IMG/VR virus record: IMGVR_UViG_3300045988_032692 | Reading direction: 5' to 3' (one strand) | DNA from: a virus | DNA length: 39,245 bases | Part shown: piece after piece, positions 1 through 39,245 of the stretch | How positions within the stretch are numbered: the first letter of the stretch is position 1 | Layout of the letters: each line of letters starts with the position of its first letter | The notes under the pieces: generated by a model | What the model saw: the letters and a program-made list of their open reading frames with translations, nothing else | Told to the model about the DNA's origin: nothing | Database searches by the model: none | Program-made: the position numbers and the translations under genes

Positions 1-54
1 AGGGAGTAGTCGTCTAAAAAGCGAGCGAGAGTTCGAATCTCTCCTTCCGCGCCA
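1..54 (+). tRNA. 3' portion of a tRNA gene (class II, most like tRNA-Ser); the 5' half lies outside the window
   Basis: T arm GAGAG-TTCGAAT-CTCTC (27..43), acceptor 3' strand CTTCCGC (44..50), discriminator G, encoded CCA (52..54). About 20 nt of variable-arm-like sequence (TCGT/GCGA stem) lies upstream. The layout resembles Bacillus tRNA-Ser 3' halves as I recall them. The anticodon is not in the window. Confidence 0.6.
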
Positions 55-55
55 A
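1..55 (+). repeat. att core, left copy (55-bp direct repeat identical to 39191..39245)
   Basis: AGGGAGTAGTCGTCTAAAAAGCGAGCGAGAGTTCGAATCTCTCCTTCCGCGCCAA occurs at 1..55 and 39191..39245 with 0 mismatches. The identity could extend beyond the window edges. Confidence 0.9.
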
Positions 56-98
56 AGTACCCGAAAATAGCGTCTTTTCGCTGTTTTCGGGTACTTTC
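56..98. terminator. Bidirectional rho-independent terminator directly after the att core
   Basis: 16-bp stem GTACCCGAAAATAGCG (57..72) / CGCTGTTTTCGGGTAC (79..94) with one G-U pair. T-run on + strand (95..97), and TTTGG follows on the minus-strand read. It would terminate both the regenerated tRNA and the minus-strand late/cargo operon. Confidence 0.75.
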
Positions 99-209
99 TC
101 TATTTATTTGTTCGGGATGGCGCTAAATGTCGAAATATGAAAAATACATCTACGGACAGCCAAAAACTAAAAAATTGCAGTCTATAAGTTACTTTGTAAG
201 TAACACATT

Positions 210-536
210 TCAGACGTTCCGCACCCTCCGAAGCACTGAATCGTATGCACGGTGGTTGACAAGCGACAGGGTTTCCATAAGCTCATCAATGATCGGCCAG
301 ATTTGCGCCGGGTCTTTTCCTGCAATACTTCGCAAAAAATCGCTATCCCCATACTCGTTGATCGTTTCGGATGCGGGCGGCGCGGCGGAGTATCGGCGTT
401 CAACCGGCGGCTCCGCCTTGTGCCCCATGCGGTCTTGAATGGTGTAAAGATTTGCGAGTTTGGCATAGTTTGGATAACTGGATTCTTCATATTCCAGTCG
501 CGCAATTTCCTTGCGGATTTCAAGCGCATCCAGCAT
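210..536 (-). CDS. Hypothetical protein (108 aa), last gene of post-lysis cargo operon
   Basis: ORF track. RBS AAGGGGGG upstream of the ATG at 536. A 7-bp hairpin (188..204) follows the stop. No family recognised. Confidence 0.6.
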   Translation of the reverse strand: MLDALEIRKEIARLEYEESSYPNYAKLANLYTIQDRMGHKAEPPVERRYSAAPPASETINEYGDSDFLRSIAGKDPAQIWPIIDELMETLSLVNHRAYDSVLRRVRNV

Positions 537-549
537 GGGAGCGCCCCCC

Positions 550-927
550 TTATGCCCGGTCGATCTGCTCCATGCAGTGACGGATAGCGTCGCGGGTTGC
601 GTCGCTGTCCGCGTCGCGCATCATGTCCTCGAGCTGCTCACGCATCCGCTCGCGGGCGTCGGCACGACTATAACGCCCCAGAGAATCCCGGCGGCGTCCA
701 CGGTAGGAGCTTCCGCGATTATACGTCCCTCGGATGTTTGCATCCCAATCGGCGTCCCGGCTATAACCGGATTCGTCGAGCATTTCAATTTTGTCGATGT
801 TTTTGATCGTGTCGGTCAGCTTGTGGACGATCTCAAGATCGCCAGCGCCAAGCTCCGGCTTCCTTGCGATTTCCTCCAGCTCGTCACAGAGCGTCGCCCG
901 CAAGTCCTCCATTGCTCTCTTACTCAT
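550..927 (-). CDS. Hypothetical highly charged (Arg/Asp/Glu/Ser-rich) protein, about 125 aa
   Basis: ORF 550..957. Start moved to the Met at 927 because AAAGGAG lies 7 nt upstream. Helical N-terminus, RGRRRDSLGRYSR low-complexity centre. Confidence 0.6.
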   Translation of the reverse strand: MSKRAMEDLRATLCDELEEIARKPELGAGDLEIVHKLTDTIKNIDKIEMLDESGYSRDADWDANIRGTYNRGSSYRGRRRDSLGRYSRADARERMREQLEDMMRDADSDATRDAIRHCMEQIDRA

Positions 928-940
928 GTTCATGCTCCTT

Positions 941-1363
941 TCACGCCACGCGCTCAACGATCATGTTGCTGTTTGCAAAATTGATCGCCTGCGTGCTGGT
1001 ATTTTCTGCGGCAACCGTAAGGCAGCAGCCGCGCGGCACTTCTACAAATGCCGAGACGAAGATGTTGAAATAGTTCTCCACCGCCGCAGGCGTGACAATC
1101 GCTGTCGCGCTGGTGAGCGGTTCACCGTTGATCGCCAGCGCTGCGGAGATCGCTTCCACGGTGCCTCCGGTCGGAATGGCAATGTTCGCGCCAAAGGCCA
1201 CGCGGAACCGCGCCTTGCACTGGTTCGTAAGGCCGCGAAGCGTTACGATGCCCGCTCCGGCGCGATGCACGATACACCCACCTCTCGCGGCGGGCGTTTC
1301 CGTCAACGGCACATTCTGGCCTGCCGCTACGGTCACGATGTTGGAATTGGTATATTCGGCCAT
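941..1363 (-). CDS. Stand-alone BclA C-terminal-domain-like (C1q/TNF jelly-roll-like) protein, 140 aa, no collagen repeats
   Basis: Size, beta-rich pattern and C-terminal ...SNMIVERVA resemble the Bacillus BclA C-terminal domain ending ...IIIEKVA (from memory). RBS AGAGAGGG. Preceded by a hairpin terminator. Confidence 0.5.
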   Translation of the reverse strand: MAEYTNSNIVTVAAGQNVPLTETPAARGGCIVHRAGAGIVTLRGLTNQCKARFRVAFGANIAIPTGGTVEAISAALAINGEPLTSATAIVTPAAVENYFNIFVSAFVEVPRGCCLTVAAENTSTQAINFANSNMIVERVA

Positions 1364-1390
1364 AAAATCAACCCTCTCTTTGATAGATAT

Positions 1391-1419
1391 AAAATGCGGC
1401 GGAGCGATTGCCCCGCCGC
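1391..1419 (-). terminator. Intrinsic terminator/attenuator inside the cargo operon
   Basis: Stem GCGGCGGAGC (1396..1405) / GCCCCGCCGC (1410..1419) with loop GATT. On the minus strand it is followed by ATTTT (1391..1395). Confidence 0.55.
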
Positions 1420-1487
1420 TTCTGTGAGTATCGACACGGAGCCGATCATTTTCGTGAGGTCACGAAAAAGCTCAATTTGTGGATTTG

Positions 1488-2249
1488 TTAGGCGCAGGCA
1501 CCGCAGACATACTGCGAACCATTACACCCGGCGAACTGATACGGTGCGGGAACCGCAAACGACGGAACCGGACGCGGGTTGTAATAGGCGAACTGGCCGC
1601 TCATGTATGCCTTGAGTGCTTCACTCTGCGCAGACTGAGACGCCGCCAGCCGCAACCCCTGATTCTCGTTTTCGAGATCGCGCATCTTGCTCTGCGTCAG
1701 GAAGTCAAGAATGGCTCGGCTGTTGCTGTTCTGGTTGTCGATGATGTCCCGCGTGGCGTTCTGGACGGTGTTGCGCGTGTCGCACGCCTGCGAAGCCATG
1801 TCGTACCGCACCTGTGCGATTGCTTCCCGGTTCTCGCAGCAGCAGTTCTGAGACTGCATCTGCATCTGGAAAAGCTGCTGCATCAGCGCGGCTTGCTGGT
1901 TCGCGCGGGATAGCTCCGCCGTCTGGAATCCGCTGTTGACCGCCTGCGTGACGCCCGCAAATCCGTTCAGGACGCTGGTGTTCATCCCATAGAAGCCGTC
2001 GCACAGGCCGTTGTTGACGCCGTCAAGCTTGCGCTCAATATTGGCGAAATCGGATGCAAGGATGTATCCATCCGTCGCACCGCCGCCATTGTTGTTGCCC
2101 CAGCCATTGCCGCCCCAGCCGCAGAAGATCGCGAGGAACAGGATGATAAACCACCATCCGCCATCGCCGCCGAAGCCGCCCCAGCCGTTGCCGCCCATGC
2201 CAGTAGGTGCTACCGGCATAGTCATAGTCGTACCATCGGTAAGGCTCAT
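1488..2249 (-). CDS. Gly/Trp-rich membrane protein with Gln-rich coiled region, CCC motif and Cys-rich C-terminus (253 aa)
   Basis: ORF track; RBS CAAGGAG. N-terminus GMGGNGWGGFGGDGGWW, then TM segment FIILFLAIFCGW, then GGNGWGNNNGGG. Motif QNCCCENREAIAQVRYDMASQACDTRN. C-terminus CNGSQYVCGACA. Confidence 0.7.
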   Translation of the reverse strand: MSLTDGTTMTMPVAPTGMGGNGWGGFGGDGGWWFIILFLAIFCGWGGNGWGNNNGGGATDGYILASDFANIERKLDGVNNGLCDGFYGMNTSVLNGFAGVTQAVNSGFQTAELSRANQQAALMQQLFQMQMQSQNCCCENREAIAQVRYDMASQACDTRNTVQNATRDIIDNQNSNSRAILDFLTQSKMRDLENENQGLRLAASQSAQSEALKAYMSGQFAYYNPRPVPSFAVPAPYQFAGCNGSQYVCGACA

Positions 2250-2300
2250 TTTGTCGTACTCCTTGAAGAAAATATATTATCAACCGTGGCCACGGATTGA

Positions 2301-2528
2301 TTATTGCAAAAGACCCTGAAACTGCCGCGCAACGGCCTGAAGCTGGTTTAACTGCTGCTGCGTGAGCTTGCCGGATTGCATCATTTTTTCAACCTCGGCT
2401 TTCGGGTCGCCATTAAAGTTCGCCTTGAATTGCTGGAATTGCTGCATCATTCTCTGAAACTGCCCCATCTGGCCGGGCATTTGCGGCGCTCTGCCGCCGC
2501 CAAGCGCGTTAAACAGTGGATTCGGCAT
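2301..2528 (-). CDS. Gln-rich small protein (75 aa)
   Basis: ORF track; strong RBS AAGGAGGAA. 20-nt overlap with the upstream ORF. Confidence 0.6.
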   Translation of the reverse strand: MPNPLFNALGGGRAPQMPGQMGQFQRMMQQFQQFKANFNGDPKAEVEKMMQSGKLTQQQLNQLQAVARQFQGLLQ

Positions 2529-2967
2529 TGTGGTGTTCCTCCTTCTTGTTCTCCGCGCCAGCCGCCGCCAGCGCGTTCACACGCGCTTCCATCGCTTCAA
2601 ACTCCCTTCGGGTGACAAATTCCCCGCTGGCCGGGATGATCGGCTGTGCGGGCGTCCTCGCGCCCGTGCGCTCCGTGTAATCCAGAACCCGCATGGACGG
2701 AACGCCGGATGCGTCCACGCTCTTGATATAAATGCACGGGTTCTCGCTATCCCACAGAGGAACCGTGTTCCCCGCCGCGACGAGGTAGCTCTTTGCGCCC
2801 GCGTCACCCTGTACCCAAATCATGCTCTGGGCAGGCTGCGGCATTTGCGCCATAGGCTGGGGCGGCTGCTGCGGTTGATACTGTTGGCGAAGCTGCATGA
2901 GCTGGTCTTGCATCGGCGGCTGATAAAATGGTTGGTAGCTCATCGGCGGTTGGTACTGTCCATACAT
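2509..2967 (-). CDS. Protein with Gln/Pro-rich N-terminal low-complexity region, small beta domain and helical tail (144-152 aa)
   Basis: ORF track. An alternative start at 2943 forms an ATGA overlap with the upstream stop. Core motif IWVQGDAGAKSYLVAAGNTVPLWDSENPCIYIKSVDASG. Confidence 0.65.
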   Translation of the reverse strand: MYGQYQPPMSYQPFYQPPMQDQLMQLRQQYQPQQPPQPMAQMPQPAQSMIWVQGDAGAKSYLVAAGNTVPLWDSENPCIYIKSVDASGVPSMRVLDYTERTGARTPAQPIIPASGEFVTRREFEAMEARVNALAAAGAENKKEEHHNAESTV

Positions 2968-3359
2968 TCAGATTCGTTCCTTTCCCAAAAATAAAGCGGT
3001 GTTTGGCTCCCAGAGTTCCATGTGTCAAACCAATCTCCATCCCTGACGCAGACCACATGGGTTGCAAGCGCAAGAATGTATGTACCGATTGGATGGTCAC
3101 GCGCGAACTCCGCAACTGTGTATGTGTCCGGGTTGGAGCTTGGTACGCCATGCCGGACATAGCCAAGCTGGTTCAGGTACGCTCCCCAAACAGCGTTTGC
3201 GGAGGGCATATCGCCAACCTCAAACCCATGAAGCGCAAGCGCAACATATACCTCATCCCACGATTTCCCGGTCGCCTTGCAGATCGCCCGAACAGGGCAA
3301 TCCCCAACCTGACGCCGCGCGGGATTTGGATTGTAAAAAGAAAAACCCATACCGGACAC
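2940..3359 (-). CDS. Putative papain-like (Cys-His-Asp) peptidase-fold protein, 139 aa
   Basis: N-terminal GDCPVRAI (candidate nucleophile Cys), C-terminal ATHVVCVRDGDWFDTWN (candidate His and Asp). No signal peptide. The fold call is inference. Confidence 0.45.
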   Translation of the reverse strand: MSGMGFSFYNPNPARRQVGDCPVRAICKATGKSWDEVYVALALHGFEVGDMPSANAVWGAYLNQLGYVRHGVPSSNPDTYTVAEFARDHPIGTYILALATHVVCVRDGDWFDTWNSGSQTPLYFWERNESECMDSTNRR

Positions 3360-3435
3360 CTCTCAACGTGTCCAGTATGGGTTATTTTTCGGGTTTATGT
3401 GCCGCGCTTGTGCATCATTTTCGCCCGTTTCGAGT

Positions 3436-3684
3436 TTAACTATATAGTCGGCTAGATGTCTTTCGCATTCGGTCGAGAATTCCGGGGAGCCGCCGCTGCA
3501 CGGTGGCTCGCCCGAGATACAACTCCGATGCAACATCAATCTGCGGGCGCTTATCGACGTAATAGAGCTTTGCAATTCGCTCATTTTCCTGCCCGAGGTT
3601 TGCTTGGGAAATAACGTTCTCCATTTCTCCACGCATCAGGCCGGATAATTCAGGCGGTAGATTATACCGCGCTTGTGGAGACAT
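3436..3684 (-). CDS. Small sigma-70 region-4-like / ArpU-RinA-like HTH protein (82 aa)
   Basis: ENERIAKLYYVDKRPQIDVASELYLGRATVQRRL fits the region-4 HTH pattern. The start is 4 nt after the endolysin stop. Confidence 0.55.
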   Translation of the reverse strand: MSPQARYNLPPELSGLMRGEMENVISQANLGQENERIAKLYYVDKRPQIDVASELYLGRATVQRRLPGILDRMRKTSSRLYS

Positions 3685-3688
3685 AGGA

Positions 3689-4369
3689 TCACCCCTTCTT
3701 GCTCAAAATGGGAATGTTTCCCTTGTTCGACACTTCGAGATCCAGCGCCTTTGCAATATCGCGAATTTTAATATAATTCGTGCCGTCCTTCAAAATGCGT
3801 TCGACCTCGATCTCCTTGCCGTCTATGATCATCTTCGATTTCGTGATCACCTCATCCACCTCCTCCAAGAGCTTCTTGAATGCTTCCCACTTCGTTTCGT
3901 CAATCAGCGGAAGCGGACACAGCTTCATCGAAATGTCATAGTGCCGGATTGCGGCCTGCACGTTCGGCAGCTGCTTCAGCAACATCTGATAGAGCCGCGC
4001 AGCGTTGCGCATCGTTGCCTCCGGGATGTAATACTTGCCGGAAGCGTCTGTGTGGCTCACCATCTCGATAGATACCGTGTTGTAGTTGTTGTACACCTTG
4101 CCGAATTTGCCGCTCCTGCCGTCGCCCACGGCCCACGCAACCGCATCCAGCGGCACACACTGGTAAACGGTATCGCCCTCGTCTACCACGAAATGTGCCG
4201 AAGCAGCGCGTCCCTCGCTGCCGTTGGCAAAGTATCGGGCATTGCCAAGCGCTGTTGCGTGCAGGCCGGTGTTCGCCGTGTAGTGAAACACGATTGCCTG
4301 GATAGCCGAGAGCGGACGCCGCCCGCCCACTCTCGTTGCCCGGATGGTATCGTTAATTTTCAGTGCCAT
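3689..4369 (-). CDS. Endolysin: N-acetylmuramoyl-L-alanine amidase (Amidase_2/PGRP) with C-terminal wall-binding-type domain
   Basis: Motifs IVFHYTAN, SAHFVVD, AWAVGDG, NTVSIEM. C-terminal IDGKEIEVERILKDGTNYIKIRDIAKAL resembles copper-amine-oxidase-N-like repeats. ATG at 4369 preferred over the GTG at 4378. Confidence 0.9.
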   Translation of the reverse strand: MALKINDTIRATRVGGRRPLSAIQAIVFHYTANTGLHATALGNARYFANGSEGRAASAHFVVDEGDTVYQCVPLDAVAWAVGDGRSGKFGKVYNNYNTVSIEMVSHTDASGKYYIPEATMRNAARLYQMLLKQLPNVQAAIRHYDISMKLCPLPLIDETKWEAFKKLLEEVDEVITKSKMIIDGKEIEVERILKDGTNYIKIRDIAKALDLEVSNKGNIPILSKKG

Positions 4370-4577
4370 CGCCGTCACCCTTCGCGTCCATCGCGTCCTG
4401 TGCCTTCTGCGACTGCGTGCCGAAATAGAACGTGATGACCATCAGGAAGATCGTCAAGAAGTCTTTCCCTGTGATATCACCCCGCAGCGCCAGCACCGTG
4501 AACACCACCGTCAGCAGCAGCGTCACCAGCGACTTCACGCTCAGCAGATTCGACAGCCGTTTCATAATTTTGTCCAT
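4353..4577 (-). CDS. Holin (74 aa, two TM segments, charged C-terminus)
   Basis: Start at the Met at 4577 with RBS GGGAG. TM segments SLVTLLLTVVFTVLAL and FLTIFLMVITFYF. Sits immediately upstream of the endolysin. Confidence 0.75.
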   Translation of the reverse strand: MDKIMKRLSNLLSVKSLVTLLLTVVFTVLALRGDITGKDFLTIFLMVITFYFGTQSQKAQDAMDAKGDGDGTEN

Positions 4578-4578
4578 G

Positions 4579-4830
4579 TTATGTACTCCCTTCGTCGTCC
4601 GATTTTTTTGCAAATACTCTCTTCGCAAGGAGCATCAGCAGCTCCCCGCCAAACGCCGCTACGGCGAAGGTCAGGATGTCGGAAAGGTCTATGTCCCTGT
4701 CCATCACCAGTGCTGCGGTTTTGACCATCGCCGCCCAGAGCAGGACGCCAAACAGCACCCAGATGCAGAAATACACCAGCTGCCGTGCCATCTTCCCCTT
4801 CGTCAGGCGGCTTTTCCGGATGCGCCTCAT
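4579..4830 (-). CDS. Second holin-like membrane protein (83 aa, two TM)
   Basis: ATGA overlap with the XhlA-like stop. Basic N-terminus, two hydrophobic helices, acidic tail. Confidence 0.6.
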   Translation of the reverse strand: MRRIRKSRLTKGKMARQLVYFCIWVLFGVLLWAAMVKTAALVMDRDIDLSDILTFAVAAFGGELLMLLAKRVFAKKSDDEGST

Positions 4831-5123
4831 ACAATCCCCGCATGAGCCAGCGCAAAGCCGACCAGCGCCCCCACAATGGCTGTCACAGTCGCCTTGACTA
4901 GCGCTTCCCATTTCCCGCCCGGAATGGCCTTGAGGCTCTTCACGTCGTCCTTGATCTCGCTGATATTGGCCTCGATCGTCTCCTGCTTCGTCGCCAGCAC
5001 CTCTACCGAGGTCGCCAGCTGATGCAGGGCTTTGTTGTCTGCCTCCAAATCGTCAATGCGGTGCGTGTTGCTCTTGGATCGCTGGTCGATCTCCACGATC
5101 TTTGCCTGAATTCCATCATCCAT
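4827..5123 (-). CDS. xhlA: XhlA-family lysis-associated membrane protein
   Basis: N-terminal coiled coil (RIDDLEADNKALHQL...), then W-containing linker and a C-terminal TM. PBSX-like xhlA-holin-amidase order. Confidence 0.7.
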   Translation of the reverse strand: MDDGIQAKIVEIDQRSKSNTHRIDDLEADNKALHQLATSVEVLATKQETIEANISEIKDDVKSLKAIPGGKWEALVKATVTAIVGALVGFALAHAGIV

Positions 5124-5134
5124 ATTCTTTCTCC

Positions 5135-5383
5135 TTATTTCGGTTTTCCAACAACGTACTCAACAATGTAAGTTCCGGATACACGGCAGATTTTAACTCG
5201 ATCTCCCGCACTGAATGTAACGGAAGTGTTGCATTTATAGTGCTTTGCGGTTGCCTCTGTCTGCCCGTCAAAGATCAGCGACAGTCCATCGGTATACTTT
5301 GCGCCAACGGTCGCAAGCATAAATTCAGGTTGTGGCTTCTGCGCCGTTTCGTCTGTATCAAAAAAACTCGTCACGCCAATCAT
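5135..5383 (-). CDS. Small tail-module protein (82 aa), function unknown
   Basis: Start at 5383 gives an ATGA overlap with the upstream tail-protein stop. It is the last structural ORF before the lysis genes. Confidence 0.55.
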   Translation of the reverse strand: MIGVTSFFDTDETAQKPQPEFMLATVGAKYTDGLSLIFDGQTEATAKHYKCNTSVTFSAGDRVKICRVSGTYIVEYVVGKPK

Positions 5384-6429
5384 GCAATCACCGCCCTCTT
5401 TGCCGTATGCTTCATCATGCTGCCTTCTTTCAGCTCGATGTACCATCCGGTTTCTTCATAGATTCCGCCGAAGGTCGGATGATCGATTGCAATAACATCC
5501 CCGATACCGTGACCCGGCTCCGCCAACGACTGAAACGTGATCGTCTTCGTGCCGAGCATGGATTGATTGCGGATGTTTTCGACATACGCCTGCAACGCAG
5601 ATTGACTGGCGATATTATCAACCTTTACAACCTTTGTGATCTTCTGGCCACGCTTGAACGTGGAAATAGGACTCGATGGATTATCATTCTCTGCTCTGGC
5701 GACCATAGGCGCGTCTAAATCCGGGTTTGAGCAAATTGCAACAAACACATTCGGTGCATCAAAAAAGTCGTTCTCTTGGCTCGCTGACAGACCGACAGGA
5801 GCGCGAAAACGAATATCTGTCGTGCTGTACTGGTGATCAATATTCGACGCGCTCGGCGTCTCATGCGGCGTCAGACGCGCCACACCGTTTGCATCAAACC
5901 AAAGGGGATCATAATTGATCTCATCAAGCAGAGCGTTACAGATTGTAAGATAGTCGGTTCCAATTTGCCAGTCTTCCCGGTCGGTTTGTAGCGTCGCTTC
6001 AGATGGTGTCGCAATCACAAGAGAAATCCCAGCCTCCGTCAGCATTTGCCGGACGATAGTTATGTACGACGAGCCAGCGGAAAAATGCTTGATGCTTTCC
6101 GTTTTGATCGTGGACAATTTCCAGCTCCGATCGTATGCTTCAATCGCCACCCAGCGCCCGTCTTCCTCGGTCGTTTCCTTGTACGTCGTGATGCGGAAAA
6201 TTCCCAATGAGTTTTCCACGCCATTGATGGAAATTGTGGGTTGCAGCTCATCAGATAGATAGTTGATATTTGGATCGTAAAGAAATGTCCCCGCAAAACT
6301 CGATTTAATTTTTGCGTTTTTATCCGTATATACATTTGGAGCAGAATCGCGTTTCCAGCGGAGGGACGCATAATGCGCCCCATTCCGCAAAACATTTACA
6401 GAGAAGAAAATGTCACGAATCAATGTCAA
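5380..6429 (-). CDS. Tail-associated protein in the Tal/baseplate-hub position (349 aa)
   Basis: Second gene after the tape measure. Size and beta-rich pattern match prophage-tail/hub N-terminal modules. No fibre or enzymatic extension. Confidence 0.65.
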   Translation of the reverse strand: MTLIRDIFFSVNVLRNGAHYASLRWKRDSAPNVYTDKNAKIKSSFAGTFLYDPNINYLSDELQPTISINGVENSLGIFRITTYKETTEEDGRWVAIEAYDRSWKLSTIKTESIKHFSAGSSYITIVRQMLTEAGISLVIATPSEATLQTDREDWQIGTDYLTICNALLDEINYDPLWFDANGVARLTPHETPSASNIDHQYSTTDIRFRAPVGLSASQENDFFDAPNVFVAICSNPDLDAPMVARAENDNPSSPISTFKRGQKITKVVKVDNIASQSALQAYVENIRNQSMLGTKTITFQSLAEPGHGIGDVIAIDHPTFGGIYEETGWYIELKEGSMMKHTAKRAVIA

Positions 6430-8419
6430 TCTCCTCCTCGTACTCGATTTGTGTCACCATGAACGAATACACACTCTTGTATTGGTTGACCTCTCCCGAA
6501 ACCTCATTCAGATACCCGATGCAGCCTCCCGACGGATGCAGTTTCAAACAAACCAGATGTCCGATCATGCCCTCGAACTTCTCGGCACTGTCTCTGTTTA
6601 AGAATACGACATTCCCGTCATAGGTCGCAGTTTTCGCTTTACTGCGCTCCGCAACGGGATATGTGTACCCGGAAAGTCTTACCTCTGCAATCGAGCGGCT
6701 AATACTTCTAGTAACCGGCTGATTGGTCAGGCCGCTGTACTTCATGGTCAGCCATTCTCCGGCGTCCATATCATACAAGACGTTGTATTCCGGCGTGACC
6801 GAGACAGAGACTTCGGCAGAAACGCCGTAATAATCGTTGTCGGAATAGCAGCCGCGCACCTGATATGTGCAGGCGCCAATCGCCATGTTATCCACATATC
6901 CGGGATCTTCCGCCTTTGCAATCGGTGTCCCGTCCCGGTATACAATGTAAAAATCGTAGTTGCCAGAATCCACCCATGCAAGCGTTACTGCGTTTTCGGT
7001 ACTTGCCGTCAGCGTGATCGCGCCGCCCGGTACGTTTGTGACCGGGAGCGCCGCCGTGCCCCACGGCGACCAGAAGCCGTATTCGTTTTGCACACGGACG
7101 CGCACCGTGTAGCTGCCATCGGCCAGATAAAACGGTGCCTTCCACGTCTTCCCGGTTCCGAAGCGCGTGCCGGAGGCATAGACGCCGTCAATCTCGACTT
7201 GGTAGGCTTGCTGCTCCGTTGTCTGCCATGAAACGGACGGTCTAGGCGTGGCCGATTGGACCAAGATCACAGGAGCATCCGGTGATCCGACACAAATAAA
7301 CTCTGCGGCAGAACTCCAATCACTTGCGACACCGTCGCCGTTGTAAGTGCGCACTCGCCAGAAATGCGTACCCGTTTCGATACTGCCTGCTGCTGCGGTG
7401 TAATATGTATCCGCGCCAGTCACCGTAGCCAGCGCCGTCCAGACCGTTCCATTGTCCGAAATCTGCAATTCGGCTTTCGTTTGCGGCGTACCGGTTGTGA
7501 TAACGTGAGCCCAGTGGAAAACAGCATCCGCATTTTTATCGACAATGTCATTGACAGGGCTAATTGGAACGGCCGTTGATTTTTCATCTTGCAGGGTGAT
7601 GGTCAGCCATGCGTCCGCAGTGCTGGTTTGGCCATTATTGCTGGTGATTTTAGGACGAATCTGAACTTGCGATTTTCCTGAAAATGTACCAGCTGGGATT
7701 ACAAGTTGCTGGGCAGCGCCGTTGGCCATTTGTATTTCCTGCTCAGAAGTAGATCCTACATCACGCCAAATGACGGAAATACCTGTCTGGTAAACTTCTG
7801 CATAGCAAAGTCCAGATTGTGTCGTCGGAACAGATAATTCGATGTCGGCCCCGGCTGTTTTAGATATGGTTTTCCCGCCGAAATTTGACGCCCATGTATT
7901 TGCATACATTTTCACAATATCAGAATCATCAATTGTCAGGGTCAGTTTCGGCTTATATGCGCCAGATGGTGTGTAGACAGAAAATTTCCCAAATCCAGAG
8001 CGGAATTCCACGCCATTTATAAATACAATTCGATGGTAGATGTACGTTGGGTTTTTCACCAATGCCAGTGACACATTGCCAGCCACAGTAAAATGGGGGG
8101 AAGTAGCTGTTCCCGTCCCGCGACTTGGCATATTGAAAAAAGTTACGGTATTGACATCATAGCCTTTATCCATAACTCCGCCCTGAAATGTGCAATACCC
8201 AGTATATGACGGAATTTCCGTTATAGAAGCTATATACAGTTCCGCAGAGATATAAGAAATTCTGTTATACTTCCACGAATAATTCCCATTCGTAGAAAAT
8301 TTACAAAAAAGCCTGTTTCCCCCAGAGAGAAGCACACTTGAGCTTGTATGGTCATTTTTGGTCGTGTCGTTTTCGTTGCAGAATGCAAACACATCCATTT
8401 GCAAGGTTTGTGTGCTCAT
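6413..8419 (-). CDS. Large tail protein in the Dit position (668 aa): AT-rich N-terminal module, three FN3-like modules, Sipho_tail-like C-terminus
   Basis: First gene after the TMP; RBS GGGAGGTG. FN3-like signatures (…WRVRTYNGDGVASDWS…, …VRVQNEYGFWSPWG…, …YIVYRDG…YQVRGCY…). C-terminal 130 aa resembles distal-tail-protein families. Confidence 0.7.
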   Translation of the reverse strand: MSTQTLQMDVFAFCNENDTTKNDHTSSSVLLSGGNRLFCKFSTNGNYSWKYNRISYISAELYIASITEIPSYTGYCTFQGGVMDKGYDVNTVTFFNMPSRGTGTATSPHFTVAGNVSLALVKNPTYIYHRIVFINGVEFRSGFGKFSVYTPSGAYKPKLTLTIDDSDIVKMYANTWASNFGGKTISKTAGADIELSVPTTQSGLCYAEVYQTGISVIWRDVGSTSEQEIQMANGAAQQLVIPAGTFSGKSQVQIRPKITSNNGQTSTADAWLTITLQDEKSTAVPISPVNDIVDKNADAVFHWAHVITTGTPQTKAELQISDNGTVWTALATVTGADTYYTAAAGSIETGTHFWRVRTYNGDGVASDWSSAAEFICVGSPDAPVILVQSATPRPSVSWQTTEQQAYQVEIDGVYASGTRFGTGKTWKAPFYLADGSYTVRVRVQNEYGFWSPWGTAALPVTNVPGGAITLTASTENAVTLAWVDSGNYDFYIVYRDGTPIAKAEDPGYVDNMAIGACTYQVRGCYSDNDYYGVSAEVSVSVTPEYNVLYDMDAGEWLTMKYSGLTNQPVTRSISRSIAEVRLSGYTYPVAERSKAKTATYDGNVVFLNRDSAEKFEGMIGHLVCLKLHPSGGCIGYLNEVSGEVNQYKSVYSFMVTQIEYEEEIDIDS

Positions 8420-8473
8420 CCTGTCGCACCTCCCATCCGAACCACTCTGCGGCGCTCCTGTTTATAACCCATA

Positions 8474-9775
8474 TTAGCCGCCTCCCATTCTGCTGGTTCT
8501 GCGCTGATTTTGCGCGATGTTTACAACATCGTTAAATTGCTGCACGTTTGACGAATCAATGTTGATGTTGTAATTATTCGTCGTGGAATTGCTCGCCGAG
8601 TAAGGCACATACTTCCCGGTTCCAGCCTCAATATAACCACCCGTTCCAGTCCATCCGCCTGCGGATTCACTATAAGACGTGCTCTTGAGCGTATCTCCAT
8701 AGACAACCTTCTGATAGGTAGATAACTGGCCCTTCGAAACATTCATACCGAGTGCCGTTCCGATCCGGTTGAAATCCCATGTGAAAATACCGGCTACGAC
8801 GTTCGCAGCATCAGCAATTAACGCGAGCACTTTTGCGACAGGATCAAGAGCAACCTTCAATGCCGGGAGAAAAGTCACGATCAGATCTGCGAGCGGGTCG
8901 AGCAATCCAACTGCAATTTCGAGGATCGATCCGATTGCCTCAATGAGGCCAGAATCGTCAAGGGCCTTTGAGACTTTATCGATAAACTGCATGCCTGCAT
9001 CCATAACCGTGATGAATGTTGGGGTCAGTTTATCGAGGAAATTGTTTTTCAGTTCTTGGAACTTCTCGCCGAGTTTCGCGGTCGATTCCTGCAGCTTCAC
9101 CTGATTTTCGCGTGATTTGATTACCTGCTCGTTATTTTTGTAGAAAGAATCCGCCGCATCGGAATATGTACCGGACAGGGTATTCATGATCAAGCTGTTC
9201 CGCTCCGCCTCGCCGGAGCAATTCGCAAGTGATTCATTGAAGTCATCCTCGGAAATACCGGCCCAGTTCAACGCATCCGCCAGAACGCCCGTTACCTGTC
9301 CAACCTTTGCCGTCTCGTTTGCGGCCTCAATAAGTCCGTTGATGGGCAGCGAATCACCGAACGTGCCGTTTACACCAGCGGCGATATTCGTCCACGTTGC
9401 GAAATCTTCTTGGTTGCGTGCCAGTTTCGCCATGAGCTGCGCTGTTTCTGTGGCGGTATCCGTGTCACCTAGGATTTTGTAAAGGCCAGTGTAAGCCTCC
9501 TGTGCCGTCTCAGCACTATATCCGGCGGTTTCAAACGCAGTATTTAGTTTGCCCTGCGCCACGATGTACTCGCTAGTGCTCTCAATCACTTTCCCGATTG
9601 CATCAACAACCTTCGTGATTGCTGTTTGCGCTACCGCAAAACTTTTCGCAGTCATTTTTGACGCTTTCTCGACGTTGTTCTTCCATGATGTTGTTTTCTT
9701 CTTCGCGGAATCCATTCCATCATCCACGCCGGATGAATCGGCTGTGATCTTCACCACAATATCCAGTAAATTCAT
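8474..9775 (-). CDS. Tail tape measure protein (433 aa)
   Basis: Position after the G/GT chaperones. Long alpha-helical Ala/Leu/Lys-rich sequence. ATGA overlap with the chaperone T-frame stop. Confidence 0.85.
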   Translation of the reverse strand: MNLLDIVVKITADSSGVDDGMDSAKKKTTSWKNNVEKASKMTAKSFAVAQTAITKVVDAIGKVIESTSEYIVAQGKLNTAFETAGYSAETAQEAYTGLYKILGDTDTATETAQLMAKLARNQEDFATWTNIAAGVNGTFGDSLPINGLIEAANETAKVGQVTGVLADALNWAGISEDDFNESLANCSGEAERNSLIMNTLSGTYSDAADSFYKNNEQVIKSRENQVKLQESTAKLGEKFQELKNNFLDKLTPTFITVMDAGMQFIDKVSKALDDSGLIEAIGSILEIAVGLLDPLADLIVTFLPALKVALDPVAKVLALIADAANVVAGIFTWDFNRIGTALGMNVSKGQLSTYQKVVYGDTLKSTSYSESAGGWTGTGGYIEAGTGKYVPYSASNSTTNNYNINIDSSNVQQFNDVVNIAQNQRRTSRMGGG

Positions 9776-10071
9776 TCTTCCACCACCAATCCACACCGCC
9801 GCACAATATCAGCTGTAATTTCCTCGCAAGAGCGCGTGTCTTCTTTCTTCGGCCGCAATATTTCATCAAGATCCGACTGCATATACCGTCCGCCCACAAG
9901 TTTTGCAGTGTTCTCTGTTAAAACTCTGGCACAGCGCGACATATAATCATCAAACAACCACTTTTCCCTCCGCTGCCGAATCAAAACGGGCAGGAGCCGA
10001 ATGAGTGCGGGCGCTGAAATTTTCGGCGCATCCAGAAGGGAGAGTGTTACTCTTTCCCCTCCGATACGCAC
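9772..10071 (-). CDS. Tail assembly chaperone, T extension (expressed as a G-T fusion by -1 frameshift)
   Basis: This ORF is in the -1 frame relative to 10047..10409 and is open from the slippery site onward. It has no RBS of its own. Confidence 0.7.
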   Translation of the reverse strand: MRIGGERVTLSLLDAPKISAPALIRLLPVLIRQRREKWLFDDYMSRCARVLTENTAKLVGGRYMQSDLDEILRPKKEDTRSCEEITADIVRRCGLVVEE

Positions 10072-10409
10072 GATGAGAAAAAATCAATGAGTTCCTTGTC
10101 CTGCGCGATCTCCCGGATTTGCCGCAGCGTCTCCACGATCTTCTGCTCCCGGATGTCATCGACATTTTTTTCGTTCAAAACTGCAAGGATGCCGAACACG
10201 TCTTCTCTATGGTTTTTCAGAAGCATCGGCACCCACTGGCTGATGCGATTTGCCGCCATTGCATATTTCTCTGCAACGGTTTTCGCTTCCTTTGTGTTGA
10301 GTTTCAGGGATGTGATGACATCCTCGTCGCTCGTGATATTGAGCAGGAAAACGGAAATCTCGCACAGCACATCCGCCGCGCGATCCGTACTCAGTTCAGA
10401 AAGTTTCAT
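10047..10409 (-). CDS. Tail assembly chaperone G (120 aa)
   Basis: Lies between the major tail protein and the TMP. Acidic helical protein that ends shortly after the slippery heptamer. Confidence 0.8.
   Translation of the reverse strand: MKLSELSTDRAADVLCEISVFLLNITSDEDVITSLKLNTKEAKTVAEKYAMAANRISQWVPMLLKNHREDVFGILAVLNEKNVDDIREQKIVETLRQIREIAQDKELIDFFSSCVSEGKE
10077..10083 (-). other. Programmed -1 ribosomal frameshift slippery heptamer T_TTT_TTC
   Basis: The minus-strand zero frame reads GAT TTT TTC (D F F). A shift by -1 enters the frame of ORF 9772..10071 (checked by coordinate modulo 3). Confidence 0.7.
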
Positions 10410-10418
10410 GTTTCCTCC

Positions 10419-11009
10419 TTATGCGTCCGCCTCGCCAGCTTTGATGTAGATTTCATACGGAACTCTGGTCTGCTCCGCCATTGCGAAGTGTGCCGTGTAC
10501 TCAAACGCAAACTGGCCCTTTTTCTTGTCGCTGGTTTTCATCTGGAATCCGCCGGTAGAGAGTGCGTTCATCATGTGGATTGCGATGAAGCCGCCCTTCT
10601 GCTCGCCGTTTTTTTCAGAATAGTCACCGACGATCCAAAGATCATCGAAATCAGAATCGGCCAAATCAAGACGCGGAACGATCTTCGTAGAATCCTGTGC
10701 GTCAATGTCCGCCGTAGCAATCAGAGACTTCGCAACGGCGGCGGACATGGTGACAAACGTGCCGCTGGCCTTCGCCTCAATGGATTCCTGACGCTTCAGT
10801 TCCTTCATATTCTTGGGGCAGTTGTCAACGTCATCACCATAATCGGAAAACGTCGGCATAGCGGTGAACGTGACACCTCCGGTTGTCGCGCCGAGCTGGT
10901 CAGCGGCTTTGAACGTGCCAGAAGCCGGGGTGAAATCTTTCAGAATGATGCCCGCATTGATCTGAAGCTCTTTGAACGTATCGGCGGGGATCTTCGTAAA
11001 CTTTGCCAT
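10419..11009 (-). CDS. Major tail protein (196 aa)
   Basis: Position immediately upstream of the chaperones. Size and beta-rich composition typical of siphovirus tail tube proteins. Confidence 0.8.
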   Translation of the reverse strand: MAKFTKIPADTFKELQINAGIILKDFTPASGTFKAADQLGATTGGVTFTAMPTFSDYGDDVDNCPKNMKELKRQESIEAKASGTFVTMSAAVAKSLIATADIDAQDSTKIVPRLDLADSDFDDLWIVGDYSEKNGEQKGGFIAIHMMNALSTGGFQMKTSDKKKGQFAFEYTAHFAMAEQTRVPYEIYIKAGEADA

Positions 11010-11024
11010 ATAAAATCAGTCCTT

Positions 11025-11393
11025 TCAGTTGGGTGTGATAAATTCGGCGGTGATATTGAGATACCGCCGTTTGACGTTTGGTTCAGAATCGTCTTTAATC
11101 GCCTGACACCACGGAGTGCCGCGTTTCAGCCAAATCGCGCCCTCGTCGCAAGAAACAAAAACGCCTCCCATTCCAATAGCGTCCGCAATCTCCTGTGCCT
11201 TTGCATTTGGGGTAGCTTCGCTCTCGGTGTAATACCAGAGGTTTACCGTGATTGTTGATTCTCCGCTGTCCCATGCTCCGAGAATAAGATCATAGGTCAA
11301 CCACGGAAAAACGGCGTCCCCCGGCACGGAGGGCGCCGGATAGGCGGGGAGAAACTGGCCGAACCATGCGTGTAATGCTTTATCTTTCGTCAT
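11025..11393 (-). CDS. Tail completion / tail terminator-like protein
   Basis: Position between the head-tail joining genes and the major tail protein. ATGA-coupled to the upstream gene. Confidence 0.55.
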   Translation of the reverse strand: MTKDKALHAWFGQFLPAYPAPSVPGDAVFPWLTYDLILGAWDSGESTITVNLWYYTESEATPNAKAQEIADAIGMGGVFVSCDEGAIWLKRGTPWCQAIKDDSEPNVKRRYLNITAEFITPN

Positions 11394-11740
11394 GCCGGTA
11401 ACTCTTTCCTTTCCGCCGTAAAATATTTTAGAGTGAAACTTGCGGAGCGTGGCGCTTGCTTTTCTTCCGGGTTTGACGTTACTCTGTACGTCGTACCGGT
11501 TTCTGTGTCCCGGAAATAGTCGCCGTACTCAATCGGCACAGCCTTGTCAACGAGCGCCGAGTAGACGCTTGTAACGCCCTCTTTCTCTGCACGACGGGCC
11601 TGCATGGACGTGTCTAGCGCTTGATAGTTCGAAAACGCAGCGCCCTCCGTCCATGTGGTAACATATCCGCCAGCACCGTCCGGCTCCCTGTGTTTCTCCA
11701 TGAGCACGCAAGGGCGGGCGAAGTCATTCAAAAGGCTCAT
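11390..11740 (-). CDS. Head closure / head-tail adaptor protein (116 aa)
   Basis: Start at 11740 gives an ATGA overlap with the upstream stop. Position and size typical of this role. Confidence 0.55.
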   Translation of the reverse strand: MSLLNDFARPCVLMEKHREPDGAGGYVTTWTEGAAFSNYQALDTSMQARRAEKEGVTSVYSALVDKAVPIEYGDYFRDTETGTTYRVTSNPEEKQAPRSASFTLKYFTAERKELPA

Positions 11741-12150
11741 AATTTCCTCCACTGATTCAATCTGCCGCGGAACGCACTCTGCCACGTCACTGCGCCGCCA
11801 GTTTTCTCATCCGTCGCCCGTGAGTAAGAATACCCGCCGAACGATTCCGAGCTATACGGTGACGCCGCTGTGTCGCCGTTCTTGGCTTGCCACGCCTCGA
11901 TTTCTGCATCAAGGGCCAAGACGGACGGCGGTATTGCAAGTGCCCACACAGCGCCGTCAAACGCCTCGTCCGTTAACCCATAGGCTGGGTATTGATGCAC
12001 ACCGTCGTTGAACGTCGAGCCAAGAATCCTAAAATACTGTCCTTCCCGAAGAAAAGGAAGCGCAATACTGCCATTTTCTACGGTGAAGGTTCCGGCATAC
12101 CGTTCACGGTCAAACCAATTCCTCAAATGTCCGCATAATTCTGTCAGCAT
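11737..12150 (-). CDS. Head-tail connector (gp6-like) protein
   Basis: First gene after the major capsid protein. Size typical of this role. Confidence 0.55.
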   Translation of the reverse strand: MLTELCGHLRNWFDRERYAGTFTVENGSIALPFLREGQYFRILGSTFNDGVHQYPAYGLTDEAFDGAVWALAIPPSVLALDAEIEAWQAKNGDTAASPYSSESFGGYSYSRATDEKTGGAVTWQSAFRGRLNQWRKL

Positions 12151-12165
12151 TGCGCCCCTCCTAAA

Positions 12166-13305
12166 TTACTTTACGGTAACGGTTGCGTTGCCGGATTTCA
12201 GCGCGTGGAAGTTGCCATCGCACTCAACAACAGTGACCTTGTGGCCGCTCGTGATGGTGAGATCAGACTTTCCATCCCAGTCATTCCAGCTCTGCACGTT
12301 CTCTCCGTATACAACGATGGGAGCCGTGGTTTCCGCCGACTTATACTTGTACTTGTTGCCCTTTGCGGCCTTCGCCGGGGAAACAGTCAGCTTCGTGTCG
12401 CCGGTAGCGGTGCCAGCTGCGGACGTCACGGTCAGCGCACCAAGTGTACCGTTGTCGATCGAGCCGACAACAACACCATCAAGGCGCTCTGCAAACAGCA
12501 CCATACCATTGACGACCGTGTCAGATGCGGTCATGTTGGTGTAGTCCGGCTGCTCATGAATACCGATATAGCCGGTCGCGTCGGAAGTAAACGCAAACGC
12601 TTCGTTGAGGTCGGCACCATTGACCGGGATGTAGTAGAGGACGATGTTGTCCTTCGCGGTGGCGTAAATCTTGCCCTTCGGGACGCTGGAATTGAGAATC
12701 ACCGTGCCGAGGCCGAGGAAGTTCTCGACGTAGGTCATGCCGAACGCGGTCTGAAGCGTGATGTTCGCGCTCGCCAGATAGTCTGCGACATCCAGCGGAT
12801 TGAGGAAGTAGACCGCGCCGATCTCGTCGTCCTCAAAGAGCACCTGAAGGTTGCCCCACGCCTGCGCAAGCACGCTCTGGAAGTCCTTACCGGACACAGC
12901 GCCGGAGCCGGTCGCGAGGAAATCGAAAAAGCTCTTACGGATGCTGCGCTGCACATCGCGGAGCATTTCGGTAGTAGTCATTTCGACCGCCTGATCGTAA
13001 CCGCGATCGGTGATCGCCTCGGCGGACGTGGCCTTGCGCCACTTTTTGAGGGTGATCTCAGCATAGTTCACAGGCTCGACTTTGTAATGAGACAGCGGGA
13101 TGGTCTCGCCCTCACCGACATCGCCGCTCTGCAAAGTACCGCTGGCCTTGTAGGCTTTGAGCACGGTACCAGCCTGCTTTGGAATCTTTCTGGTCACGCC
13201 GAGCGCCTCGACGAGCTTCTTGATGGAATAGCCGAACTGATCGACAAACTCCATTTCGCGCTCACGCGCAAGATCATTTTTCTTGATAAGGTTAGTTTCA
13301 GCCAT
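12166..13305 (-). CDS. Major capsid protein with C-terminal Ig-like (Big_2-type) domain
   Basis: 379 aa, directly after the scaffold gene. The C-terminal ~95 aa (LTVTSAAGTATGDTKLTVSP...GNATVTVK) has a bacterial Ig-like pattern. Confidence 0.85.
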   Translation of the reverse strand: MAETNLIKKNDLAREREMEFVDQFGYSIKKLVEALGVTRKIPKQAGTVLKAYKASGTLQSGDVGEGETIPLSHYKVEPVNYAEITLKKWRKATSAEAITDRGYDQAVEMTTTEMLRDVQRSIRKSFFDFLATGSGAVSGKDFQSVLAQAWGNLQVLFEDDEIGAVYFLNPLDVADYLASANITLQTAFGMTYVENFLGLGTVILNSSVPKGKIYATAKDNIVLYYIPVNGADLNEAFAFTSDATGYIGIHEQPDYTNMTASDTVVNGMVLFAERLDGVVVGSIDNGTLGALTVTSAAGTATGDTKLTVSPAKAAKGNKYKYKSAETTAPIVVYGENVQSWNDWDGKSDLTITSGHKVTVVECDGNFHALKSGNATVTVK

Positions 13306-13317
13306 ATACAGTCTCCT

Positions 13318-13902
13318 TTACTGTTCGTTTTGCAGGAGCTTGAGACGTGCCTCTCTGCGGGCCTCTCTGTCCGGCAGCGCCGCGATTTCCGCTCTGGTCA
13401 TCGTCTCGCCTCCAACGTTATTGGGCGGGGTCTTTGTGTCCGCGCCTTTTTGATCAGTTTTTACAATAAAATCGGCCCATTCTTTCTCGATGGACGATTT
13501 CAGCGTATCAGCGCCTTTAATTTTTCCGTCTTCCAGTTCGACCGTGTCCAGGTCAGTAACGCGCATAACCGCGTCGAGACGTTTGTCGCTGATACCGGCA
13601 GCCTTCAAAAGTTCACGATACGCGGATTCCTTCGCGCTTCTAGTTTCCTTTTTCGTCTGCTCTGCCTTGTACTCGTCAAATTCCCTTTTGACTTTGTCGT
13701 GCTTATCCTTCCAACCATCGTCACCTTTGGCTTTCAGGTCTTCCAGCTCCTTTTGCACGCCGGGGAGCTTTTCGGCGTCCGCCTTGTACTTCGACAGTTC
13801 GCCTTTCAGCCCATCGACTGTATCGGAGTGCGCTTCAATGATGGTGTCCATCTGTTCCTCCGTCAGTCCCATGCCTTTAAGAAGTCGTCGGGTAAGTGCC
13901 AT
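13318..13902 (-). CDS. Capsid scaffolding protein
   Basis: 194 aa, Lys/Glu/Asp-rich coiled coil, immediately upstream of the capsid gene. Confidence 0.8.
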   Translation of the reverse strand: MALTRRLLKGMGLTEEQMDTIIEAHSDTVDGLKGELSKYKADAEKLPGVQKELEDLKAKGDDGWKDKHDKVKREFDEYKAEQTKKETRSAKESAYRELLKAAGISDKRLDAVMRVTDLDTVELEDGKIKGADTLKSSIEKEWADFIVKTDQKGADTKTPPNNVGGETMTRAEIAALPDREARREARLKLLQNEQ

Positions 13903-14003
13903 TGTTCAGTCTCCTTTTCTTCGGTGCCGGTTCCTCGGCACGACTGTTGTATAAAACCGCAGTGCTTCGCGGCGTTTACCAGTTGCTCCTATAATTTTAA
14001 GGC

Positions 14004-14050
14004 AAAAAAAGTCCGCAACGCCCACAATAGTGGGTATGCGGAAACTTTTT
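14004..14050. terminator. Strong bidirectional intrinsic terminator inside the head module
   Basis: A7 (14004..14010), then an imperfect 13-bp stem (14012..14025 / 14030..14042) with loop AATA, then T6 (14045..14050). The apical 16-mer GCCCACAATAGTGGGT recurs at 23842..23857. Confidence 0.7.
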
Positions 14051-14057
14051 TCTGATA

Positions 14058-14471
14058 TTACGCATTTTCAAGCGCGTTTTTAATGATTTCCCTATACTCA
14101 TCCGCGTGGTCATTCAGTGCAGGCTTCAGAAACGGTTGTGCTTTATTGCCGCGCGTATAATGCCAATTTCCTTTTGCATCCTGATACACCCACGGTGTTT
14201 GCCTGCCTCCATCATAATAGATGCCCGTTCCAAGTTCAACGTAAGCGCCATATTCAAGCGGTGTTCCGACGTGAACAGCCTTTTCAGATGGGTACACCTG
14301 ATGCGTTATGCTGTTGCGGAGCGCACCAGTATCAACCGGGCAGAGCATCGCGGCATATGATTCGCACTGAATCCCGCACGTTTCAAGTGCGCGGAGCAGA
14401 GCTTCTGAAATTTCCTGTCGAACTTCTTCGCTGTGATCATCGATTTCGATTTGCAGACTGTCCGCTTCCAT
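14058..14471 (-). CDS. HK97 gp10-family phage protein
   Basis: Motif CPVDTGALRNSITHQV...GTPLEYGAYVELGTG is typical of the HK97-gp10-like family. Confidence 0.75.
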   Translation of the reverse strand: MEADSLQIEIDDHSEEVRQEISEALLRALETCGIQCESYAAMLCPVDTGALRNSITHQVYPSEKAVHVGTPLEYGAYVELGTGIYYDGGRQTPWVYQDAKGNWHYTRGNKAQPFLKPALNDHADEYREIIKNALENA

Positions 14472-15438
14472 TTTTCTTCATCCGCTCCCATTCCTTGTAT
14501 GTGATATTATCCACGACGACATTTTGACCATTTTCGTCCCGGATGCGACGTTTTGCGCGGAACTCTACGCCGTTCACGAGCTGGATCATACGGCAACGGC
14601 AATTATAAACCTCTGCAGGCTTTCCACGCGGGTCACCGGGGAAGCGACAACCATTTGAAAAAACATCATCATAGTCAACCGTCTCTCCGTCGAGATGCGC
14701 ATGCGAACTGCGCGTTCTTCCGTCAAGCGTGGCGACCCACTGCTTCTTTATTTCGATCCCCATTTTGTGTGCGGCCTCGCACGCATCCTGACGCCCCGCA
14801 TTCTGCGCACCAGTTACAGCTGTTCTTGCCGTTCTGATCGCAGATTCTCTATCCATTGTATAGATTCTGGATTGGAGATCGTCCGCGATCCCGCCGATGC
14901 TCTTCCCTTGCAGGATGGAACTTGTCACGCTGGCCGTGATCTGCCTGCGCCCATACGCAAGATCAATGCCGCGCTTTACGGCCCGTTTTGGTGGGTAGTA
15001 TGGCATAAGTTCTGGATTCTCGATAAGGAGCCGACGCACCGTGGCTTCATTCCACAAGGTAAAATCCACGTCCGCGCCTGTCTGCTCGATCTGATACGCC
15101 GAATAATTCCGGTTCAGCGAATAGATGCCAGGTGTCGCATCGTTGACATACGCAACGGCGATCTCATGTGCTTTCGTGATTCTCTCTGCACATTTATCGC
15201 GAAGCGCCGAAAATCGTTTTCCGCGCCCTATTTGTGCCAGCCTCCATTGTGTGTATTCCTGCTGCGTAACCTCTCCAGACTCAACACGTTTTTTCTCTGC
15301 TTCGTCCCGTAAACGGAATTGTTCGAAATATGCCTTGATGGTTTTATCAAGCTCGCGCTGTGCAGCACGGTATGCAGATGAAATTTTTTTTTCGAGCTTC
15401 TGAAGCTCTTTGTCCGTCATTTTATGCCCGTAGTCCAC
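14437..15438 (-). CDS. Head morphogenesis protein, SPP1 gp7 / Mu F family
   Basis: WVATLDGRTRSSHAHLDGE...VYNCRCRM signature. GTG start at 15438 with GGAGG 6 nt upstream. Confidence 0.9.
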   Translation of the reverse strand: MDYGHKMTDKELQKLEKKISSAYRAAQRELDKTIKAYFEQFRLRDEAEKKRVESGEVTQQEYTQWRLAQIGRGKRFSALRDKCAERITKAHEIAVAYVNDATPGIYSLNRNYSAYQIEQTGADVDFTLWNEATVRRLLIENPELMPYYPPKRAVKRGIDLAYGRRQITASVTSSILQGKSIGGIADDLQSRIYTMDRESAIRTARTAVTGAQNAGRQDACEAAHKMGIEIKKQWVATLDGRTRSSHAHLDGETVDYDDVFSNGCRFPGDPRGKPAEVYNCRCRMIQLVNGVEFRAKRRIRDENGQNVVVDNITYKEWERMKKNGSGQSANRNR

Positions 15439-15453
15439 CGCACGCCTCCGTTA

Positions 15454-15891
15454 TTACACTTCCGTAAAGTACAATCCCACCAGCTCATGAGGCAGGAACT
15501 GAAGCGTCACCTTGCCGCCCGGCTGCTCGCCCGTCCGTTCGCAGCGGTAGAGCTTGCCGTCCTCCGGATCGATGTAATAGAGGCCATAGGTGTACTCCAT
15601 GCCCTTTGCGGCGGGGATGGGGTCGTCCTGTGTGCCCGCGTGGGTCTCGTCGATGACGGTAAACAGCGCCGGGACTTTGTCCGGCTCCCAGCCGGTCTGC
15701 GTCGTGTGGGCCTGTGTCACGCGATAAAGCCTGTCCGCATAGACCAGCCGGTCATCCACTTTGACGGCCATATCCGGCGCCCAGCGGTCGTACAGCTCCT
15801 TTGCCTTCACGGCGTCCGCATCCGTCAGACTGGCTGAAGCCTTGACGATATAGGGGCGCAATGCTCTAGCTCTTTCTGTGTAGGTCATCAC
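15454..15891 (-). CDS. CBM5/12-like (chitin-binding-type) repeat protein, 145 aa
   Basis: Two W/Y-rich units (DRLYRVTQAHTTQTGWEPDKVPALF and GKLYRCERTGEQ). This pattern usually accompanies tail-fibre genes. ATGA-coupled to the upstream gene. Confidence 0.5.
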   Translation of the reverse strand: MMTYTERARALRPYIVKASASLTDADAVKAKELYDRWAPDMAVKVDDRLVYADRLYRVTQAHTTQTGWEPDKVPALFTVIDETHAGTQDDPIPAAKGMEYTYGLYYIDPEDGKLYRCERTGEQPGGKVTLQFLPHELVGLYFTEV

Positions 15892-16136
15892 CCTGCCTCC
15901 CCAAATATGATTCCTAGTGCCGTCTCAGCGTCTTGCAAACGTTCTTCTGTAGTCATCTCCGGCGTTTCAATCGGCGTTTCTGTCTCTGTGTAGGTATACG
16001 GTGCGCCCTCAACATCGATAGCCTCTGCATATTCCACACCAGTCTCAGTCTGCCGAATCATCATTCCTGCATCGGAATAGGTGCGATATAGCTTTACGCC
16101 GTCTTTGCGCTGTGTATAAAATTCTCTTTGAATCAT
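15888..16136 (-). CDS. Small hypothetical protein (82 aa) following the LRR gene
   Basis: Start at 16136, 2 nt after the LRR stop. MIQREFYTQRKDGVKLYRTYSD... Confidence 0.55.
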   Translation of the reverse strand: MIQREFYTQRKDGVKLYRTYSDAGMMIRQTETGVEYAEAIDVEGAPYTYTETETPIETPEMTTEERLQDAETALGIIFGEAG

Positions 16137-16138
16137 TT

Positions 16139-17515
16139 TTACACCCCCACGATATAGCTTGCATAGGTTGACCAGTTTGTAGCTGCTTTCCATGTATCCA
16201 CAAGTGCCGCTGGAACACGGATTTGACAGTCTGCGGCGATTTCTTGGAAAGCAGTGGTGCTTGAAAGGGCCGGTACTGACGTGTGATTGCTGAAATCATA
16301 AAAAGCAATACCGCCACAATAGTAGAACGCATAAGTTTTAATGCTTGTTACCCCATTTGGAATTGTAATCGACGCAAGGGATTCGCAATTAGCGAACGCG
16401 GAACTTTTAATGGTTGTGACTCCATTTGGAATTGTAATCGATGCAAGGGAGACGCAATCATCGAACGCATAATTTCCAATGTCTGTTACTCCATCAGGAA
16501 TTGTAATCGATTCAAGGGAATAGCAATAGTAGAACGTCTGACGTCCGATACTTGTTACTCCATCAGGAATTGTAATCGACGCAAGAGACCTACAATTGTA
16601 AAACGCAGAACCTCCAATGCTTGTTACCCCATTTGGAATTGTAATCGATGCAAGGGAGCTGCACTCGCTGAACGCACTATCTCCGATACTTGTTACACCA
16701 TCAGGAATTGTAATTGATGCAAGGGGACAGCAATAGTAGAACGCAGAAATTTCAATGCTTGTTACACCGCTTGGAATTGTAATCGATGCAAGGGAACGGC
16801 AATTGCGAAACGCCTGATTGCCAATACCTGTTATACCGTTTCCAAGTTCGATTTTCTGTACACTGTTTTGGTAAACGGAATTACGAGTGTCGGAACCAGA
16901 TGAATACCGAAGAATTGAACTATACGATTCATCTTCAGAGTCGCTATTCAAGCCCATCGTTCCATCAACCGTCAGCTTGATCACATACTCGCCCGGTGCG
17001 GCATAGGCGTGATTTGGTGTCCATTTTGAAATTGTTGTGCTTGTACCTGTTAGCGTATCGGGTGTGGTTCCATCACCCCAATCAACCGTAACTGTGCCAT
17101 TCGGGCAAACACCAAGCATTGGAGATGTACGCCCTTCTTCCAGCCGGATATAGACTCTGGTCTTGCCATCATCCGTGATGTACATAGCGCCGACATTCAT
17201 CTTACGATTTGTGGTCTTAAGGTCAGCAAGCGACCAGTTCCAGCCCTGACAGATAAGCCCCTCGTGCGATGGATAATCTGGTAGTGCTGTCTTTGTTGCC
17301 AACTCTTCCAGTGTCCAAGACGTGACAATTGTGCCATCATAGTCATAAAATGTAATGTCGCCTGGTGCGCCTGGTGTGGTGCCGCCAGTCTGAATATTCC
17401 CAATCGCTGTAACAAATCCGTCCGGGTAGACCAGTGGATCAGATGTGCCGCCCTTTTCGCGGATCGCATCTGCTACCTTTTTGAGGTCTGTTTCATTGGT
17501 CAGGTATTCAGCCAT
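16139..17515 (-). CDS. BspA-type leucine-rich-repeat (LRR_5) protein with PKD-like domain, no signal peptide (458 aa)
   Basis: Eight 23-aa repeats SLASITIPxGVTSIGxxAFxxCx. PKD-like TVDWGDGTTPD...HAYAAPGEYVIKLTV. Fibre-type N-terminus LKKVADAIREKGGTS. Confidence 0.9.
   Translation of the reverse strand: MAEYLTNETDLKKVADAIREKGGTSDPLVYPDGFVTAIGNIQTGGTTPGAPGDITFYDYDGTIVTSWTLEELATKTALPDYPSHEGLICQGWNWSLADLKTTNRKMNVGAMYITDDGKTRVYIRLEEGRTSPMLGVCPNGTVTVDWGDGTTPDTLTGTSTTISKWTPNHAYAAPGEYVIKLTVDGTMGLNSDSEDESYSSILRYSSGSDTRNSVYQNSVQKIELGNGITGIGNQAFRNCRSLASITIPSGVTSIEISAFYYCCPLASITIPDGVTSIGDSAFSECSSLASITIPNGVTSIGGSAFYNCRSLASITIPDGVTSIGRQTFYYCYSLESITIPDGVTDIGNYAFDDCVSLASITIPNGVTTIKSSAFANCESLASITIPNGVTSIKTYAFYYCGGIAFYDFSNHTSVPALSSTTAFQEIAADCQIRVPAALVDTWKAATNWSTYASYIVGV
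16316..16795 (-). repeat. About seven tandem 69-bp coding repeats (LRR units)
   Basis: The core GGAATTGTAATCGAYGCAAGGG recurs every 69 nt (near 16352, 16421, 16497, 16566, 16634, 16704, 16773). In frame, one LRR unit per repeat. Confidence 0.85.
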
Positions 17516-17712
17516 TAGAAGCTACCTCCATTCGCGTTTGCGATCTTTGCAGCCGCCCATGCACCGGACACAACACGCAGAAACTTTCCATTGTCAGCAG
17601 TAGTGACCGCGGGCAGCTCCTTCGTGCCCCATGCGACCTTGTTGTTCTGGACGTCAGACACCGCCTGATCGATCTCTGCGCCGGTGTGCGCACTGTTGTA
17701 CTGGTCTGCCAT
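17515..17712 (-). CDS. Small fibre-associated protein (65 aa)
   Basis: YNSAHTGAEIDQAV and LPAVTTADNGKFLRVVSGAW motifs are common at tail-fibre N-termini. 1-nt overlap with the LRR gene start. Confidence 0.6.
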   Translation of the reverse strand: MADQYNSAHTGAEIDQAVSDVQNNKVAWGTKELPAVTTADNGKFLRVVSGAWAAAKIANANGGSF

Positions 17713-17716
17713 AAAA

Positions 17717-18094
17717 TCACTCCTTCATGCAAAGAAATTCCTTGCCGTCTGCCATCAGCATGGTCTTTGTCGTGCCGGACGGCACAAAACCATAGTTATC
17801 ATTCCAACTTCCGTCCGCCCCCTGTGCGTATAGAGAAATTCTGTATTCTCCGTCACCATTCAGGAGGAAATCGTCGTAGACCTCAAAGGTTCGCTCCGTC
17901 CCCGCCGGGGTCTGGGAAAAGGACGCGATGAGCGCCCCTTTCCCTCGCCCCCAGTCCTCGCCGGTTTTCGTCGCGCGGCACTCGAAAGCCTGATACGCGA
18001 TGTCCGATGAGAACTTGACGGTGATGGAATCGAAACCGGAGACTGCCGAAATCTTATTCCCTGTGATGGTGAACGTCAGTCCCGGCGCGGCCAT
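17717..18094 (-). CDS. Beta-sandwich domain protein (125 aa), paralogous to the C-terminal half of 18094..18756
   Basis: Shared pattern ISxVSGFD...FSxD...GDG...AxGxW. Start at 18094 overlaps the upstream stop by 1 nt. Confidence 0.6.
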   Translation of the reverse strand: MAAPGLTFTITGNKISAVSGFDSITVKFSSDIAYQAFECRATKTGEDWGRGKGALIASFSQTPAGTERTFEVYDDFLLNGDGEYRISLYAQGADGSWNDNYGFVPSGTTKTMLMADGKEFLCMKE

Positions 18095-18756
18095 TATGCT
18101 ACGCTCCAAGTCCCGGCGGCGTTCCGCACAAAGACCTTGATGATCTTCGTGCCGTCGCCGGAGGAGGCCGTCGCAAGGTCGGCACCCTTAATGGTGGTAT
18201 TGATCGCCGTGGCCTTCTTGTAGCCGCCAGCCGTTCCGCTGGTGTTGCTGGAACCGCCAGTGGTGGGAATCTGCGTACCGGCGTCGTGGAGGCTGCTGGT
18301 GCTCGGAACAACACGCACCGTGTATTCCTCGAAGTCCACGTCGCAGGTGAAGGAGAACGCGCAGGTGTCGAAGCCGGAGACTTTGGAGATCCTGGTCTTG
18401 TCGGGGCCAGTGATCGTTATCACCGGAACTGCCGTGTTGACCGTGATAGACGCTGTGACCGCAGCCGTTTCGTTTCCGACGTCATCCCGCACCTTGATAT
18501 GCACGGTTTTCAGGCCATCGCCTTCCGTCAGGACGATAGACTTGCTGGCCGCGAAGGTTTCCCACGATGCGTCCTCTTCCGTTGCTGCCGCCTTGATGCC
18601 CCAGAGCTTCATCTGGTAGCCGGTCTTGGTTTCATCCGTCAACGTGATCGTTGCGGTGACGGTGTTGCTGGTTGCATACGTCGCACCGCTGTTGAGCTTT
18701 AAGGCAAGCCCAGCCGGTGCCAGCGTATCAAGAATTAGATTGAAAAAACTTGCCAT
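18094..18756 (-). CDS. Two-domain Ig-like / beta-sandwich protein (220 aa)
   Basis: N-domain W..F..SKSIVLTEGDGLKTVHIKVRDDVGNE is a typical bacterial Ig-like repeat. The C-domain is paralogous to the next ORF. Confidence 0.65.
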   Translation of the reverse strand: MASFFNLILDTLAPAGLALKLNSGATYATSNTVTATITLTDETKTGYQMKLWGIKAAATEEDASWETFAASKSIVLTEGDGLKTVHIKVRDDVGNETAAVTASITVNTAVPVITITGPDKTRISKVSGFDTCAFSFTCDVDFEEYTVRVVPSTSSLHDAGTQIPTTGGSSNTSGTAGGYKKATAINTTIKGADLATASSGDGTKIIKVFVRNAAGTWSVA

Positions 18757-18759
18757 AGG

Positions 18760-18903
18760 TTATGCCCCTTTCTTTTCGTTCAGTTCGATGTATAAATATC
18801 CGCCCGGGCGGGTATAGATGGGTTCTTCGCCGATGCAGGCATTCTTGATGCCCATCTCACCGACAAACAACTCCTTTAGCTGTTCTTCTCCGACTGTGAT
18901 CAT
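18760..18903 (-). CDS. Possible 47-aa ORF (below the track threshold)
   Basis: Hand-translated MITVGEEQLKELFVGEMGIKNACIGEEPIYTRPGGYLYIELNEKKGA. It exactly fills the gap between two ORFs. Confidence 0.4.
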   Translation of the reverse strand: MITVGEEQLKELFVGEMGIKNACIGEEPIYTRPGGYLYIELNEKKGA

Positions 18904-18907
18904 TCCG

Positions 18908-19093
18908 TCACCCCCGAATCAGATACAGTGTCTTTGCATCCTTGACGGCCAGTGCGTCATATTCTGCCCGGTCGAGGACTACAATGGTGTTGATCTGCGC
19001 GGATGAGACGTTGCCGCCGCCTGATACCGGAACCGTTTTAGCCTGTTCGACTTTTAACCTTACCGGTTCACCTTTCACTTTCAGTCGGATCAT
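18908..19093 (-). CDS. Small protein (61 aa) with fibre-type xxEYDALxxKDxxTLYLI motif
   Basis: The C-terminal DRAEYDALAVKDAKTLYLIRG motif is recurrent in phage fibre proteins. ATGA-coupled. Confidence 0.55.
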   Translation of the reverse strand: MIRLKVKGEPVRLKVEQAKTVPVSGGGNVSSAQINTIVVLDRAEYDALAVKDAKTLYLIRG

Positions 19094-19410
19094 TGGTACC
19101 CCTCCGTTTTCAGGAGGTCTTCCACATCAACCTCAAGTTTTTCTGAATAGTCCGGTGTGCCATTTTCCCTTGTAAATGCGAATTGTACCATGCACGGCGG
19201 AGATTTCAGGCCATTCACAATTTTCTTTGGTGTCAGCTGCATTGCATCCTCAAATGGGATGCGGACAACCATCGTTTTTTCGTCCACAATTTCAGGGGTA
19301 TACTGAAAAAACTTATTTGCCTGACGGACGTAGAACTCTGGTTTCGAAATCGTTGTGAGATCCACACCATCGACAGTCACGGCCAAATCATTCCTGATCT
19401 TGGATTTCAT
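19090..19410 (-). CDS. Beta-rich hypothetical protein (106 aa), first gene after the portal
   Basis: Start at 19410 with RBS GGAGGTGG. Overlaps the portal 3' end by 23 nt. Confidence 0.6.
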   Translation of the reverse strand: MKSKIRNDLAVTVDGVDLTTISKPEFYVRQANKFFQYTPEIVDEKTMVVRIPFEDAMQLTPKKIVNGLKSPPCMVQFAFTRENGTPDYSEKLEVDVEDLLKTEGYQ

Positions 19411-20758
19411 CGTTGCCACCTCCGTCGTCAAAGTCTTCTCTGGAAATATCCGCGTTTTCTCTTCGCTGCATGATCTTCTCAACTTCGTCCGGCGTCAACC
19501 ACGGCAGCTTATTCAGAATGGTTTCATCATCCAAATATGCCGCCGCCATAAGAACCATCTGTGTTTCCTCGAGCTGGTTGACGATCTTCGACCGGACGAA
19601 GGACGGCTCATCATCAATTCCGACAATCTCAAAAAGAAGGTGCAGGAAGTCCCGCACACAATATTCAAACTGGTCAACCTTATTGTCCATCGGCTGATAT
19701 GCCGCGCGAATCTCCGTCGCTGTTTTTTGCCCGCCCTGAAGCGATTTCACATCGAGCATTTGCGCATCGCGGTACAGATCGTCATTCAGGCGATTCAGAA
19801 GTGATTCTCGCGCGTCGACCGGAACTGTCAGCGTGTGGGCGTCAACCTTTGCCCCATCTTCATCGACCATCGCAACGCCGAGCTTGCGCATGGAATCCTT
19901 AAACTTCGCCATATCGATTTCATCCATGCCGCCAGCATTGGAGATCGTCCAATAAATAATAGACGCTTCATCCACGGTGTTTGCAAATCCGGAAGAAATG
20001 AGATCATAACAGTCAATTTTCTCCCGCATGCCGACAAGCTCAGACTGTTTCGCGCGATTCGCATACATCGGGATGACCGGGAATCCGGGATAGTTCCGGT
20101 ATTCCATAATCTCCGTCCCATCGACGACCGAGGACGCCACAACCGCCACATAGCCACGCTTCGGCTTGAGCACTTCCATCTGCTTCCCCTTCCGGCGGAT
20201 GTACTGCGTGAATCCATCGACTTCAAAAAGCGTCGCACGGAGCGGTTTATCACTGGACACCTGCCACCATCGGATTCCCGCGCGCAAAGCGCCGGTTTCC
20301 TCGTCGAGCAGCGGCACAAACTCGAGCGCTGTAAACGTTTCAAGGTGGTCGAGATTCCAAAATCCATAGGCAACGCCAGCAACAATCGAATCGTGCCCGA
20401 TGTCTTGGAGCCGATTGTCAAACGTTGGCCCGAGCCGTTCCTTGTGGCTTGCATCTTTCAGCGTTACTCCATTCCCGAGCAAATATTGCGTCTCCTGCGT
20501 GGCAAACGCCGAAAAGAAATTGCTGCGGAGCTTATAGTTTGCGGAATAATTGTCCGGAATCGCCTGCCCGGACAGCGTATAAAGGAGCTTCTGATAGTTC
20601 ATGATTGTCACGTTTCTGTGCTCATCATATTCCCGAGCTGTCAGTGCCGTCTTATACAAGTCCGTTGCTTTGTACGAATCAATCGCCGATATCACAAAAT
20701 CCATCCGCGCCTGTTCGCCCTTTTCGGCGATCTCTAAAAAATCCTGATATGTTTTCAT
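19388..20758 (-). CDS. Portal protein (SPP1-type)
   Basis: 456 aa directly after the large terminase. Acidic C-terminus. Confidence 0.9.
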   Translation of the reverse strand: MKTYQDFLEIAEKGEQARMDFVISAIDSYKATDLYKTALTAREYDEHRNVTIMNYQKLLYTLSGQAIPDNYSANYKLRSNFFSAFATQETQYLLGNGVTLKDASHKERLGPTFDNRLQDIGHDSIVAGVAYGFWNLDHLETFTALEFVPLLDEETGALRAGIRWWQVSSDKPLRATLFEVDGFTQYIRRKGKQMEVLKPKRGYVAVVASSVVDGTEIMEYRNYPGFPVIPMYANRAKQSELVGMREKIDCYDLISSGFANTVDEASIIYWTISNAGGMDEIDMAKFKDSMRKLGVAMVDEDGAKVDAHTLTVPVDARESLLNRLNDDLYRDAQMLDVKSLQGGQKTATEIRAAYQPMDNKVDQFEYCVRDFLHLLFEIVGIDDEPSFVRSKIVNQLEETQMVLMAAAYLDDETILNKLPWLTPDEVEKIMQRRENADISREDFDDGGGNDEIQDQE

Positions 20759-20766
20759 TTCTCACC

Positions 20767-22035
20767 TCATAACGCTAAATCCGGAATCCATTCATGCGGC
20801 TTAAACGCCCGCCGCAGAACCGTCATGGCAAAATAGCGTGTTTCGTCCATCGCGTGGTCGTTCTCTTTGACGGGTTTGTCGTTGTCCTGCTTCTCGTCCC
20901 AGCGGTATAGGCCGAACTCTCGGATTGTAGCGGCGCACCGACGATGGATTATGATTTTCCCGTTAAGCAGATAATCAGCCACACAGCGGATTCCGTTTGC
21001 AACATCGTTGTTCGCTTGCCGCACCTTGAACCCGCTGCGCCGCCGTAGCGCCTCGATAAACGACGCCGCAGACGGGTCAACAATAACCGCAGAAATGGCG
21101 CGTGCGCCCGCCAGCGCCGCCACCATATCACAATATTCCTCGTCCGTTTTCTGCTTCTTCAGCTCGCGCCCGTTGTAATAGACCTCATTCACACGGACGG
21201 CACGACCATTCCCAACACGCCACAGGCCAGCAGAAAAGGGATTCATGGTGCCATAGTCGATGGAGATGTACCACTCGCCGCTGTCCGGTTCCTCGTCCGT
21301 GATACACTGCTCTCCGAACATGGGATAGATCAAACCCTCCGCAATGCACCGCTCACCGAGGATGTCCCGGCGATACCAAATACTGCCCGTGTCATACTGC
21401 GCTTCAATTTCCGCCAACCGCTGCGGCGTGATCGTCGCATTGTCCCGGATGGTGAAATGCTGGTAGTTGTACCGCGCGCCCATGCTCTCTGGGAATTTAT
21501 CGATGTAGTGCTCATATATCCAGTGGCCGGGTGCCGATGGGTTCAAATCCCAGAACACCCGCCGAACCCGCGCCGCGAGCTGCCGGTTGAACGCTTCCTT
21601 GATTGTATCCTCATGGTGAAGGTTGATCTCGGTTGCAATCCACATCCCATAGGAGTTGCCGCGAATCTTCTTGAAGCTGTCCGCTTTCGCACCGCCCGCG
21701 AATATCACGACGTAATCCCGCTTATGTGAGCGGATAACCAGTGCTTCATTGCCCTTATACTTCGTCCACCGGCAGCGGCCACGGAAAAGATACTCCAATC
21801 CGTAGCCGTTCGCGTCCCCGATGTTCAGTTTCGCGTTTGCCGCTGTGGAACCTGTCGCAAGGTGGATGCGGTCAGGCGTCCCTTTCTCGATCAAATAGGC
21901 AAATGCCGCAATGTTGTCGATGGTCTTACCGGCCCGGACGGCGCCCTCCGCTACGGAAATCGTCGCCCGCGTCGCCGCCGCGATATATGCCTTATGCTTC
22001 TCGCCGAACGCCGGATGAAGCGTCTGCGTAATCAT
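20767..22035 (-). CDS. terL: Terminase large subunit (PBSX/Terminase_3-like)
   Basis: Walker A-like GAVRAGKT. Start at 22035 forms an ATGA overlap with the TerS stop. The N-terminal 73 codons of the track ORF are judged non-coding. Confidence 0.9.
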   Translation of the reverse strand: MITQTLHPAFGEKHKAYIAAATRATISVAEGAVRAGKTIDNIAAFAYLIEKGTPDRIHLATGSTAANAKLNIGDANGYGLEYLFRGRCRWTKYKGNEALVIRSHKRDYVVIFAGGAKADSFKKIRGNSYGMWIATEINLHHEDTIKEAFNRQLAARVRRVFWDLNPSAPGHWIYEHYIDKFPESMGARYNYQHFTIRDNATITPQRLAEIEAQYDTGSIWYRRDILGERCIAEGLIYPMFGEQCITDEEPDSGEWYISIDYGTMNPFSAGLWRVGNGRAVRVNEVYYNGRELKKQKTDEEYCDMVAALAGARAISAVIVDPSAASFIEALRRRSGFKVRQANNDVANGIRCVADYLLNGKIIIHRRCAATIREFGLYRWDEKQDNDKPVKENDHAMDETRYFAMTVLRRAFKPHEWIPDLAL

Positions 22036-22370
22036 TTGATGCCCGCCTCCGCCAAATACGCGGCAGTGTCCTCCATATCGACCGATTCCTCCGGGTTGTC
22101 CTTCTGGCCTAGATACTGCTTCCCGAGCCAGATTGCCATGTTTGCATTTTTCTCCGCCAGTCTCCACTGGCTTCTTCTGAGCGATATTTTCCCGGCTCCA
22201 CGCTTTTGTTTGAAAACTTCGTAAAAACCAGCACCATAGGTACGTTTGCACCATGCCTCAAGCGTTTTATCTGCTACACCGAACCAGCCGCAGATTTCCT
22301 CAAGCGTGCATTGCAGGCCGCATAGATTCTCGAACTGCTTTTGATCTATCTCCTTTTTCGGCCTTGCCAT
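22032..22370 (-). CDS. terS: Terminase small subunit
   Basis: 112 aa with an N-terminal HTH. RBS AAGGAGGG. Directly upstream of and coupled to TerL. Confidence 0.8.
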   Translation of the reverse strand: MARPKKEIDQKQFENLCGLQCTLEEICGWFGVADKTLEAWCKRTYGAGFYEVFKQKRGAGKISLRRSQWRLAEKNANMAIWLGKQYLGQKDNPEESVDMEDTAAYLAEAGIK

Positions 22371-22465
22371 ATACGCCCTCCTTTCTTCGCTGGCGTTTGA
22401 TGAATTTCTCCATATCCCGCTTTAAGTACGGGCTGTTTGTCTTATCAATGATCGCCTGCGCTTCT

Positions 22466-23659
22466 TCAATCGTCATGGAGCAATACCGCCTTTTCTCCTG
22501 TGAATTTCTCCCACCGATCAATAATGACATCGGCATACTTCGGATCAAACTCCATGCAATATGCGTGTCTCCCGTTCTGCTCTGCTGCCATGATCGTTGT
22601 GCCAGAACCAGCAAACAGGTCAAGAACATTCTCGCCCGGTTTACTCGAGCACTGCATCTGATAGTCAAACAGCTTAATCGGTTTCATGGTCGGATGCTCT
22701 GCCGATCTCACCGGCTTATCAAAATTGAGAACAGTGGTCTGCTTTCGGTTTTTGAAGAAGTAATGCTTATGGCCTTCCGTCCATCCATACAAGCACGGCT
22801 CGTGCTCGTCTTCTTCAATCTCGCTCTCGCCATAGAGACAAGGTTCATGCTTCCATTGGTAATCCTGCCGCCCCATGACCATGCTGTTTTTTACCCAAAT
22901 CAAGCACTGCCTTACTCGGAGCATTGCGTCTCTGCACGCCCCACGGAAGTTATACCCTTCGCTATCGGCGTGCCAGATGTAGAACGGAGCACCCGGCTTC
23001 ATTACCATTGCCGCATTTGAGAATGCATCTGTGAGGAACCGTCTAAAAGCTGAATCCTCCATGTTATCGTTTATAATCTTGCCAGCGGTTCCCTTGTAGC
23101 CCACATTGTAGGGAGGGTCAGTGAGCAGCAAGTCCATCTGCACCCCCCCTACGAGCTTTTGTACGTCCGTCAAGGACGTACTATCTCCGCACATCAAGCG
23201 ATGGTTCCCGAGTTGGTACACATCACCAATCTTGCTTTTTGGCTCCGCAGGAAGAACAGGATTATAGTCATCCTCAATAACAGAGTGGTTTAGCTCGTCG
23301 CGAAGTCCCCAGTCAAAGTCAAAAGCCGACAGGTCAAGTCCAGACAGCTCCTCGGCCAGCAAATCAAAATCCCAATCGCTTTCGTTGCTCTTGTTGTCCA
23401 CCAGCCGGAGGGCGTTCACTTGTTCCGGCGTCAAATCGTCCATACTGACACACGGCACCTCGTCCATGCCGAGCTTCTTTGCAGCCAGCGCGCGGCAGTG
23501 ACCGATGATAATCACATCGTCGCGGTCTACCACGATCGGCTGCACAAAGCCATACTGCCGGATGCTCTCGGCTACATTGGCGATTTGCTTTTTGTCGTGC
23601 TTTTTCGCGTTCCCCGGATATGGGGTGAGTTCAGATAATTTTCTGTTTTGTACGTTCAT
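22466..23659 (-). CDS. ParB-like nuclease domain fused to a beta-class N6A/N4C DNA methyltransferase
   Basis: ParB-N pattern (NPGNAKKHD...IIIGHCR). DPPY motif before the C-terminal FAGSGTT SAM motif. Start at 23659 with RBS AAGGAGAAACA. Confidence 0.9.
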   Translation of the reverse strand: MNVQNRKLSELTPYPGNAKKHDKKQIANVAESIRQYGFVQPIVVDRDDVIIIGHCRALAAKKLGMDEVPCVSMDDLTPEQVNALRLVDNKSNESDWDFDLLAEELSGLDLSAFDFDWGLRDELNHSVIEDDYNPVLPAEPKSKIGDVYQLGNHRLMCGDSTSLTDVQKLVGGVQMDLLLTDPPYNVGYKGTAGKIINDNMEDSAFRRFLTDAFSNAAMVMKPGAPFYIWHADSEGYNFRGACRDAMLRVRQCLIWVKNSMVMGRQDYQWKHEPCLYGESEIEEDEHEPCLYGWTEGHKHYFFKNRKQTTVLNFDKPVRSAEHPTMKPIKLFDYQMQCSSKPGENVLDLFAGSGTTIMAAEQNGRHAYCMEFDPKYADVIIDRWEKFTGEKAVLLHDD

Positions 23660-23770
23660 TGTTTCTCCTTCCTCTTCCTTCTCCTTGGAGCTACCCGCCA
23701 AACTCCAAATATCCCGCATAAAGCACACCAAATACAAAAAGGAGGTTCCGCAGATTCCGCTGCGTAGCCG

Positions 23771-23813
23771 GTGAAGGAAGAAACCGTAGGGGGGTCGTCA
23801 AGCCCCTACGGTT
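23771..23813 (-). terminator. Intrinsic terminator at the early/late boundary
   Basis: Perfect 11-bp stem AACCGTAGGGG (23782..23792) / CCCCTACGGTT (23803..23813). The minus strand then reads TCTTCCTTC. Confidence 0.6.
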
Positions 23814-23856
23814 ACATTATCGCATATATTCTTCTCAAAATGCCCACAATAGTGGG

Positions 23857-24084
23857 TTAAAGGAAATTTTGCCGCCCCAAAAGGTAGTCCGTTGATACTT
23901 CGAAAAAATCCGCGATCTGCGCGAGGGATGAGGCTGTCGGTTCGCGGTCTCCGCGTTCGTACTGGCTTATGACATTTTTGGACATCCCGCAGCACTCGCT
24001 TAGTACCTTTCGTGAGATTCGGCGCCTCTCCCGCAGCCTTTTAAGCCTCACAGGGAATACCGTGTTAATTTGTTGCTGCTCCAT
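23857..24084 (-). CDS. XRE-family HTH regulator (75 aa), last gene of the early/middle operon
   Basis: VRLKRLRERRRISRKVLSECCGMSKNVISQYERGDREPT. RBS GGAGG upstream of the Met at 24084. A hairpin follows the stop. Confidence 0.75.
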   Translation of the reverse strand: MEQQQINTVFPVRLKRLRERRRISRKVLSECCGMSKNVISQYERGDREPTASSLAQIADFFEVSTDYLLGRQNFL

Positions 24085-24250
24085 CGACTTCCTCCACATC
24101 ATCATCAAGCGAATCAAGCATTCGTTGTGCTCTTGTGTGCAGGCCCTTTGCCTTGATGTAAACCGCGATCCCCAGCGCTGCCCACTCAATCAACACCAAG
24201 ATATTTAGAATATCGATAATCAAGTTATCTTCCCTCCGCTCTTCAAACAT
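24065..24250 (-). CDS. Possible small membrane protein (61 aa)
   Basis: One TM segment, IIDILNILVLIEWAALGIAVYI. Start uncertain because RBS spacing is poor. Confidence 0.4.
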   Translation of the reverse strand: MFEERREDNLIIDILNILVLIEWAALGIAVYIKAKGLHTRAQRMLDSLDDDVEEVDGAATN

Positions 24251-24337
24251 TCCTCGCACGGTATCGGCCCATTCTCGTCCGAATCCAGAAACCGTTCGTA
24301 GAGATCGCACCACCACGCGATGCAGAATTCACAGCTA

Positions 24338-24598
24338 TTACAGTTCTTCATCACTGTCACCTTCCAAGATTCCTTTGATTACATCCGCGTTGGCCTTGAT
24401 AATGTCCATTACAACGTCACTCAAGATATTCGCCGCAAACACAGCTTTGTCTTGCCCTGTTGCGTTGTAATACCCCGTGTTCGTTGTCCCATCTTCTGCG
24501 GTAGCAACAATGCAAATTGAAGAGGGCTTGAATTCCAACACAGTTTTCAGAGATTCTTCCAGCCACGCGGAATATTCCTGCTTTGTAATGTCTTCCAT
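24338..24598 (-). CDS. Hypothetical protein (86 aa)
   Basis: ORF track. 1-nt overlap with the dUTPase stop. Confidence 0.6.
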   Translation of the reverse strand: MEDITKQEYSAWLEESLKTVLEFKPSSICIVATAEDGTTNTGYYNATGQDKAVFAANILSDVVMDIIKANADVIKGILEGDSDEEL

Positions 24599-25011
24599 TA
24601 TCGCCCCGTGCTCCCGAACCCGCCGGTTCCTCGCTCGGTGTCTTCCAGAGACCCCACCACTTCCAGCTCCGGCAGCAGACAGGGCAGGATCACAAGCTGA
24701 GAGATTTTGTCGCCCTTGCGCACCCTGTATGGCTTGTCCGAGTGGTTGTAGAGCTTGACCATGATGCTCCCTGTGTAACCAACGTCGATCACGCCCTCGC
24801 TGGTAATCCCATACTTGACGTTCAATCCGCTCTTGCTCTTGAGAAAACCGACCGTGTTTTTTGGAAGCTGGATATGTACCCCTGTATCAAACAATTCACT
24901 GTTTCTTGGGTAGATATAAACATCATCATACGCCGAATAGAGGTCGAGCCCCGCGTCGAACTCATGCGCCCGTGTCGGCATGATCGCCCACGGCTCCAAA
25001 ACAATTTTCAT
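24598..25011 (-). CDS. dut: dUTP diphosphatase
   Basis: Motifs FDAGLDLYS, GVIDVGYTG, RGTGGFGSTGR. Confidence 0.9.
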   Translation of the reverse strand: MKIVLEPWAIMPTRAHEFDAGLDLYSAYDDVYIYPRNSELFDTGVHIQLPKNTVGFLKSKSGLNVKYGITSEGVIDVGYTGSIMVKLYNHSDKPYRVRKGDKISQLVILPCLLPELEVVGSLEDTERGTGGFGSTGR

Positions 25012-25228
25012 AGCAGTTTTTCAATTCCTTTCTGACCGCGTAGAGCTTGATCTCCAGCTCTGTCACCTTTTTCTTCATGTCTCTGTAATCCTCGACTTCC
25101 ACTTCCGATGTCGTCAGCGGCATCCCGCACTTGTTACACTTGTAATACCGCCGGAAGAGAACCCCGTCCTCCGTCGCGCCGTATCTCGACGAAACGCGGA
25201 ATTCCCCGCCGCATTTGCACTGGATCAT
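24962..25228 (-). CDS. Zinc-ribbon protein (88 aa)
   Basis: CKCGG...CNKCG pair, then a coiled coil. ATGA-coupled at 25228. Overlaps the dut start by 50 nt. Confidence 0.55.
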   Translation of the reverse strand: MIQCKCGGEFRVSSRYGATEDGVLFRRYYKCNKCGMPLTTSEVEVEDYRDMKKKVTELEIKLYAVRKELKNCYENCFGAVGDHADTGA

Positions 25229-25545
25229 TTGTCCCACCAGTCCTTTATCAGGTCATTTCGCTCAAAGAACGGCTGGAAGTACCCGCCGCAGACCTTTTGC
25301 AGAACATAATCGATTCTCGCAATCGCTTCGTCGGATTCCGGCCTGCACTGCCATGCGACGCCGTACTCGGATTCCAGCTGCGTCAAGGTCTCCATCAGCT
25401 TCCTGGCCTTTTCCGGCGTGCGGACGAAACCGCACTCATAGGCCGCCACCAGAAGAAGGTCACACGCCTTCTGCGTCCCGGCGTCCACACCGGCATCAAA
25501 GTACTTTTGATTGCTGCTCCTGATCCGCTTTGCCAGCTTTTCCAT
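25225..25545 (-). CDS. Hypothetical protein (106 aa)
   Basis: ORF track; RBS GGGAGGAG. Confidence 0.6.
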   Translation of the reverse strand: MEKLAKRIRSSNQKYFDAGVDAGTQKACDLLLVAAYECGFVRTPEKARKLMETLTQLESEYGVAWQCRPESDEAIARIDYVLQKVCGGYFQPFFERNDLIKDWWDK

Positions 25546-25669
25546 GCTGCTCCTCCCTTTCGCACTCTTTCACCGCCCAGAACAGTTTGAGATACGCTTC
25601 GCGCTCATCGTCCGTATCTAGCGGCATGAGCTTCGGGGCCATCATCCTCCATGCCTCCATGTACGTCAT
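25496..25669 (-). CDS. Possible 57-aa ORF (below the track threshold)
   Basis: Hand-translated MTYMEAWRMMAPKLMPLDTDDEREAYLKLFWAVKECEREEQ... ATGA overlap with the ThyX-like stop. Its 3' 50 nt overlap the next gene. Confidence 0.3.
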   Translation of the reverse strand: MTYMEAWRMMAPKLMPLDTDDEREAYLKLFWAVKECEREEQHGKAGKADQEQQSKVL

Positions 25670-26265
25670 GCCTTGCTCCTCGCTTTCCGGAATAGTTCGT
25701 TGTACTTGTCATACCGTTCCTGAATGTTCGTGCTTGCGATCTCAGGATGGAATTTCAGCCACCATTCATACATCCCGCACGGGTGAAGCTCCGGGCATCC
25801 ACATCGGTAGACACAGTTCGGGACGAGCACATCGGCAATCTCCGGCTGGATCTCATGCAGCTTGGTCTTGAAGTCCTCGGCGTAGGCCCGCGTTTCCGGA
25901 GCAGCCTGACTACACAGTCTCTTTCGCATCGTGTCGATAAGAGCCTGAACGTTCGCCTCACCGACGAAATTGACTGGCGCGTCCTGCGTCAGCTTGTCCC
26001 GCAAAATGCCCGTGCGGTCGCTTCTCTGGGTCGAGATGCAGCACTCCCATTTGTGCCTCGACCAGTGTGTGGCGATCCAGCTCTTGATCCCGTTCCACAT
26101 CCACTTGACCGAGATCGTGCGGATCGGCCCATGCTCTGCAATCAGGATTCTGCGCTTGAAATCCTCGCTTGGCTCATGCCCGAGCGGCGGTTTCCCAACC
26201 GTCGCCCGGCAATCGTCTACAACCTCTTCCCATGATCCCTTGATCTTCTTGATTTCAGTGTTCAT
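25666..26265 (-). CDS. Divergent ThyX-like (flavin-dependent thymidylate synthase fold) protein
   Basis: AEHGPIRTISVKWMWNGIKSWIATHWSRHKWECCISTQRSDR aligns by eye to the ThyX core, but the RHRx7S/SQRY signature is altered. NVQALIDTMRKRLCSQAAPETR resembles the ThyX helix. Confidence 0.5.
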   Translation of the reverse strand: MNTEIKKIKGSWEEVVDDCRATVGKPPLGHEPSEDFKRRILIAEHGPIRTISVKWMWNGIKSWIATHWSRHKWECCISTQRSDRTGILRDKLTQDAPVNFVGEANVQALIDTMRKRLCSQAAPETRAYAEDFKTKLHEIQPEIADVLVPNCVYRCGCPELHPCGMYEWWLKFHPEIASTNIQERYDKYNELFRKARSKA

Positions 26266-26292
26266 TGTTCCTCCTCACAGCACGGCTTTAAC

Positions 26293-26520
26293 TTATCCAT
26301 CCCGCACCTCCACATTTGCTTTTTCTAGCAGATCGTCCAGCCAGGACTCGTCGCTGCACCCGATAAACGTCCCGTCCTCGTCGTAGTACTGATAGGCCGT
26401 ATATGGGCGGGCCTCGATCCCGGCATATTTTCGGAGCAGGTCGTGTCCGTCCTCGATGTCAAATGAGCACGCTTCTTCGAGTTCATCCATCTGCGCCTGA
26501 GTGATGTACTTAGCCATCAT
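26293..26520 (-). CDS. Acidic hypothetical protein (75 aa)
   Basis: ORF track. Abuts the upstream stop. Confidence 0.6.
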   Translation of the reverse strand: MMAKYITQAQMDELEEACSFDIEDGHDLLRKYAGIEARPYTAYQYYDEDGTFIGCSDESWLDDLLEKANVEVRDG

Positions 26521-26703
26521 TTACCCTCCTGCAATTATTTCTGCCATACCCTCCGGCAGAGCGCCGAATGGGTCGAGCATTTTTACAATTTTCAGCTTCA
26601 TGAGCCTCTCTGCCTGCCGCTTTGTGAGCTTTGGCCGTTCCTTTGGCGGAATCTCTCCGTTCTTCGCCGCAATGGCGGTGGGATTGTACTTATGCTGTCC
26701 CAT
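26521..26703 (-). CDS. Small basic protein (60 aa)
   Basis: Last 60 codons of track ORF 26521..27036. Met at 26703 with GGAGGG 9 nt upstream. Confidence 0.5.
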   Translation of the reverse strand: MGQHKYNPTAIAAKNGEIPPKERPKLTKRQAERLMKLKIVKMLDPFGALPEGMAEIIAGG

Positions 26704-27058
26704 CCTTCTTGCCCTCCACTTCCTCAAAGTAGAACTTGATCGGCTTTTCGTTTTCAACGACATTCCCGTAAACCACGCCCACCTTGTAGATGTAGTTCTC
26801 GCGGAGCTTGCGCGGAATCTCCGCAATATACCGCCGGAATGTTTCCAGAGAATTTGCCCGCTTGTAGTGGTTGCACATCCGGCATGCTGGCATGAGGTTC
26901 GAGAGATCATCGCTTCCTGCATCCTCATCGTCCCACGCTCGCAGCGGCCGGAAGTGGTCAACCTGCATGTCTCGGATGTCGATAGACCGTCCGCAGTAGG
27001 CACAGTGACCGTCATACTTCGCATAGACCGCTTCACGGTTTTTCTTACTGAAACTCAT
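26690..27058 (-). CDS. HNH endonuclease
   Basis: CAYCG...VDHFRP...NLMPACRMCNHYK. Confidence 0.85.
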   Translation of the reverse strand: MSFSKKNREAVYAKYDGHCAYCGRSIDIRDMQVDHFRPLRAWDDEDAGSDDLSNLMPACRMCNHYKRANSLETFRRYIAEIPRKLRENYIYKVGVVYGNVVENEKPIKFYFEEVEGKKDGTA

Positions 27059-27366
27059 CCCTTGCCCTCCATTTCCGCCAGCGCCTTTTCAGCTTCTTCG
27101 CTGACAGCCGTTACAACGCCACCCTTAACCGCAGCTTCAAAATTTTGCAGCGACATATTGAATATGATTCCGCGCATCTCATACTCAACAGCCGGACGGA
27201 CATTCTTCATAATGCGTGGATGCTCTAAAAATGTACTATCAATCATATTCGCGCCCACCTTGCACGGCAGGACAATCACGCGGCCCTCTTTGTCAGCCAC
27301 ATGCAGGTTGTGTGCTCGCTCAATTCTGGACGTGTCATTGTCCTCATAGGCTTTCAGTCGTTCCAT
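27055..27366 (-). CDS. Hypothetical protein (103 aa)
   Basis: Met at 27366 with AAGGAGG 7 nt upstream. Confidence 0.6.
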   Translation of the reverse strand: MERLKAYEDNDTSRIERAHNLHVADKEGRVIVLPCKVGANMIDSTFLEHPRIMKNVRPAVEYEMRGIIFNMSLQNFEAAVKGGVVTAVSEEAEKALAEMEGKG

Positions 27367-27694
27367 CGGCGGCCTCCTTGTCCTCAAACTGTTTCAAGTG
27401 TTCGCGAAGCTCTGCACACACCCACGCTGCCTGATAGAGCAGAGCCAAAACGTGCTCGAACGATTCAACATCTTCCCAGAGCCATTCGGCCATCATCATC
27501 GAGAAGGAATCATCCGAGATATCCAAGTCCACATACGGGCAGTTCCATCTGGTCAGATCCAGCGACAGGTCGAACAGGCTGATGTCTGCGCCGTCCTTCC
27601 CGTATCCGCGCACCCAGACTTCCTTGTCCTTGACGAAAAACAGATTAAGAGCCATCTCGACGTTATTTTTCGGCGAATCCGTTGTAAGTCTCAT
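27344..27694 (-). CDS. Hypothetical protein (116 aa)
   Basis: ATGA-coupled start at 27694. Confidence 0.6.
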   Translation of the reverse strand: MRLTTDSPKNNVEMALNLFFVKDKEVWVRGYGKDGADISLFDLSLDLTRWNCPYVDLDISDDSFSMMMAEWLWEDVESFEHVLALLYQAAWVCAELREHLKQFEDKEAADGTTESL

Positions 27695-28083
27695 TCCTCG
27701 TCCACTCCTTTCCATTCCCATTTGCTTCCTTTTCGGCATCCTGCGCAGGGGCAATCTTTGCTACAGATTGAGCACCCAACCCATGCGCGGCAGCAATTCT
27801 CATCGACATCAACGTTTTTGCAGTGCCGGCAGAATCCTCTTATCGTGTTTATCAGAGCCGCTTTCTCCTTTTCCAGCCGCTCGATCAGCTCGGCGGCTGC
27901 GATATGGACATCGTCAACGCCGCAATAGCGCATCTCATCCGTCCCAAAAATCTTTTGCATATCGGTGTCTTCTATTTTTTCATCCCGCAAGAACGGGCAT
28001 GTGCCGCAATCAATCTCTCTTTCTGGCGGCGGAGTTGCTCTACACCGCAGCGCCCGCACAATTTCTTCCGGTTTCAAATTCAT
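27691..28083 (-). CDS. Cys-rich hypothetical protein (130 aa)
   Basis: ATGA-coupled start at 28083. C-terminal cluster CRHCKN...CCRAWVGCSICSKDCPCAGC. Confidence 0.6.
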   Translation of the reverse strand: MNLKPEEIVRALRCRATPPPEREIDCGTCPFLRDEKIEDTDMQKIFGTDEMRYCGVDDVHIAAAELIERLEKEKAALINTIRGFCRHCKNVDVDENCCRAWVGCSICSKDCPCAGCRKGSKWEWKGVDEE

Positions 28084-28961
28084 ATCAAATCCTCCCGAAA
28101 TTCTTCTAATACTTCCTGCCCCGGAAGCACGTTGTTTTCCATCCATGTGTGGAACACATCCACTCCCGTCTGCCAGTTCCCGCCTTTTCCAGCGATCCGG
28201 CGGTTCTCCAGCATCCGATCGAACGCCCGGATATACGCCTGTTTATGCTTCGGCCATCTGGTGAAATCCTCCAGGCGTTTTCGTTTTGACGCCAGTGGAC
28301 AGCCGATACACCCCACGCGGGATAGCCCGCAGCCATAAAGCGGATTCATGCAGATCTTTTCTTCCTCCACATAATCCCATACGTCTTTGTCCTCCCATCC
28401 GATGATTGGATTCACGATGCGCTTTCCTTTCATCTGGCAGTTTTCAAACTGCATCCGTCCCTCATCGTTGTCCTCCATCAGCATGAGTTTCTGCTTCGCG
28501 TTGTGTGCCTGCACTTCGATCAGCCCCCGCCCGTTCCTGCGCTTCGGGCTTTCCGCCCAGCGGACACCGGTTGCAATAAAGCGCCCCTTTCCACTGACTT
28601 CTTTCAATTTCTCGCAGCAGTACCGCATGAGCCTCGTCGGAGGCATCATTTTTTTCGGTATTAAATTCCACATGGTAACGCGCTTCCCGTCCGGCTGGAC
28701 GTGCGCGTCGATAATGCACTTTACGCCCTTTTCCTCCATTCGTCGGAATGTGTCCCGCACATGGCGAACGGTTTCCGGTGCGTCCGCCGTGGTCAAGGAA
28801 TGCAAAACCTCGAACGGAATACCGCTGTTTTCCGCCAGCCGGAGCAGCACGTCCGAGTCCTTGCCACCCGAGTATGTAATCACAAGCGGCTGCTTGTAGA
28901 GCTTCAAGCTCTGCGCCGACGCAAACCGCAGCGCCTCAAACGCGCTCTGTTCCAAATCCAT
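28080..28961 (-). CDS. PAPS-reductase-family PP-loop protein (IbrA/DndC-like)
   Basis: PP-loop ITYSGGKDS. C-terminal Cys cluster CGLSRVGCIGCP. Confidence 0.85.
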   Translation of the reverse strand: MDLEQSAFEALRFASAQSLKLYKQPLVITYSGGKDSDVLLRLAENSGIPFEVLHSLTTADAPETVRHVRDTFRRMEEKGVKCIIDAHVQPDGKRVTMWNLIPKKMMPPTRLMRYCCEKLKEVSGKGRFIATGVRWAESPKRRNGRGLIEVQAHNAKQKLMLMEDNDEGRMQFENCQMKGKRIVNPIIGWEDKDVWDYVEEEKICMNPLYGCGLSRVGCIGCPLASKRKRLEDFTRWPKHKQAYIRAFDRMLENRRIAGKGGNWQTGVDVFHTWMENNVLPGQEVLEEFREDLI

Positions 28962-29161
28962 TACAGCAGCCCCGCTTTCCGTAATCTCTCCACGCTCTTA
29001 CACCGCTTTTCCGCGTCCGCAGTGTAAGCGTTCCGGTCTCTTTCAGCCCCATTCTCCCGATATTCCGCCTGTTTTGCTTCCTCATAGGCCAGATAAGGCG
29101 CACACTTTGTGTGGCATCCCACTACCCGCCTCGGGCAGTCCCTCTCACACGGCGGCTTCAC
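28961..29161 (-). CDS. Small Cys-rich protein (66 aa)
   Basis: CERDCPRRVVGCHTKC. Coupled on both sides. Confidence 0.55.
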   Translation of the reverse strand: MKPPCERDCPRRVVGCHTKCAPYLAYEEAKQAEYRENGAERDRNAYTADAEKRCKSVERLRKAGLL

Positions 29162-29730
29162 GGCAATTCCTCCACATATCCCCAGCTTTGAAATGGCCGC
29201 GTGATCGCCACAGGCTCCATGCCGAACCTCGTCTTGCGCAGCCCTGTGAACTCTCCTAGCTCCTTCGGCTCATCGTAGATCTTCAGGTTGGAAATGTGCC
29301 AGCCGTAGCCGCAATGTAAGCCCAGATATCTTCTCACCTCGTTGAATGTCAGGCAGGACTGCTTTGCAAGCTCATTTGTCGTACCTTTGTCTGTGCTCGG
29401 AACGATGTACTCGCATCCATTCGGAACGATGTCATATATCCGGTCGCACACAAATTCACCGATGACCTTCTGACGCTTGCCCCACATATCGCAAACTGAG
29501 CCTTCGTCCGTTTTGATGAAAACCGGCTTGCCGTGATAAATCTCGCCGTAATTCTCGTCGCCATCTTTCAGGATACCGATGAGCCGTTCTTCTGCCTTTG
29601 TGCAGTAGATGTAGCACTTGAAAGGCGTTTCCATCTTCGGCCGCGTCTTGCGAACCTCGATGGTCTTTTCGCCTAACACGATCTTCTCGCACCATTTTGG
29701 ACGGATGCTGATAAGTACCGCTTTACTCAT
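29158..29730 (-). CDS. ASCH (PUA-like) domain protein
   Basis: N-terminal ISIRPKWCEKIVLGEKTIEVRK is the classic ASCH start. Confidence 0.7.
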   Translation of the reverse strand: MSKAVLISIRPKWCEKIVLGEKTIEVRKTRPKMETPFKCYIYCTKAEERLIGILKDGDENYGEIYHGKPVFIKTDEGSVCDMWGKRQKVIGEFVCDRIYDIVPNGCEYIVPSTDKGTTNELAKQSCLTFNEVRRYLGLHCGYGWHISNLKIYDEPKELGEFTGLRKTRFGMEPVAITRPFQSWGYVEELP

Positions 29731-30091
29731 CCGAGATCACCACCCTCATGTAATTTTCATCGTGGAAAAAGCTATGTTTCTCTCTGTAATGCCGCCGGTC
29801 ATCGTTCCGCAGCAGCCAACCTTTGATCGCATCCACGGTCATCTTCTCAATCGCCGCATGGTTGTCTATGTCCATGCGGGTGTTGTGCCAAAAGGAGATG
29901 GACACCGGCTTTTCAAACAGCCGAACCGGAACGCCCTGTTGTCTCAGGCACAGCCGCACAAGCGCCTCAAGGTCTCTGGCGTCCGCTGCCCGGACGTGGT
30001 GGTTCTTGCCTGCCCAGTAGGAGTTCAGGCCGTAGCGCTTCGTCCACGCGCTCTTGCGGGCAGGATAGGGCACAGTGAACTCAATCGTCAT
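29723..30091 (-). CDS. rusA: RusA-family Holliday junction resolvase
   Basis: MDIDNHAAIEKMTVDAIKG...LRNDD matches the RusA catalytic Asp pattern. Confidence 0.75.
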   Translation of the reverse strand: MTIEFTVPYPARKSAWTKRYGLNSYWAGKNHHVRAADARDLEALVRLCLRQQGVPVRLFEKPVSISFWHNTRMDIDNHAAIEKMTVDAIKGWLLRNDDRRHYREKHSFFHDENYMRVVISDE

Positions 30092-30437
30092 GTTCCGGCT
30101 CCTTCGGCACCCACAGGTGGCAGTTGTAGCGCTGCTCCTTGCCTTCTGGCCTGAACATGCAATACCCGTTCCCGCAGTTCTCGCAGCTCCGCTTCTTCAT
30201 CCCGACGATCTCATCGTAGAAGCACTTCGCGTCCGCGACCGCTTCCTCGTACCGCGCTTTGTAGTCCTTCGCCCTCGACACCAGCATCCCGCGCTCCTTT
30301 TTGATCTCATCCAGCACATGGTTTAGCCGGAGGATTTCGCGGACCTGTTCGTCGGCATGGATTTGAAGCTCATAGAGCTTCGAGGGGTTTTCACAGTGCT
30401 TACAGGCGATTGCCCGCGCCAGTTTTTCGAGAAGCAT
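30081..30437 (-). CDS. Hypothetical coiled-coil/Cys protein (118 aa)
   Basis: ORF track. Confidence 0.6.
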   Translation of the reverse strand: MLLEKLARAIACKHCENPSKLYELQIHADEQVREILRLNHVLDEIKKERGMLVSRAKDYKARYEEAVADAKCFYDEIVGMKKRSCENCGNGYCMFRPEGKEQRYNCHLWVPKEPEHDD

Positions 30438-30504
30438 TTACCGTTCCTTTCCCGCTGCATCTGCGCAGCGTTCCGCGCGGCTAAATAGCCGCAGTTCGTT
30501 GTTC

Positions 30505-31059
30505 TCATTCCGAAGCAAGCCTCATCGGAAGCACCATTTTGATATCAGCCTGATTCGTCCGGATCACCATCGGAGACGTTGGCGTCCAGAATTCCATCAC
30601 GATCGGGGTGCGGAACGTTTTCCCGGCGCTGATTTTTGCGGCTTGCAGCGCGTCCAGCAGGTAGTTTCCGTTGAATCCGATCCGGAAGTCTGCGTCACCC
30701 TTTGGCACCACGTTCTTCCACTCGAACGGTTCTATATTCCTAGGCTGCTCAAACCCGAACAGCGCACCGTTGCACCGAATCTGCACTTCGTCCCCGACCA
30801 GCTCAATCGTCGCATACTGCTTCCCCGGCAGGCGAATGCCGCCGCGGAGGTAGACCGTGAAGCTCTCGTCACACGTTCCGATCACGGAATGTTCAACGCT
30901 CAAACGGTATCCATCACAAGCGTATGCCTCCACCCGCAGCGCCACGGCGTCAAAGTCAAGGCGTATGTAGCCAAACTGCGCTTTGTCTCCGCTTCTGCAA
31001 AAACTTTTCGTCGCATCCATGATGCGGTTGAAATCATTTCCGAGAATTCTAGCTTTCAT
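30505..31059 (-). CDS. Half-size DNA polymerase III beta sliding-clamp-like protein (184 aa)
   Basis: AYACDGYRLSV (like the domain I motif TDGHRL). GFNGNYLLDALQA and the C-terminal MVLPMRL are hallmark DnaN domain III motifs. Only about two clamp domains long. Confidence 0.6.
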   Translation of the reverse strand: MKARILGNDFNRIMDATKSFCRSGDKAQFGYIRLDFDAVALRVEAYACDGYRLSVEHSVIGTCDESFTVYLRGGIRLPGKQYATIELVGDEVQIRCNGALFGFEQPRNIEPFEWKNVVPKGDADFRIGFNGNYLLDALQAAKISAGKTFRTPIVMEFWTPTSPMVIRTNQADIKMVLPMRLASE

Positions 31060-31064
31060 GTTTC

Positions 31065-31814
31065 TTAGTCCTCCTCCATCATCCGGGCAATGGCCTCGCG
31101 CTCCAAGTCGGTGAGCTTATCGCCGTGCCTTTGCACGCCATACCCCGGTTTTGCGTGATATTTACTCTCCGGCGCTGCAAGCTCATCCTCCCAGCGCCCC
31201 TGATTCAGCCAGGTGGTCGGATTCGGGATAAAGCGCCCATTCTCCGTCGTCCATTGTTCGCTGCACTTCTGCCGCTCTATGGCGGACAGGAGTGATTCAA
31301 CAGGTTCCCTGACCTTGCTGAATGCTTTCCTAGCAGCTTCTTTCCCGACTTTTTTGGGATACGCTTTCCAGAATACGTCAAACTTATCGTCCTTACGTTC
31401 CTTCTCAGAAATAGAAACACTTTCTTTTCTATTTCCATTTCCATTTCCTAAAGGTAATACCGTGGTATTACCATCGGCGTTACCATCCGGTATACCAGAT
31501 GGAGCGCTTTCTTTATTCCACCGTTTTGCAATGTTCTCTCGTTGACGCTGACAATGCGCGTCCCGTTTTTCGATCTCCTGCTCCATACGGTGGTTGTAGT
31601 ATTTCCCTTCCTCGTCCTGCCGGAACTTGCTCAGAACCTCTTCAGACGGCTTCTTGACCGCCCGTGTGATCTCCTGCATCGTCATGTGCCCCCGTTCCCT
31701 TTGGAGACACAGGAGCGTGATATACTGCCCACGCTCCCGCATATCCATCAGGGCACAGCCGGAGAGGAAATCCGACGTGTAGAACAGGACAGCAGGGTCT
31801 TTGTTCTTTGCCAT
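31065..31814 (-). CDS. DUF1376/YdaU-type replication initiation-organiser protein
   Basis: N-terminal PAVLFYTSDFLSGCALMDMRERGQYITLL. Gly/Asn linker that encodes the iteron-like DNA. Confidence 0.75.
   Translation of the reverse strand: MAKNKDPAVLFYTSDFLSGCALMDMRERGQYITLLCLQRERGHMTMQEITRAVKKPSEEVLSKFRQDEEGKYYNHRMEQEIEKRDAHCQRQRENIAKRWNKESAPSGIPDGNADGNTTVLPLGNGNGNRKESVSISEKERKDDKFDVFWKAYPKKVGKEAARKAFSKVREPVESLLSAIERQKCSEQWTTENGRFIPNPTTWLNQGRWEDELAAPESKYHAKPGYGVQRHGDKLTDLEREAIARMMEED
31431..31500. repeat. Iteron-like array (candidate origin) inside the initiator gene linker
   Basis: ATTTCC x3 (31431..31448). Perfect 9-bp inverted repeat GGTAATACC-GT-GGTATTACC (31453..31472). TACC cores at 31458, 31469, 31481 and 31493 (11-12 nt phasing). 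Confidence 0.45.
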
Positions 31815-31820
31815 ACCTCA

Positions 31821-32228
31821 TCACCACGGCAAGGTGGTATCGGTGTCCTCGATCTCACTGAAACCGCCTTGCGGGTCGTATTGCGGTTCACCCTGCGTCG
31901 TCTTGTCTCTCTTGGCCTCGCCAAAGTAGACGTGATCGGCGAGGATCTCCGCCGAGCGGCGTTTATTGCCCTCTTTATCCTGCCAGTTGCGGATCTGCAA
32001 CCGTCCGGACACAATGGCCATCTGGCCTTTTGAGAAGTACTTCTCGACGAACTCCGCTGTGTATCTCCAAGCGACAATATCGATGAAGTCAGTCTCTCTC
32101 GTCTCGCCCTGCGCCGCGAAGTCGCGCTCACAGGCCAGCGTGAAGGAGGCAACCGCAACACCGCTGCTTGTCCGTCTGAGTTCCGGGTCGTGCGTGAGCC
32201 GTCCCATAATCGTAATTGTGTTTAACAT
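31821..32228 (-). CDS. ssb: Single-stranded DNA-binding protein
   Basis: OB-fold pattern ITIMGRLTHDPELRRTSSGVAVASFTLA. Acidic tail ending DTDTTLPW. Confidence 0.9.
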   Translation of the reverse strand: MLNTITIMGRLTHDPELRRTSSGVAVASFTLACERDFAAQGETRETDFIDIVAWRYTAEFVEKYFSKGQMAIVSGRLQIRNWQDKEGNKRRSAEILADHVYFGEAKRDKTTQGEPQYDPQGGFSEIEDTDTTLPW

Positions 32229-32229
32229 T

Positions 32230-32538
32230 TCAAGTTCCTTTCCTGTAAATCAATTTTGTTTCATCCCAATCGGGATACTTGCTTTTTAGATAATGCTCTA
32301 TCGTGCTCTTAAACGGCCGCCGTAGGTACGACTGATCGTATAGAAAATGGCAGGTATCACACAGCGTTATGATGTTCTCGGCGATTCCAAGCCCGCCGTG
32401 TGAGCGCGGTATGTAGTGGCACCAAGGGCTTCCCGGTCTACCGCAAACGATGCAGTAGCCGCCGTCACGCTCCATAACGGCCTCCTTTACAGAGGCGGGG
32501 ATACTAGTTGCCTTTGTCTGTTTGTGCAGCTCTCTCAC
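32230..32538 (-). CDS. HNH endonuclease
   Basis: CIVCG...CHYIPRSHGG...NIITLCDTCH. Confidence 0.8.
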   Translation of the reverse strand: MRELHKQTKATSIPASVKEAVMERDGGYCIVCGRPGSPWCHYIPRSHGGLGIAENIITLCDTCHFLYDQSYLRRPFKSTIEHYLKSKYPDWDETKLIYRKGT

Positions 32539-33067
32539 CCCATTCCAGATTCATCCGCGCCAGCTCGTCCGGCGTCAGCGTTTCAATGCCCAAGTCCTTC
32601 GCATCCTCGACGGCCCGGTCGATGATCCGTCCCATCTGCTTTGCGTTGTAGCGGGACGAACCGTAATAGGCGCGGATCACCAAGTTGTCTCCGTCCTGCT
32701 GGTAATCCACTTCCTCAGTCGGCCAGCCTGTCCCGAGCATTGACCATGCCGTCCGGAATGTCGCGGCCTCGTCGCGGGAGAGATGGAAGTCCTTGAACAC
32801 GCCGGCCTCCTTGATGTACTCGACGTAGAGGTCTTCCTTCGTGCGTCCGAGCTTTCCCGCGATCTGGTCGCAGAGCTGCCAGAAATAGTTGTTGGAATCC
32901 AAGCTTCGCTTCTTCCGGAACTCCTTGATCTCTGCGACATACTTCTTGCCCGGAATCATGTGTTCCAAAAACATCTGCGCTTTATGCGGCACGTCAGCTT
33001 TGATCCGCAGCCACGTCCCGGCAGCGTCCATCGTCCAGTCCGCCGCGGAAAACGTCAGTTCCGTCAT
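32504..33067 (-). CDS. ninB: NinB/Orf-family recombination mediator
   Basis: KKRSLDSNNYFWQLCDQIA and the C-terminal ARMNLEWGERAA parallel lambda Orf (RNRSLDQNRKLW...LALEWKARWGDRAA, from memory). ATGA-coupled. Confidence 0.65.
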   Translation of the reverse strand: MTELTFSAADWTMDAAGTWLRIKADVPHKAQMFLEHMIPGKKYVAEIKEFRKKRSLDSNNYFWQLCDQIAGKLGRTKEDLYVEYIKEAGVFKDFHLSRDEAATFRTAWSMLGTGWPTEEVDYQQDGDNLVIRAYYGSSRYNAKQMGRIIDRAVEDAKDLGIETLTPDELARMNLEWGERAAQTDKGN

Positions 33068-33759
33068 GCCTGTACCGCCTTCATGTAGCAGTCCCAGCAC
33101 ATACACTGCCGCATCTTCTTTGTGGTCTGCTCCGCAATCGCTCTGGCGGAGTAGTTCTTCCCGTCAAAGGAGACCGGCACAACATCGTTTCCGCAGACAG
33201 AGCATTTGAAGGGTTTCGCCGTCTGCTTCGGCTCCTGCGGAGCTGCGCCGTGTCCGAAGGTGTAGACCGGCTTGCCCTTGAGCGCCAGCGTCAAGGTCTT
33301 GATCCGCTCGGCGTCGTCATAGCTGATCTCCGTCACGTCGAACTGGTCGTAGCACTGCCAGCGACCGGTTTTGTCGTTCTTCTTCAGCCGTTCGCATTTC
33401 GCAGCGTCGATCCAGATAAACGGCGCGGAATAAAGCTCCCGGCCAATGCCGTGCTTGAATCCAGCGCGCTTGAACGCATCCGACGCGCGGCCCTTCTCGG
33501 CCTCCGTGTTGCTCTCCGTCCCAGCGTCCCATTTCCAGATCAGCTTTCCGTTGCCGACGTAGTCAATGCCGATCCCGCCGTACAGAACGCCATCCACCAG
33601 CTTAAAGTCGTTCTCCCAGTTCTGCGCGCCGACCGTCTCATCCAGAATGTCAGCGTCCGTCCGGGCGGTTTTATAAAGCAGGATGGACGCGCCTTTCTCA
33701 TTGCACTGGGCAACGCGGCACTCGATCTCATCCGGCCTCAGTGTCCGAAACTGTTTCAT
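33064..33759 (-). CDS. Rad52/Sak-family single-strand annealing protein with C-terminal zinc ribbon
   Basis: GRASDAFKRAGFKHGIGRELY signature. CSVCG...CWDC at the C-terminus. Confidence 0.8.
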   Translation of the reverse strand: MKQFRTLRPDEIECRVAQCNEKGASILLYKTARTDADILDETVGAQNWENDFKLVDGVLYGGIGIDYVGNGKLIWKWDAGTESNTEAEKGRASDAFKRAGFKHGIGRELYSAPFIWIDAAKCERLKKNDKTGRWQCYDQFDVTEISYDDAERIKTLTLALKGKPVYTFGHGAAPQEPKQTAKPFKCSVCGNDVVPVSFDGKNYSARAIAEQTTKKMRQCMCWDCYMKAVQA

Positions 33760-34289
33760 TCAAATCCTCCAATTCGTGAATTTCTCTTGTTGTTGTTCTG
33801 AACTGCCATATCAACGAATCGGCAGTTGCTCGGCTCATAATTTCCGTTTACGTCGATTCTGTCTATCGTGCATTTGCCGCGTTTGACATTCGGATCATAT
33901 CCATGTGAATATGCCCATCGCATAAAATTGTCGTATTCCAGCCATTCATCGCAGACGGTTATGCCTCTTCCTCCGTAATACTTGTAGGATTTGGACGACG
34001 GAAGCAAGCACCGCTGCTTCATCGCCCTCCAAACAGGATATAACCTGTTAACCGACCGTTTTCCTTTGTGACCATGCGTCCGCATCGCATCACTCGCGCG
34101 GGAAATTTGGAGACATCCACACGACTGCGTATGACCATTCCGTAGATTGCTGACAGAAACAAATGTTGTGTTACCACAGTCGCATTTGCACTTCCATATC
34201 GCTCTACTGCCCAACCGATGGTCGATTTCGACAGCCACAAGGCAGCCAAACCGTTGACCAGCTAGGTCAATGTACTGTCCCTTACGCAT
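33756..34289 (-). CDS. Phage protein with Cys-cluster N-domain and YGGRGI...DRID domain (homing-endonuclease-like/DNA-binding)
   Basis: GQRFGCLVAV...WKCKCDCG...SCGC, then YYGGRGITVCDEW...TIDRIDVNGNYEPSNCRF. A recurrent phage family of unclear function. Confidence 0.55.
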   Translation of the reverse strand: MRKGQYIDLAGQRFGCLVAVEIDHRLGSRAIWKCKCDCGNTTFVSVSNLRNGHTQSCGCLQISRASDAMRTHGHKGKRSVNRLYPVWRAMKQRCLLPSSKSYKYYGGRGITVCDEWLEYDNFMRWAYSHGYDPNVKRGKCTIDRIDVNGNYEPSNCRFVDMAVQNNNKRNSRIGGFE

Positions 34290-34530
34290 TTTCAACCGCC
34301 TTTCTCGATAGTTCCTTTTCATCTGCCCAATCCGAATAATCGTCAACAGGAATAAGTGGGCAGATATGTCCATGCGTCCGCGTATCGCTTAAATACTCAC
34401 CGGTCAAGCGACACTGTTTTCTCTGATATACTTCCATGCACGGACACGCCTCACAGCGAATTGAGCCGTCCCAAAACGCGATTTTGGCAATCGCAAGCTC
34501 ATACTTTGTGCATCCGTTTACCGTCGGCAT
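34282..34530 (-). CDS. Cys-rich hypothetical protein (82 aa)
   Basis: ORF track. Confidence 0.55.
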   Translation of the reverse strand: MPTVNGCTKYELAIAKIAFWDGSIRCEACPCMEVYQRKQCRLTGEYLSDTRTHGHICPLIPVDDYSDWADEKELSRKAVENA

Positions 34531-34539
34531 AACATTACC

Positions 34540-34776
34540 TCATTCGATAACCCTTTTTTCATATCCCAACTGCTCCAAAATGTACCGCGTCCCCAGCTGC
34601 TGCACCAGCAGCGTCATTGCCGCGTTTCCCGAATCGTAATTGTCATCGCCGGGGTCGCACATCATGCCCTCGTCGCCGCAGTACACGGTGTCGCCCTTGT
34701 AGACCTCATCGCCGAAGATGTCATAGCCGACCGGGCTTTGCTGCTGCCGGTCAAACTCAAGTTCTCTCGGAAACAT
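34540..34776 (-). CDS. Acidic hypothetical protein (78 aa)
   Basis: Internal Met at 34776 chosen. Overlaps the upstream gene by 20 nt. Confidence 0.5.
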   Translation of the reverse strand: MFPRELEFDRQQQSPVGYDIFGDEVYKGDTVYCGDEGMMCDPGDDNYDSGNAAMTLLVQQLGTRYILEQLGYEKRVIE

Positions 34777-34987
34777 TGACGCCCTCCAATCTGTATTTCG
34801 CATAGTGCGTCGTCTCGCCGAACCGGTTCTTTCCGGCCACGATCTCACTCACGACCGGGATACCGCTGTTCCTCAGATCCCAGCACCGGGCCCCAAGCCG
34901 CATGATGCCGTATTCCTGCATCGCCTCCATTGGCGTGATCGAACCAAACGTCCGGAGATGCCGGAGCACCTTTTCACACTGCGTCAC
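34757..34987 (-). CDS. Winged-helix DNA-binding protein (76 aa)
   Basis: SITPMEAMQEYGIMRLGARCWDLRNSG pattern. GTG at 34987 with GGAGGGA 6 nt upstream. GTGA overlap with the upstream stop. Confidence 0.6.
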   Translation of the reverse strand: MTQCEKVLRHLRTFGSITPMEAMQEYGIMRLGARCWDLRNSGIPVVSEIVAGKNRFGETTHYAKYRLEGVNVSERT

Positions 34988-35223
34988 TTGACATCCCTCC
35001 AATTTGCCGTTAAAATATGGCCATAGACATATTTTCGATACGGAACGAAATTGTCTGTCACCCGCCGTCCATGTGTAGCGACATGGGCGGCTTTTTCTAT
35101 CTCATGCGCGGCCTTGCGGATGTTATCATCCCATTCAACGCTGAACCACCGCCGCCAATCCACGCATCTAAGCCCCAAGTGGCAAGTTTCCTTTCTCGGG
35201 CACGTTGAACACGGGTATCTCAT
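34984..35223 (-). CDS. Hypothetical Cys-containing protein (79 aa)
   Basis: ORF track. ATGA-coupled. Confidence 0.55.
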   Translation of the reverse strand: MRYPCSTCPRKETCHLGLRCVDWRRWFSVEWDDNIRKAAHEIEKAAHVATHGRRVTDNFVPYRKYVYGHILTANWRDVK

Positions 35224-35327
35224 GGGTCGTCACCGTCCCAATAGTTTCTCTGCCTCTCTGCGGCGTCCTCCAGCGCTTTCCACGCCGCCCTGAGCCGGGA
35301 GACGAGATAACAGATCCAGCCAATCAT
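35220..35327 (-). CDS. Possible 35-aa micro-ORF
   Basis: MIGWICYLVSRLRAAWKALEDAAERQRNYWDGDDP. ATGA overlaps at both ends. Confidence 0.35.
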   Translation of the reverse strand: MIGWICYLVSRLRAAWKALEDAAERQRNYWDGDDP

Positions 35328-35503
35328 GCCATCCCGTACCTCACCAGCGCGACAGACATTGTCGCCATCACAGCAGCGTCGAGGCGAAAGCCCCACACAA
35401 GCCAGTAAAAGAACGCCGCCATCATGAACACGCCTCCCAGAATCAGGGCCACGCGCTTCAACATCCGCCGCAGCGCGGCGTACCATTCTCTCTTCGAGAT
35501 CAT
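35324..35503 (-). CDS. Small membrane protein (59 aa)
   Basis: Met at 35503, ATGA-coupled. TM segment VALILGGVFMMAAFFYWLVWGF. Confidence 0.5.
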   Translation of the reverse strand: MISKREWYAALRRMLKRVALILGGVFMMAAFFYWLVWGFRLDAAVMATMSVALVRYGMA

Positions 35504-35721
35504 ATTCCTTCCTCCTTTTCCCCGAGAAACGCCAGAAACGGCTTTCTCGGTATTTTTACGCGGCTCCCGATGCAGCACACCGGGAATCCAAGTCCGGCGG
35601 GGTTCTGCCGCGCCCGAAGCCGCAGCTCGTGGGGATTACACCCCAAAAACCACGAAGCCATCTCCGGCGTAATGATCGGCGCGTCCGATTGCTTTAGTTC
35701 TTCCAGCGTCATACGTTCCAT
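35500..35721 (-). CDS. Excisionase-type (MerR-like) HTH DNA-binding protein; candidate Xis and/or Cro equivalent
   Basis: ITPEMASWFLGCNPHELRLRARQN...IGSRVKIPRKPFLAFL fits the excisionase-family HTH. Second gene of the early leftward operon. Confidence 0.65.
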   Translation of the reverse strand: MERMTLEELKQSDAPIITPEMASWFLGCNPHELRLRARQNPAGLGFPVCCIGSRVKIPRKPFLAFLGEKEEGI

Positions 35722-35723
35722 GA

Positions 35724-35864
35724 TTATTCCTCCTTCTTCGGCTGCGCTTCTTTTACAAGAAGCATCCCGTATGCAATGTCGCTCAATCTCTGAATCTGCT
35801 CGGCGTCGAGCTTGTCAACGTCAACGCCGACGTTTTTTAGAGCCTGCTTGGATTCCTCGGGCAT
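35724..35864 (-). CDS. First early ORF (46 aa, acidic/helical, no obvious HTH)
   Basis: Hand-translated MPEESKQALKNVGVDVDKLDAEQIQRLSDIAYGMLLVKEAQPKKEE. RBS GAGGTG 6 nt upstream. Below the track threshold. Confidence 0.5.
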   Translation of the reverse strand: MPEESKQALKNVGVDVDKLDAEQIQRLSDIAYGMLLVKEAQPKKEE

Positions 35865-35906
35865 TTGATTCACCTCGCTTCCATACGACATTTTTATGTC
35901 GCTTGA

Positions 35907-35994
35907 TGTATTGTGACTACATTATAGACCCTTATTTTTGTTTTGTCAATACATTTTTGCGCTTTTGAATAAATATTTTTGTATTGACAATACA
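35907..35994. promoter_or_regulatory. Three related operator sites of the genetic switch
   Basis: Perfect 7-1-7 palindrome TGTATTGACAATACA (35980..35994). Variants TGTTTTGTCAATACA (35939..35953) and TGTATTGTGACTACA (35907..35921). Each overlaps a -35 or -10 element. Confidence 0.6.
35921..35949 (-). promoter_or_regulatory. Early lytic (leftward) sigma-A-type promoter
   Basis: The minus strand reads TTGACA (35949..35944), a 17-nt spacer, then TATAAT (35926..35921). Confidence 0.7.
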
Positions 35995-36011
35995 TTTATA
36001 TTGTGTATAAT
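35984..36011 (+). promoter_or_regulatory. Repressor (rightward) promoter
   Basis: TTGACA (35984..35989), 16-nt spacer, TATAAT (36006..36011). RBS AGGAGGTG before the ATG at 36032. Confidence 0.7.
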
Positions 36012-36031
36012 AGTTTTAGGAGGTGTCCTAA

Positions 36032-36403
36032 ATGACCATCAATGAACGCATAAAAGCCATCCGAAAAAAAAACGGATTATCTCAGACTGATTTTGCAGAA
36101 CGGCTTGGAACAACGCGGGGTGTAATCACGAACCTTGAAGGTGCAAAAACAGAACCGAATGAGCCATTTTTACGGCTTATTTGCAAAGAGTTTAATGTCA
36201 ACGAAACATGGCTTCGCACCGGAGAGGGTGAAATGATGAAGGAGTTGACGCAAAATCAGGAAATCGCAGAGTTCCTCGGGAAAGTTATGAACGACCCGGA
36301 TGACGCAGCAAGGAAACGTTTTATATCAATCGTTAGCCAGCTCGGCGTTAAAGAATGGGAGATACTTGCCGAAATCGCCGAAAAATGGGCACAGGGGAAA
36401 TGA
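36032..36403 (+). CDS. cI-like XRE-family repressor without a peptidase S24 domain (123 aa)
   Basis: N-terminal HTH RIKAIRKKNGLSQTDFAERLGTTRGVITNLEGAKTEP. Helical C-terminus. Divergent from the early operon. Confidence 0.85.
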   Translation: MTINERIKAIRKKNGLSQTDFAERLGTTRGVITNLEGAKTEPNEPFLRLICKEFNVNETWLRTGEGEMMKELTQNQEIAEFLGKVMNDPDDAARKRFISIVSQLGVKEWEILAEIAEKWAQGK

Positions 36404-36414
36404 CCCCTGTGCCC
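36387..36414. terminator. Bidirectional terminator overlapping the repressor stop codon
   Basis: Perfect 11-bp stem GGGCACAGGGG / CCCCTGTGCCC. Loop AAATGA contains the TGA stop. A-run upstream and TTT downstream. Confidence 0.75.
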
Positions 36415-36428
36415 ATTTGCTATGTATG

Positions 36429-36539
36429 CTATTTGTTGACCATCGTTTTCAAAAACCGCCAGAGGAGGTCAAGCTCCTCATCCGTTGCGCGCTGCATCAG
36501 CCGCGCGATCTCCTGTTCCAGCCATGCTCTATCATTCAT
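36429..36539 (-). CDS. 36-aa helical micro-ORF convergent with the repressor gene
   Basis: Hand-translated MNDRAWLEQEIARLMQRATDEELDLLWRFLKTMVNK. RBS AAGGAGCAAAGGA. Has its own consensus promoter. Confidence 0.5.
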   Translation of the reverse strand: MNDRAWLEQEIARLMQRATDEELDLLWRFLKTMVNK

Positions 36540-36592
36540 TCCTTTGCTCCTTCTTCCTTCGTATCGGCTGATTCGTATGAGGCAATACCAGA

Positions 36593-36621
36593 ATTATAAA
36601 ACATTCGTTCTATAATTTCAA
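36593..36621 (-). promoter_or_regulatory. Near-consensus promoter for the 36-aa ORF
   Basis: The minus strand reads TTGAAA (36621..36616), a 17-nt spacer, then TATAAT (36598..36593). Confidence 0.65.
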
Positions 36622-36673
36622 GATGTATTTGTACTCTAAAATATTTGGAAGTATATTATTGTACTCTTCGCAG

Positions 36674-36702
36674 TTGCATTTTCTCGGAATTTGTTATATA
36701 TT
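36674..36702 (+). promoter_or_regulatory. Promoter for the zinc-ribbon membrane protein gene
   Basis: TTGCAT (36674..36679), 17-nt spacer, TATATT (36697..36702). Upstream direct repeat TTGTACTCT at 36629..36637 and 36659..36667. Confidence 0.6.
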
Positions 36703-36735
36703 GGACATACAGACATTATTTTAGGAGGGAACAAA

Positions 36736-37209
36736 ATGATTTGTCCTCAATGCGGCAGCGAAAATGTAACAATCACCATGCACCAGATCGGCAGTGAAAC
36801 AGAAAAGTATGGTGTCGGATTTGACGGGCACATGAACAACCTCGCGCGTGGGATCGTCGCGGTCTGCACACTTGGCCTGTCGAACCTGTTCTGGCGCAAG
36901 CGTACCGGCAGCGAGCGGGCGGTCACGCGCACAAAGAAAATCTGCCTTTGCCAAAACTGCGGCCATTCGTGGGAAATCCGGGAGAAAAGTGAAAGCACTC
37001 TCAGTGCGGAAGAAAAGCACAAAATCATCCGTAACGGTGTGATCTCGCTTGCTTTACTTATTGTCATTGCCGGTGTCGTTGTGCAATGGATCGTCGGTGC
37101 GACAAACCTTCGGATTCTCTATGTCGCTTATATTGCTGCTGTTGCCGCAGGCGCCATTCGCGTTTATCGCGCAATCTGTGCACTCAAAAATGATGGTTCA
37201 GGAGAATAG
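36736..37209 (+). CDS. Zinc-ribbon protein with C-terminal double TM anchor (157 aa); candidate superinfection-exclusion/abortive-infection factor
   Basis: CPQCG...CQNCG ribbon split by a hydrophobic insert. C-terminal TMs ISLALLIVIAGVVVQWIV and ILYVAYIAAVAAGAI. RBS AGGAGGG. Own promoter. Confidence 0.75.
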   Translation: MICPQCGSENVTITMHQIGSETEKYGVGFDGHMNNLARGIVAVCTLGLSNLFWRKRTGSERAVTRTKKICLCQNCGHSWEIREKSESTLSAEEKHKIIRNGVISLALLIVIAGVVVQWIVGATNLRILYVAYIAAVAAGAIRVYRAICALKNDGSGE

Positions 37210-37271
37210 ACTGTGCAGAAACAGTCGAATCATTTTGATTGCACTTTTGTCGAAAGGCTGTCATACTGAAA

Positions 37272-37445
37272 TCAGCTAAACATCGTCCGTTCTTTGTGGC
37301 CATCTCCGGTTTCAGAGAGGCAGCTAAACCAGAGTTTTCCTCCCTTTATGTATTCAAGGGAAAATGCCTCCACATTCCGAAACTGGCCGCCATCAACGAC
37401 GATGTTTACTTTTCCTTCCTCAAACCTGATATTGATGCTCTGCAT
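37272..37445 (-). CDS. 57-aa beta-rich ORF, divergent from the membrane-anchored HTH gene
   Basis: Last 57 codons of track ORF 37272..37664. Met at 37445 preceded by AAAGGAGGA. MQSINIRFEEGKVNIVVDGGQFRNVEAFSLEYIKGGKLWF... Confidence 0.55.
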   Translation of the reverse strand: MQSINIRFEEGKVNIVVDGGQFRNVEAFSLEYIKGGKLWFSCLSETGDGHKERTMFS

Positions 37446-37603
37446 GGGGAATCCTCCTTTGTGATTCGGCGTTTGCCGTGATTCGACCGTACCACCACAC
37501 AACGAGAAATACAACCTAAATATCTGCAAGCTGCGAAATCCGACAAATATCTCTGCAAACTTTTGAGAAAACGAATGAAAATGATTGAAAGAGAAGTGTA
37601 AGA

Positions 37604-38002
37604 ATGGATTTTGAGAAGCTAATTGACAGATGTATGCGCACGATTGATGACAGAAATCTAACAAATCGAGATGTTGCGCGGCTTGCAGATATTTCCGAAG
37701 CTACCGTGTCGAGGGTGCTGGCGACCAGAGGGAGAAATGCGTCAATGTCAACGATCATCGCCATTTGTGACGGATTGGGGATTGAGGAGGAAACCATCCA
37801 GTACGACATTTCACCAAATGATGTGACGTCGCTGGAACACGTTTACTTGGAACGCATCGCGGATTTGAAAATTGCAATCGAACAGAAAGATCGGTGGATA
37901 CGGCGGGTGTTCATAATCTGTCTGTCGCTGATTGTATTCATTGTCATCGTACTGGCCGTTGATTTGCTTATCCCGACGGTCGGATGGTTTCGGGGGTGGT
38001 AG
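37604..38002 (+). CDS. Membrane-anchored XRE-type HTH protein (132 aa)
   Basis: HTH LTNRDVARLADISEATVSRVL, coiled linker, C-terminal TM VFIICLSLIVFIVIVLAVDLLI. Upstream direct repeats AAATATCT(CT)GCAA at 37518..37529 and 37545..37558. Confidence 0.75.
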   Translation: MDFEKLIDRCMRTIDDRNLTNRDVARLADISEATVSRVLATRGRNASMSTIIAICDGLGIEEETIQYDISPNDVTSLEHVYLERIADLKIAIEQKDRWIRRVFIICLSLIVFIVIVLAVDLLIPTVGWFRGW

Positions 38003-39138
38003 TCATAGATTGTATGAAATGCAAAAAGGAGATACCAGAGGGCGCGTCCTATTGCCCGTGGTGCGGAAAGAAACAGGTGCAGGGGCACCGTGGGAAATCG
38101 CGTGGAAATGGGCAGGGGTACGCCTATCAGCGGGGAAAAACATGGACGGCCCGCTGGACAGTCGCCTGCTACCTTGATGAAAACGAAAAGATGCACCAGA
38201 AAGTAAAAACGAAGGGCGGCTTCGCATCCAAGCGTGCCGCCCTACAATACGCCGCAAATCCACCGGAGAAAGAAAAATGCTCTCCAACGGTGCGGGAATA
38301 TTACAAAACCTATCTGCGTGGGGATTATCAATCGCTGTCATCCAACCGCCAGATCGCCGCAGACGCAGCATTTGAACGGTTAAAAGAGATTGCCGACTGT
38401 GAGATCGACGCGCTAACTATTCGGCAGCTGCAGGACGTCGTAGACCGCAACGCGAGCACATACTATACACGACGTGATATGAAAACGGTGCTGTCACACT
38501 GCTACAACCTTGCAATCGCAGAAAAACAAACCACTGTGAACCTCTCAAAATATATCAAACTGCCAATGCTCGAGGAGAAAACACCGGAGCCGTTCACGGA
38601 CGATGAAGTTCTGAAGCTATGGAAAACATATCCGCAGGATCATTTTATTGGGTTCATCCTCACGATGATCTACACAGGCATGATGCCAGGAGAGCTTCAA
38701 AGTCTCAAAAAGGATATGATTGACTTCGAGAAAAATGAGATCGTCGGCGGCGGTATTAAAACGCAAAAGCGAAAAGATACGCCTATGGTATTCCCGGACT
38801 TCCTCGCGCCCGTCCTGAAGGAACTATGCGAGGAAAGCAACTCGCGCGTTGGGAAGGTTTGCTGCATCAACAAGGACACTTTCTATGCGCGGTACTATGA
38901 ATGTCTCGAGCTTGCGGGTGTCCGGCGGCTCACTCCGTATTCGTGCAGACACACCACCGCAACCGCACTGGCCTCGAAAAATATTGATCCATTCACTATC
39001 AAGGAGGTCATGCGGCACAGCAAAATCACCACGACGCAGAAGTATGTTCATCCAAATATGCGAGGCATGGTCGATGCGGTCAACCAAATTCCATCTTCTG
39101 ATGTTCAATCAGCGCCAGACCCGAAAGTAACTCCGTAA
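37984..39138 (+). CDS. int: Tyrosine recombinase/integrase with N-terminal zinc ribbon
   Basis: CKKEIPEGASYCPWCG ribbon. Catalytic-domain landmarks CRHTTAT, MRHSKITTTQKYVH (Tyr nucleophile). Alternative start at 38014. Ends 52 nt before the right att copy. Confidence 0.9.
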   Translation: MVSGVVVIDCMKCKKEIPEGASYCPWCGKKQVQGHRGKSRGNGQGYAYQRGKTWTARWTVACYLDENEKMHQKVKTKGGFASKRAALQYAANPPEKEKCSPTVREYYKTYLRGDYQSLSSNRQIAADAAFERLKEIADCEIDALTIRQLQDVVDRNASTYYTRRDMKTVLSHCYNLAIAEKQTTVNLSKYIKLPMLEEKTPEPFTDDEVLKLWKTYPQDHFIGFILTMIYTGMMPGELQSLKKDMIDFEKNEIVGGGIKTQKRKDTPMVFPDFLAPVLKELCEESNSRVGKVCCINKDTFYARYYECLELAGVRRLTPYSCRHTTATALASKNIDPFTIKEVMRHSKITTTQKYVHPNMRGMVDAVNQIPSSDVQSAPDPKVTP

Positions 39139-39190
39139 GTAACAAAATCGAAAATGTGTAGTATTTTCAAAGGTTCCAAATACCCTGCTA

Positions 39191-39245
39191 AGGGAGTAGT
39201 CGTCTAAAAAGCGAGCGAGAGTTCGAATCTCTCCTTCCGCGCCAA
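39191..39245 (+). repeat. att core, right copy (displaced tRNA 3' fragment)
   Basis: Identical to 1..55. The sequence upstream (39139..39190) contains no tRNA 5' half (no GCGGAAG acceptor strand), so this copy is the remnant. Confidence 0.9.

What the first reader, a model, noticed from the sequence alone, without database searches (positions are those of the whole stretch)
210..3684. Eight-gene post-lysis cargo operon: low-complexity, Cys-rich and BclA/C1q-like proteins with a sigma-region-4-like regulator
The XhlA-holin-holin-amidase cassette (3689..5123) is normally the last block of a siphophage late operon. Here eight more co-oriented, tightly packed ORFs fill the 3.5 kb down to the att-proximal terminator. 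They are: an 82-aa sigma-70 region-4-type HTH that starts 4 nt after the endolysin stop; a Cys-His-Asp papain-like ORF; a Gln/Pro-rich protein (ATGA-coupled); a Gln-rich 75-aa protein; a Gly/Trp-rich membrane protein with a CCC motif and Cys-rich tail; an internal hairpin terminator; a stand-alone BclA-CTD-like jelly-roll protein; and two highly charged proteins. I cannot assign any of them to a canonical virion, lysis, defence or toxin family. The composition is reminiscent of spore-coat/exosporium or extracellular-matrix proteins. This could therefore be a phage-carried cell-surface/spore-surface remodelling system, or a post-lysis matrix system. It is my best candidate for an undescribed system in the window.
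Basis: partly seen in the sequence, partly recalled or inferred. Interest (0 to 1): 0.75.

Follow-up and report, generated by a model that had tools for sequence, protein, structure and literature searches.

The report
Widespread late-gene cassette in Clostridia phages
The eight genes are real and form a conserved, self-regulated cassette found in well over a thousand phages of gut and rumen Clostridia; no function has been described for it, and it behaves like a late lytic-cycle module tied to the host clade, not like prophage cargo or a spore-surface system.

Summary
Observation confirmed. Window 210-3684 (minus strand) holds eight genes under purifying selection, between the amidase and a 55-nt tRNA-derived att repeat.

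The gene order is conserved in about 240 loci fetched from three IMG/VR scans, which confirmed 575, 448 and 71 hits. It is also conserved in the cultured Butyrivibrio phage Ceridwen and in a Vescimonas fastidiosa prophage.

Seven of the eight families have no Pfam, NCBIfam or PADLOC membership. Only three folds are recognisable:
- g1 is a sigma-region-4-like HTH.
- g2 is a minimal papain-like Cys-His-Asp enzyme.
- g6 is a BclA-C/C1q/TNF-like jelly roll.

The "cargo" reading fails on four counts:
- The cassette is as conserved as the head genes.
- It occurs in a phage without an integrase.
- In one clade it sits inside the head-gene cluster.
- In TAG-to-Gln recoded phages it carries in-frame TAGs, like late genes.

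The spore reading fails because one cultured host is a non-spore-former and the other belongs to a genus described as non-spore-forming. A structural role essential to this capsid type is unlikely, because Streptococcus and Staphylococcus phages with equally similar capsids lack the cassette.

A conserved tandem GCAC-box and hairpin element precedes g2 and co-varies with the g1 type.

Best guess (confidence about 0.3): a very late, host-envelope-directed protein assembly. Its function is unproven.

The parts
1..55 (.). att core: a perfect 55-nt direct repeat also found at 39191-39245. It resembles the 3' end of a tRNA gene (T-arm and acceptor stem) and marks the prophage end next to the cassette.
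   Evidence: family D2, 100% identity; sequence read
54..97 (-). Strong hairpin that ends the cassette's transcription unit (19-bp stem).
   Evidence: (-26.3 kcal/mol, z = -6.3)
210..536 (-). g8: a 108-aa acidic helical protein with the conserved motif GDSDFL...W.VMDELMDTL.V.N.RVYDSVMRKL. It is the most variable member and is absent from the head-embedded and recoded variants.
550..927 (-). g7: about 125 aa (ORF runs to 957). Two helical ends flank an R/G/Y/S/D-rich disordered middle (RGRRRDSLGRYSR).
   Evidence: (phrog_28802)
941..1363 (-). g6: a 140-aa stand-alone BclA-C/C1q/TNF-like jelly roll with invariant Cys30, Cys49, Cys113 and Cys114. It is the best-conserved cassette protein and is almost always paired with g5.
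   Evidence: 9h38 F-BclA CTD, E 1.9e-6, TM 0.70; BclA 1wck; sub-threshold PF18573 in variants
1364..1487 (-). g5-g6 intergenic element: three consecutive hairpins, the last an intrinsic terminator (1396-1419) with a U-run. It is specific to the Oscillospiraceae-type clade.
   Evidence: compensatory changes in the middle hairpin; z = -5.4
1488..2249 (-). g5: 253 aa. It has a conserved N-terminal MTMPV.P motif, a hydrophobic segment flanked by Gly/Trp-rich runs (probable membrane anchor), a long N/Q-rich helical region with an invariant CCC, and a Pro-rich then Cys-rich C-terminus.
   Evidence: (2071 clusters at 50% identity with E<=1e-3; every one of the 150 listed is at most 333 aa)
2280..2300 (-). 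Short GC palindrome or hairpin (CCGTGGCCACGG) between g4 and g5. The position is conserved in both large clades, but the fold is weak in the window.
   Evidence: (z = -0.74, not significant on its own)
2301..2528 (-). g4: a 75-aa basic protein, 23% Gln, with the N-terminal motif M.NPLFN.LGGG. It overlaps g3 by 20 nt.
   Evidence: (phrog_22984)
2509..2967 (-). g3: 152 aa. It has a Tyr/Gln/Pro-rich disordered N-terminus, a small conserved beta-rich domain (W.QGE.GAKSYLV...LWDSE...Y.KS.DASG.PS...LDYTER) and a C-terminal helix.
   Evidence: (phrog_21718)
2940..3350 (-). g2: a 136-aa minimal papain-like thiol enzyme with invariant Cys18, His98 and Asp109.
   Evidence: pLDDT 89.7; Josephin-2 6pgv, prob 0.92, TM 0.49; other papain-like DUBs and Lpro
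3344..3414 (-). cis-regulatory element: tandem GCAC boxes (TGCACAAGCGCGGCAC, 3399-3414), then a 16-bp hairpin (3344-3383) whose loop holds the g2 Shine-Dalgarno and whose 3' arm holds the g2 AUG, then a U-run.
   Evidence: 55/157 loci against about 1.4 expected; box variant co-varies with g1 type; z = -4.65
3436..3684 (-). g1: an 82-aa basic protein resembling sigma-70 region 4 / ECF sigma-4 only, with no region 2. It starts 4 nt after the amidase stop.
   Evidence: PF04545, E 0.06; phrog_36, 1.7e-4; TIGR02937, 3.8e-4, below cut-off
3689..5123 (-). Context: the lysis block (amidase 3689-4378, two small membrane proteins, and an XhlA-like coiled-coil/TM protein 4827-5123).

Best explanation
This is an autonomous, self-regulated late-gene cassette of phages that infect gut and rumen Clostridia.

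Shown:
- It has eight real genes in a conserved order.
- It moves as a unit between late-region positions: after the lysis genes, before them, or inside the head cluster.
- In recoded phages it carries the in-frame TAG (Gln) codons that the literature reports mainly for late genes.
- It is confined to Clostridia phages, although the same capsid lineage infects Bacilli without it.
- A conserved tandem GCAC-box plus hairpin element precedes g2 and co-varies with the type of g1.

Inferred mechanism:
1. g1, a sigma-region-4-only DNA binder made at the end of the late/lysis operon, binds the -35-like GCAC boxes at a combined terminator/promoter hairpin. This switches on g2-g8 as 'very late' genes.
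2. None of the products has a signal peptide, so they accumulate in the cell.
3. g5 inserts into the membrane through its Gly/Trp-flanked hydrophobic segment and carries a long Cys-containing helical stalk.
4. The BclA/C1q-like trimer g6, its constant partner, associates with g5.
5. The Gln/Pro-, Gln- and Arg/Gly/Tyr-rich proteins g3, g4 and g7, plus g8, are assembly partners or substrates.
6. The papain/transglutaminase-like thiol enzyme g2 processes or cross-links them. In recoded phages an HExxH protein sits next to g7 while g2 is not detected, so it may take this role.
7. The resulting assembly acts on the envelope or membrane of the dying host at or just after lysis. Candidate roles are egress, or masking of debris and vesicles that would otherwise trap progeny.
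For: - Reality and synteny.
- Abundance: 575, 448 and 71 confirmed IMG/VR loci; about 8000 clusters at 90% identity each for g6 and g5; 2071 clusters at 50% identity.
- Core-like conservation, not moron-like.
- Late program: the cassette is co-oriented with and adjacent to late genes everywhere. It lies inside the head cluster. In-frame TAG at Gln positions occurs in all cassette genes of L203 and L227, as in the neighbouring tail genes. PMC10607447 states that suppressed stops are found mainly in late genes.
- Host-clade specificity and dispensability for this capsid type: of 121 phage records sharing the capsid-protein lineage, most are Streptococcus, Staphylococcus, Enterococcus or Lactobacillus phages. 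None of these appears among the g5, g3 or g6 hits.
- Regulation.
- Folds.
- g5-g6 pairing survives in the most divergent genomes (48 of 72 loci).
- A protease-type gene accompanies the cassette in different forms (g2, or an HExxH protein).
Against: - No expression, localisation or interaction data exist.
- The g5 hydrophobic segment is short (about 14 residues) and uncharged, so membrane insertion and topology are uncertain.
- The g6 model is only moderately confident (pLDDT 69), and the g2 fold matches are weak (best TM 0.49).
- The tandem boxes were found by a strict pattern in only 55 of 157 loci, and not at all for five of the eight g1 types.
- The box spacing also resembles sigma-54 -24/-12 promoters, so g1 binding is not the only reading.
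- Adjacency to lysis genes is frequent but not universal.
- The envelope-directed function is inferred from host restriction and composition only.
Confidence: 0.3

Rival explanations
1. Virion-associated accessory proteins. In this reading g6 is a trimeric head or tail decoration, or a fibre tip. g5 and the disordered proteins are packaged internal or ejection proteins that insert into the next host's membrane. g2 is their maturation protease.
For: - In one clade the cassette sits between the MuF/gp7-like minor head protein and the scaffold and capsid genes.
- In recoded phages it directly follows the tail/baseplate genes.
- It has no signal peptides, a late context and TAG recoding.
- C1q/BclA-like domains cap fibres of many viruses.
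- Conservation matches that of the head genes.
Against: - Phages of Streptococcus, Staphylococcus, Enterococcus and Lactobacillus with an equally similar capsid protein (about 38-44% identity) lack the cassette.
- The distal tail genes next to it vary freely (8 of 67 loci).
- The cassette carries its own regulator, terminators and, in some clades, membrane proteins.
- g6 is far more conserved than receptor-binding heads usually are.
Confidence: 0.2
2. Lysis-released effector set, following the logic of Shiga toxin or of the clostridial PaLoc and UviAB loci. Leaderless proteins are made late under a sigma-like regulator and freed by the phage's own holin and endolysin. They then act on other bacteria, on other phages or on the animal host.
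For: - The cassette is frequently adjacent to holin and lysin genes, and g1 is coupled to the lysin or to a small TM protein.
- There are no signal peptides.
- It is restricted to clostridial hosts.
- TNF/C1q-like folds are typical ligand or lectin modules.
Against: - There is no recognisable toxin, immunity or enzymatic killing domain.
- g6 is strongly conserved, not diversifying.
- g1 lacks the sigma region 2 that TcdR/UviA-type sigma factors have.
- The cassette can sit far from the lysis genes.
Confidence: 0.12
3. Counter-defence or host take-over module. In this reading g2 acts as a deubiquitinase-like isopeptidase against ubiquitin-like or CBASS-type defences, and the other proteins act as inhibitors or decoys.
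For: - The best fold matches of g2 are deubiquitinases.
- g2 homologues occur alone in early regions of Bacillus Tsamsa-like phages, Geobacillus GBK2 and Lak megaphages.
Against: - The cassette lies in the late, not the early, region and is translated under late-type recoding.
- Eight-gene synteny with structural-looking, low-complexity proteins is unlike known anti-defence loci.
- No PADLOC-related signal was found.
Confidence: 0.1
4. One reading: lysogenic-conversion cargo that remodels the spore or cell surface of the lysogen. Here g1 would act like GerE, g2 like YabG or Tgl, g3 like GerQ, g6 like BclA or ExsF, and g7 like CotG.
For: - The position is att-proximal in the window and in many prophages.
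- The composition and the g6 fold recall coat and exosporium proteins.
- The cassette has its own terminators and a possible promoter.
- There is a weak sigma-E-like match upstream of g2 (ACATAAA-N14-CATACTGG; read by eye).
Against: - The cultured host Butyrivibrio fibrisolvens is a non-spore-former (own knowledge), and Vescimonas is described as non-spore-forming for its type species (PMC11334427).
- The cassette is present in Ceridwen, which has no annotated integrase and was seen only in the lytic cycle.
- Conservation is core-like.
- In recoded phages the in-frame TAGs would truncate every cassette protein under the host code.
- The one prophage remnant found has a truncated g5.
- No coat-family profile matches were found.
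Confidence: 0.07

Closest known systems
BclA / F-BclA C-terminal domain and ExsFA/BxpB (Bacillus exosporium; C1q/TNF-like jelly rolls)
   Same: g6 has the same fold (Foldseek E 1.9e-6 to 1e-4, TM 0.6-0.7). Divergent g6 relatives give sub-threshold Pfam BclA_C hits. Like these proteins, g6 has no signal peptide and has Cys-rich partners.
   Different: g6 is a stand-alone 140-aa protein. It has no collagen-like stalk and no exosporium-targeting N-terminus, and it does not reach the Pfam threshold. It is encoded by phages of hosts reported or known not to form spores, in a late lytic context.
Clostridial 'sigma factor + holin + leaderless cargo' loci (C. difficile PaLoc TcdR/TcdE; C. perfringens UviA/UviB/BCN5) and late-gene-embedded Shiga toxin genes (comparison from own knowledge)
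   Same: A sigma-related regulator and lysis-type membrane proteins sit next to proteins that lack secretion signals. Expression is coupled to the phage late program.
   Different: g1 has only region 4 (82 aa) and so is not a sigma factor. No toxin domain is present. The cassette is not always next to the holin and lysin genes. It is conserved like a core module.
Lysis accessory factors (spanins Rz/Rz1; mycobacteriophage LysB) (comparison from own knowledge)
   Same: The cassette is usually adjacent to the lysis genes and restricted to one host clade. g5 resembles an i-spanin in outline: an N-terminal membrane segment, a long helical domain and conserved Cys residues.
   Different: The hosts are, as far as known, monoderm. 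There is no lipoprotein partner and no sequence or profile similarity. The cassette has seven or eight genes instead of one or two.
Phage and giant-virus fibre or decoration proteins with C1q/BclA-like heads
   Same: The fold of g6 matches. The cassette has a late context, and one clade places it inside the head cluster.
   Different: g6 is not fused to a fibre. The cassette is absent from many phages with the same capsid lineage, and it has its own regulator.
Papain-like deubiquitinases and transglutaminase-like thiol enzymes
   Same: g2 has the Cys...His...Asp order, a Cys at a helix N-terminus, and weak fold matches to Josephin, herpesvirus tegument DUB and FMDV Lpro.
   Different: g2 is only about 125 aa and matches no Pfam or NCBIfam family. 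The best TM-score is 0.49. Its activity and substrate are unknown.

Membership tests
BclA_C (PF18573) / C1q-TNF jelly-roll superfamily (g6) | Ten-strand TNF-like jelly-roll fold | tested here: met
   Model pLDDT 69. Foldseek against the PDB gives 9h38, 1wck, 3tyj and ExsFA/BxpB at E 2e-6 to 1e-4 and TM 0.6-0.7. BFVD hits include entries named 'BclA protein'.
BclA_C (PF18573) / C1q-TNF jelly-roll superfamily (g6) | Sequence profile match above the Pfam gathering score | tested here: not met
   The window g6 gives no hit. The divergent variants in L167 and L169 score 24.4 and 19.1 bits against a cut-off of 38.
BclA-type exosporium glycoprotein | N-terminal targeting leader plus collagen-like GXX repeats ahead of the C-terminal domain | tested here: not met
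   g6 is 140 aa, all of it jelly roll, with no GXX repeats.
Sigma-70 family sigma factor (g1) | Region 4 helix-turn-helix | tested here: inconclusive
   PF04545 E 0.06; TIGR02937 E 3.8e-4 (20 bits against a cut-off of 42.9); phrog_36 E 1.7e-4.
Sigma-70 family sigma factor (g1) | Region 2 (core binding and -10 recognition) | tested here: not met
   g1 is 82 aa and its analogues are 65-100 aa. Matches cover only the last 50 or so profile positions.
Papain-like cysteine peptidase clan (g2) | Invariant Cys, His and Asp/Asn in that order, with the Cys at a helix N-terminus | tested here: met
   Cys18, His98 and Asp109 are invariant in 46 sequences. Helix 18-27 starts at the Cys.
Papain-like cysteine peptidase clan (g2) | Significant fold or profile match to a characterised member | tested here: inconclusive
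   The best match is Josephin-2 at E 0.035, prob 0.92, TM 0.49, and no match reaches E<=1e-3. There is no Pfam or NCBIfam hit.
Spore coat / exosporium morphogenesis system | The host forms endospores | tested here: not met
   Ceridwen infects Butyrivibrio fibrisolvens DSM 3071, a non-spore-former by own knowledge. A Vescimonas fastidiosa prophage carries the cassette, and the Vescimonas type species is described as non-spore-forming (PMC11334427).
Spore coat / exosporium morphogenesis system | Mother-cell (sigma-E or sigma-K) promoters | tested here: inconclusive
   Only a partial sigma-E-like match upstream of g2 in one clade, read by eye. Other clades differ.
Moron / lysogenic-conversion cargo | Variable presence among related phages, expression in the lysogen, and restriction to temperate phages | tested here: not met
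   Conservation equals that of the head genes. The cassette is present in the integrase-less phage Ceridwen. In-frame TAG codons occur in recoded phages. Expression itself could not be tested.
Known anti-phage defence systems (PADLOC) | Profile match to any component | tested here: not met
   No hits at E<=0.1 for all eight proteins.
Virion structural module of this capsid lineage | Co-occurrence with the capsid lineage wherever it is found | tested here: not met
   121 phage records share the capsid protein, mostly Streptococcus and Staphylococcus phages. None of these appears among the g5, g6 or g3 hits.
Spanin-type lysis accessory | Membrane-anchored coiled-coil protein plus an outer-membrane lipoprotein partner, in a diderm host | tested here: not met
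   No lipobox protein was seen in the cassette translations. The hosts are Clostridia with a monoderm-type envelope (own knowledge). Only the outline of g5 is similar.

The most novel reading that the evidence does not exclude
The cassette may encode a previously unrecognised class of phage late function. In this reading a sigma-4-only transcription factor triggers it. It then builds a two-part, membrane-anchored BclA/TNF-like spike or a cross-linked protein coat (g5 + g6, with Gln-, Pro-, Gly-, Arg- and Tyr-rich partners and a thiol protease or transglutaminase). The structure forms on the dying cell, its debris or vesicles, or on released particles. It would be needed specifically in gut and rumen Clostridia for egress or for survival of the progeny.
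Probability: 0.25. Interest if true: 0.8.

Novelty: categorically new. Interest (0 to 1): 0.65.

Why it matters
Phages of Oscillospiraceae and Lachnospiraceae are among the most abundant and least understood viruses of the human gut and the rumen.

This cassette was confirmed in more than a thousand IMG/VR contigs. Two of its proteins, g5 and g6, each have about 8000 clusters at 90% identity in public data. Yet no Pfam family, name or published function was found for it.

It is conserved like a core gene set and is limited to one host class. It therefore probably reflects something these phages must do that model phages of Bacilli and Proteobacteria do not.

It also offers three things to test: a compact regulatory switch (a sigma-region-4-only protein with tandem -35-like boxes embedded in a terminator hairpin), a minimal papain-like enzyme family, and a free-standing BclA/C1q-like trimer.

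Two culturable systems make it testable now: phage Ceridwen on B. fibrisolvens DSM 3071, and the Vescimonas fastidiosa MM35 prophage.

Tried and rejected
- Profile searches of all eight proteins against Pfam, NCBIfam and PADLOC gave nothing significant. PHROGs gave only families of unknown function.
- PDB sequence searches with single proteins (g1, g2, g3, g5, g6) and with profiles of g5 and g8 gave only noise.
- Rfam on window 1-5300 gave no family.
- An exhaustive HMM search with a g5 profile found 2071 relatives. The 150 listed are all stand-alone proteins of at most 333 aa, so no informative domain fusions were seen.
- Literature searches found no description of the cassette. Terms tried were prophage/BclA/exosporium, BclA/C1q/endolysin, DUF7841 and F-ENA. 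F-ENA fibres use DUF4183 subunits, which are unrelated to this cassette.
- The plasmid search found only the Vescimonas prophage.
- GerQ, Tgl and CHAP/NlpC-P60 were considered for g3 and g2. No profile or fold support was found.
- A spanin-like role was considered for g5. It was rejected as a membership claim: there is no lipoprotein partner and the hosts are monoderm.
- A receptor-binding role was considered for g6. It is disfavoured because g6 is the most conserved cassette protein, not the most variable.
- Sigma-54 promoters were considered for the GCAC boxes because of their spacing. This is unresolved: no enhancer-binding protein is encoded nearby, and the -24 GG is TG in two clades.

Full report
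**1. What is in the window**

On the minus strand, downstream of an Amidase_2 endolysin (3689-4378; E 2.9e-21), lie eight ORFs:
- g1 3436-3684
- g2 2940-3350/3359
- g3 2509-2967
- g4 2301-2528
- g5 1488-2249
- g6 941-1363
- g7 550-927/957
- g8 210-536

g1 starts 4 nt after the amidase stop. The g2/g3 and g3/g4 junctions overlap by 28 and 20 nt. The g6/g7 and g7/g8 junctions are 13 nt apart. Strong hairpins lie between g1 and g2 (z = -4.65), between g5 and g6 (three hairpins, z = -5.4) and after g8 (z = -6.3).

The window is a complete prophage. A perfect 55-nt direct repeat, which looks like the 3' end of a tRNA gene, sits at 1-55 and 39191-39245. The integrase is at 37984-39138.

All eight ORFs are under purifying selection against three diverged relatives, with dN/dS 0.09-0.39. 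The small corrections are listed in the observation check.

**2. What the proteins are**

Pfam, NCBIfam and PADLOC give no significant match for any of them. PHROGs places g2-g7 in families of unknown function.

- g1 resembles only region 4 of sigma-70/ECF sigma factors, and every match is below threshold.
- g2 has invariant Cys18, His98 and Asp109 in 46 homologues. It gives a confident model (pLDDT 89.7). Its only fold matches are weak ones to papain-like enzymes such as Josephin-2, viral deubiquitinases and FMDV Lpro.
- g6 folds as a TNF/C1q jelly roll. Its closest relatives are the C-terminal domains of F-BclA and BclA, and ExsFA/BxpB. Divergent relatives give sub-threshold BclA_C hits. The nearest viral structures are stand-alone 130-145-aa proteins of uncultured phages.
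- g5 has a conserved MTMPV.P N-terminus, a hydrophobic segment flanked by Gly/Trp-rich runs, a long helical region with an invariant CCC, and a Pro-rich then Cys-rich tail.
- g3, g4 and g7 are largely low-complexity: Tyr/Gln/Pro, Gln, and Arg/Gly/Tyr/Ser/Asp respectively.
- None of the eight has a signal peptide (own reading of the sequences).

**3. The genes travel together, on a very large scale**

In the 80 loci fetched, g2-g8 occur in the same order and on the same strand in all 75 loci with enough upstream DNA. The amidase and holins are usually unrelated.

A second scan, seeded with the g5 of Butyrivibrio phage Ceridwen, confirmed 448 more loci, mostly from rumen. These show the same g1-to-g8 order. 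A third scan gave 71 more.

g5 and g6 each have about 8000 clusters at 90% identity in the 5.8-billion-protein set. All are unnamed and without Pfam domains. g5 has 2071 clusters at 50% identity.

The full cassette is present in:
- the cultured phage Ceridwen;
- the complete genome of Dulem virus 33;
- a prophage of the cultured Oscillospiraceae isolate Vescimonas fastidiosa MM35, where g3-g8 are annotated and the g1/g2 region is an unannotated gap in the gene table.

Host names on genome contigs are mainly Oscillospiraceae.

**4. It is not cargo**

Comparing the window phage with Ceridwen, the cassette proteins are 33-55% identical. That is the same range as the portal, capsid, connector and tail-tube proteins (28-49%). 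The lysis, tail-tip and most early genes give no match. Morons do not behave like this.

Ceridwen has no annotated integrase and was seen only in the lytic cycle.

The position is not fixed either:
- In Dulem virus 35 the cassette, together with an XhlA-like protein and a small TM protein, lies between the MuF/gp7-like minor head protein and the scaffold and capsid genes. The endolysin is 15 kb away. At least 11 IMG/VR loci share this arrangement.
- In L126 the cassette precedes the lysin and holin.
- In L140 and Ceridwen it is followed by early genes.

In large AT-rich contigs (100-160 kb) that recode TAG as Gln, the g3-like, g4-like, g5, g6 and g7-like genes all contain in-frame TAG codons. 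These fall at positions where relatives have Gln, as in the adjacent tail and baseplate genes. About half of the opposite-strand replication and nucleotide-metabolism genes have none. Suppressed stops are reported mainly for late genes (PMC10607447). Under the host code these cassette proteins would be truncated.

**5. It is not a spore system, and probably not an essential virion part**

The two cultured host genera are Butyrivibrio and Vescimonas. Butyrivibrio does not form spores (own knowledge). The Vescimonas type species is described as non-spore-forming (PMC11334427).

The capsid-protein lineage of the window phage is shared at about 38-47% identity by 121 phage records, mostly from Streptococcus, Staphylococcus, Enterococcus and Lactobacillus. 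None of those appears among the g5, g3 or g6 hits. This capsid type therefore assembles without the cassette.

The distal tail genes next to the cassette vary freely. g6 is the most conserved cassette protein, at 72-97% identity where g8 is 25-60%. That is the opposite of what a receptor-binding head usually shows.

The cassette therefore tracks the host class (Clostidia of gut and rumen), not the particle architecture.

**6. Regulation**

Upstream of g2 there is a tandem pair of GCAC boxes, one helical turn apart. In the window this is TGCACAAGCGCGGCAC at 3399-3414. A strict pattern finds the pair within 260 nt of g2 in 55 of 157 loci, against about 1.4 expected.

The box variant follows the type of g1:
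- ATGCACAA-N4-GGCACAT with window-type g1 (11 of 15 loci)
- CGGCACAATGTTGGCACTT with a second type (25 of 34 loci)
- TTGCACGAAA..TGCMC with the Ceridwen type (23 of 66 loci)

In many loci the second box is the 5' arm of a covarying hairpin followed by a T-run. In the rumen clade the loop holds a conserved TTCATT exactly 17 nt after TTGCAC. In the window the hairpin covers the g2 ribosome-binding site and start codon.

I infer that g1, made at the end of the late/lysis operon, recognises these -35-like boxes and controls a combined terminator/promoter. This would make g2-g8 'very late' genes. It is an inference from co-variation only. The spacing also resembles sigma-54 promoters.

The g1|g2, g4|g5 and g6|g7 junctions are insertion hot spots for HNH endonucleases, opposite-strand genes and a small optional ORF.

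**7. Most likely mechanism and rivals**

The constant core is g5 + g6. This pair survives in the most divergent genomes (48 of 72 loci). It is accompanied by g3, g4 and g7 and by a protease-type gene: g2, or an HExxH protein in recoded phages where g2 is not detected.

My best reading has confidence 0.3. It is a very late, host-envelope-directed assembly made of four parts:
- a membrane-anchored Cys-containing helical stalk (g5);
- a BclA/C1q-like trimer (g6);
- low-complexity partners (g3, g4, g7, g8);
- a thiol enzyme that processes or cross-links them (g2).

It would act at or just after lysis in Clostridia.

The rivals are:
- a virion-associated accessory set (0.2), favoured by the head-cluster placement;
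- a lysis-released effector set (0.12);
- a counter-defence module (0.1);

None of these can be settled without expression, localisation and deletion data. The tests are listed under next steps.

**8. Novelty**

No described system combines these parts. Seven of the eight families have no curated family membership, and literature searches found no description. I rate it categorically new as a system. The caveat is that its function is not established, so it could still turn out to be an unusual lysis or virion accessory.

Noticed in passing
window 1-55 and 39191-39245: A perfect 55-nt direct repeat that looks like the 3' end of a tRNA gene (T-arm GAGAGTTCGAATCTCTC plus acceptor end). The window is exactly one prophage with its att sites. 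ARAGORN finds no full tRNA because only the 3' part is present.
   Followed up: partly
window 16236-16902: Seven tandem copies of a 69-nt unit (23-aa repeats, 60-75% identity) inside the 458-aa ORF 16139-17515 in the head-gene region.
   Followed up: no
window 1364-1487; L069, L095, L025, L065 and other loci: The g5-g6 spacer of the Oscillospiraceae-type clade is a conserved element of three hairpins (z = -5.4). The middle hairpin shows compensatory changes and is followed by a conserved TACTGA. The last hairpin is a terminator. The rumen clade lacks the element (g5-g6 spacing about 12 nt). No Rfam family matches.
   Followed up: partly
L200, L202, L203, L227, L235 (IMG/VR contigs of 100-160 kb, GC about 0.3): These large phages read TAG as Gln. 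Their cassette lacks detectable g1, g2 and g8. It is followed by a 107-110-aa HExxH (ImmA/SprT-like) protein, a possible non-orthologous replacement of the g2 protease.
   Followed up: partly
L001 10662-11213; L096 8103-8897; L105 9350-9970; L034 4983-5803; L002 about 8330-10240: The cassette junctions are insertion hot spots. HNH endonuclease genes sit at g4|g5 or g6|g7. Two opposite-strand genes (one with an HTH) lie between g1 and g2 in L034. The 95%-identical phage MT835551 has about 1.6 kb extra between g1 and g2.
   Followed up: no
L095 6849-7001; L016 5908-6114; L001 12267-12419; L096 5463-5669: An optional ninth gene of 50-68 aa (motif RLIAAG...W(Y/F)..QGDD..LE.YV) lies between g1 and g2 in many loci. 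It is absent from the window.
   Followed up: no
L096 5048-5242; L105 6401-6628; L112 5969-6235; L181 7092-7373: In the rumen clade and the head-embedded clade, a 64-97-aa single-TM protein (motif IPFIVHE..M.R.ER..KRL) directly precedes and often overlaps g1 (42 of 62 rumen loci). In Dulem virus 35 an XhlA-like protein moves with it. The cassette may therefore own membrane proteins in some clades.
   Followed up: partly
L167 9685-10143: In a divergent AT-rich variant, the g7 position is occupied by a DUF7841 protein (Pfam E 7e-13). In L169 a glycosyltransferase-like gene follows the cassette.
   Followed up: no
L087 8336-9818 (Oscillospiraceae MAG contig of 120 kb): A prophage remnant keeps only a truncated g5 plus g6 and g7 between host metabolic genes.
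   Followed up: no
L097 (Geobacillus phage GBK2), L098 (Bacillus phage Tsamsa), Lak megaphages: g2 homologues (29-42% identity) occur alone, without the rest of the cassette. In GBK2 and Tsamsa they sit among unannotated small genes that look like early regions. Some Tsamsa-like records annotate the homologue as 'putative peptidase'.
   Followed up: partly

Follow-up and report, generated by a model that had tools for sequence, protein, structure and literature searches.

Nine genes that separate the portal gene from the MuF head-morphogenesis gene in this viral genome (genes A to I; Table 1) form one portable late-operon cassette, which would encode a multi-subunit virion fibre or adhesin for cell-surface recognition. 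In most related loci the same cassette closes the tail module, and it has been relocated into the head module in the lineage studied here. We read it as a portable host-recognition module whose products most likely dock on the Dit/Tal tail tip as accessory fibres of the baseplate, an assignment that we hold tentatively. Positions refer to the window, the whole stretch of 39,245 nucleotides analysed (IMG/VR record IMGVR_UViG_3300045988_032692); "Dit" and "Tal" are labels by gene position only.

Gene content and organization of the cassette

As the earlier note had described, nine coupled ORFs (19410–15454) split the portal gene from MuF; all are on the minus strand. The portal gene shares its last 23 nt with the start of gene A, and neighbouring cassette genes overlap by 1–23 nt or are separated by gaps of 2–15 nt, their starts preceded by GGAGG-type ribosome-binding sites. 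No excess of promoters or terminators was found within the block. Compared with relatives, genes A–F, H and I are under purifying selection (median dN/dS 0.03–0.20). Such low values, among them 0.17 for C, 0.20 for F and 0.09 for H, indicate that the small ORFs are real genes. All nine proteins lack hydrophobic N-termini, transmembrane stretches and signal peptides.

Table 1. Coordinates of the cassette genes and of neighbouring features in the window.
Feature	Position	Strand	Product or remark
Portal gene	19388–20758	-	456 aa; SPP1_portal, 117 bits
Gene A	19090–19410	-	106 aa; first cassette gene; stand-alone Ig-like beta-sandwich, distantly like Big_13 repeats
Gene B	18908–19093	-	61 aa; C-terminal Phage_tail_C motif
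Gene C	18760–18903	-	47 aa; small conserved cassette protein
Gene D	18094–18756	-	220 aa; tandem Ig/FN3-like; PHROG 10898
Gene E	17717–18094	-	125 aa; single Ig-like domain
Gene F	17515–17712	-	65 aa; small stem/adaptor protein upstream of distal protein G
Gene G	16139–17515	-	458 aa; distal protein: N-terminal adaptor (~45 residues), PKD-like (sub-threshold), BspA-type LRR_5
LRR repeat array within G	16317–16837	-	69-nt (23-aa) units, ~7 copies; low-GC island
Gene H	15888–16136	-	82 aa counted from internal ATG; conserved C-terminal "...ALGIIFGEA"
Gene I	15454–15888	-	144 aa; CBM5/12-containing; last cassette gene
MuF gene	14437–15438	-	SPP1 gp7-type head morphogenesis; Phage_Mu_F, 70 bits
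Dit-position gene	6413–8419	-	668 aa; by position only
Tal-position gene	5380–6429	-	349 aa; PHROG 1887 "tail protein"
sm82	5135–5380	-	81 aa; small post-Tal ORF
Holin-like gene	4827–5123	-	follows sm82
Vacated cassette site	4827–5137	-	sm82 stop codon, 11 nt with ribosome-binding site, holin-like gene

Gene order and recombination boundaries

In other Oscillospiraceae phages the same cassette, with up to 98% protein identity, lies between the small post-Tal ORF (sm82) and the holin gene, directly after sm82. Among 92 loci bearing gene D, 63 are at the tail end and 17 at the portal–MuF junction; 12 are without a context call. For example, locus L010 encodes D, E, F and I proteins that are 98%, 96%, 90% and 91% identical to those of the window, and its cassette is followed by a holin (87–90%) and a lysin (93%) that are also closely related. 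Its Tal-position protein is only 57% identical and its major capsid protein 37%. Nucleotide identity to L010 is 93% across window positions 19021–17384, spanning genes B–F (blastn), and the left recombination boundary with tail-end cassettes falls within gene B, at 19021 (blastn). At the other end, L010 13027–13480 matches window 15907–15454, and the adjoining L010 13480–13785, directly after the stop of its gene I, matches window 5136–4831. The right breakpoint is exactly the stop codon of gene I.

The portal–MuF placement is a lineage trait, present in all close relatives: the order portal–cassette–MuF was found in 18 of 20 close MuF relatives, the other two being truncated. The arrangement is not a one-off, which counts against its novelty; the earlier note had itself named a gene order common in the lineage as counter-evidence. 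In those close relatives whose sequence reaches the tail end, the holin gene comes immediately after the post-Tal ORF. Portal and MuF are adjacent in Chenonceau, a Flavonifractor phage taken as outgroup (portal 47% identical), and its fibre genes follow the tail tip; Chenonceau-like phages accept unrelated accessory inserts at the portal–MuF junction. Of the two alternatives that the earlier note offered side by side, the proposal that a host-recognition module was transposed into the head module is well supported as to gene order, given the tail-end loci and the breakpoint at the gene I stop, and a receptor-binding role at the tail tip is suggested by synteny and domain logic. The cassette has moved at exact gene boundaries from its place behind the tail genes, ahead of the holin gene, to the portal–MuF junction, where it would still share transcription and translational coupling with the late genes.

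At the vacated site only sm82 separates the Tal-position gene from the lysis genes, as noted earlier (81 aa, against 82 aa in that account). The tail slot is nonetheless not empty of host-range candidates, the hypervariable Dit-position protein (43–100% identity among near-identical relatives) being one. No Pfam family matched the Dit- or Tal-position proteins, and the former had no family match. In MT836035 a 332-aa fibre has the sm82 homologue as its N-terminal part.

A swap slot at the distal end

Comparison with relatives identifies distal gene G as a swap slot. The G protein matches LRR_5 (E 3.8e-74) and is, as predicted, a 458-aa BspA-type LRR protein lacking a signal peptide; the PKD domain also attributed to it is sub-threshold (23.6 bits versus a cut-off of 27). 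Its place is taken in relatives by LRR_5 proteins whose repeat copy number varies (321–482 aa), by DUF6273 C-lectin proteins and by one Collar-domain protein. Each variant sits behind a matched N-terminal adaptor of about 45 residues, and the same variants are found in both genomic contexts. Furthermore, the adaptor of G switches jointly with the upstream stem protein, gene F co-varying with it, while the PKD-LRR body remains 96% identical. Such co-variation of neighbouring gene products implies a physical complex. Conservation among close relatives drops from the proximal to the distal end, from 98–100% in A to 73–96%, or replacement, in G.

The composition of the LRR gene is also distinctive. 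GC content is 0.44–0.45 in windows covering 16001–17000 versus 0.56–0.60 in the flanks, close to the contrast sampled earlier (about 40–45% against 55–58%), and GC3 is 0.36 in the LRR part of G, 0.74 in D and 0.77 in I. This foreign composition, together with the swap-site behaviour of the G slot in relatives, supports the suspected recent acquisition of the gene. Downstream, gene H always precedes gene I, which encodes the CBM5/12-like protein expected in the block (CBM_5_12, 35.5 bits versus a cut-off of 26.2; also PHROG 27545).

The alternatives at the G slot have counterparts among known binding proteins. DUF6273 is a C-lectin fold found in receptor-binding proteins diversified by DGRs in gut phages (PMC10743442, PMC11792537). 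Like the DGR target tgt2 (PMC10743442), the lectin variants in relatives are single DUF6273 domains with a short N-terminal adaptor, and DGR targets such as the tentaclins (PMC10743442) and those of Faecalibacterium prophages (PMC11792537) combine Ig-like and lectin domains as the cassette family does. In the window, by contrast, LRR_5 replaces the C-lectin and each Ig protein is a polypeptide of its own; a search of the window found no reverse transcriptase. The LRR body matches very strongly the 23-residue repeat family of BspA-type surface proteins (LRR_5; Tannerella forsythia BspA; TpLRR; PDB 4gt6 and 4fs7). Unlike these, G has neither a signal peptide nor a cell-wall or outer-membrane anchor, carries a fused adaptor of phage type at its N-terminus and lies inside a late structural operon.

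Tail-type signatures in the proximal proteins

The beta-sandwich and Ig-like proteins anticipated in the block are present: the gene D model is a confident tandem Ig/FN3 structure (pLDDT 91) and the gene A model a beta-sandwich (AF2; pLDDT 83). A profile search with A retrieved mostly stand-alone proteins of about 100 aa and Big_13 repeat proteins, and A homologues (41–57% identical) open cassettes elsewhere. In BFVD, the A model matched a "BppU N-terminal domain" protein (E 2e-3), a "Distal tail protein" and a "Baseplate component"; its best phage match in the PDB was to chains G/H of the Bas63 connector (TM 0.56, rmsd 3.1 Å, E 0.06). These matches of the model are generic Ig-like and weak. 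Gene B carries Phage_tail_C (PF24243; 42.5 bits versus a cut-off of 23.7), and the fibre motif "EYDAL..TLYLI" that the earlier note had recognized belongs to this family. A motif of the same type ("..EYxAL..KDxxTLYL") ends Bxb1 gp4, the "tail collar fibers" of the Bxb1 tail structure (PDB 9d93). Gene C is 40–100% conserved across loci. No Pfam family matched gene D; in fold it resembles the row of FN3 domains in the T5 tail tip. Phage_tail_C in B, the BFVD matches of A and the T5 match of D are tail-type signatures.

Gene D homologues fall into 2009 clusters, and the C-terminal domain of D and the gene E protein are related. Bacillus phages have a comparable cassette (Tsamsa gp210–214, Izhevsk gp189–193, CP-51 gp158–162). 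Besides a D homologue (47% identical), it encodes another Ig-like protein and a small protein, and its distal protein binds carbohydrate and has a C-terminal domain that matches E (E 4e-10 to CP-51 gp162 residues 217–307). It differs from that of the window in that the distal protein is a ConA-like lectin and the genes lie after the lysis genes or inside the replication region. This location of D homologues outside tail modules speaks against a tail-tip position. The virion proteomics of Tsamsa did not report gp210–214.

Predicted placement on the virion

In the baseplate-accessory reading, A to E, small Ig-like/beta-sandwich and adaptor proteins, would build a proximal stem, and F would pair with the N-terminal adaptor of G. 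The G protein would present the exchangeable binding domain, here PKD-like plus BspA-type LRR and in relatives a DUF6273 C-type-lectin-like or Collar-domain protein. The conserved terminal pair H and I may act as an accessory glycan binder or assembly factor, and the cassette and the Dit-position protein would jointly determine host range. The sequences establish the gene content, the relocation, the breakpoints, the modular swapping and the purifying selection; incorporation into virions, attachment at the tail tip and receptor binding are predicted properties. Siphophage baseplates carry accessory assemblies of several small proteins docked on Dit (PMC13252515). Like TP901-1 BppU/BppA/BppL and the mycobacteriophage baseplate accessory proteins (PMC13252515), the cassette encodes several small beta-rich proteins in a row, predicted to form peripheral fibres, although its proteins are not members of the BppU, BppA or BppL families by sequence. 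It also resembles the baseplate modules of Gram-positive siphophages in its conserved proximal parts and swappable distal domains. These modules usually follow Dit/Tal and precede the lysis genes, the orthologous cassette site in the tail-end loci; the cassette differs in lying between portal and MuF here and in moving whole, first gene included, between unrelated tails.

Bxb1 gp4 is a precedent for a tail fibre gene near packaging genes. In cluster A mycobacteriophages, genes for minor tail proteins stand apart from the tail module, at the left end of the genome. Gene B matches gp4 weakly in sequence (E 0.72, PDB search), and gp4 is one 356-aa protein rather than nine genes and does not lie at a portal junction.

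A less probable but plausible reading is that the products form a portal-proximal crown of neck or collar fibres. Here A would ring the connector as an Ig-like collar and B–G would form whisker-like fibres with exchangeable LRR or lectin heads, leaving primary receptor binding at the tail tip to the Dit-position protein, which is available for this role. Cassettes opening with a gene A homologue adjoin portal genes in six unrelated head modules and at three kinds of junction: SPP1-type portal/MuF (the window, L174, L119/L276 and L272), HK97-type portal/protease (L271) and TerL/HK97-type portal (L275). L271 and L275 share the cassette type (47–77% identity) despite portals and capsid proteins that do not match. 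Portal adjacency in six unrelated backgrounds, seen in cassettes that lie elsewhere than the tail end, is the pattern that a neck-attached structure would suggest, and it is to this gene order that the portal-proximal or head fibres envisaged in the earlier note owe their support. In TP901-1 the gene for the neck-passage structure closes the tail module ahead of the lysis genes, a position that corresponds to the cassette's other site.

Collar and neck-passage structures (the Bas63/Sf14 collar-whisker, podophage GP4 Fiber-1 with its rope protein, T4 Wac and the TP901-1 NPS) likewise combine an Ig-like ring with small adaptor or fibre proteins and are encoded with head and neck genes. The Bas63 connector, which the A model weakly resembles, carries a dodecameric Ig-like collar with whiskers (PMC12609058). 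However, this fold match is not significant, A is a generic Ig-like domain, the cassette has no significant sequence or fold match to these systems and no coiled-coil fibritin, and its distal heads are hypervariable, unlike Wac. Phage_tail_C and the BFVD matches point to tail tips instead, and most cassettes follow tail-tip genes, being the sole dedicated receptor-binding candidate in several lineages. Portability could also be counted for the neck: L143 and L145 share the whole cassette including gene A (99% identical) although their heads and tail tips have no detectable similarity. Cassettes thus move whole between phages with unrelated tails, and no lineage-specific baseplate anchor is visible. 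Yet connectors are as variable among the host phages as tail tips are, and portability therefore gives the neck no advantage.

An improbable reading makes D and E Hoc-like decorations of the capsid or tail tube that, together with the LRR and CBM proteins, would serve adherence to mucus or other non-host surfaces and not host recognition. The tandem Ig/FN3 architecture of D, the role of gut-bacterial LRR_5 proteins as surface adhesins and the lectins of the Bacillus-phage cassettes outside tail modules would fit, and a role as non-host adhesins has been proposed for tentaclin-type lectin plus Ig proteins (PMC10743442). Against this, no capsid-binding domain was detected in the cassette, which usually adjoins tail-tip genes, and rapid domain swapping with adaptor matching at the distal slot is typical of host-range determinants. 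Least probable of all is moron cargo acting outside virions, such as a lysogenic-conversion adhesin or a lysis-associated cell-wall-binding complex: BspA-type LRR and CBM5/12 are domains typically found in bacterial surface proteins, I-like CBM proteins adjoin endolysins in Corynebacterium phages and the Chenonceau-like junction takes unrelated inserts, but the lack of signal peptides, anchors and a promoter or terminator of its own, the tight coupling inside the late operon, the Phage_tail_C and Collar domains of the cassette family and the adaptor co-variation, which implies a physical complex, argue against it.

Genome layout and the cassette genes

The window is the genome of a temperate siphophage with its late genes on the minus strand (table). 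The portal gene is separated from the Mu F/SPP1 gp7-type gene (MuF) by nine ORFs, designated A to I, and their coupling, proposed in the earlier note, holds: neighboring ORFs overlap or are spaced by gaps of no more than 15 nt, and GGAGG-type ribosome-binding sites are present. MuF is followed by an HK97-gp10/Neck1-like gene, the scaffold, the major capsid protein, connector genes, the major tail protein, chaperones, and the tape-measure. After the latter come a 668-aa protein in the Dit position, a 349-aa protein in the Tal position, an 81-aa ORF, two holin-like genes, and an amidase. The 81-aa ORF is the only one in the window between the Tal-position gene and the lysis genes, so the usual place of a receptor-binding protein is empty, as claimed. 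The small ORFs of the cassette are genes. A–F, H, and I have median dN/dS values of 0.03–0.20 against homologues in dozens of related contigs, and the 47-, 61-, and 65-aa ORFs stay open in relatives at just 40–60% protein identity.

Features of the window and of cassettes in other phage loci (L numbers) compared with it
Locus	Feature	Position (nt)	Strand	Remark
Window	Integrase	37984-39138		
Window	ParB_N + N6/N4 DNA methylase fusion	22466-23737	-	Directly upstream of TerL
Window	TerL	20767-22254	-	
Window	Portal, SPP1-type	19388-20758	-	SPP1_portal 117 bits (above threshold)
Window	Cassette, nine ORFs A to I	19410-15454	-	Beside SPP1-type portal, as in its lineage
Window	D	18094-18756	-	
Window	G	16139-17515	-	458 aa
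Window	I	15454-15888	-	
Window	Mu F/SPP1 gp7-type gene	14437-15438	-	Phage_Mu_F 70 bits (above threshold) and head-morphogenesis PHROGs
Window	HK97-gp10/Neck1-type tail-completion gene	14058-14471	-	Between MuF and scaffold, not in connector block
Window	Dit-position gene	6413-8419	-	
Window	Tal-position gene	5380-6429	-	
Window	Small post-Tal ORF	5135-5380	-	
Window	Low-complexity proteins	941-2967	-	Past lysin
L174	Portal-adjacent cassette			Portal 46% identical to window
L119/L276	Portal-adjacent cassette			Portal 20% identical; long MuF
L272	Portal-adjacent cassette			
L271	Cassette	3345-6086		Between HK97-type portal and prohead protease
L275	Cassette	3988-6759		Between TerL and HK97-type portal
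L143, L145	Common cassette	9979-13134		Same positions in both
L003 (Izhevsk)	Bacillus phage cassette	8808-11439		gp193-189
L004 (CP-51)	Bacillus phage cassette	8853-11398		gp158-162
L087 (Tsamsa)	Bacillus phage cassette	3808-6437		gp214-210
L005 (MT836035)	332-aa fibre	6974-7972	+	Includes small post-Tal domain

Domains and folds of the cassette proteins

Beta-sandwich or Ig-like proteins were expected in the cassette, and the structural predictions agree. D (AlphaFold pLDDT 91) has two beta-sandwich domains that match tandem FN3/Ig proteins, bacterial adhesins, and the FN3 string of the T5 tail tip; E has one domain related to the C-terminal domain of D, and A (pLDDT 83) has one beta-sandwich. 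In a profile search of 1.84 billion representatives, the A family occurred nearly exclusively as stand-alone proteins of about 100 aa, along with Big_13-type Ig repeats in giant adhesins, and none of the matches was fused to portal, Dit, or Tal. No Pfam family covers D, which falls in a PHROG without assigned function. Because D has approximately 2000 homologous clusters in a collection of 5.8 billion proteins (the closest alone holds 1317 sequences from public metagenomes), the cassette belongs to an abundant fibre system of human-gut Oscillospiraceae phages.

Fibre-type motifs had been noted among the small proteins, and B indeed has a phage tail tip domain (Phage_tail_C, PF24243; residues 36–60, 42.5 bits against a cut-off of 23.7). 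The CBM5/12-like protein is I, whose residues 37–77 match the CBM_5_12 profile above threshold (35.5 bits, cut-off 26.2), predicting glycan binding. In the PDB, no sequence significantly similar to D, B, the Dit- and Tal-position proteins, or the 332-aa fibre of MT836035 turned up. The Dit- and Tal-position proteins have no Pfam family either, and the 349-aa protein belongs to PHROG 1887 ("tail protein").

G, the distal protein after F, had been described as an LRR+PKD protein. The LRR part stands, with an LRR_5 match of 247 bits (cut-off 27.7; E 4e-74), a tandem array of 7.1 copies with a 69-nt period, and the motif ITIP seven times, every 23 residues. The PKD part (residues 141–192) stays below threshold (PKD_4, 23.6 bits against 27; PKD, 19.8 bits against 23.5). 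The LRR domain also matches LRR proteins in the PDB (E 6e-55) from structural genomics of gut bacteria. Unlike BspA-like bacterial cell-surface adhesins, G is encoded within a phage late operon and, as the earlier note held, has no signal peptide: its N-terminus is hydrophilic (maximum Kyte-Doolittle score of 1.48 over 15 residues), with no BspA-like secretion signal or surface anchor. All nine proteins lack signal-peptide-like and membrane-spanning stretches. The low GC of the LRR gene relative to its flanks was also borne out (GC 0.435 and GC3 0.36 in the LRR part of G versus a GC3 of 0.74 in D, 0.69 in E, and 0.77 in I), the low-GC island coinciding with the array of about seven 69-nt copies. 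The low GC3 marks the LRR body as a probable recent import into a high-GC3 cassette.

Relocation between the tail end and the portal-MuF junction

We surveyed homologues of D in 80 IMG/VR loci, two gut-virome contigs from GenBank, and ten loci from GTDB (Oscillospiraceae MAGs and the isolate Flavonifractor sp. An82, whose contig NZ_NFHG01000017 has a D homologue at 68% identity), calling context by tblastn with the window proteins; Dit and Tal are positional labels. In a sampling dominated on the IMG/VR side by one large gut dataset, 63 of 92 loci have the orthologous cassette at the tail end, where tape-measure, Dit, Tal, and the small ORF precede it and holin and lysin follow; 17 have it between portal and MuF, as in the window, and 12 were too short for a call. 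One tail-end locus, L010, is very similar to the window in D (98% protein identity), E (96%), F (90%), and I (91%), then in holin (87–90%) and lysin (93%), with just 57% identity in the Tal-position protein and 37% in the capsid protein. Window positions 19021–17384 align with it at 93% nucleotide identity. Positions 13027–13480 of L010 (gene I) correspond to window 15907–15454, and the adjoining 13480–13785 (ribosome-binding site and holin) to window 5136–4831, which places the right breakpoint exactly at the stop codon of I. The site between small ORF and holin in the window is, on this alignment, the vacated cassette site. The left limit of high identity falls inside B, with A and the N-terminal part of B lineage-specific.

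Among the 20 IMG/VR relatives identified through MuF (97–98% identical), 18 have the order portal, A to I, MuF, and two are truncated but consistent with it; wherever the tail end is covered, the holin directly follows the small ORF. The order is thus common to the lineage, an outcome that the earlier note had named, together with a tail-tip position as ordinary fibres, as counting against its proposal. With the A survey included, the same order is seen in 22 IMG/VR contigs that come from several datasets, as well as in GenBank MT835551 (Mexican faecal samples), which rules out a one-off assembly artefact or chimera. In the Flavonifractor phage Chenonceau (portal 47% and MuF 59% identical to the window), the portal and MuF genes overlap, and the fibre genes are in the usual place. 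Portal and MuF are likewise adjacent in most of 80 Chenonceau-like loci, and 13 carry unrelated inserts of 1–1.5 kb at the junction (L235, L244, L251, L264, and others, at about 9300–10700) encoding a 208–214-aa protein and glycine-rich "MGGRGSGSG..." proteins of 119–138 aa. The portal-MuF placement is a lineage trait at an insertion-prone junction, and the cassette is a discrete mobile unit with breakpoints exact at gene boundaries.

Modular exchange in the distal slot

Within the lineage, identity declines along the cassette from A (98–100%) and D (94–98%) to F (48–96%), G (73–96% or replaced), and I (47–94%), giving a conserved proximal part and a hypervariable distal part with exchangeable binding domains. 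The alternatives after F include LRR_5 proteins of 321–482 residues with varying numbers of repeats, DUF6273 proteins accompanied by extra small genes, one variant with a Phage Tail Collar domain, and others, and the same variants occur in the tail-end and portal-MuF contexts. G has two parts, an N-terminal adaptor of about 45 residues and a body. By eye, the adaptor is about 80% conserved between the window LRR protein and a DUF6273 protein likewise located after an F gene. In the locus L095, the stem B–F is replaced by 80-aa and 195-aa proteins; its LRR body is 96% identical to that of the window, and its adaptor has switched to resemble the N-terminus of the new upstream protein. This pattern points to a physical chain of subunits that may be joined by matched adaptors. 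The distal slot swaps LRR, C-lectin, and Collar-type binding domains through such short adaptors.

DUF6273 has a C-type-lectin fold and is the diversified domain of receptor-binding targets of diversity-generating retroelements (DGRs) in gut phages (PMC10743442, PMC11792537). Relatives of the window share this likeness to DGR targets and tentaclins by carrying DUF6273 in the G slot, whereas the window has LRR_5 there; it has no DUF6273 domain and no reverse transcriptase among its larger ORFs. A literature search for LRR or BspA receptor-binding proteins in phages found nothing relevant.

The Dit-position protein is also variable, ranging from 43 to 100% identity in relatives whose tape-measure and Tal-position proteins are 94–99% identical, with the variation in its N-terminal half. 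This protein is a possible second host-range hot spot and perhaps an "evolved Dit". Within the lineage, Dit and G variants look independent of each other on inspection and so give no clue to the place of the cassette proteins on the virion.

A-type cassettes in other phages

Homologues of A at 41–57% identity are always the first gene of a cassette that ends in H-like and I-like genes. Such cassettes accompany at least three tail types: the Dit/Tal/small-ORF siphophage tail, a different siphophage tail (L143, L038, L062), and myovirus-type baseplates (L178). Two loci, L143 and L145, share a cassette whose homology begins 13 nt ahead of the A start codon and runs up to the I stop codon (89% nucleotide identity), with A, B', and a 195-aa protein 98–99% identical and tails and heads without detectable similarity.

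Eight A clusters were traced in public assemblies; five are beside a portal gene and three at the tail end. Together with L174, the look-ups place portal-adjacent A cassettes in six unrelated backgrounds (table), among them L271 and L275, alike in cassette type but with non-matching portals and capsid proteins. As a rough estimate from a small sampling of events that are perhaps not fully independent, six of six beside a portal would be very unlikely if insertions were random among some twenty late-gene junctions. This suggests a striking preference for portal junctions, albeit in few phages and in a family whose members mostly sit at the tail end.

Position on the virion

The cassette may well form an accessory fibre at the tail tip, a reading on which our judgment is evenly divided. 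The tail end is its predominant position, and several lineages have no other dedicated receptor-binding gene. The Phage_tail_C motif of B is shared with Bxb1 gp4, which is present in the Bxb1 tail structure (PDB 9d93); a weak match of B to "tail collar fibers gp4", initially a candidate for neck evidence, was reassigned on this basis. The fold neighbors of A in BFVD, although weak matches, are annotated as BppU N-terminal domain, distal tail protein, or baseplate component. Multi-protein baseplate accessory assemblies dock on Dit (PMC13252515), a close analogy to the cassette, which is known here from its genes.

A neck fibre is a tentative and rather unlikely alternative. It would account for the association with portal genes, as the cassette is encoded with portal and neck genes in six unrelated head modules, that of the window among them, and the hypervariable Dit-position protein could serve as the host-range determinant at the tail. 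The connector of Bas63 bears an Ig-like collar with whiskers (PMC12609058), and A weakly resembles its chains (9mt4 chains G/H, TM 0.56, E 0.06, among many generic Ig-like matches). However, most family members are at the tail end, and the cassette proteins have no sequence matches to known collar or whisker proteins (Bas63/Sf14, T4 Wac, TP901-1 NPS). In favor of the neck, the neck-passage-structure gene of TP901-1 is encoded at the end of the tail module.

Decoration of the capsid or tube, in the manner of Hoc, is suggested by the tandem Ig/FN3 architecture of D but is improbable, as D has no recognisable capsid-binding domain. It is harder still to credit a moron that is absent from the virion: a scan with sigma-70-type consensus found 8 promoter-like and 5 terminator-like sites (7.0 of each expected), neither in excess and none framing the cassette, and independent transcription of the block was rejected.

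A bolder reading than the tail-tip fibre, and one we hold to be doubtful, is that portal adjacency is functional. The cassette would then be a self-docking, plug-and-play adhesin crown that attaches through its Ig-like first subunit to a conserved virion ring (the connector/neck or possibly the Dit ring). This reading draws on the presence of cassettes next to SPP1-type as well as HK97-type portals, either before or after the gene, and in six unrelated head modules. If true, crowns with swappable LRR or C-lectin heads could pass intact among phages whose heads and tails are unrelated, as a hitherto undescribed family of universal accessory fibres in gut phages.

Proposed mechanism and implications

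We propose that the late operon transcript includes the cassette and that its genes are translated by coupling. The small Ig-like and adaptor proteins A–F would form a stem docking on a virion ring. The adaptor of G would plug into F, exposing the PKD-like/LRR surface to bind a ligand of the host cell envelope, and H and I could act as an accessory glycan binder or assembly factor. Host range would change through recombinational replacement of G with its adaptor, expansion or contraction of LRR repeats, and replacement of I. Gene position would be irrelevant to function, and for this reason the block could have moved to the portal-MuF junction while continuing to swap internal segments with the cassettes that co-resident phages carry at the tail end.

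Textbook knowledge already covers tail fibre modules, domain swapping, and mosaic breakpoints at gene boundaries. New here are the documented transfer of a whole fibre cassette, one that still exchanges segments, to the head module, with breakpoints at nucleotide level; the apparently recurrent portal adjacency in unrelated phages; and a BspA-type LRR as the predicted distal fibre domain in an abundant, unannotated cassette family. The cassette could evidently function from within the head module, and searches for receptor-binding proteins restricted to the region after tape-measure, Dit, and Tal, as in host-range prediction and annotation pipelines, would miss it. For phages, the BspA-type LRR would add another receptor-binding fold and, if the portal association is functional, the cassettes would be a new class of neck-mounted adhesins.

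Other features of the window and related loci

Bacillus siphophages and myophages carry a conserved cassette past the lysis genes or within a replication region (table). Its members are a small ORF, a homologue of D (47% identical), one Ig-like protein, another protein of about 100 aa, and a fusion of a ConA-like lectin with an E-like Ig domain. The six bands identified in the virion proteome paper on Tsamsa do not include this cassette and so give no localisation. In MT836035, the 332-aa protein incorporates the small post-Tal domain and has seven "LPxGGTxGQVLxK...YAxxWG" repeats; gene F of the window ends with one similar unit.

The low-complexity proteins past the lysin, without family matches, are a 253-aa Gly/Trp/Asn-rich protein with a hydrophobic segment, 152-aa and 75-aa Gln/Pro-rich proteins, and a 140-aa Ala/Gly/Thr-rich protein. 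The placement of the HK97-gp10/Neck1-type gene is equally odd in Chenonceau. We also identified an N-terminal extension of about 73 residues in the TerL ORF compared with the 422-aa homologue in MT835551; the true start is probably the internal MITQTLHP.

What the first reader, a model, noticed from the sequence alone, without database searches (positions are those of the whole stretch)
36429..38002. Four-gene accessory island in the repressor-integrase slot: two membrane proteins, each paired with a divergent micro-ORF
The interval between repressor and integrase is a known hotspot for superinfection-exclusion and defence genes (for example sie and ltp genes in lactococcal and streptococcal phages). 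Here it contains two divergent pairs. The first is a 36-aa ORF (-) with a zinc-ribbon double-TM protein (+). The second is a 57-aa ORF (-) with a membrane-anchored XRE HTH protein (+). The two intergenic regions carry their own consensus-like promoters, strong RBSs and direct-repeat operator candidates. The region is visibly more AT-rich than the phage backbone. None of the four proteins matches a named defence, toxin-antitoxin or exclusion family that I recognise. This makes it a plausible undescribed lysogen-expressed protection or sensing system.
Basis: partly seen in the sequence, partly recalled or inferred. Interest (0 to 1): 0.65.

Follow-up and report, generated by a model that had tools for sequence, protein, structure and literature searches.

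The report
Prophage lysogeny switch with swappable cargo
The four genes are real, but they are not one defence island: two are conserved parts of the lysogeny switch of a gut Oscillospiraceae prophage (a 36-residue protein behind a DNA-damage-controlled promoter, and a membrane-anchored DNA-binding protein tied to the integrase), one is an exchangeable cargo gene, and one is a lineage-specific orphan.

Summary
All four ORFs exist and are under purifying selection. The window is a complete 39.2-kb prophage flanked by 55-bp att repeats at a tRNA 3' end found in Oscillospiraceae. Comparison with about 100 related loci breaks up the "island".

- **36-aa ORF.** It accompanies this family's repressor C-terminal domain wherever that region is covered. 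Its near-consensus promoter carries a clostridial-type LexA box in the spacer. The repressor has no cleavage domain. Best reading: an SOS-induced small antirepressor (inferred).
- **HTH-TM protein.** It lies directly upstream of the recombinase in 70 of 71 loci, across six recombinase types. It has an invariant extracytoplasmic tail motif and a conserved direct-repeat leader. Best reading: a membrane-tethered regulator of the int operon; function unknown.
- **Zinc-ribbon/2-TM gene.** It is an ORF-precise replaceable cassette behind a shared promoter and RBS, so it is a moron. Exclusion is possible but untested.
- **57-aa gene.** It is an orphan of this phage group.

No component matches a known defence family. 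The two proposed "pairs" reassort independently. This is a new variant of known lysogeny logic, of moderate interest.

The parts
1..55 (+). attL copy of the 55-bp att core (3' end of a tRNA)
   Evidence: Identical 55-nt repeat at both ends of the window. The same tRNA 3' end occurs in 15 Oscillospiraceae/Clostridiales genome contigs.
35921..36011 (.). Back-to-back perfect promoters of the immunity switch: TTGACA-17-TATAAT on the - strand (cro side) and TTGACA-16-TATAAT on the + strand (repressor)
   Evidence: Both score 12/12.
36032..36403 (+). CI-like repressor, 123 aa: XRE HTH plus a family-specific helical C-terminal domain (RKRF[IV]S motif); no peptidase domain
   Evidence: HTH_19 4.8e-17. 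PDB sequence matches cover only the HTH, e.g. 434 repressor and SinR. The C-terminal domain is conserved across lineages.
36389..36416 (.). GC-rich hairpin between the convergent repressor and m36 genes; a T-run follows it on the - strand (terminator for m36)
   Evidence: Read from the sequence: GGGCACAGGGG-N6-CCCCTGTGCCC.
36429..36539 (-). m36: 36-aa helical micro-protein, candidate SOS-induced antirepressor
   Evidence: Homologue found in 49 of 53 loci. At least 124 database clusters. Codon-position bias between lineages. Its type tracks the repressor C-terminal domain type.
36593..36621 (-). m36 promoter TTGAAA-17-TATAAT
   Evidence: 11/12 match. A homologous promoter occurs in 37 IMG/VR contigs, and 35 of them have an m36-like ORF downstream.
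36599..36610 (-). LexA (Cheo) box GAACGAATGTTT inside the promoter spacer, within the 11-nt-arm palindrome 36592-36617
   Evidence: Clostridial LexA operators are GAACnnnnGTTT/C (PMC4234289). The half-sites are kept and N4 varies in the L005, L051 and further lineages.
36674..36735 (+). Cargo-slot expression signals: weak promoter (TTGCAT-17-TATATT, 8/12, my reading) and RBS AGGAGGG. Shared by phages that carry different cargo ORFs.
   Evidence: 96% identical up to W 36729 in L001, which has a different ORF. The 8/12 score is my reading of the sequence; the threshold scans do not list this site.
36736..37209 (+). ZnR-TM cargo gene: 4-Cys split zinc-ribbon module (residues 1-82) fused to a 2-TM hairpin (residues ~91-154)
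   Evidence: Replaced ORF-precisely in L001/L015.
37209..37226 (+). Weak terminator-like hairpin after the cargo gene
37272..37445 (-). m57: 57-aa soluble protein, orphan of this phage group, RBS AAGGAGGA
   Evidence: Two alleles differ at 33 nt, 24 of them at third positions, with 21 synonymous against 8 nonsynonymous codons. Only 8 clusters, 7 of them full-length at >=86% identity plus one partial match, in the protein database.
37480..37603 (+). Conserved leader of the HTH-TM/int operon, including the 27-nt direct repeat 37506-37532 / 37535-37561 (GAAAT...CTGCAA) and TGAAAG before the ATG; no SD
   Evidence: Conserved at nucleotide level across lineages whose proteins are about 50% identical. 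Repeat found. No RNA structure or Rfam family. Absent from the leaders of the second HTH variant.
37604..38002 (+). HTH-TM: tail-anchored XRE/LacI-type HTH protein with an invariant extracytoplasmic tail motif D-x3-P-x2-G-W-x-R
   Evidence: A recombinase gene follows within 250 nt in 70 of 71 loci.
38014..39138 (+). Tyrosine integrase with an N-terminal zinc ribbon. The likely start is ATG 38014; the longer ORF from 37984 overlaps the HTH-TM gene.
   Evidence: Phage_integrase 2.9e-17. In the 79% allele group the match begins at residue 10.
39133..39245 (+). tRNA-like sequence / attR copy of the 55-bp core (39191-39245)
   Evidence: Rfam tRNA 28.4 bits against a gathering score of 29; repeat found.

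Best explanation
The interval 36429-38002 is the integrase-proximal half of the lysogeny module of a complete Oscillospiraceae prophage. It consists of four independently inherited pieces.

(1) m36. In the lysogen, host LexA sits on the GAAC-N4-GTTT box inside the spacer of the m36 promoter. DNA damage removes LexA and the 36-aa helical protein is made. It then inactivates the 123-aa CI-like repressor, which has no autocleavage domain, through the repressor's C-terminal domain. That would make it an SOS-controlled small antirepressor. The promoter-plus-box architecture, the conserved co-occurrence and the type matching with the repressor C-terminal domain are shown. Binding and derepression are inferred.

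(2) HTH-TM. This is a tail-anchored XRE/LacI-type DNA-binding protein transcribed together with the integrase. It most likely binds the conserved direct repeats in its own leader and so sets expression of the int operon, with its invariant extracytoplasmic tail (or a fused outside domain in some relatives) as a possible input. The architecture and the strict linkage to recombinase genes are shown. The target and the signal are inferred.

(3) ZnR-TM. This is a moron in an exchange slot that has its own promoter, RBS and terminator. It is probably a lysogen-expressed membrane protein of unknown function, possibly superinfection exclusion (inferred).

(4) m57. This is a real, lineage-restricted 57-aa gene of unknown role.

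Sub-confidences: 'core genes plus cargo, not one system' about 0.85; m36 as antirepressor about 0.45; HTH-TM as autoregulating membrane-tethered regulator about 0.35; ZnR-TM as exclusion factor about 0.2.
For: Modularity:
- A phage 97-99% identical in the flanks replaces W 36730-37214 (the ZnR-TM ORF plus or minus 6 nt) with a DUF4236/TM gene.
- Cargo differs among lineages, while m36 and HTH-TM persist.
- m57 alleles, HTH-TM alleles and cargo types reassort.

m36:
- Found in 49 of 53 loci by HMM. Two of the four loci without it (L003, L029) are too short to tell. The other two (L004, L052) also lack the RKRF-type repressor C-terminal domain, although they keep HTH-TM.
- At least 124 clusters, 32-50 aa, in the protein database.
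- Coding signature between lineages.
- Promoter TTGAAA-17-TATAAT with GAACGAATGTTT in the spacer. This is the same motif as at C. difficile lexA and recA (PMC4234289).
- Homologous promoters in the L005 and L051 lineages have GAACGGATGTTC and GAACACATGTTC.
- 35 of 37 IMG/VR matches to the promoter-box pattern are followed by an m36-like ORF of diverged sequence.
- The repressor has only an HTH recognisable in Pfam and PDB.
- No ImmA, Ant or KilA domain in ten early genes tested.
- m36 type follows repressor C-terminal domain type and is independent of HTH-TM variant, including lineages where cargo separates m36 from the repressor.

HTH-TM:
- 35 homologue clusters plus a second variant with a different HTH but the same TM and tail motif.
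- A recombinase follows within 250 nt in 70 of 71 loci, across 3 tyrosine and 3 serine types.
- The leader is conserved at DNA level with a 27-nt direct repeat, and leader type co-varies with HTH variant.
- The model shows an HTH domain plus one long helix 71-122. PDB neighbours are XRE regulators.
Against: - There is no expression, binding or phenotype data.
- GAACN4GTTY is not enriched in the window as a whole (4 found, 2.8 expected). The case rests on its position and conservation.
- Only 3 of about 7 m36 lineages retrieved without using the box carry it.
- m36 shows no detectable similarity to any known antirepressor.
- A SinI/SinR-style mimicry of the repressor C-terminal domain is not supported (hhalign probability 1.9%, P 0.026).
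- Co-variation of m36 with the repressor C-terminal domain could reflect linkage, because the two genes are adjacent in most lineages. The Mantel correlations are confounded by phylogeny.
- No sigma-70-like promoter or SD is detectable for HTH-TM, so how the operon is expressed is unknown.
- Leader/HTH co-variation may also be simple linkage.
- Nothing indicates what ZnR-TM or m57 do.
Confidence: 0.5

Rival explanations
1. One reading: a four-gene, lysogen-expressed protection or sensing system made of two membrane-protein/micro-ORF pairs.
For: Position in the repressor-integrase slot. Two membrane proteins. Divergent arrangement. No match to known families, so a new system is not excluded. 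The slot does hold diverse cargo in relatives.
Against: The components do not co-occur as a set. m36 and HTH-TM are universal, whereas ZnR-TM is replaced ORF-precisely and m57 is confined to one group. m36 lies next to quite different genes in other lineages and tracks the repressor. m57 and HTH-TM alleles reassort. The LexA-box promoter implies that m36 is off in the uninduced lysogen.
Confidence: 0.07
2. TF-smORF induction module. The membrane-tethered HTH protein is a sensor transcription factor that activates the divergently transcribed small gene (m57 here, m36 in lineages where m36 abuts it). The small protein then inactivates the repressor. This would give a second, non-SOS route to induction, triggered at the membrane.
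For: Same layout as the experimentally shown XRE-TF/smORF modules of Vibrio and Aeromonas phages, in which smORFs without homologues inactivate cI non-proteolytically (PMC10432266). m36 is divergent from HTH-TM in the L002, L005, L027 and L053-58 lineages, and several of these lack the LexA box. Direct repeats lie between HTH-TM and the divergent small gene. The invariant outside tail, and its fusion to an extracytoplasmic Cys-rich domain in P0033/34, suggest an input.
Against: The m36-proximal upstream sequence is the same with both HTH variants, so it does not co-vary with the TF. In the window m36 is not adjacent to HTH-TM. m57 has no homologue outside one group and no detectable promoter. 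There are no functional data.
Confidence: 0.2
3. HTH-TM is an exclusion or immunity factor against related heteroimmune phages: a DNA-binding domain held at the membrane that captures a conserved site on incoming DNA. ZnR-TM is a second, exchangeable exclusion protein.
For: The recognition helix is invariant, and a matching conserved repeat region is present in all variant-1 phages even though their repressor HTH and operators differ. Location is in the classical sie slot. Both are membrane proteins.
Against: Exclusion genes are usually variable morons, whereas HTH-TM is a universal core gene tightly coupled to the recombinase gene. It has no strong promoter or RBS for lysogen expression. No similarity to Sie, Ltp or PADLOC models.
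Confidence: 0.12
4. The LexA-controlled promoter acts through an antisense or convergent transcript against the repressor mRNA, and the 36-aa peptide is incidental.
For: m36 is convergent with the repressor gene and only 25 nt away.
Against: A hairpin with a T-run on the - strand separates them. The peptide is conserved with excess third-position change and a fixed stop position across lineages. In several lineages cargo genes lie between m36 and the repressor.
Confidence: 0.06

Closest known systems
LexA-controlled small antirepressors of phages with non-cleavable repressors (coliphage 186 Tum; Gifsy-phage antirepressors, Lemire et al. 2011, PMC3121763)
   Same: A small protein gene whose promoter carries the host LexA operator, in a phage whose repressor lacks an autocleavage domain. 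The antirepressor matches the repressor type.
   Different: No sequence similarity. m36 is much smaller (32-40 aa core). The host is Gram-positive and the operator is a Cheo-type box. The gene sits convergent to, and immediately after, the repressor gene. Some lineages lack the box. Function is untested.
TF-smORF prophage induction modules (Silpe et al. 2023, Nature, PMC10432266)
   Same: An XRE-family regulator divergently transcribed from an unannotated small ORF without homologues. There the smORFs inactivate cI without proteolysis.
   Different: Those modules are SOS-independent and their TFs are soluble. Here the TF is tail-anchored in the membrane and co-transcribed with the integrase, and the conserved small gene carries a LexA box in this phage.
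Superinfection-exclusion genes in the int-repressor slot of Gram-positive phages (Sie2009 of lactococcal P335 phages, Ltp of TP-J34; from my own knowledge) and PdpSau of S. aureus prophages (PMC10127798, seen)
   Same: Small membrane-associated proteins encoded in the lysogeny module. The genes are exchangeable and have their own expression signals. This applies to ZnR-TM.
   Different: No sequence or fold similarity. ZnR-TM has a cytoplasmic 4-Cys ribbon plus a 2-TM hairpin. No phenotype is known.
Membrane-bound one-component regulators with an N-terminal DNA-binding domain (BcrR of Enterococcus: XRE HTH + 4 TM; ToxR/CadC; and RodZ for topology; from my own knowledge)
   Same: Cytoplasmic N-terminal HTH, a basic juxtamembrane helix, and a TM segment with the C-terminus outside.
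   Different: HTH-TM has one TM and only about 12 outside residues (invariant D-x3-P-x2-GW-x-R). It is phage-encoded and fixed upstream of recombinase genes.
LITAF-like zinc ribbon (Pfam PF10601)
   Same: CxxC ... hydrophobic insert ... CxxC architecture. Distant members of the ZnR family have a full insert of about 22 hydrophobic residues.
   Different: The Pfam match is insignificant (E 0.45). In the window's protein the insert is only semi-hydrophobic and is modelled as a helical hairpin.

Membership tests
LexA-controlled small antirepressor (Tum/Gifsy type) | Host LexA operator overlapping the gene's promoter | tested here: met
   GAACGAATGTTT lies in the spacer of TTGAAA-17-TATAAT and matches clostridial GAACnnnnGTTT/C. 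It is conserved in further lineages. This is sequence-level evidence only; LexA binding was not tested.
LexA-controlled small antirepressor (Tum/Gifsy type) | Cognate repressor lacks a RecA-stimulated autocleavage (S24) domain | tested here: met
   The 123-aa repressor has only HTH matches in Pfam and PDB.
LexA-controlled small antirepressor (Tum/Gifsy type) | The protein binds and inactivates the repressor | not testable with these tools
   Indirect evidence only: m36 type tracks the repressor C-terminal domain type. The hhalign test for mimicry is inconclusive (P 0.026).
LexA-controlled small antirepressor (Tum/Gifsy type) | Sequence homology to a described antirepressor family | tested here: not met
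   No Pfam, PHROG, PADLOC or NCBIfam hit.
TF-smORF induction module (Silpe 2023) | XRE-type TF divergently transcribed from a small ORF | tested here: met
   HTH-TM/m57 in the window. HTH-TM/m36 in L002, L005, L027 and L053-58.
TF-smORF induction module (Silpe 2023) | The TF activates the smORF promoter, and the smORF inactivates cI | not testable with these tools
   No expression or binding data.
TF-smORF induction module (Silpe 2023) | SOS independence | tested here: not met
   The window's m36 promoter carries a LexA box. This is undetermined for m57.
Known anti-phage defence systems (PADLOC-DB 2.0) | A component matches a defence-system model | tested here: not met
   Only generic HTH hits; nothing for m36, ZnR-TM or m57.
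Type II toxin-antitoxin pair (XRE antitoxin + small toxin) | Co-directional two-gene operon whose partners co-occur | tested here: not met
   Genes are divergent. m57 is absent from most HTH-TM loci, and alleles reassort.
Superinfection exclusion proteins of the int-repressor slot (Sie2009/Ltp) | Membrane or lipoprotein gene between repressor and integrase | tested here: met
   ZnR-TM, with a hydrophobic block at 96-143 modelled as two TM helices, lies between the repressor and the integrase.
Superinfection exclusion proteins of the int-repressor slot (Sie2009/Ltp) | Homology to a described Sie/Ltp family, or a block of DNA entry | tested here: not met
   No functionally annotated PHROG hit at E <= 0.001 (best hit 0.0012, to a family of unknown function). 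No PDB or BFVD fold match at E <= 0.001. The phenotype cannot be tested here.
LITAF-like zinc ribbon (PF10601) | Pfam model match above the gathering threshold | tested here: not met
   E 0.45, 11.1 bits against a cutoff of 23.8. Only the architecture resembles it.
Membrane-bound one-component transcription regulators | N-terminal DNA-binding domain + TM segment, N-terminus inside | tested here: met
   HTH_26/31/LacI hits. Hydrophobic block at 96-131, peak around 105. Basic residues precede the TM. Model shows the HTH plus a helix 71-122.
Membrane-bound one-component transcription regulators | Binds DNA while membrane-bound and responds to a signal | not testable with these tools
   Only a conserved repeat-bearing leader and an invariant outside motif.

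The most novel reading that the evidence does not exclude
The tail-anchored HTH protein, with its invariant extracytoplasmic D-x3-P-x2-GW-x-R motif, defines an undescribed class of membrane-tethered lysogeny regulators in gut Clostridia phages. It would couple a membrane or envelope cue to integrase expression and, through the neighbouring micro-proteins (m36, m57), to repressor inactivation. That would be a second, non-SOS induction input alongside the LexA-m36 route.
Probability: 0.2. Interest if true: 0.7.

Novelty: new variant of a known kind. Interest (0 to 1): 0.45.

Why it matters
Temperate phages of Oscillospiraceae and related gut Clostridia are abundant, but their lysis-lysogeny control is essentially unstudied.

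- If m36 is an SOS-controlled antirepressor, it would be one of the smallest known. It would define a family of at least 124 clusters that genome annotation leaves unnamed, and it would explain how these phages, whose repressors cannot self-cleave, sense DNA damage.
- The membrane-anchored HTH protein is fixed upstream of whatever recombinase the phage carries. It is a conserved unknown that could link envelope state to integration or induction.
- The ORF-precise cargo slot gives a defined place to look for lysogenic-conversion or exclusion genes in these phages.

None of this changes general principles. It extends known lysogeny logic to a new host group with new parts.

Tried and rejected
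- **RNA element in the HTH-TM leader.** No Rfam family, and the consensus fold is only -2.2 kcal/mol with no covariation. Rejected.
- **m36 as a SinI-like mimic of the repressor C-terminal domain.** hhalign aligns the expected segments, but at probability 1.9% and P 0.026. Not supported.
- **ToxN-like toxin in the L021 cargo.** This was my guess from memory. There was no Pfam hit at E <= 0.01. Dropped.
- **Truncated 85-aa forms of HTH-TM in databases.** The full ORF is intact in all eight loci checked, so these are start-codon miscalls.
- **Enrichment of LexA boxes across the window.** Not enriched: 4 found against 2.8 expected.
- **HTH-TM relatives in 185,579 species-representative genomes.** None found. 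The host was inferred from the att tRNA instead.
- **Fold searches.** ZnR-TM gave nothing at E <= 0.001 in PDB or BFVD. HTH-TM gave only generic XRE domains.
- **Literature searches for a membrane-anchored XRE next to an integrase.** Nothing specific found.
- **m36 as a direct query.** It could not be searched as a single protein (too short). A family profile was used instead.
Full report
**1. Observation**

The four ORFs are present as described.
- m36 lies at 36429..36539(-), with RBS GGAGCAAAGGA.
- The zinc-ribbon/TM gene has its real ATG at 36736 (to 37209, 157 aa), behind TTTTAGGAGGG.
- m57 lies at 37272..37445(-), behind AAGGAGGA.
- The HTH-TM gene lies at 37604..38002(+). It is followed by a tyrosine integrase (38014 or 37984..39138).

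Domain content is as stated.
- Pfam sees an XRE/LacI-type HTH in the 132-aa protein, only weak zinc-ribbon hits in the 157-aa protein, and nothing in the micro-ORFs.
- PHROGs, PADLOC and NCBIfam add no functional assignment.
- Hydropathy gives one hydrophobic block at residues 96-143 in the zinc-ribbon protein and one block at 96-131 (peak around 105) in the HTH protein. The structure models resolve these as two TM helices and as the end of one long helix.

All four are genuine coding genes. Allele comparisons show excess third-position change: m57 [6,3,24] with 21 synonymous against 8 nonsynonymous codons, ZnR-TM [0,2,9], HTH-TM [3,3,11], and m36 between lineages, for example [9,6,18] and [3,1,10].

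Some details of the observation do not hold.
- The region's GC is low (0.462 against 0.523, lowest 3.4% of windows). This comes from the intergenic DNA; the m36 and ZnR-TM ORFs are at backbone GC.
- A consensus-like promoter exists only in the first intergenic region. The second has nothing above 8/12.
- The HTH-TM gene has no Shine-Dalgarno sequence.

**2. Context**

- The window starts and ends with the same 55 nt, which are the 3' end of a tRNA. It is therefore a complete prophage.
- That tRNA end occurs in 15 genome contigs, all Oscillospiraceae/Clostridiales, including Firmicutes bacterium CAG:170.
- Left of the finding lie two perfect back-to-back promoters (35921-36011) and a 123-aa CI-like repressor. 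Its only recognisable domain is the HTH.
- Ten early genes tested encode recombination and replication functions. None has an ImmA, Ant or KilA domain.

**3. The "island" is not a unit**

- A faecal phage (MT835551) is 99.7% identical over 37215-39245 and 90% identical over 36179-36729. It replaces W 36730-37214, which is the ZnR-TM ORF plus or minus 6 nt, with a 247-aa DUF4236 protein. That protein shares only the 2-TM hairpin. The promoter and RBS upstream are shared.
- I compared about 100 related loci from IMG/VR, metagenomes and assemblies. The order is always repressor, variable cargo, HTH-TM, recombinase, with an m36 homologue on the opposite strand. The m36 homologue lies either just after the repressor or just before HTH-TM.
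- Cargo includes a BRCT protein (weak PADLOC candidate PDC-S48), lipoproteins with an Ada-Zn-like domain, a TM2-domain protein and a 439-aa membrane protein.
- m57 occurs only in the window's own group. Apart from one partial match, its only database relatives are at least 86% identical.
- m57's two alleles combine freely with both HTH-TM alleles and both cargo types.

**4. m36**

- A family HMM finds m36 in 49 of 53 loci. Two of the four loci without it (L003, L029) are too short to tell. The other two (L004, L052) also lack the RKRF-type repressor C-terminal domain, although they keep HTH-TM.
- A profile search returns at least 124 unannotated clusters of 32-50 aa.
- In the window its promoter is TTGAAA-17-TATAAT, with GAACGAATGTTT in the spacer, inside an 11-nt-arm palindrome.
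- Clostridial LexA operators are GAACnnnnGTTT/GTTC. C. difficile lexA and recA use GAAC....GTTT (PMC4234289).
- The motif is not enriched in the window overall (4 against 2.8 expected), so the argument rests on position and conservation.
  - Homologous promoters in the L005 and L051 lineages carry GAACGGATGTTC and GAACACATGTTC.
  - 35 of 37 IMG/VR matches to the promoter-box pattern precede m36-like ORFs that have diverged to roughly half identity.
  - Other lineages lack the box.
- m36 sequence type follows the repressor C-terminal domain type and is independent of HTH-TM variant. This holds even in lineages where cargo separates m36 from the repressor.
- These observations, together with a repressor that cannot self-cleave, make an SOS-induced antirepressor the best reading. 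Binding is inferred.
- A SinI/SinR-like mimicry is not supported statistically.

**5. HTH-TM**

- There are 35 homologue clusters. They share invariant T20, A25, T34, S36 and R37 in the HTH, and D120, P124, G127, W128 and R130 just outside the membrane.
- A second variant has a different HTH but the same TM and tail motif.
- Two clusters fuse an Ada-Zn-like domain after the tail.
- The AlphaFold model (pLDDT 78) shows a four-helix HTH domain, a disordered linker and one helix spanning residues 71-122. Structural neighbours are XRE regulators, all at E >= 0.01.
- A recombinase gene starts within 250 nt downstream in 70 of 71 loci. These cover three tyrosine and three serine types. The link is therefore to the recombinase position, not to one enzyme.
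- The 140 nt upstream are conserved at DNA level between phages whose proteins are about 50% identical. They contain a 27-nt direct repeat, form no conserved RNA structure, and differ completely in phages with the second HTH variant.
- I read this protein as a membrane-tethered regulator acting on its own leader. This is inference.

**6. ZnR-TM**

- Residues 1-82 form an autonomous 4-Cys module. It is found alone (about 80 aa) or fused to many other domains, in 106 representative clusters.
- It is modelled with high confidence as a ribbon with a helical insert.
- It has no structural match at E <= 0.001 in PDB or BFVD.
- Its function is unknown. Its position and membrane nature make exclusion possible but untested.

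**7. Comparison and verdict**

The closest known logics are two.
- LexA-controlled small antirepressors (186 Tum, Gifsy phages; PMC3121763).
- XRE-TF/smORF induction modules (PMC10432266).

Membership by homology fails for both, and the resemblance is architectural. Literature searches found no description of a membrane-anchored XRE next to integrases.

The finding is a real and tidy piece of phage regulatory anatomy with two uncharacterised conserved parts. It is not a new defence system.

Noticed in passing
window 1-55 and 39191-39245: Identical 55-bp direct repeats (the 3' end of a tRNA) bound the window, so it is a complete integrated prophage. The same tRNA end occurs only in Oscillospiraceae/Clostridiales assemblies, including Firmicutes bacterium CAG:170.
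   Followed up: yes
window 35921-36011: Two perfect 12/12 sigma-70 promoters face away from each other, 35 nt apart (their -35 hexamers are at 35944-35949 and 35984-35989), between the cro-side genes and the repressor. In the close relative MT835551 this segment and the repressor's HTH are replaced (a different immunity), while the repressor C-terminal domain and m36 stay about 90% identical.
   Followed up: partly
window 38014-38110 (integrase residues ~1-30): The tyrosine integrase carries an N-terminal CxxC...CxxC zinc ribbon (DZR / Zn_Ribbon_1 hits), which is unusual for phage integrases.
   Followed up: no
L002 2893-2960, L019 ~2334-2420, L027, L051, L053-57 (upstream of m36 homologues): A nucleotide block, ACAAAAAATGAA..TTTTTGTGGAGAAATGGAG, is conserved in the m36 5' region across lineages. 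In some it is in frame as an N-terminal extension (50-aa forms). In L019 an extra A in the A-run puts the upstream ATG out of frame. It could be a leader element or a slippery A-run.
   Followed up: partly
L002 ~2960-3000, L005 ~4600-4640, L019/L021 ~3850-3890, L053-58: A conserved GC hairpin, GCCCGCGCCG-N12-CGGCGCGGGC, followed by a T-run on the HTH-TM strand, precedes the HTH-TM leader in all lineages except the window's group. In the window's group m57 occupies that place.
   Followed up: partly
P0033, P0034; L052 4450-5133: Some HTH-TM homologues continue after the GWFR tail into an extracytoplasmic Ada_Zn_binding-like Cys domain. The same domain type is found at the C-terminus of separate lipoprotein cargo genes in L002, L004 and L005. 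This may be a functional link between cargo and HTH-TM.
   Followed up: no
L030-L036 (gene calls 3454..3711): Public gene calls give HTH-TM as an 85-aa protein starting at Met48. The full 132-aa ORF is intact. The miscall probably arises because the true start has no SD while an internal GGGAG precedes Met48.
   Followed up: yes
L054 3600-7099: One host contig has int, HTH-TM and m36 followed not by cargo and repressor but by another element (large serine recombinase, TnpW, HTH_16, sigma-70 r4 genes). The prophage is interrupted or decayed at the cargo slot.
   Followed up: no
L021 2109-2588: An extra 160-aa cargo gene lies between the repressor and m36. It has no Pfam hit at E <= 0.01. I had guessed a ToxN-like toxin from memory and this was not confirmed.
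   Followed up: partly
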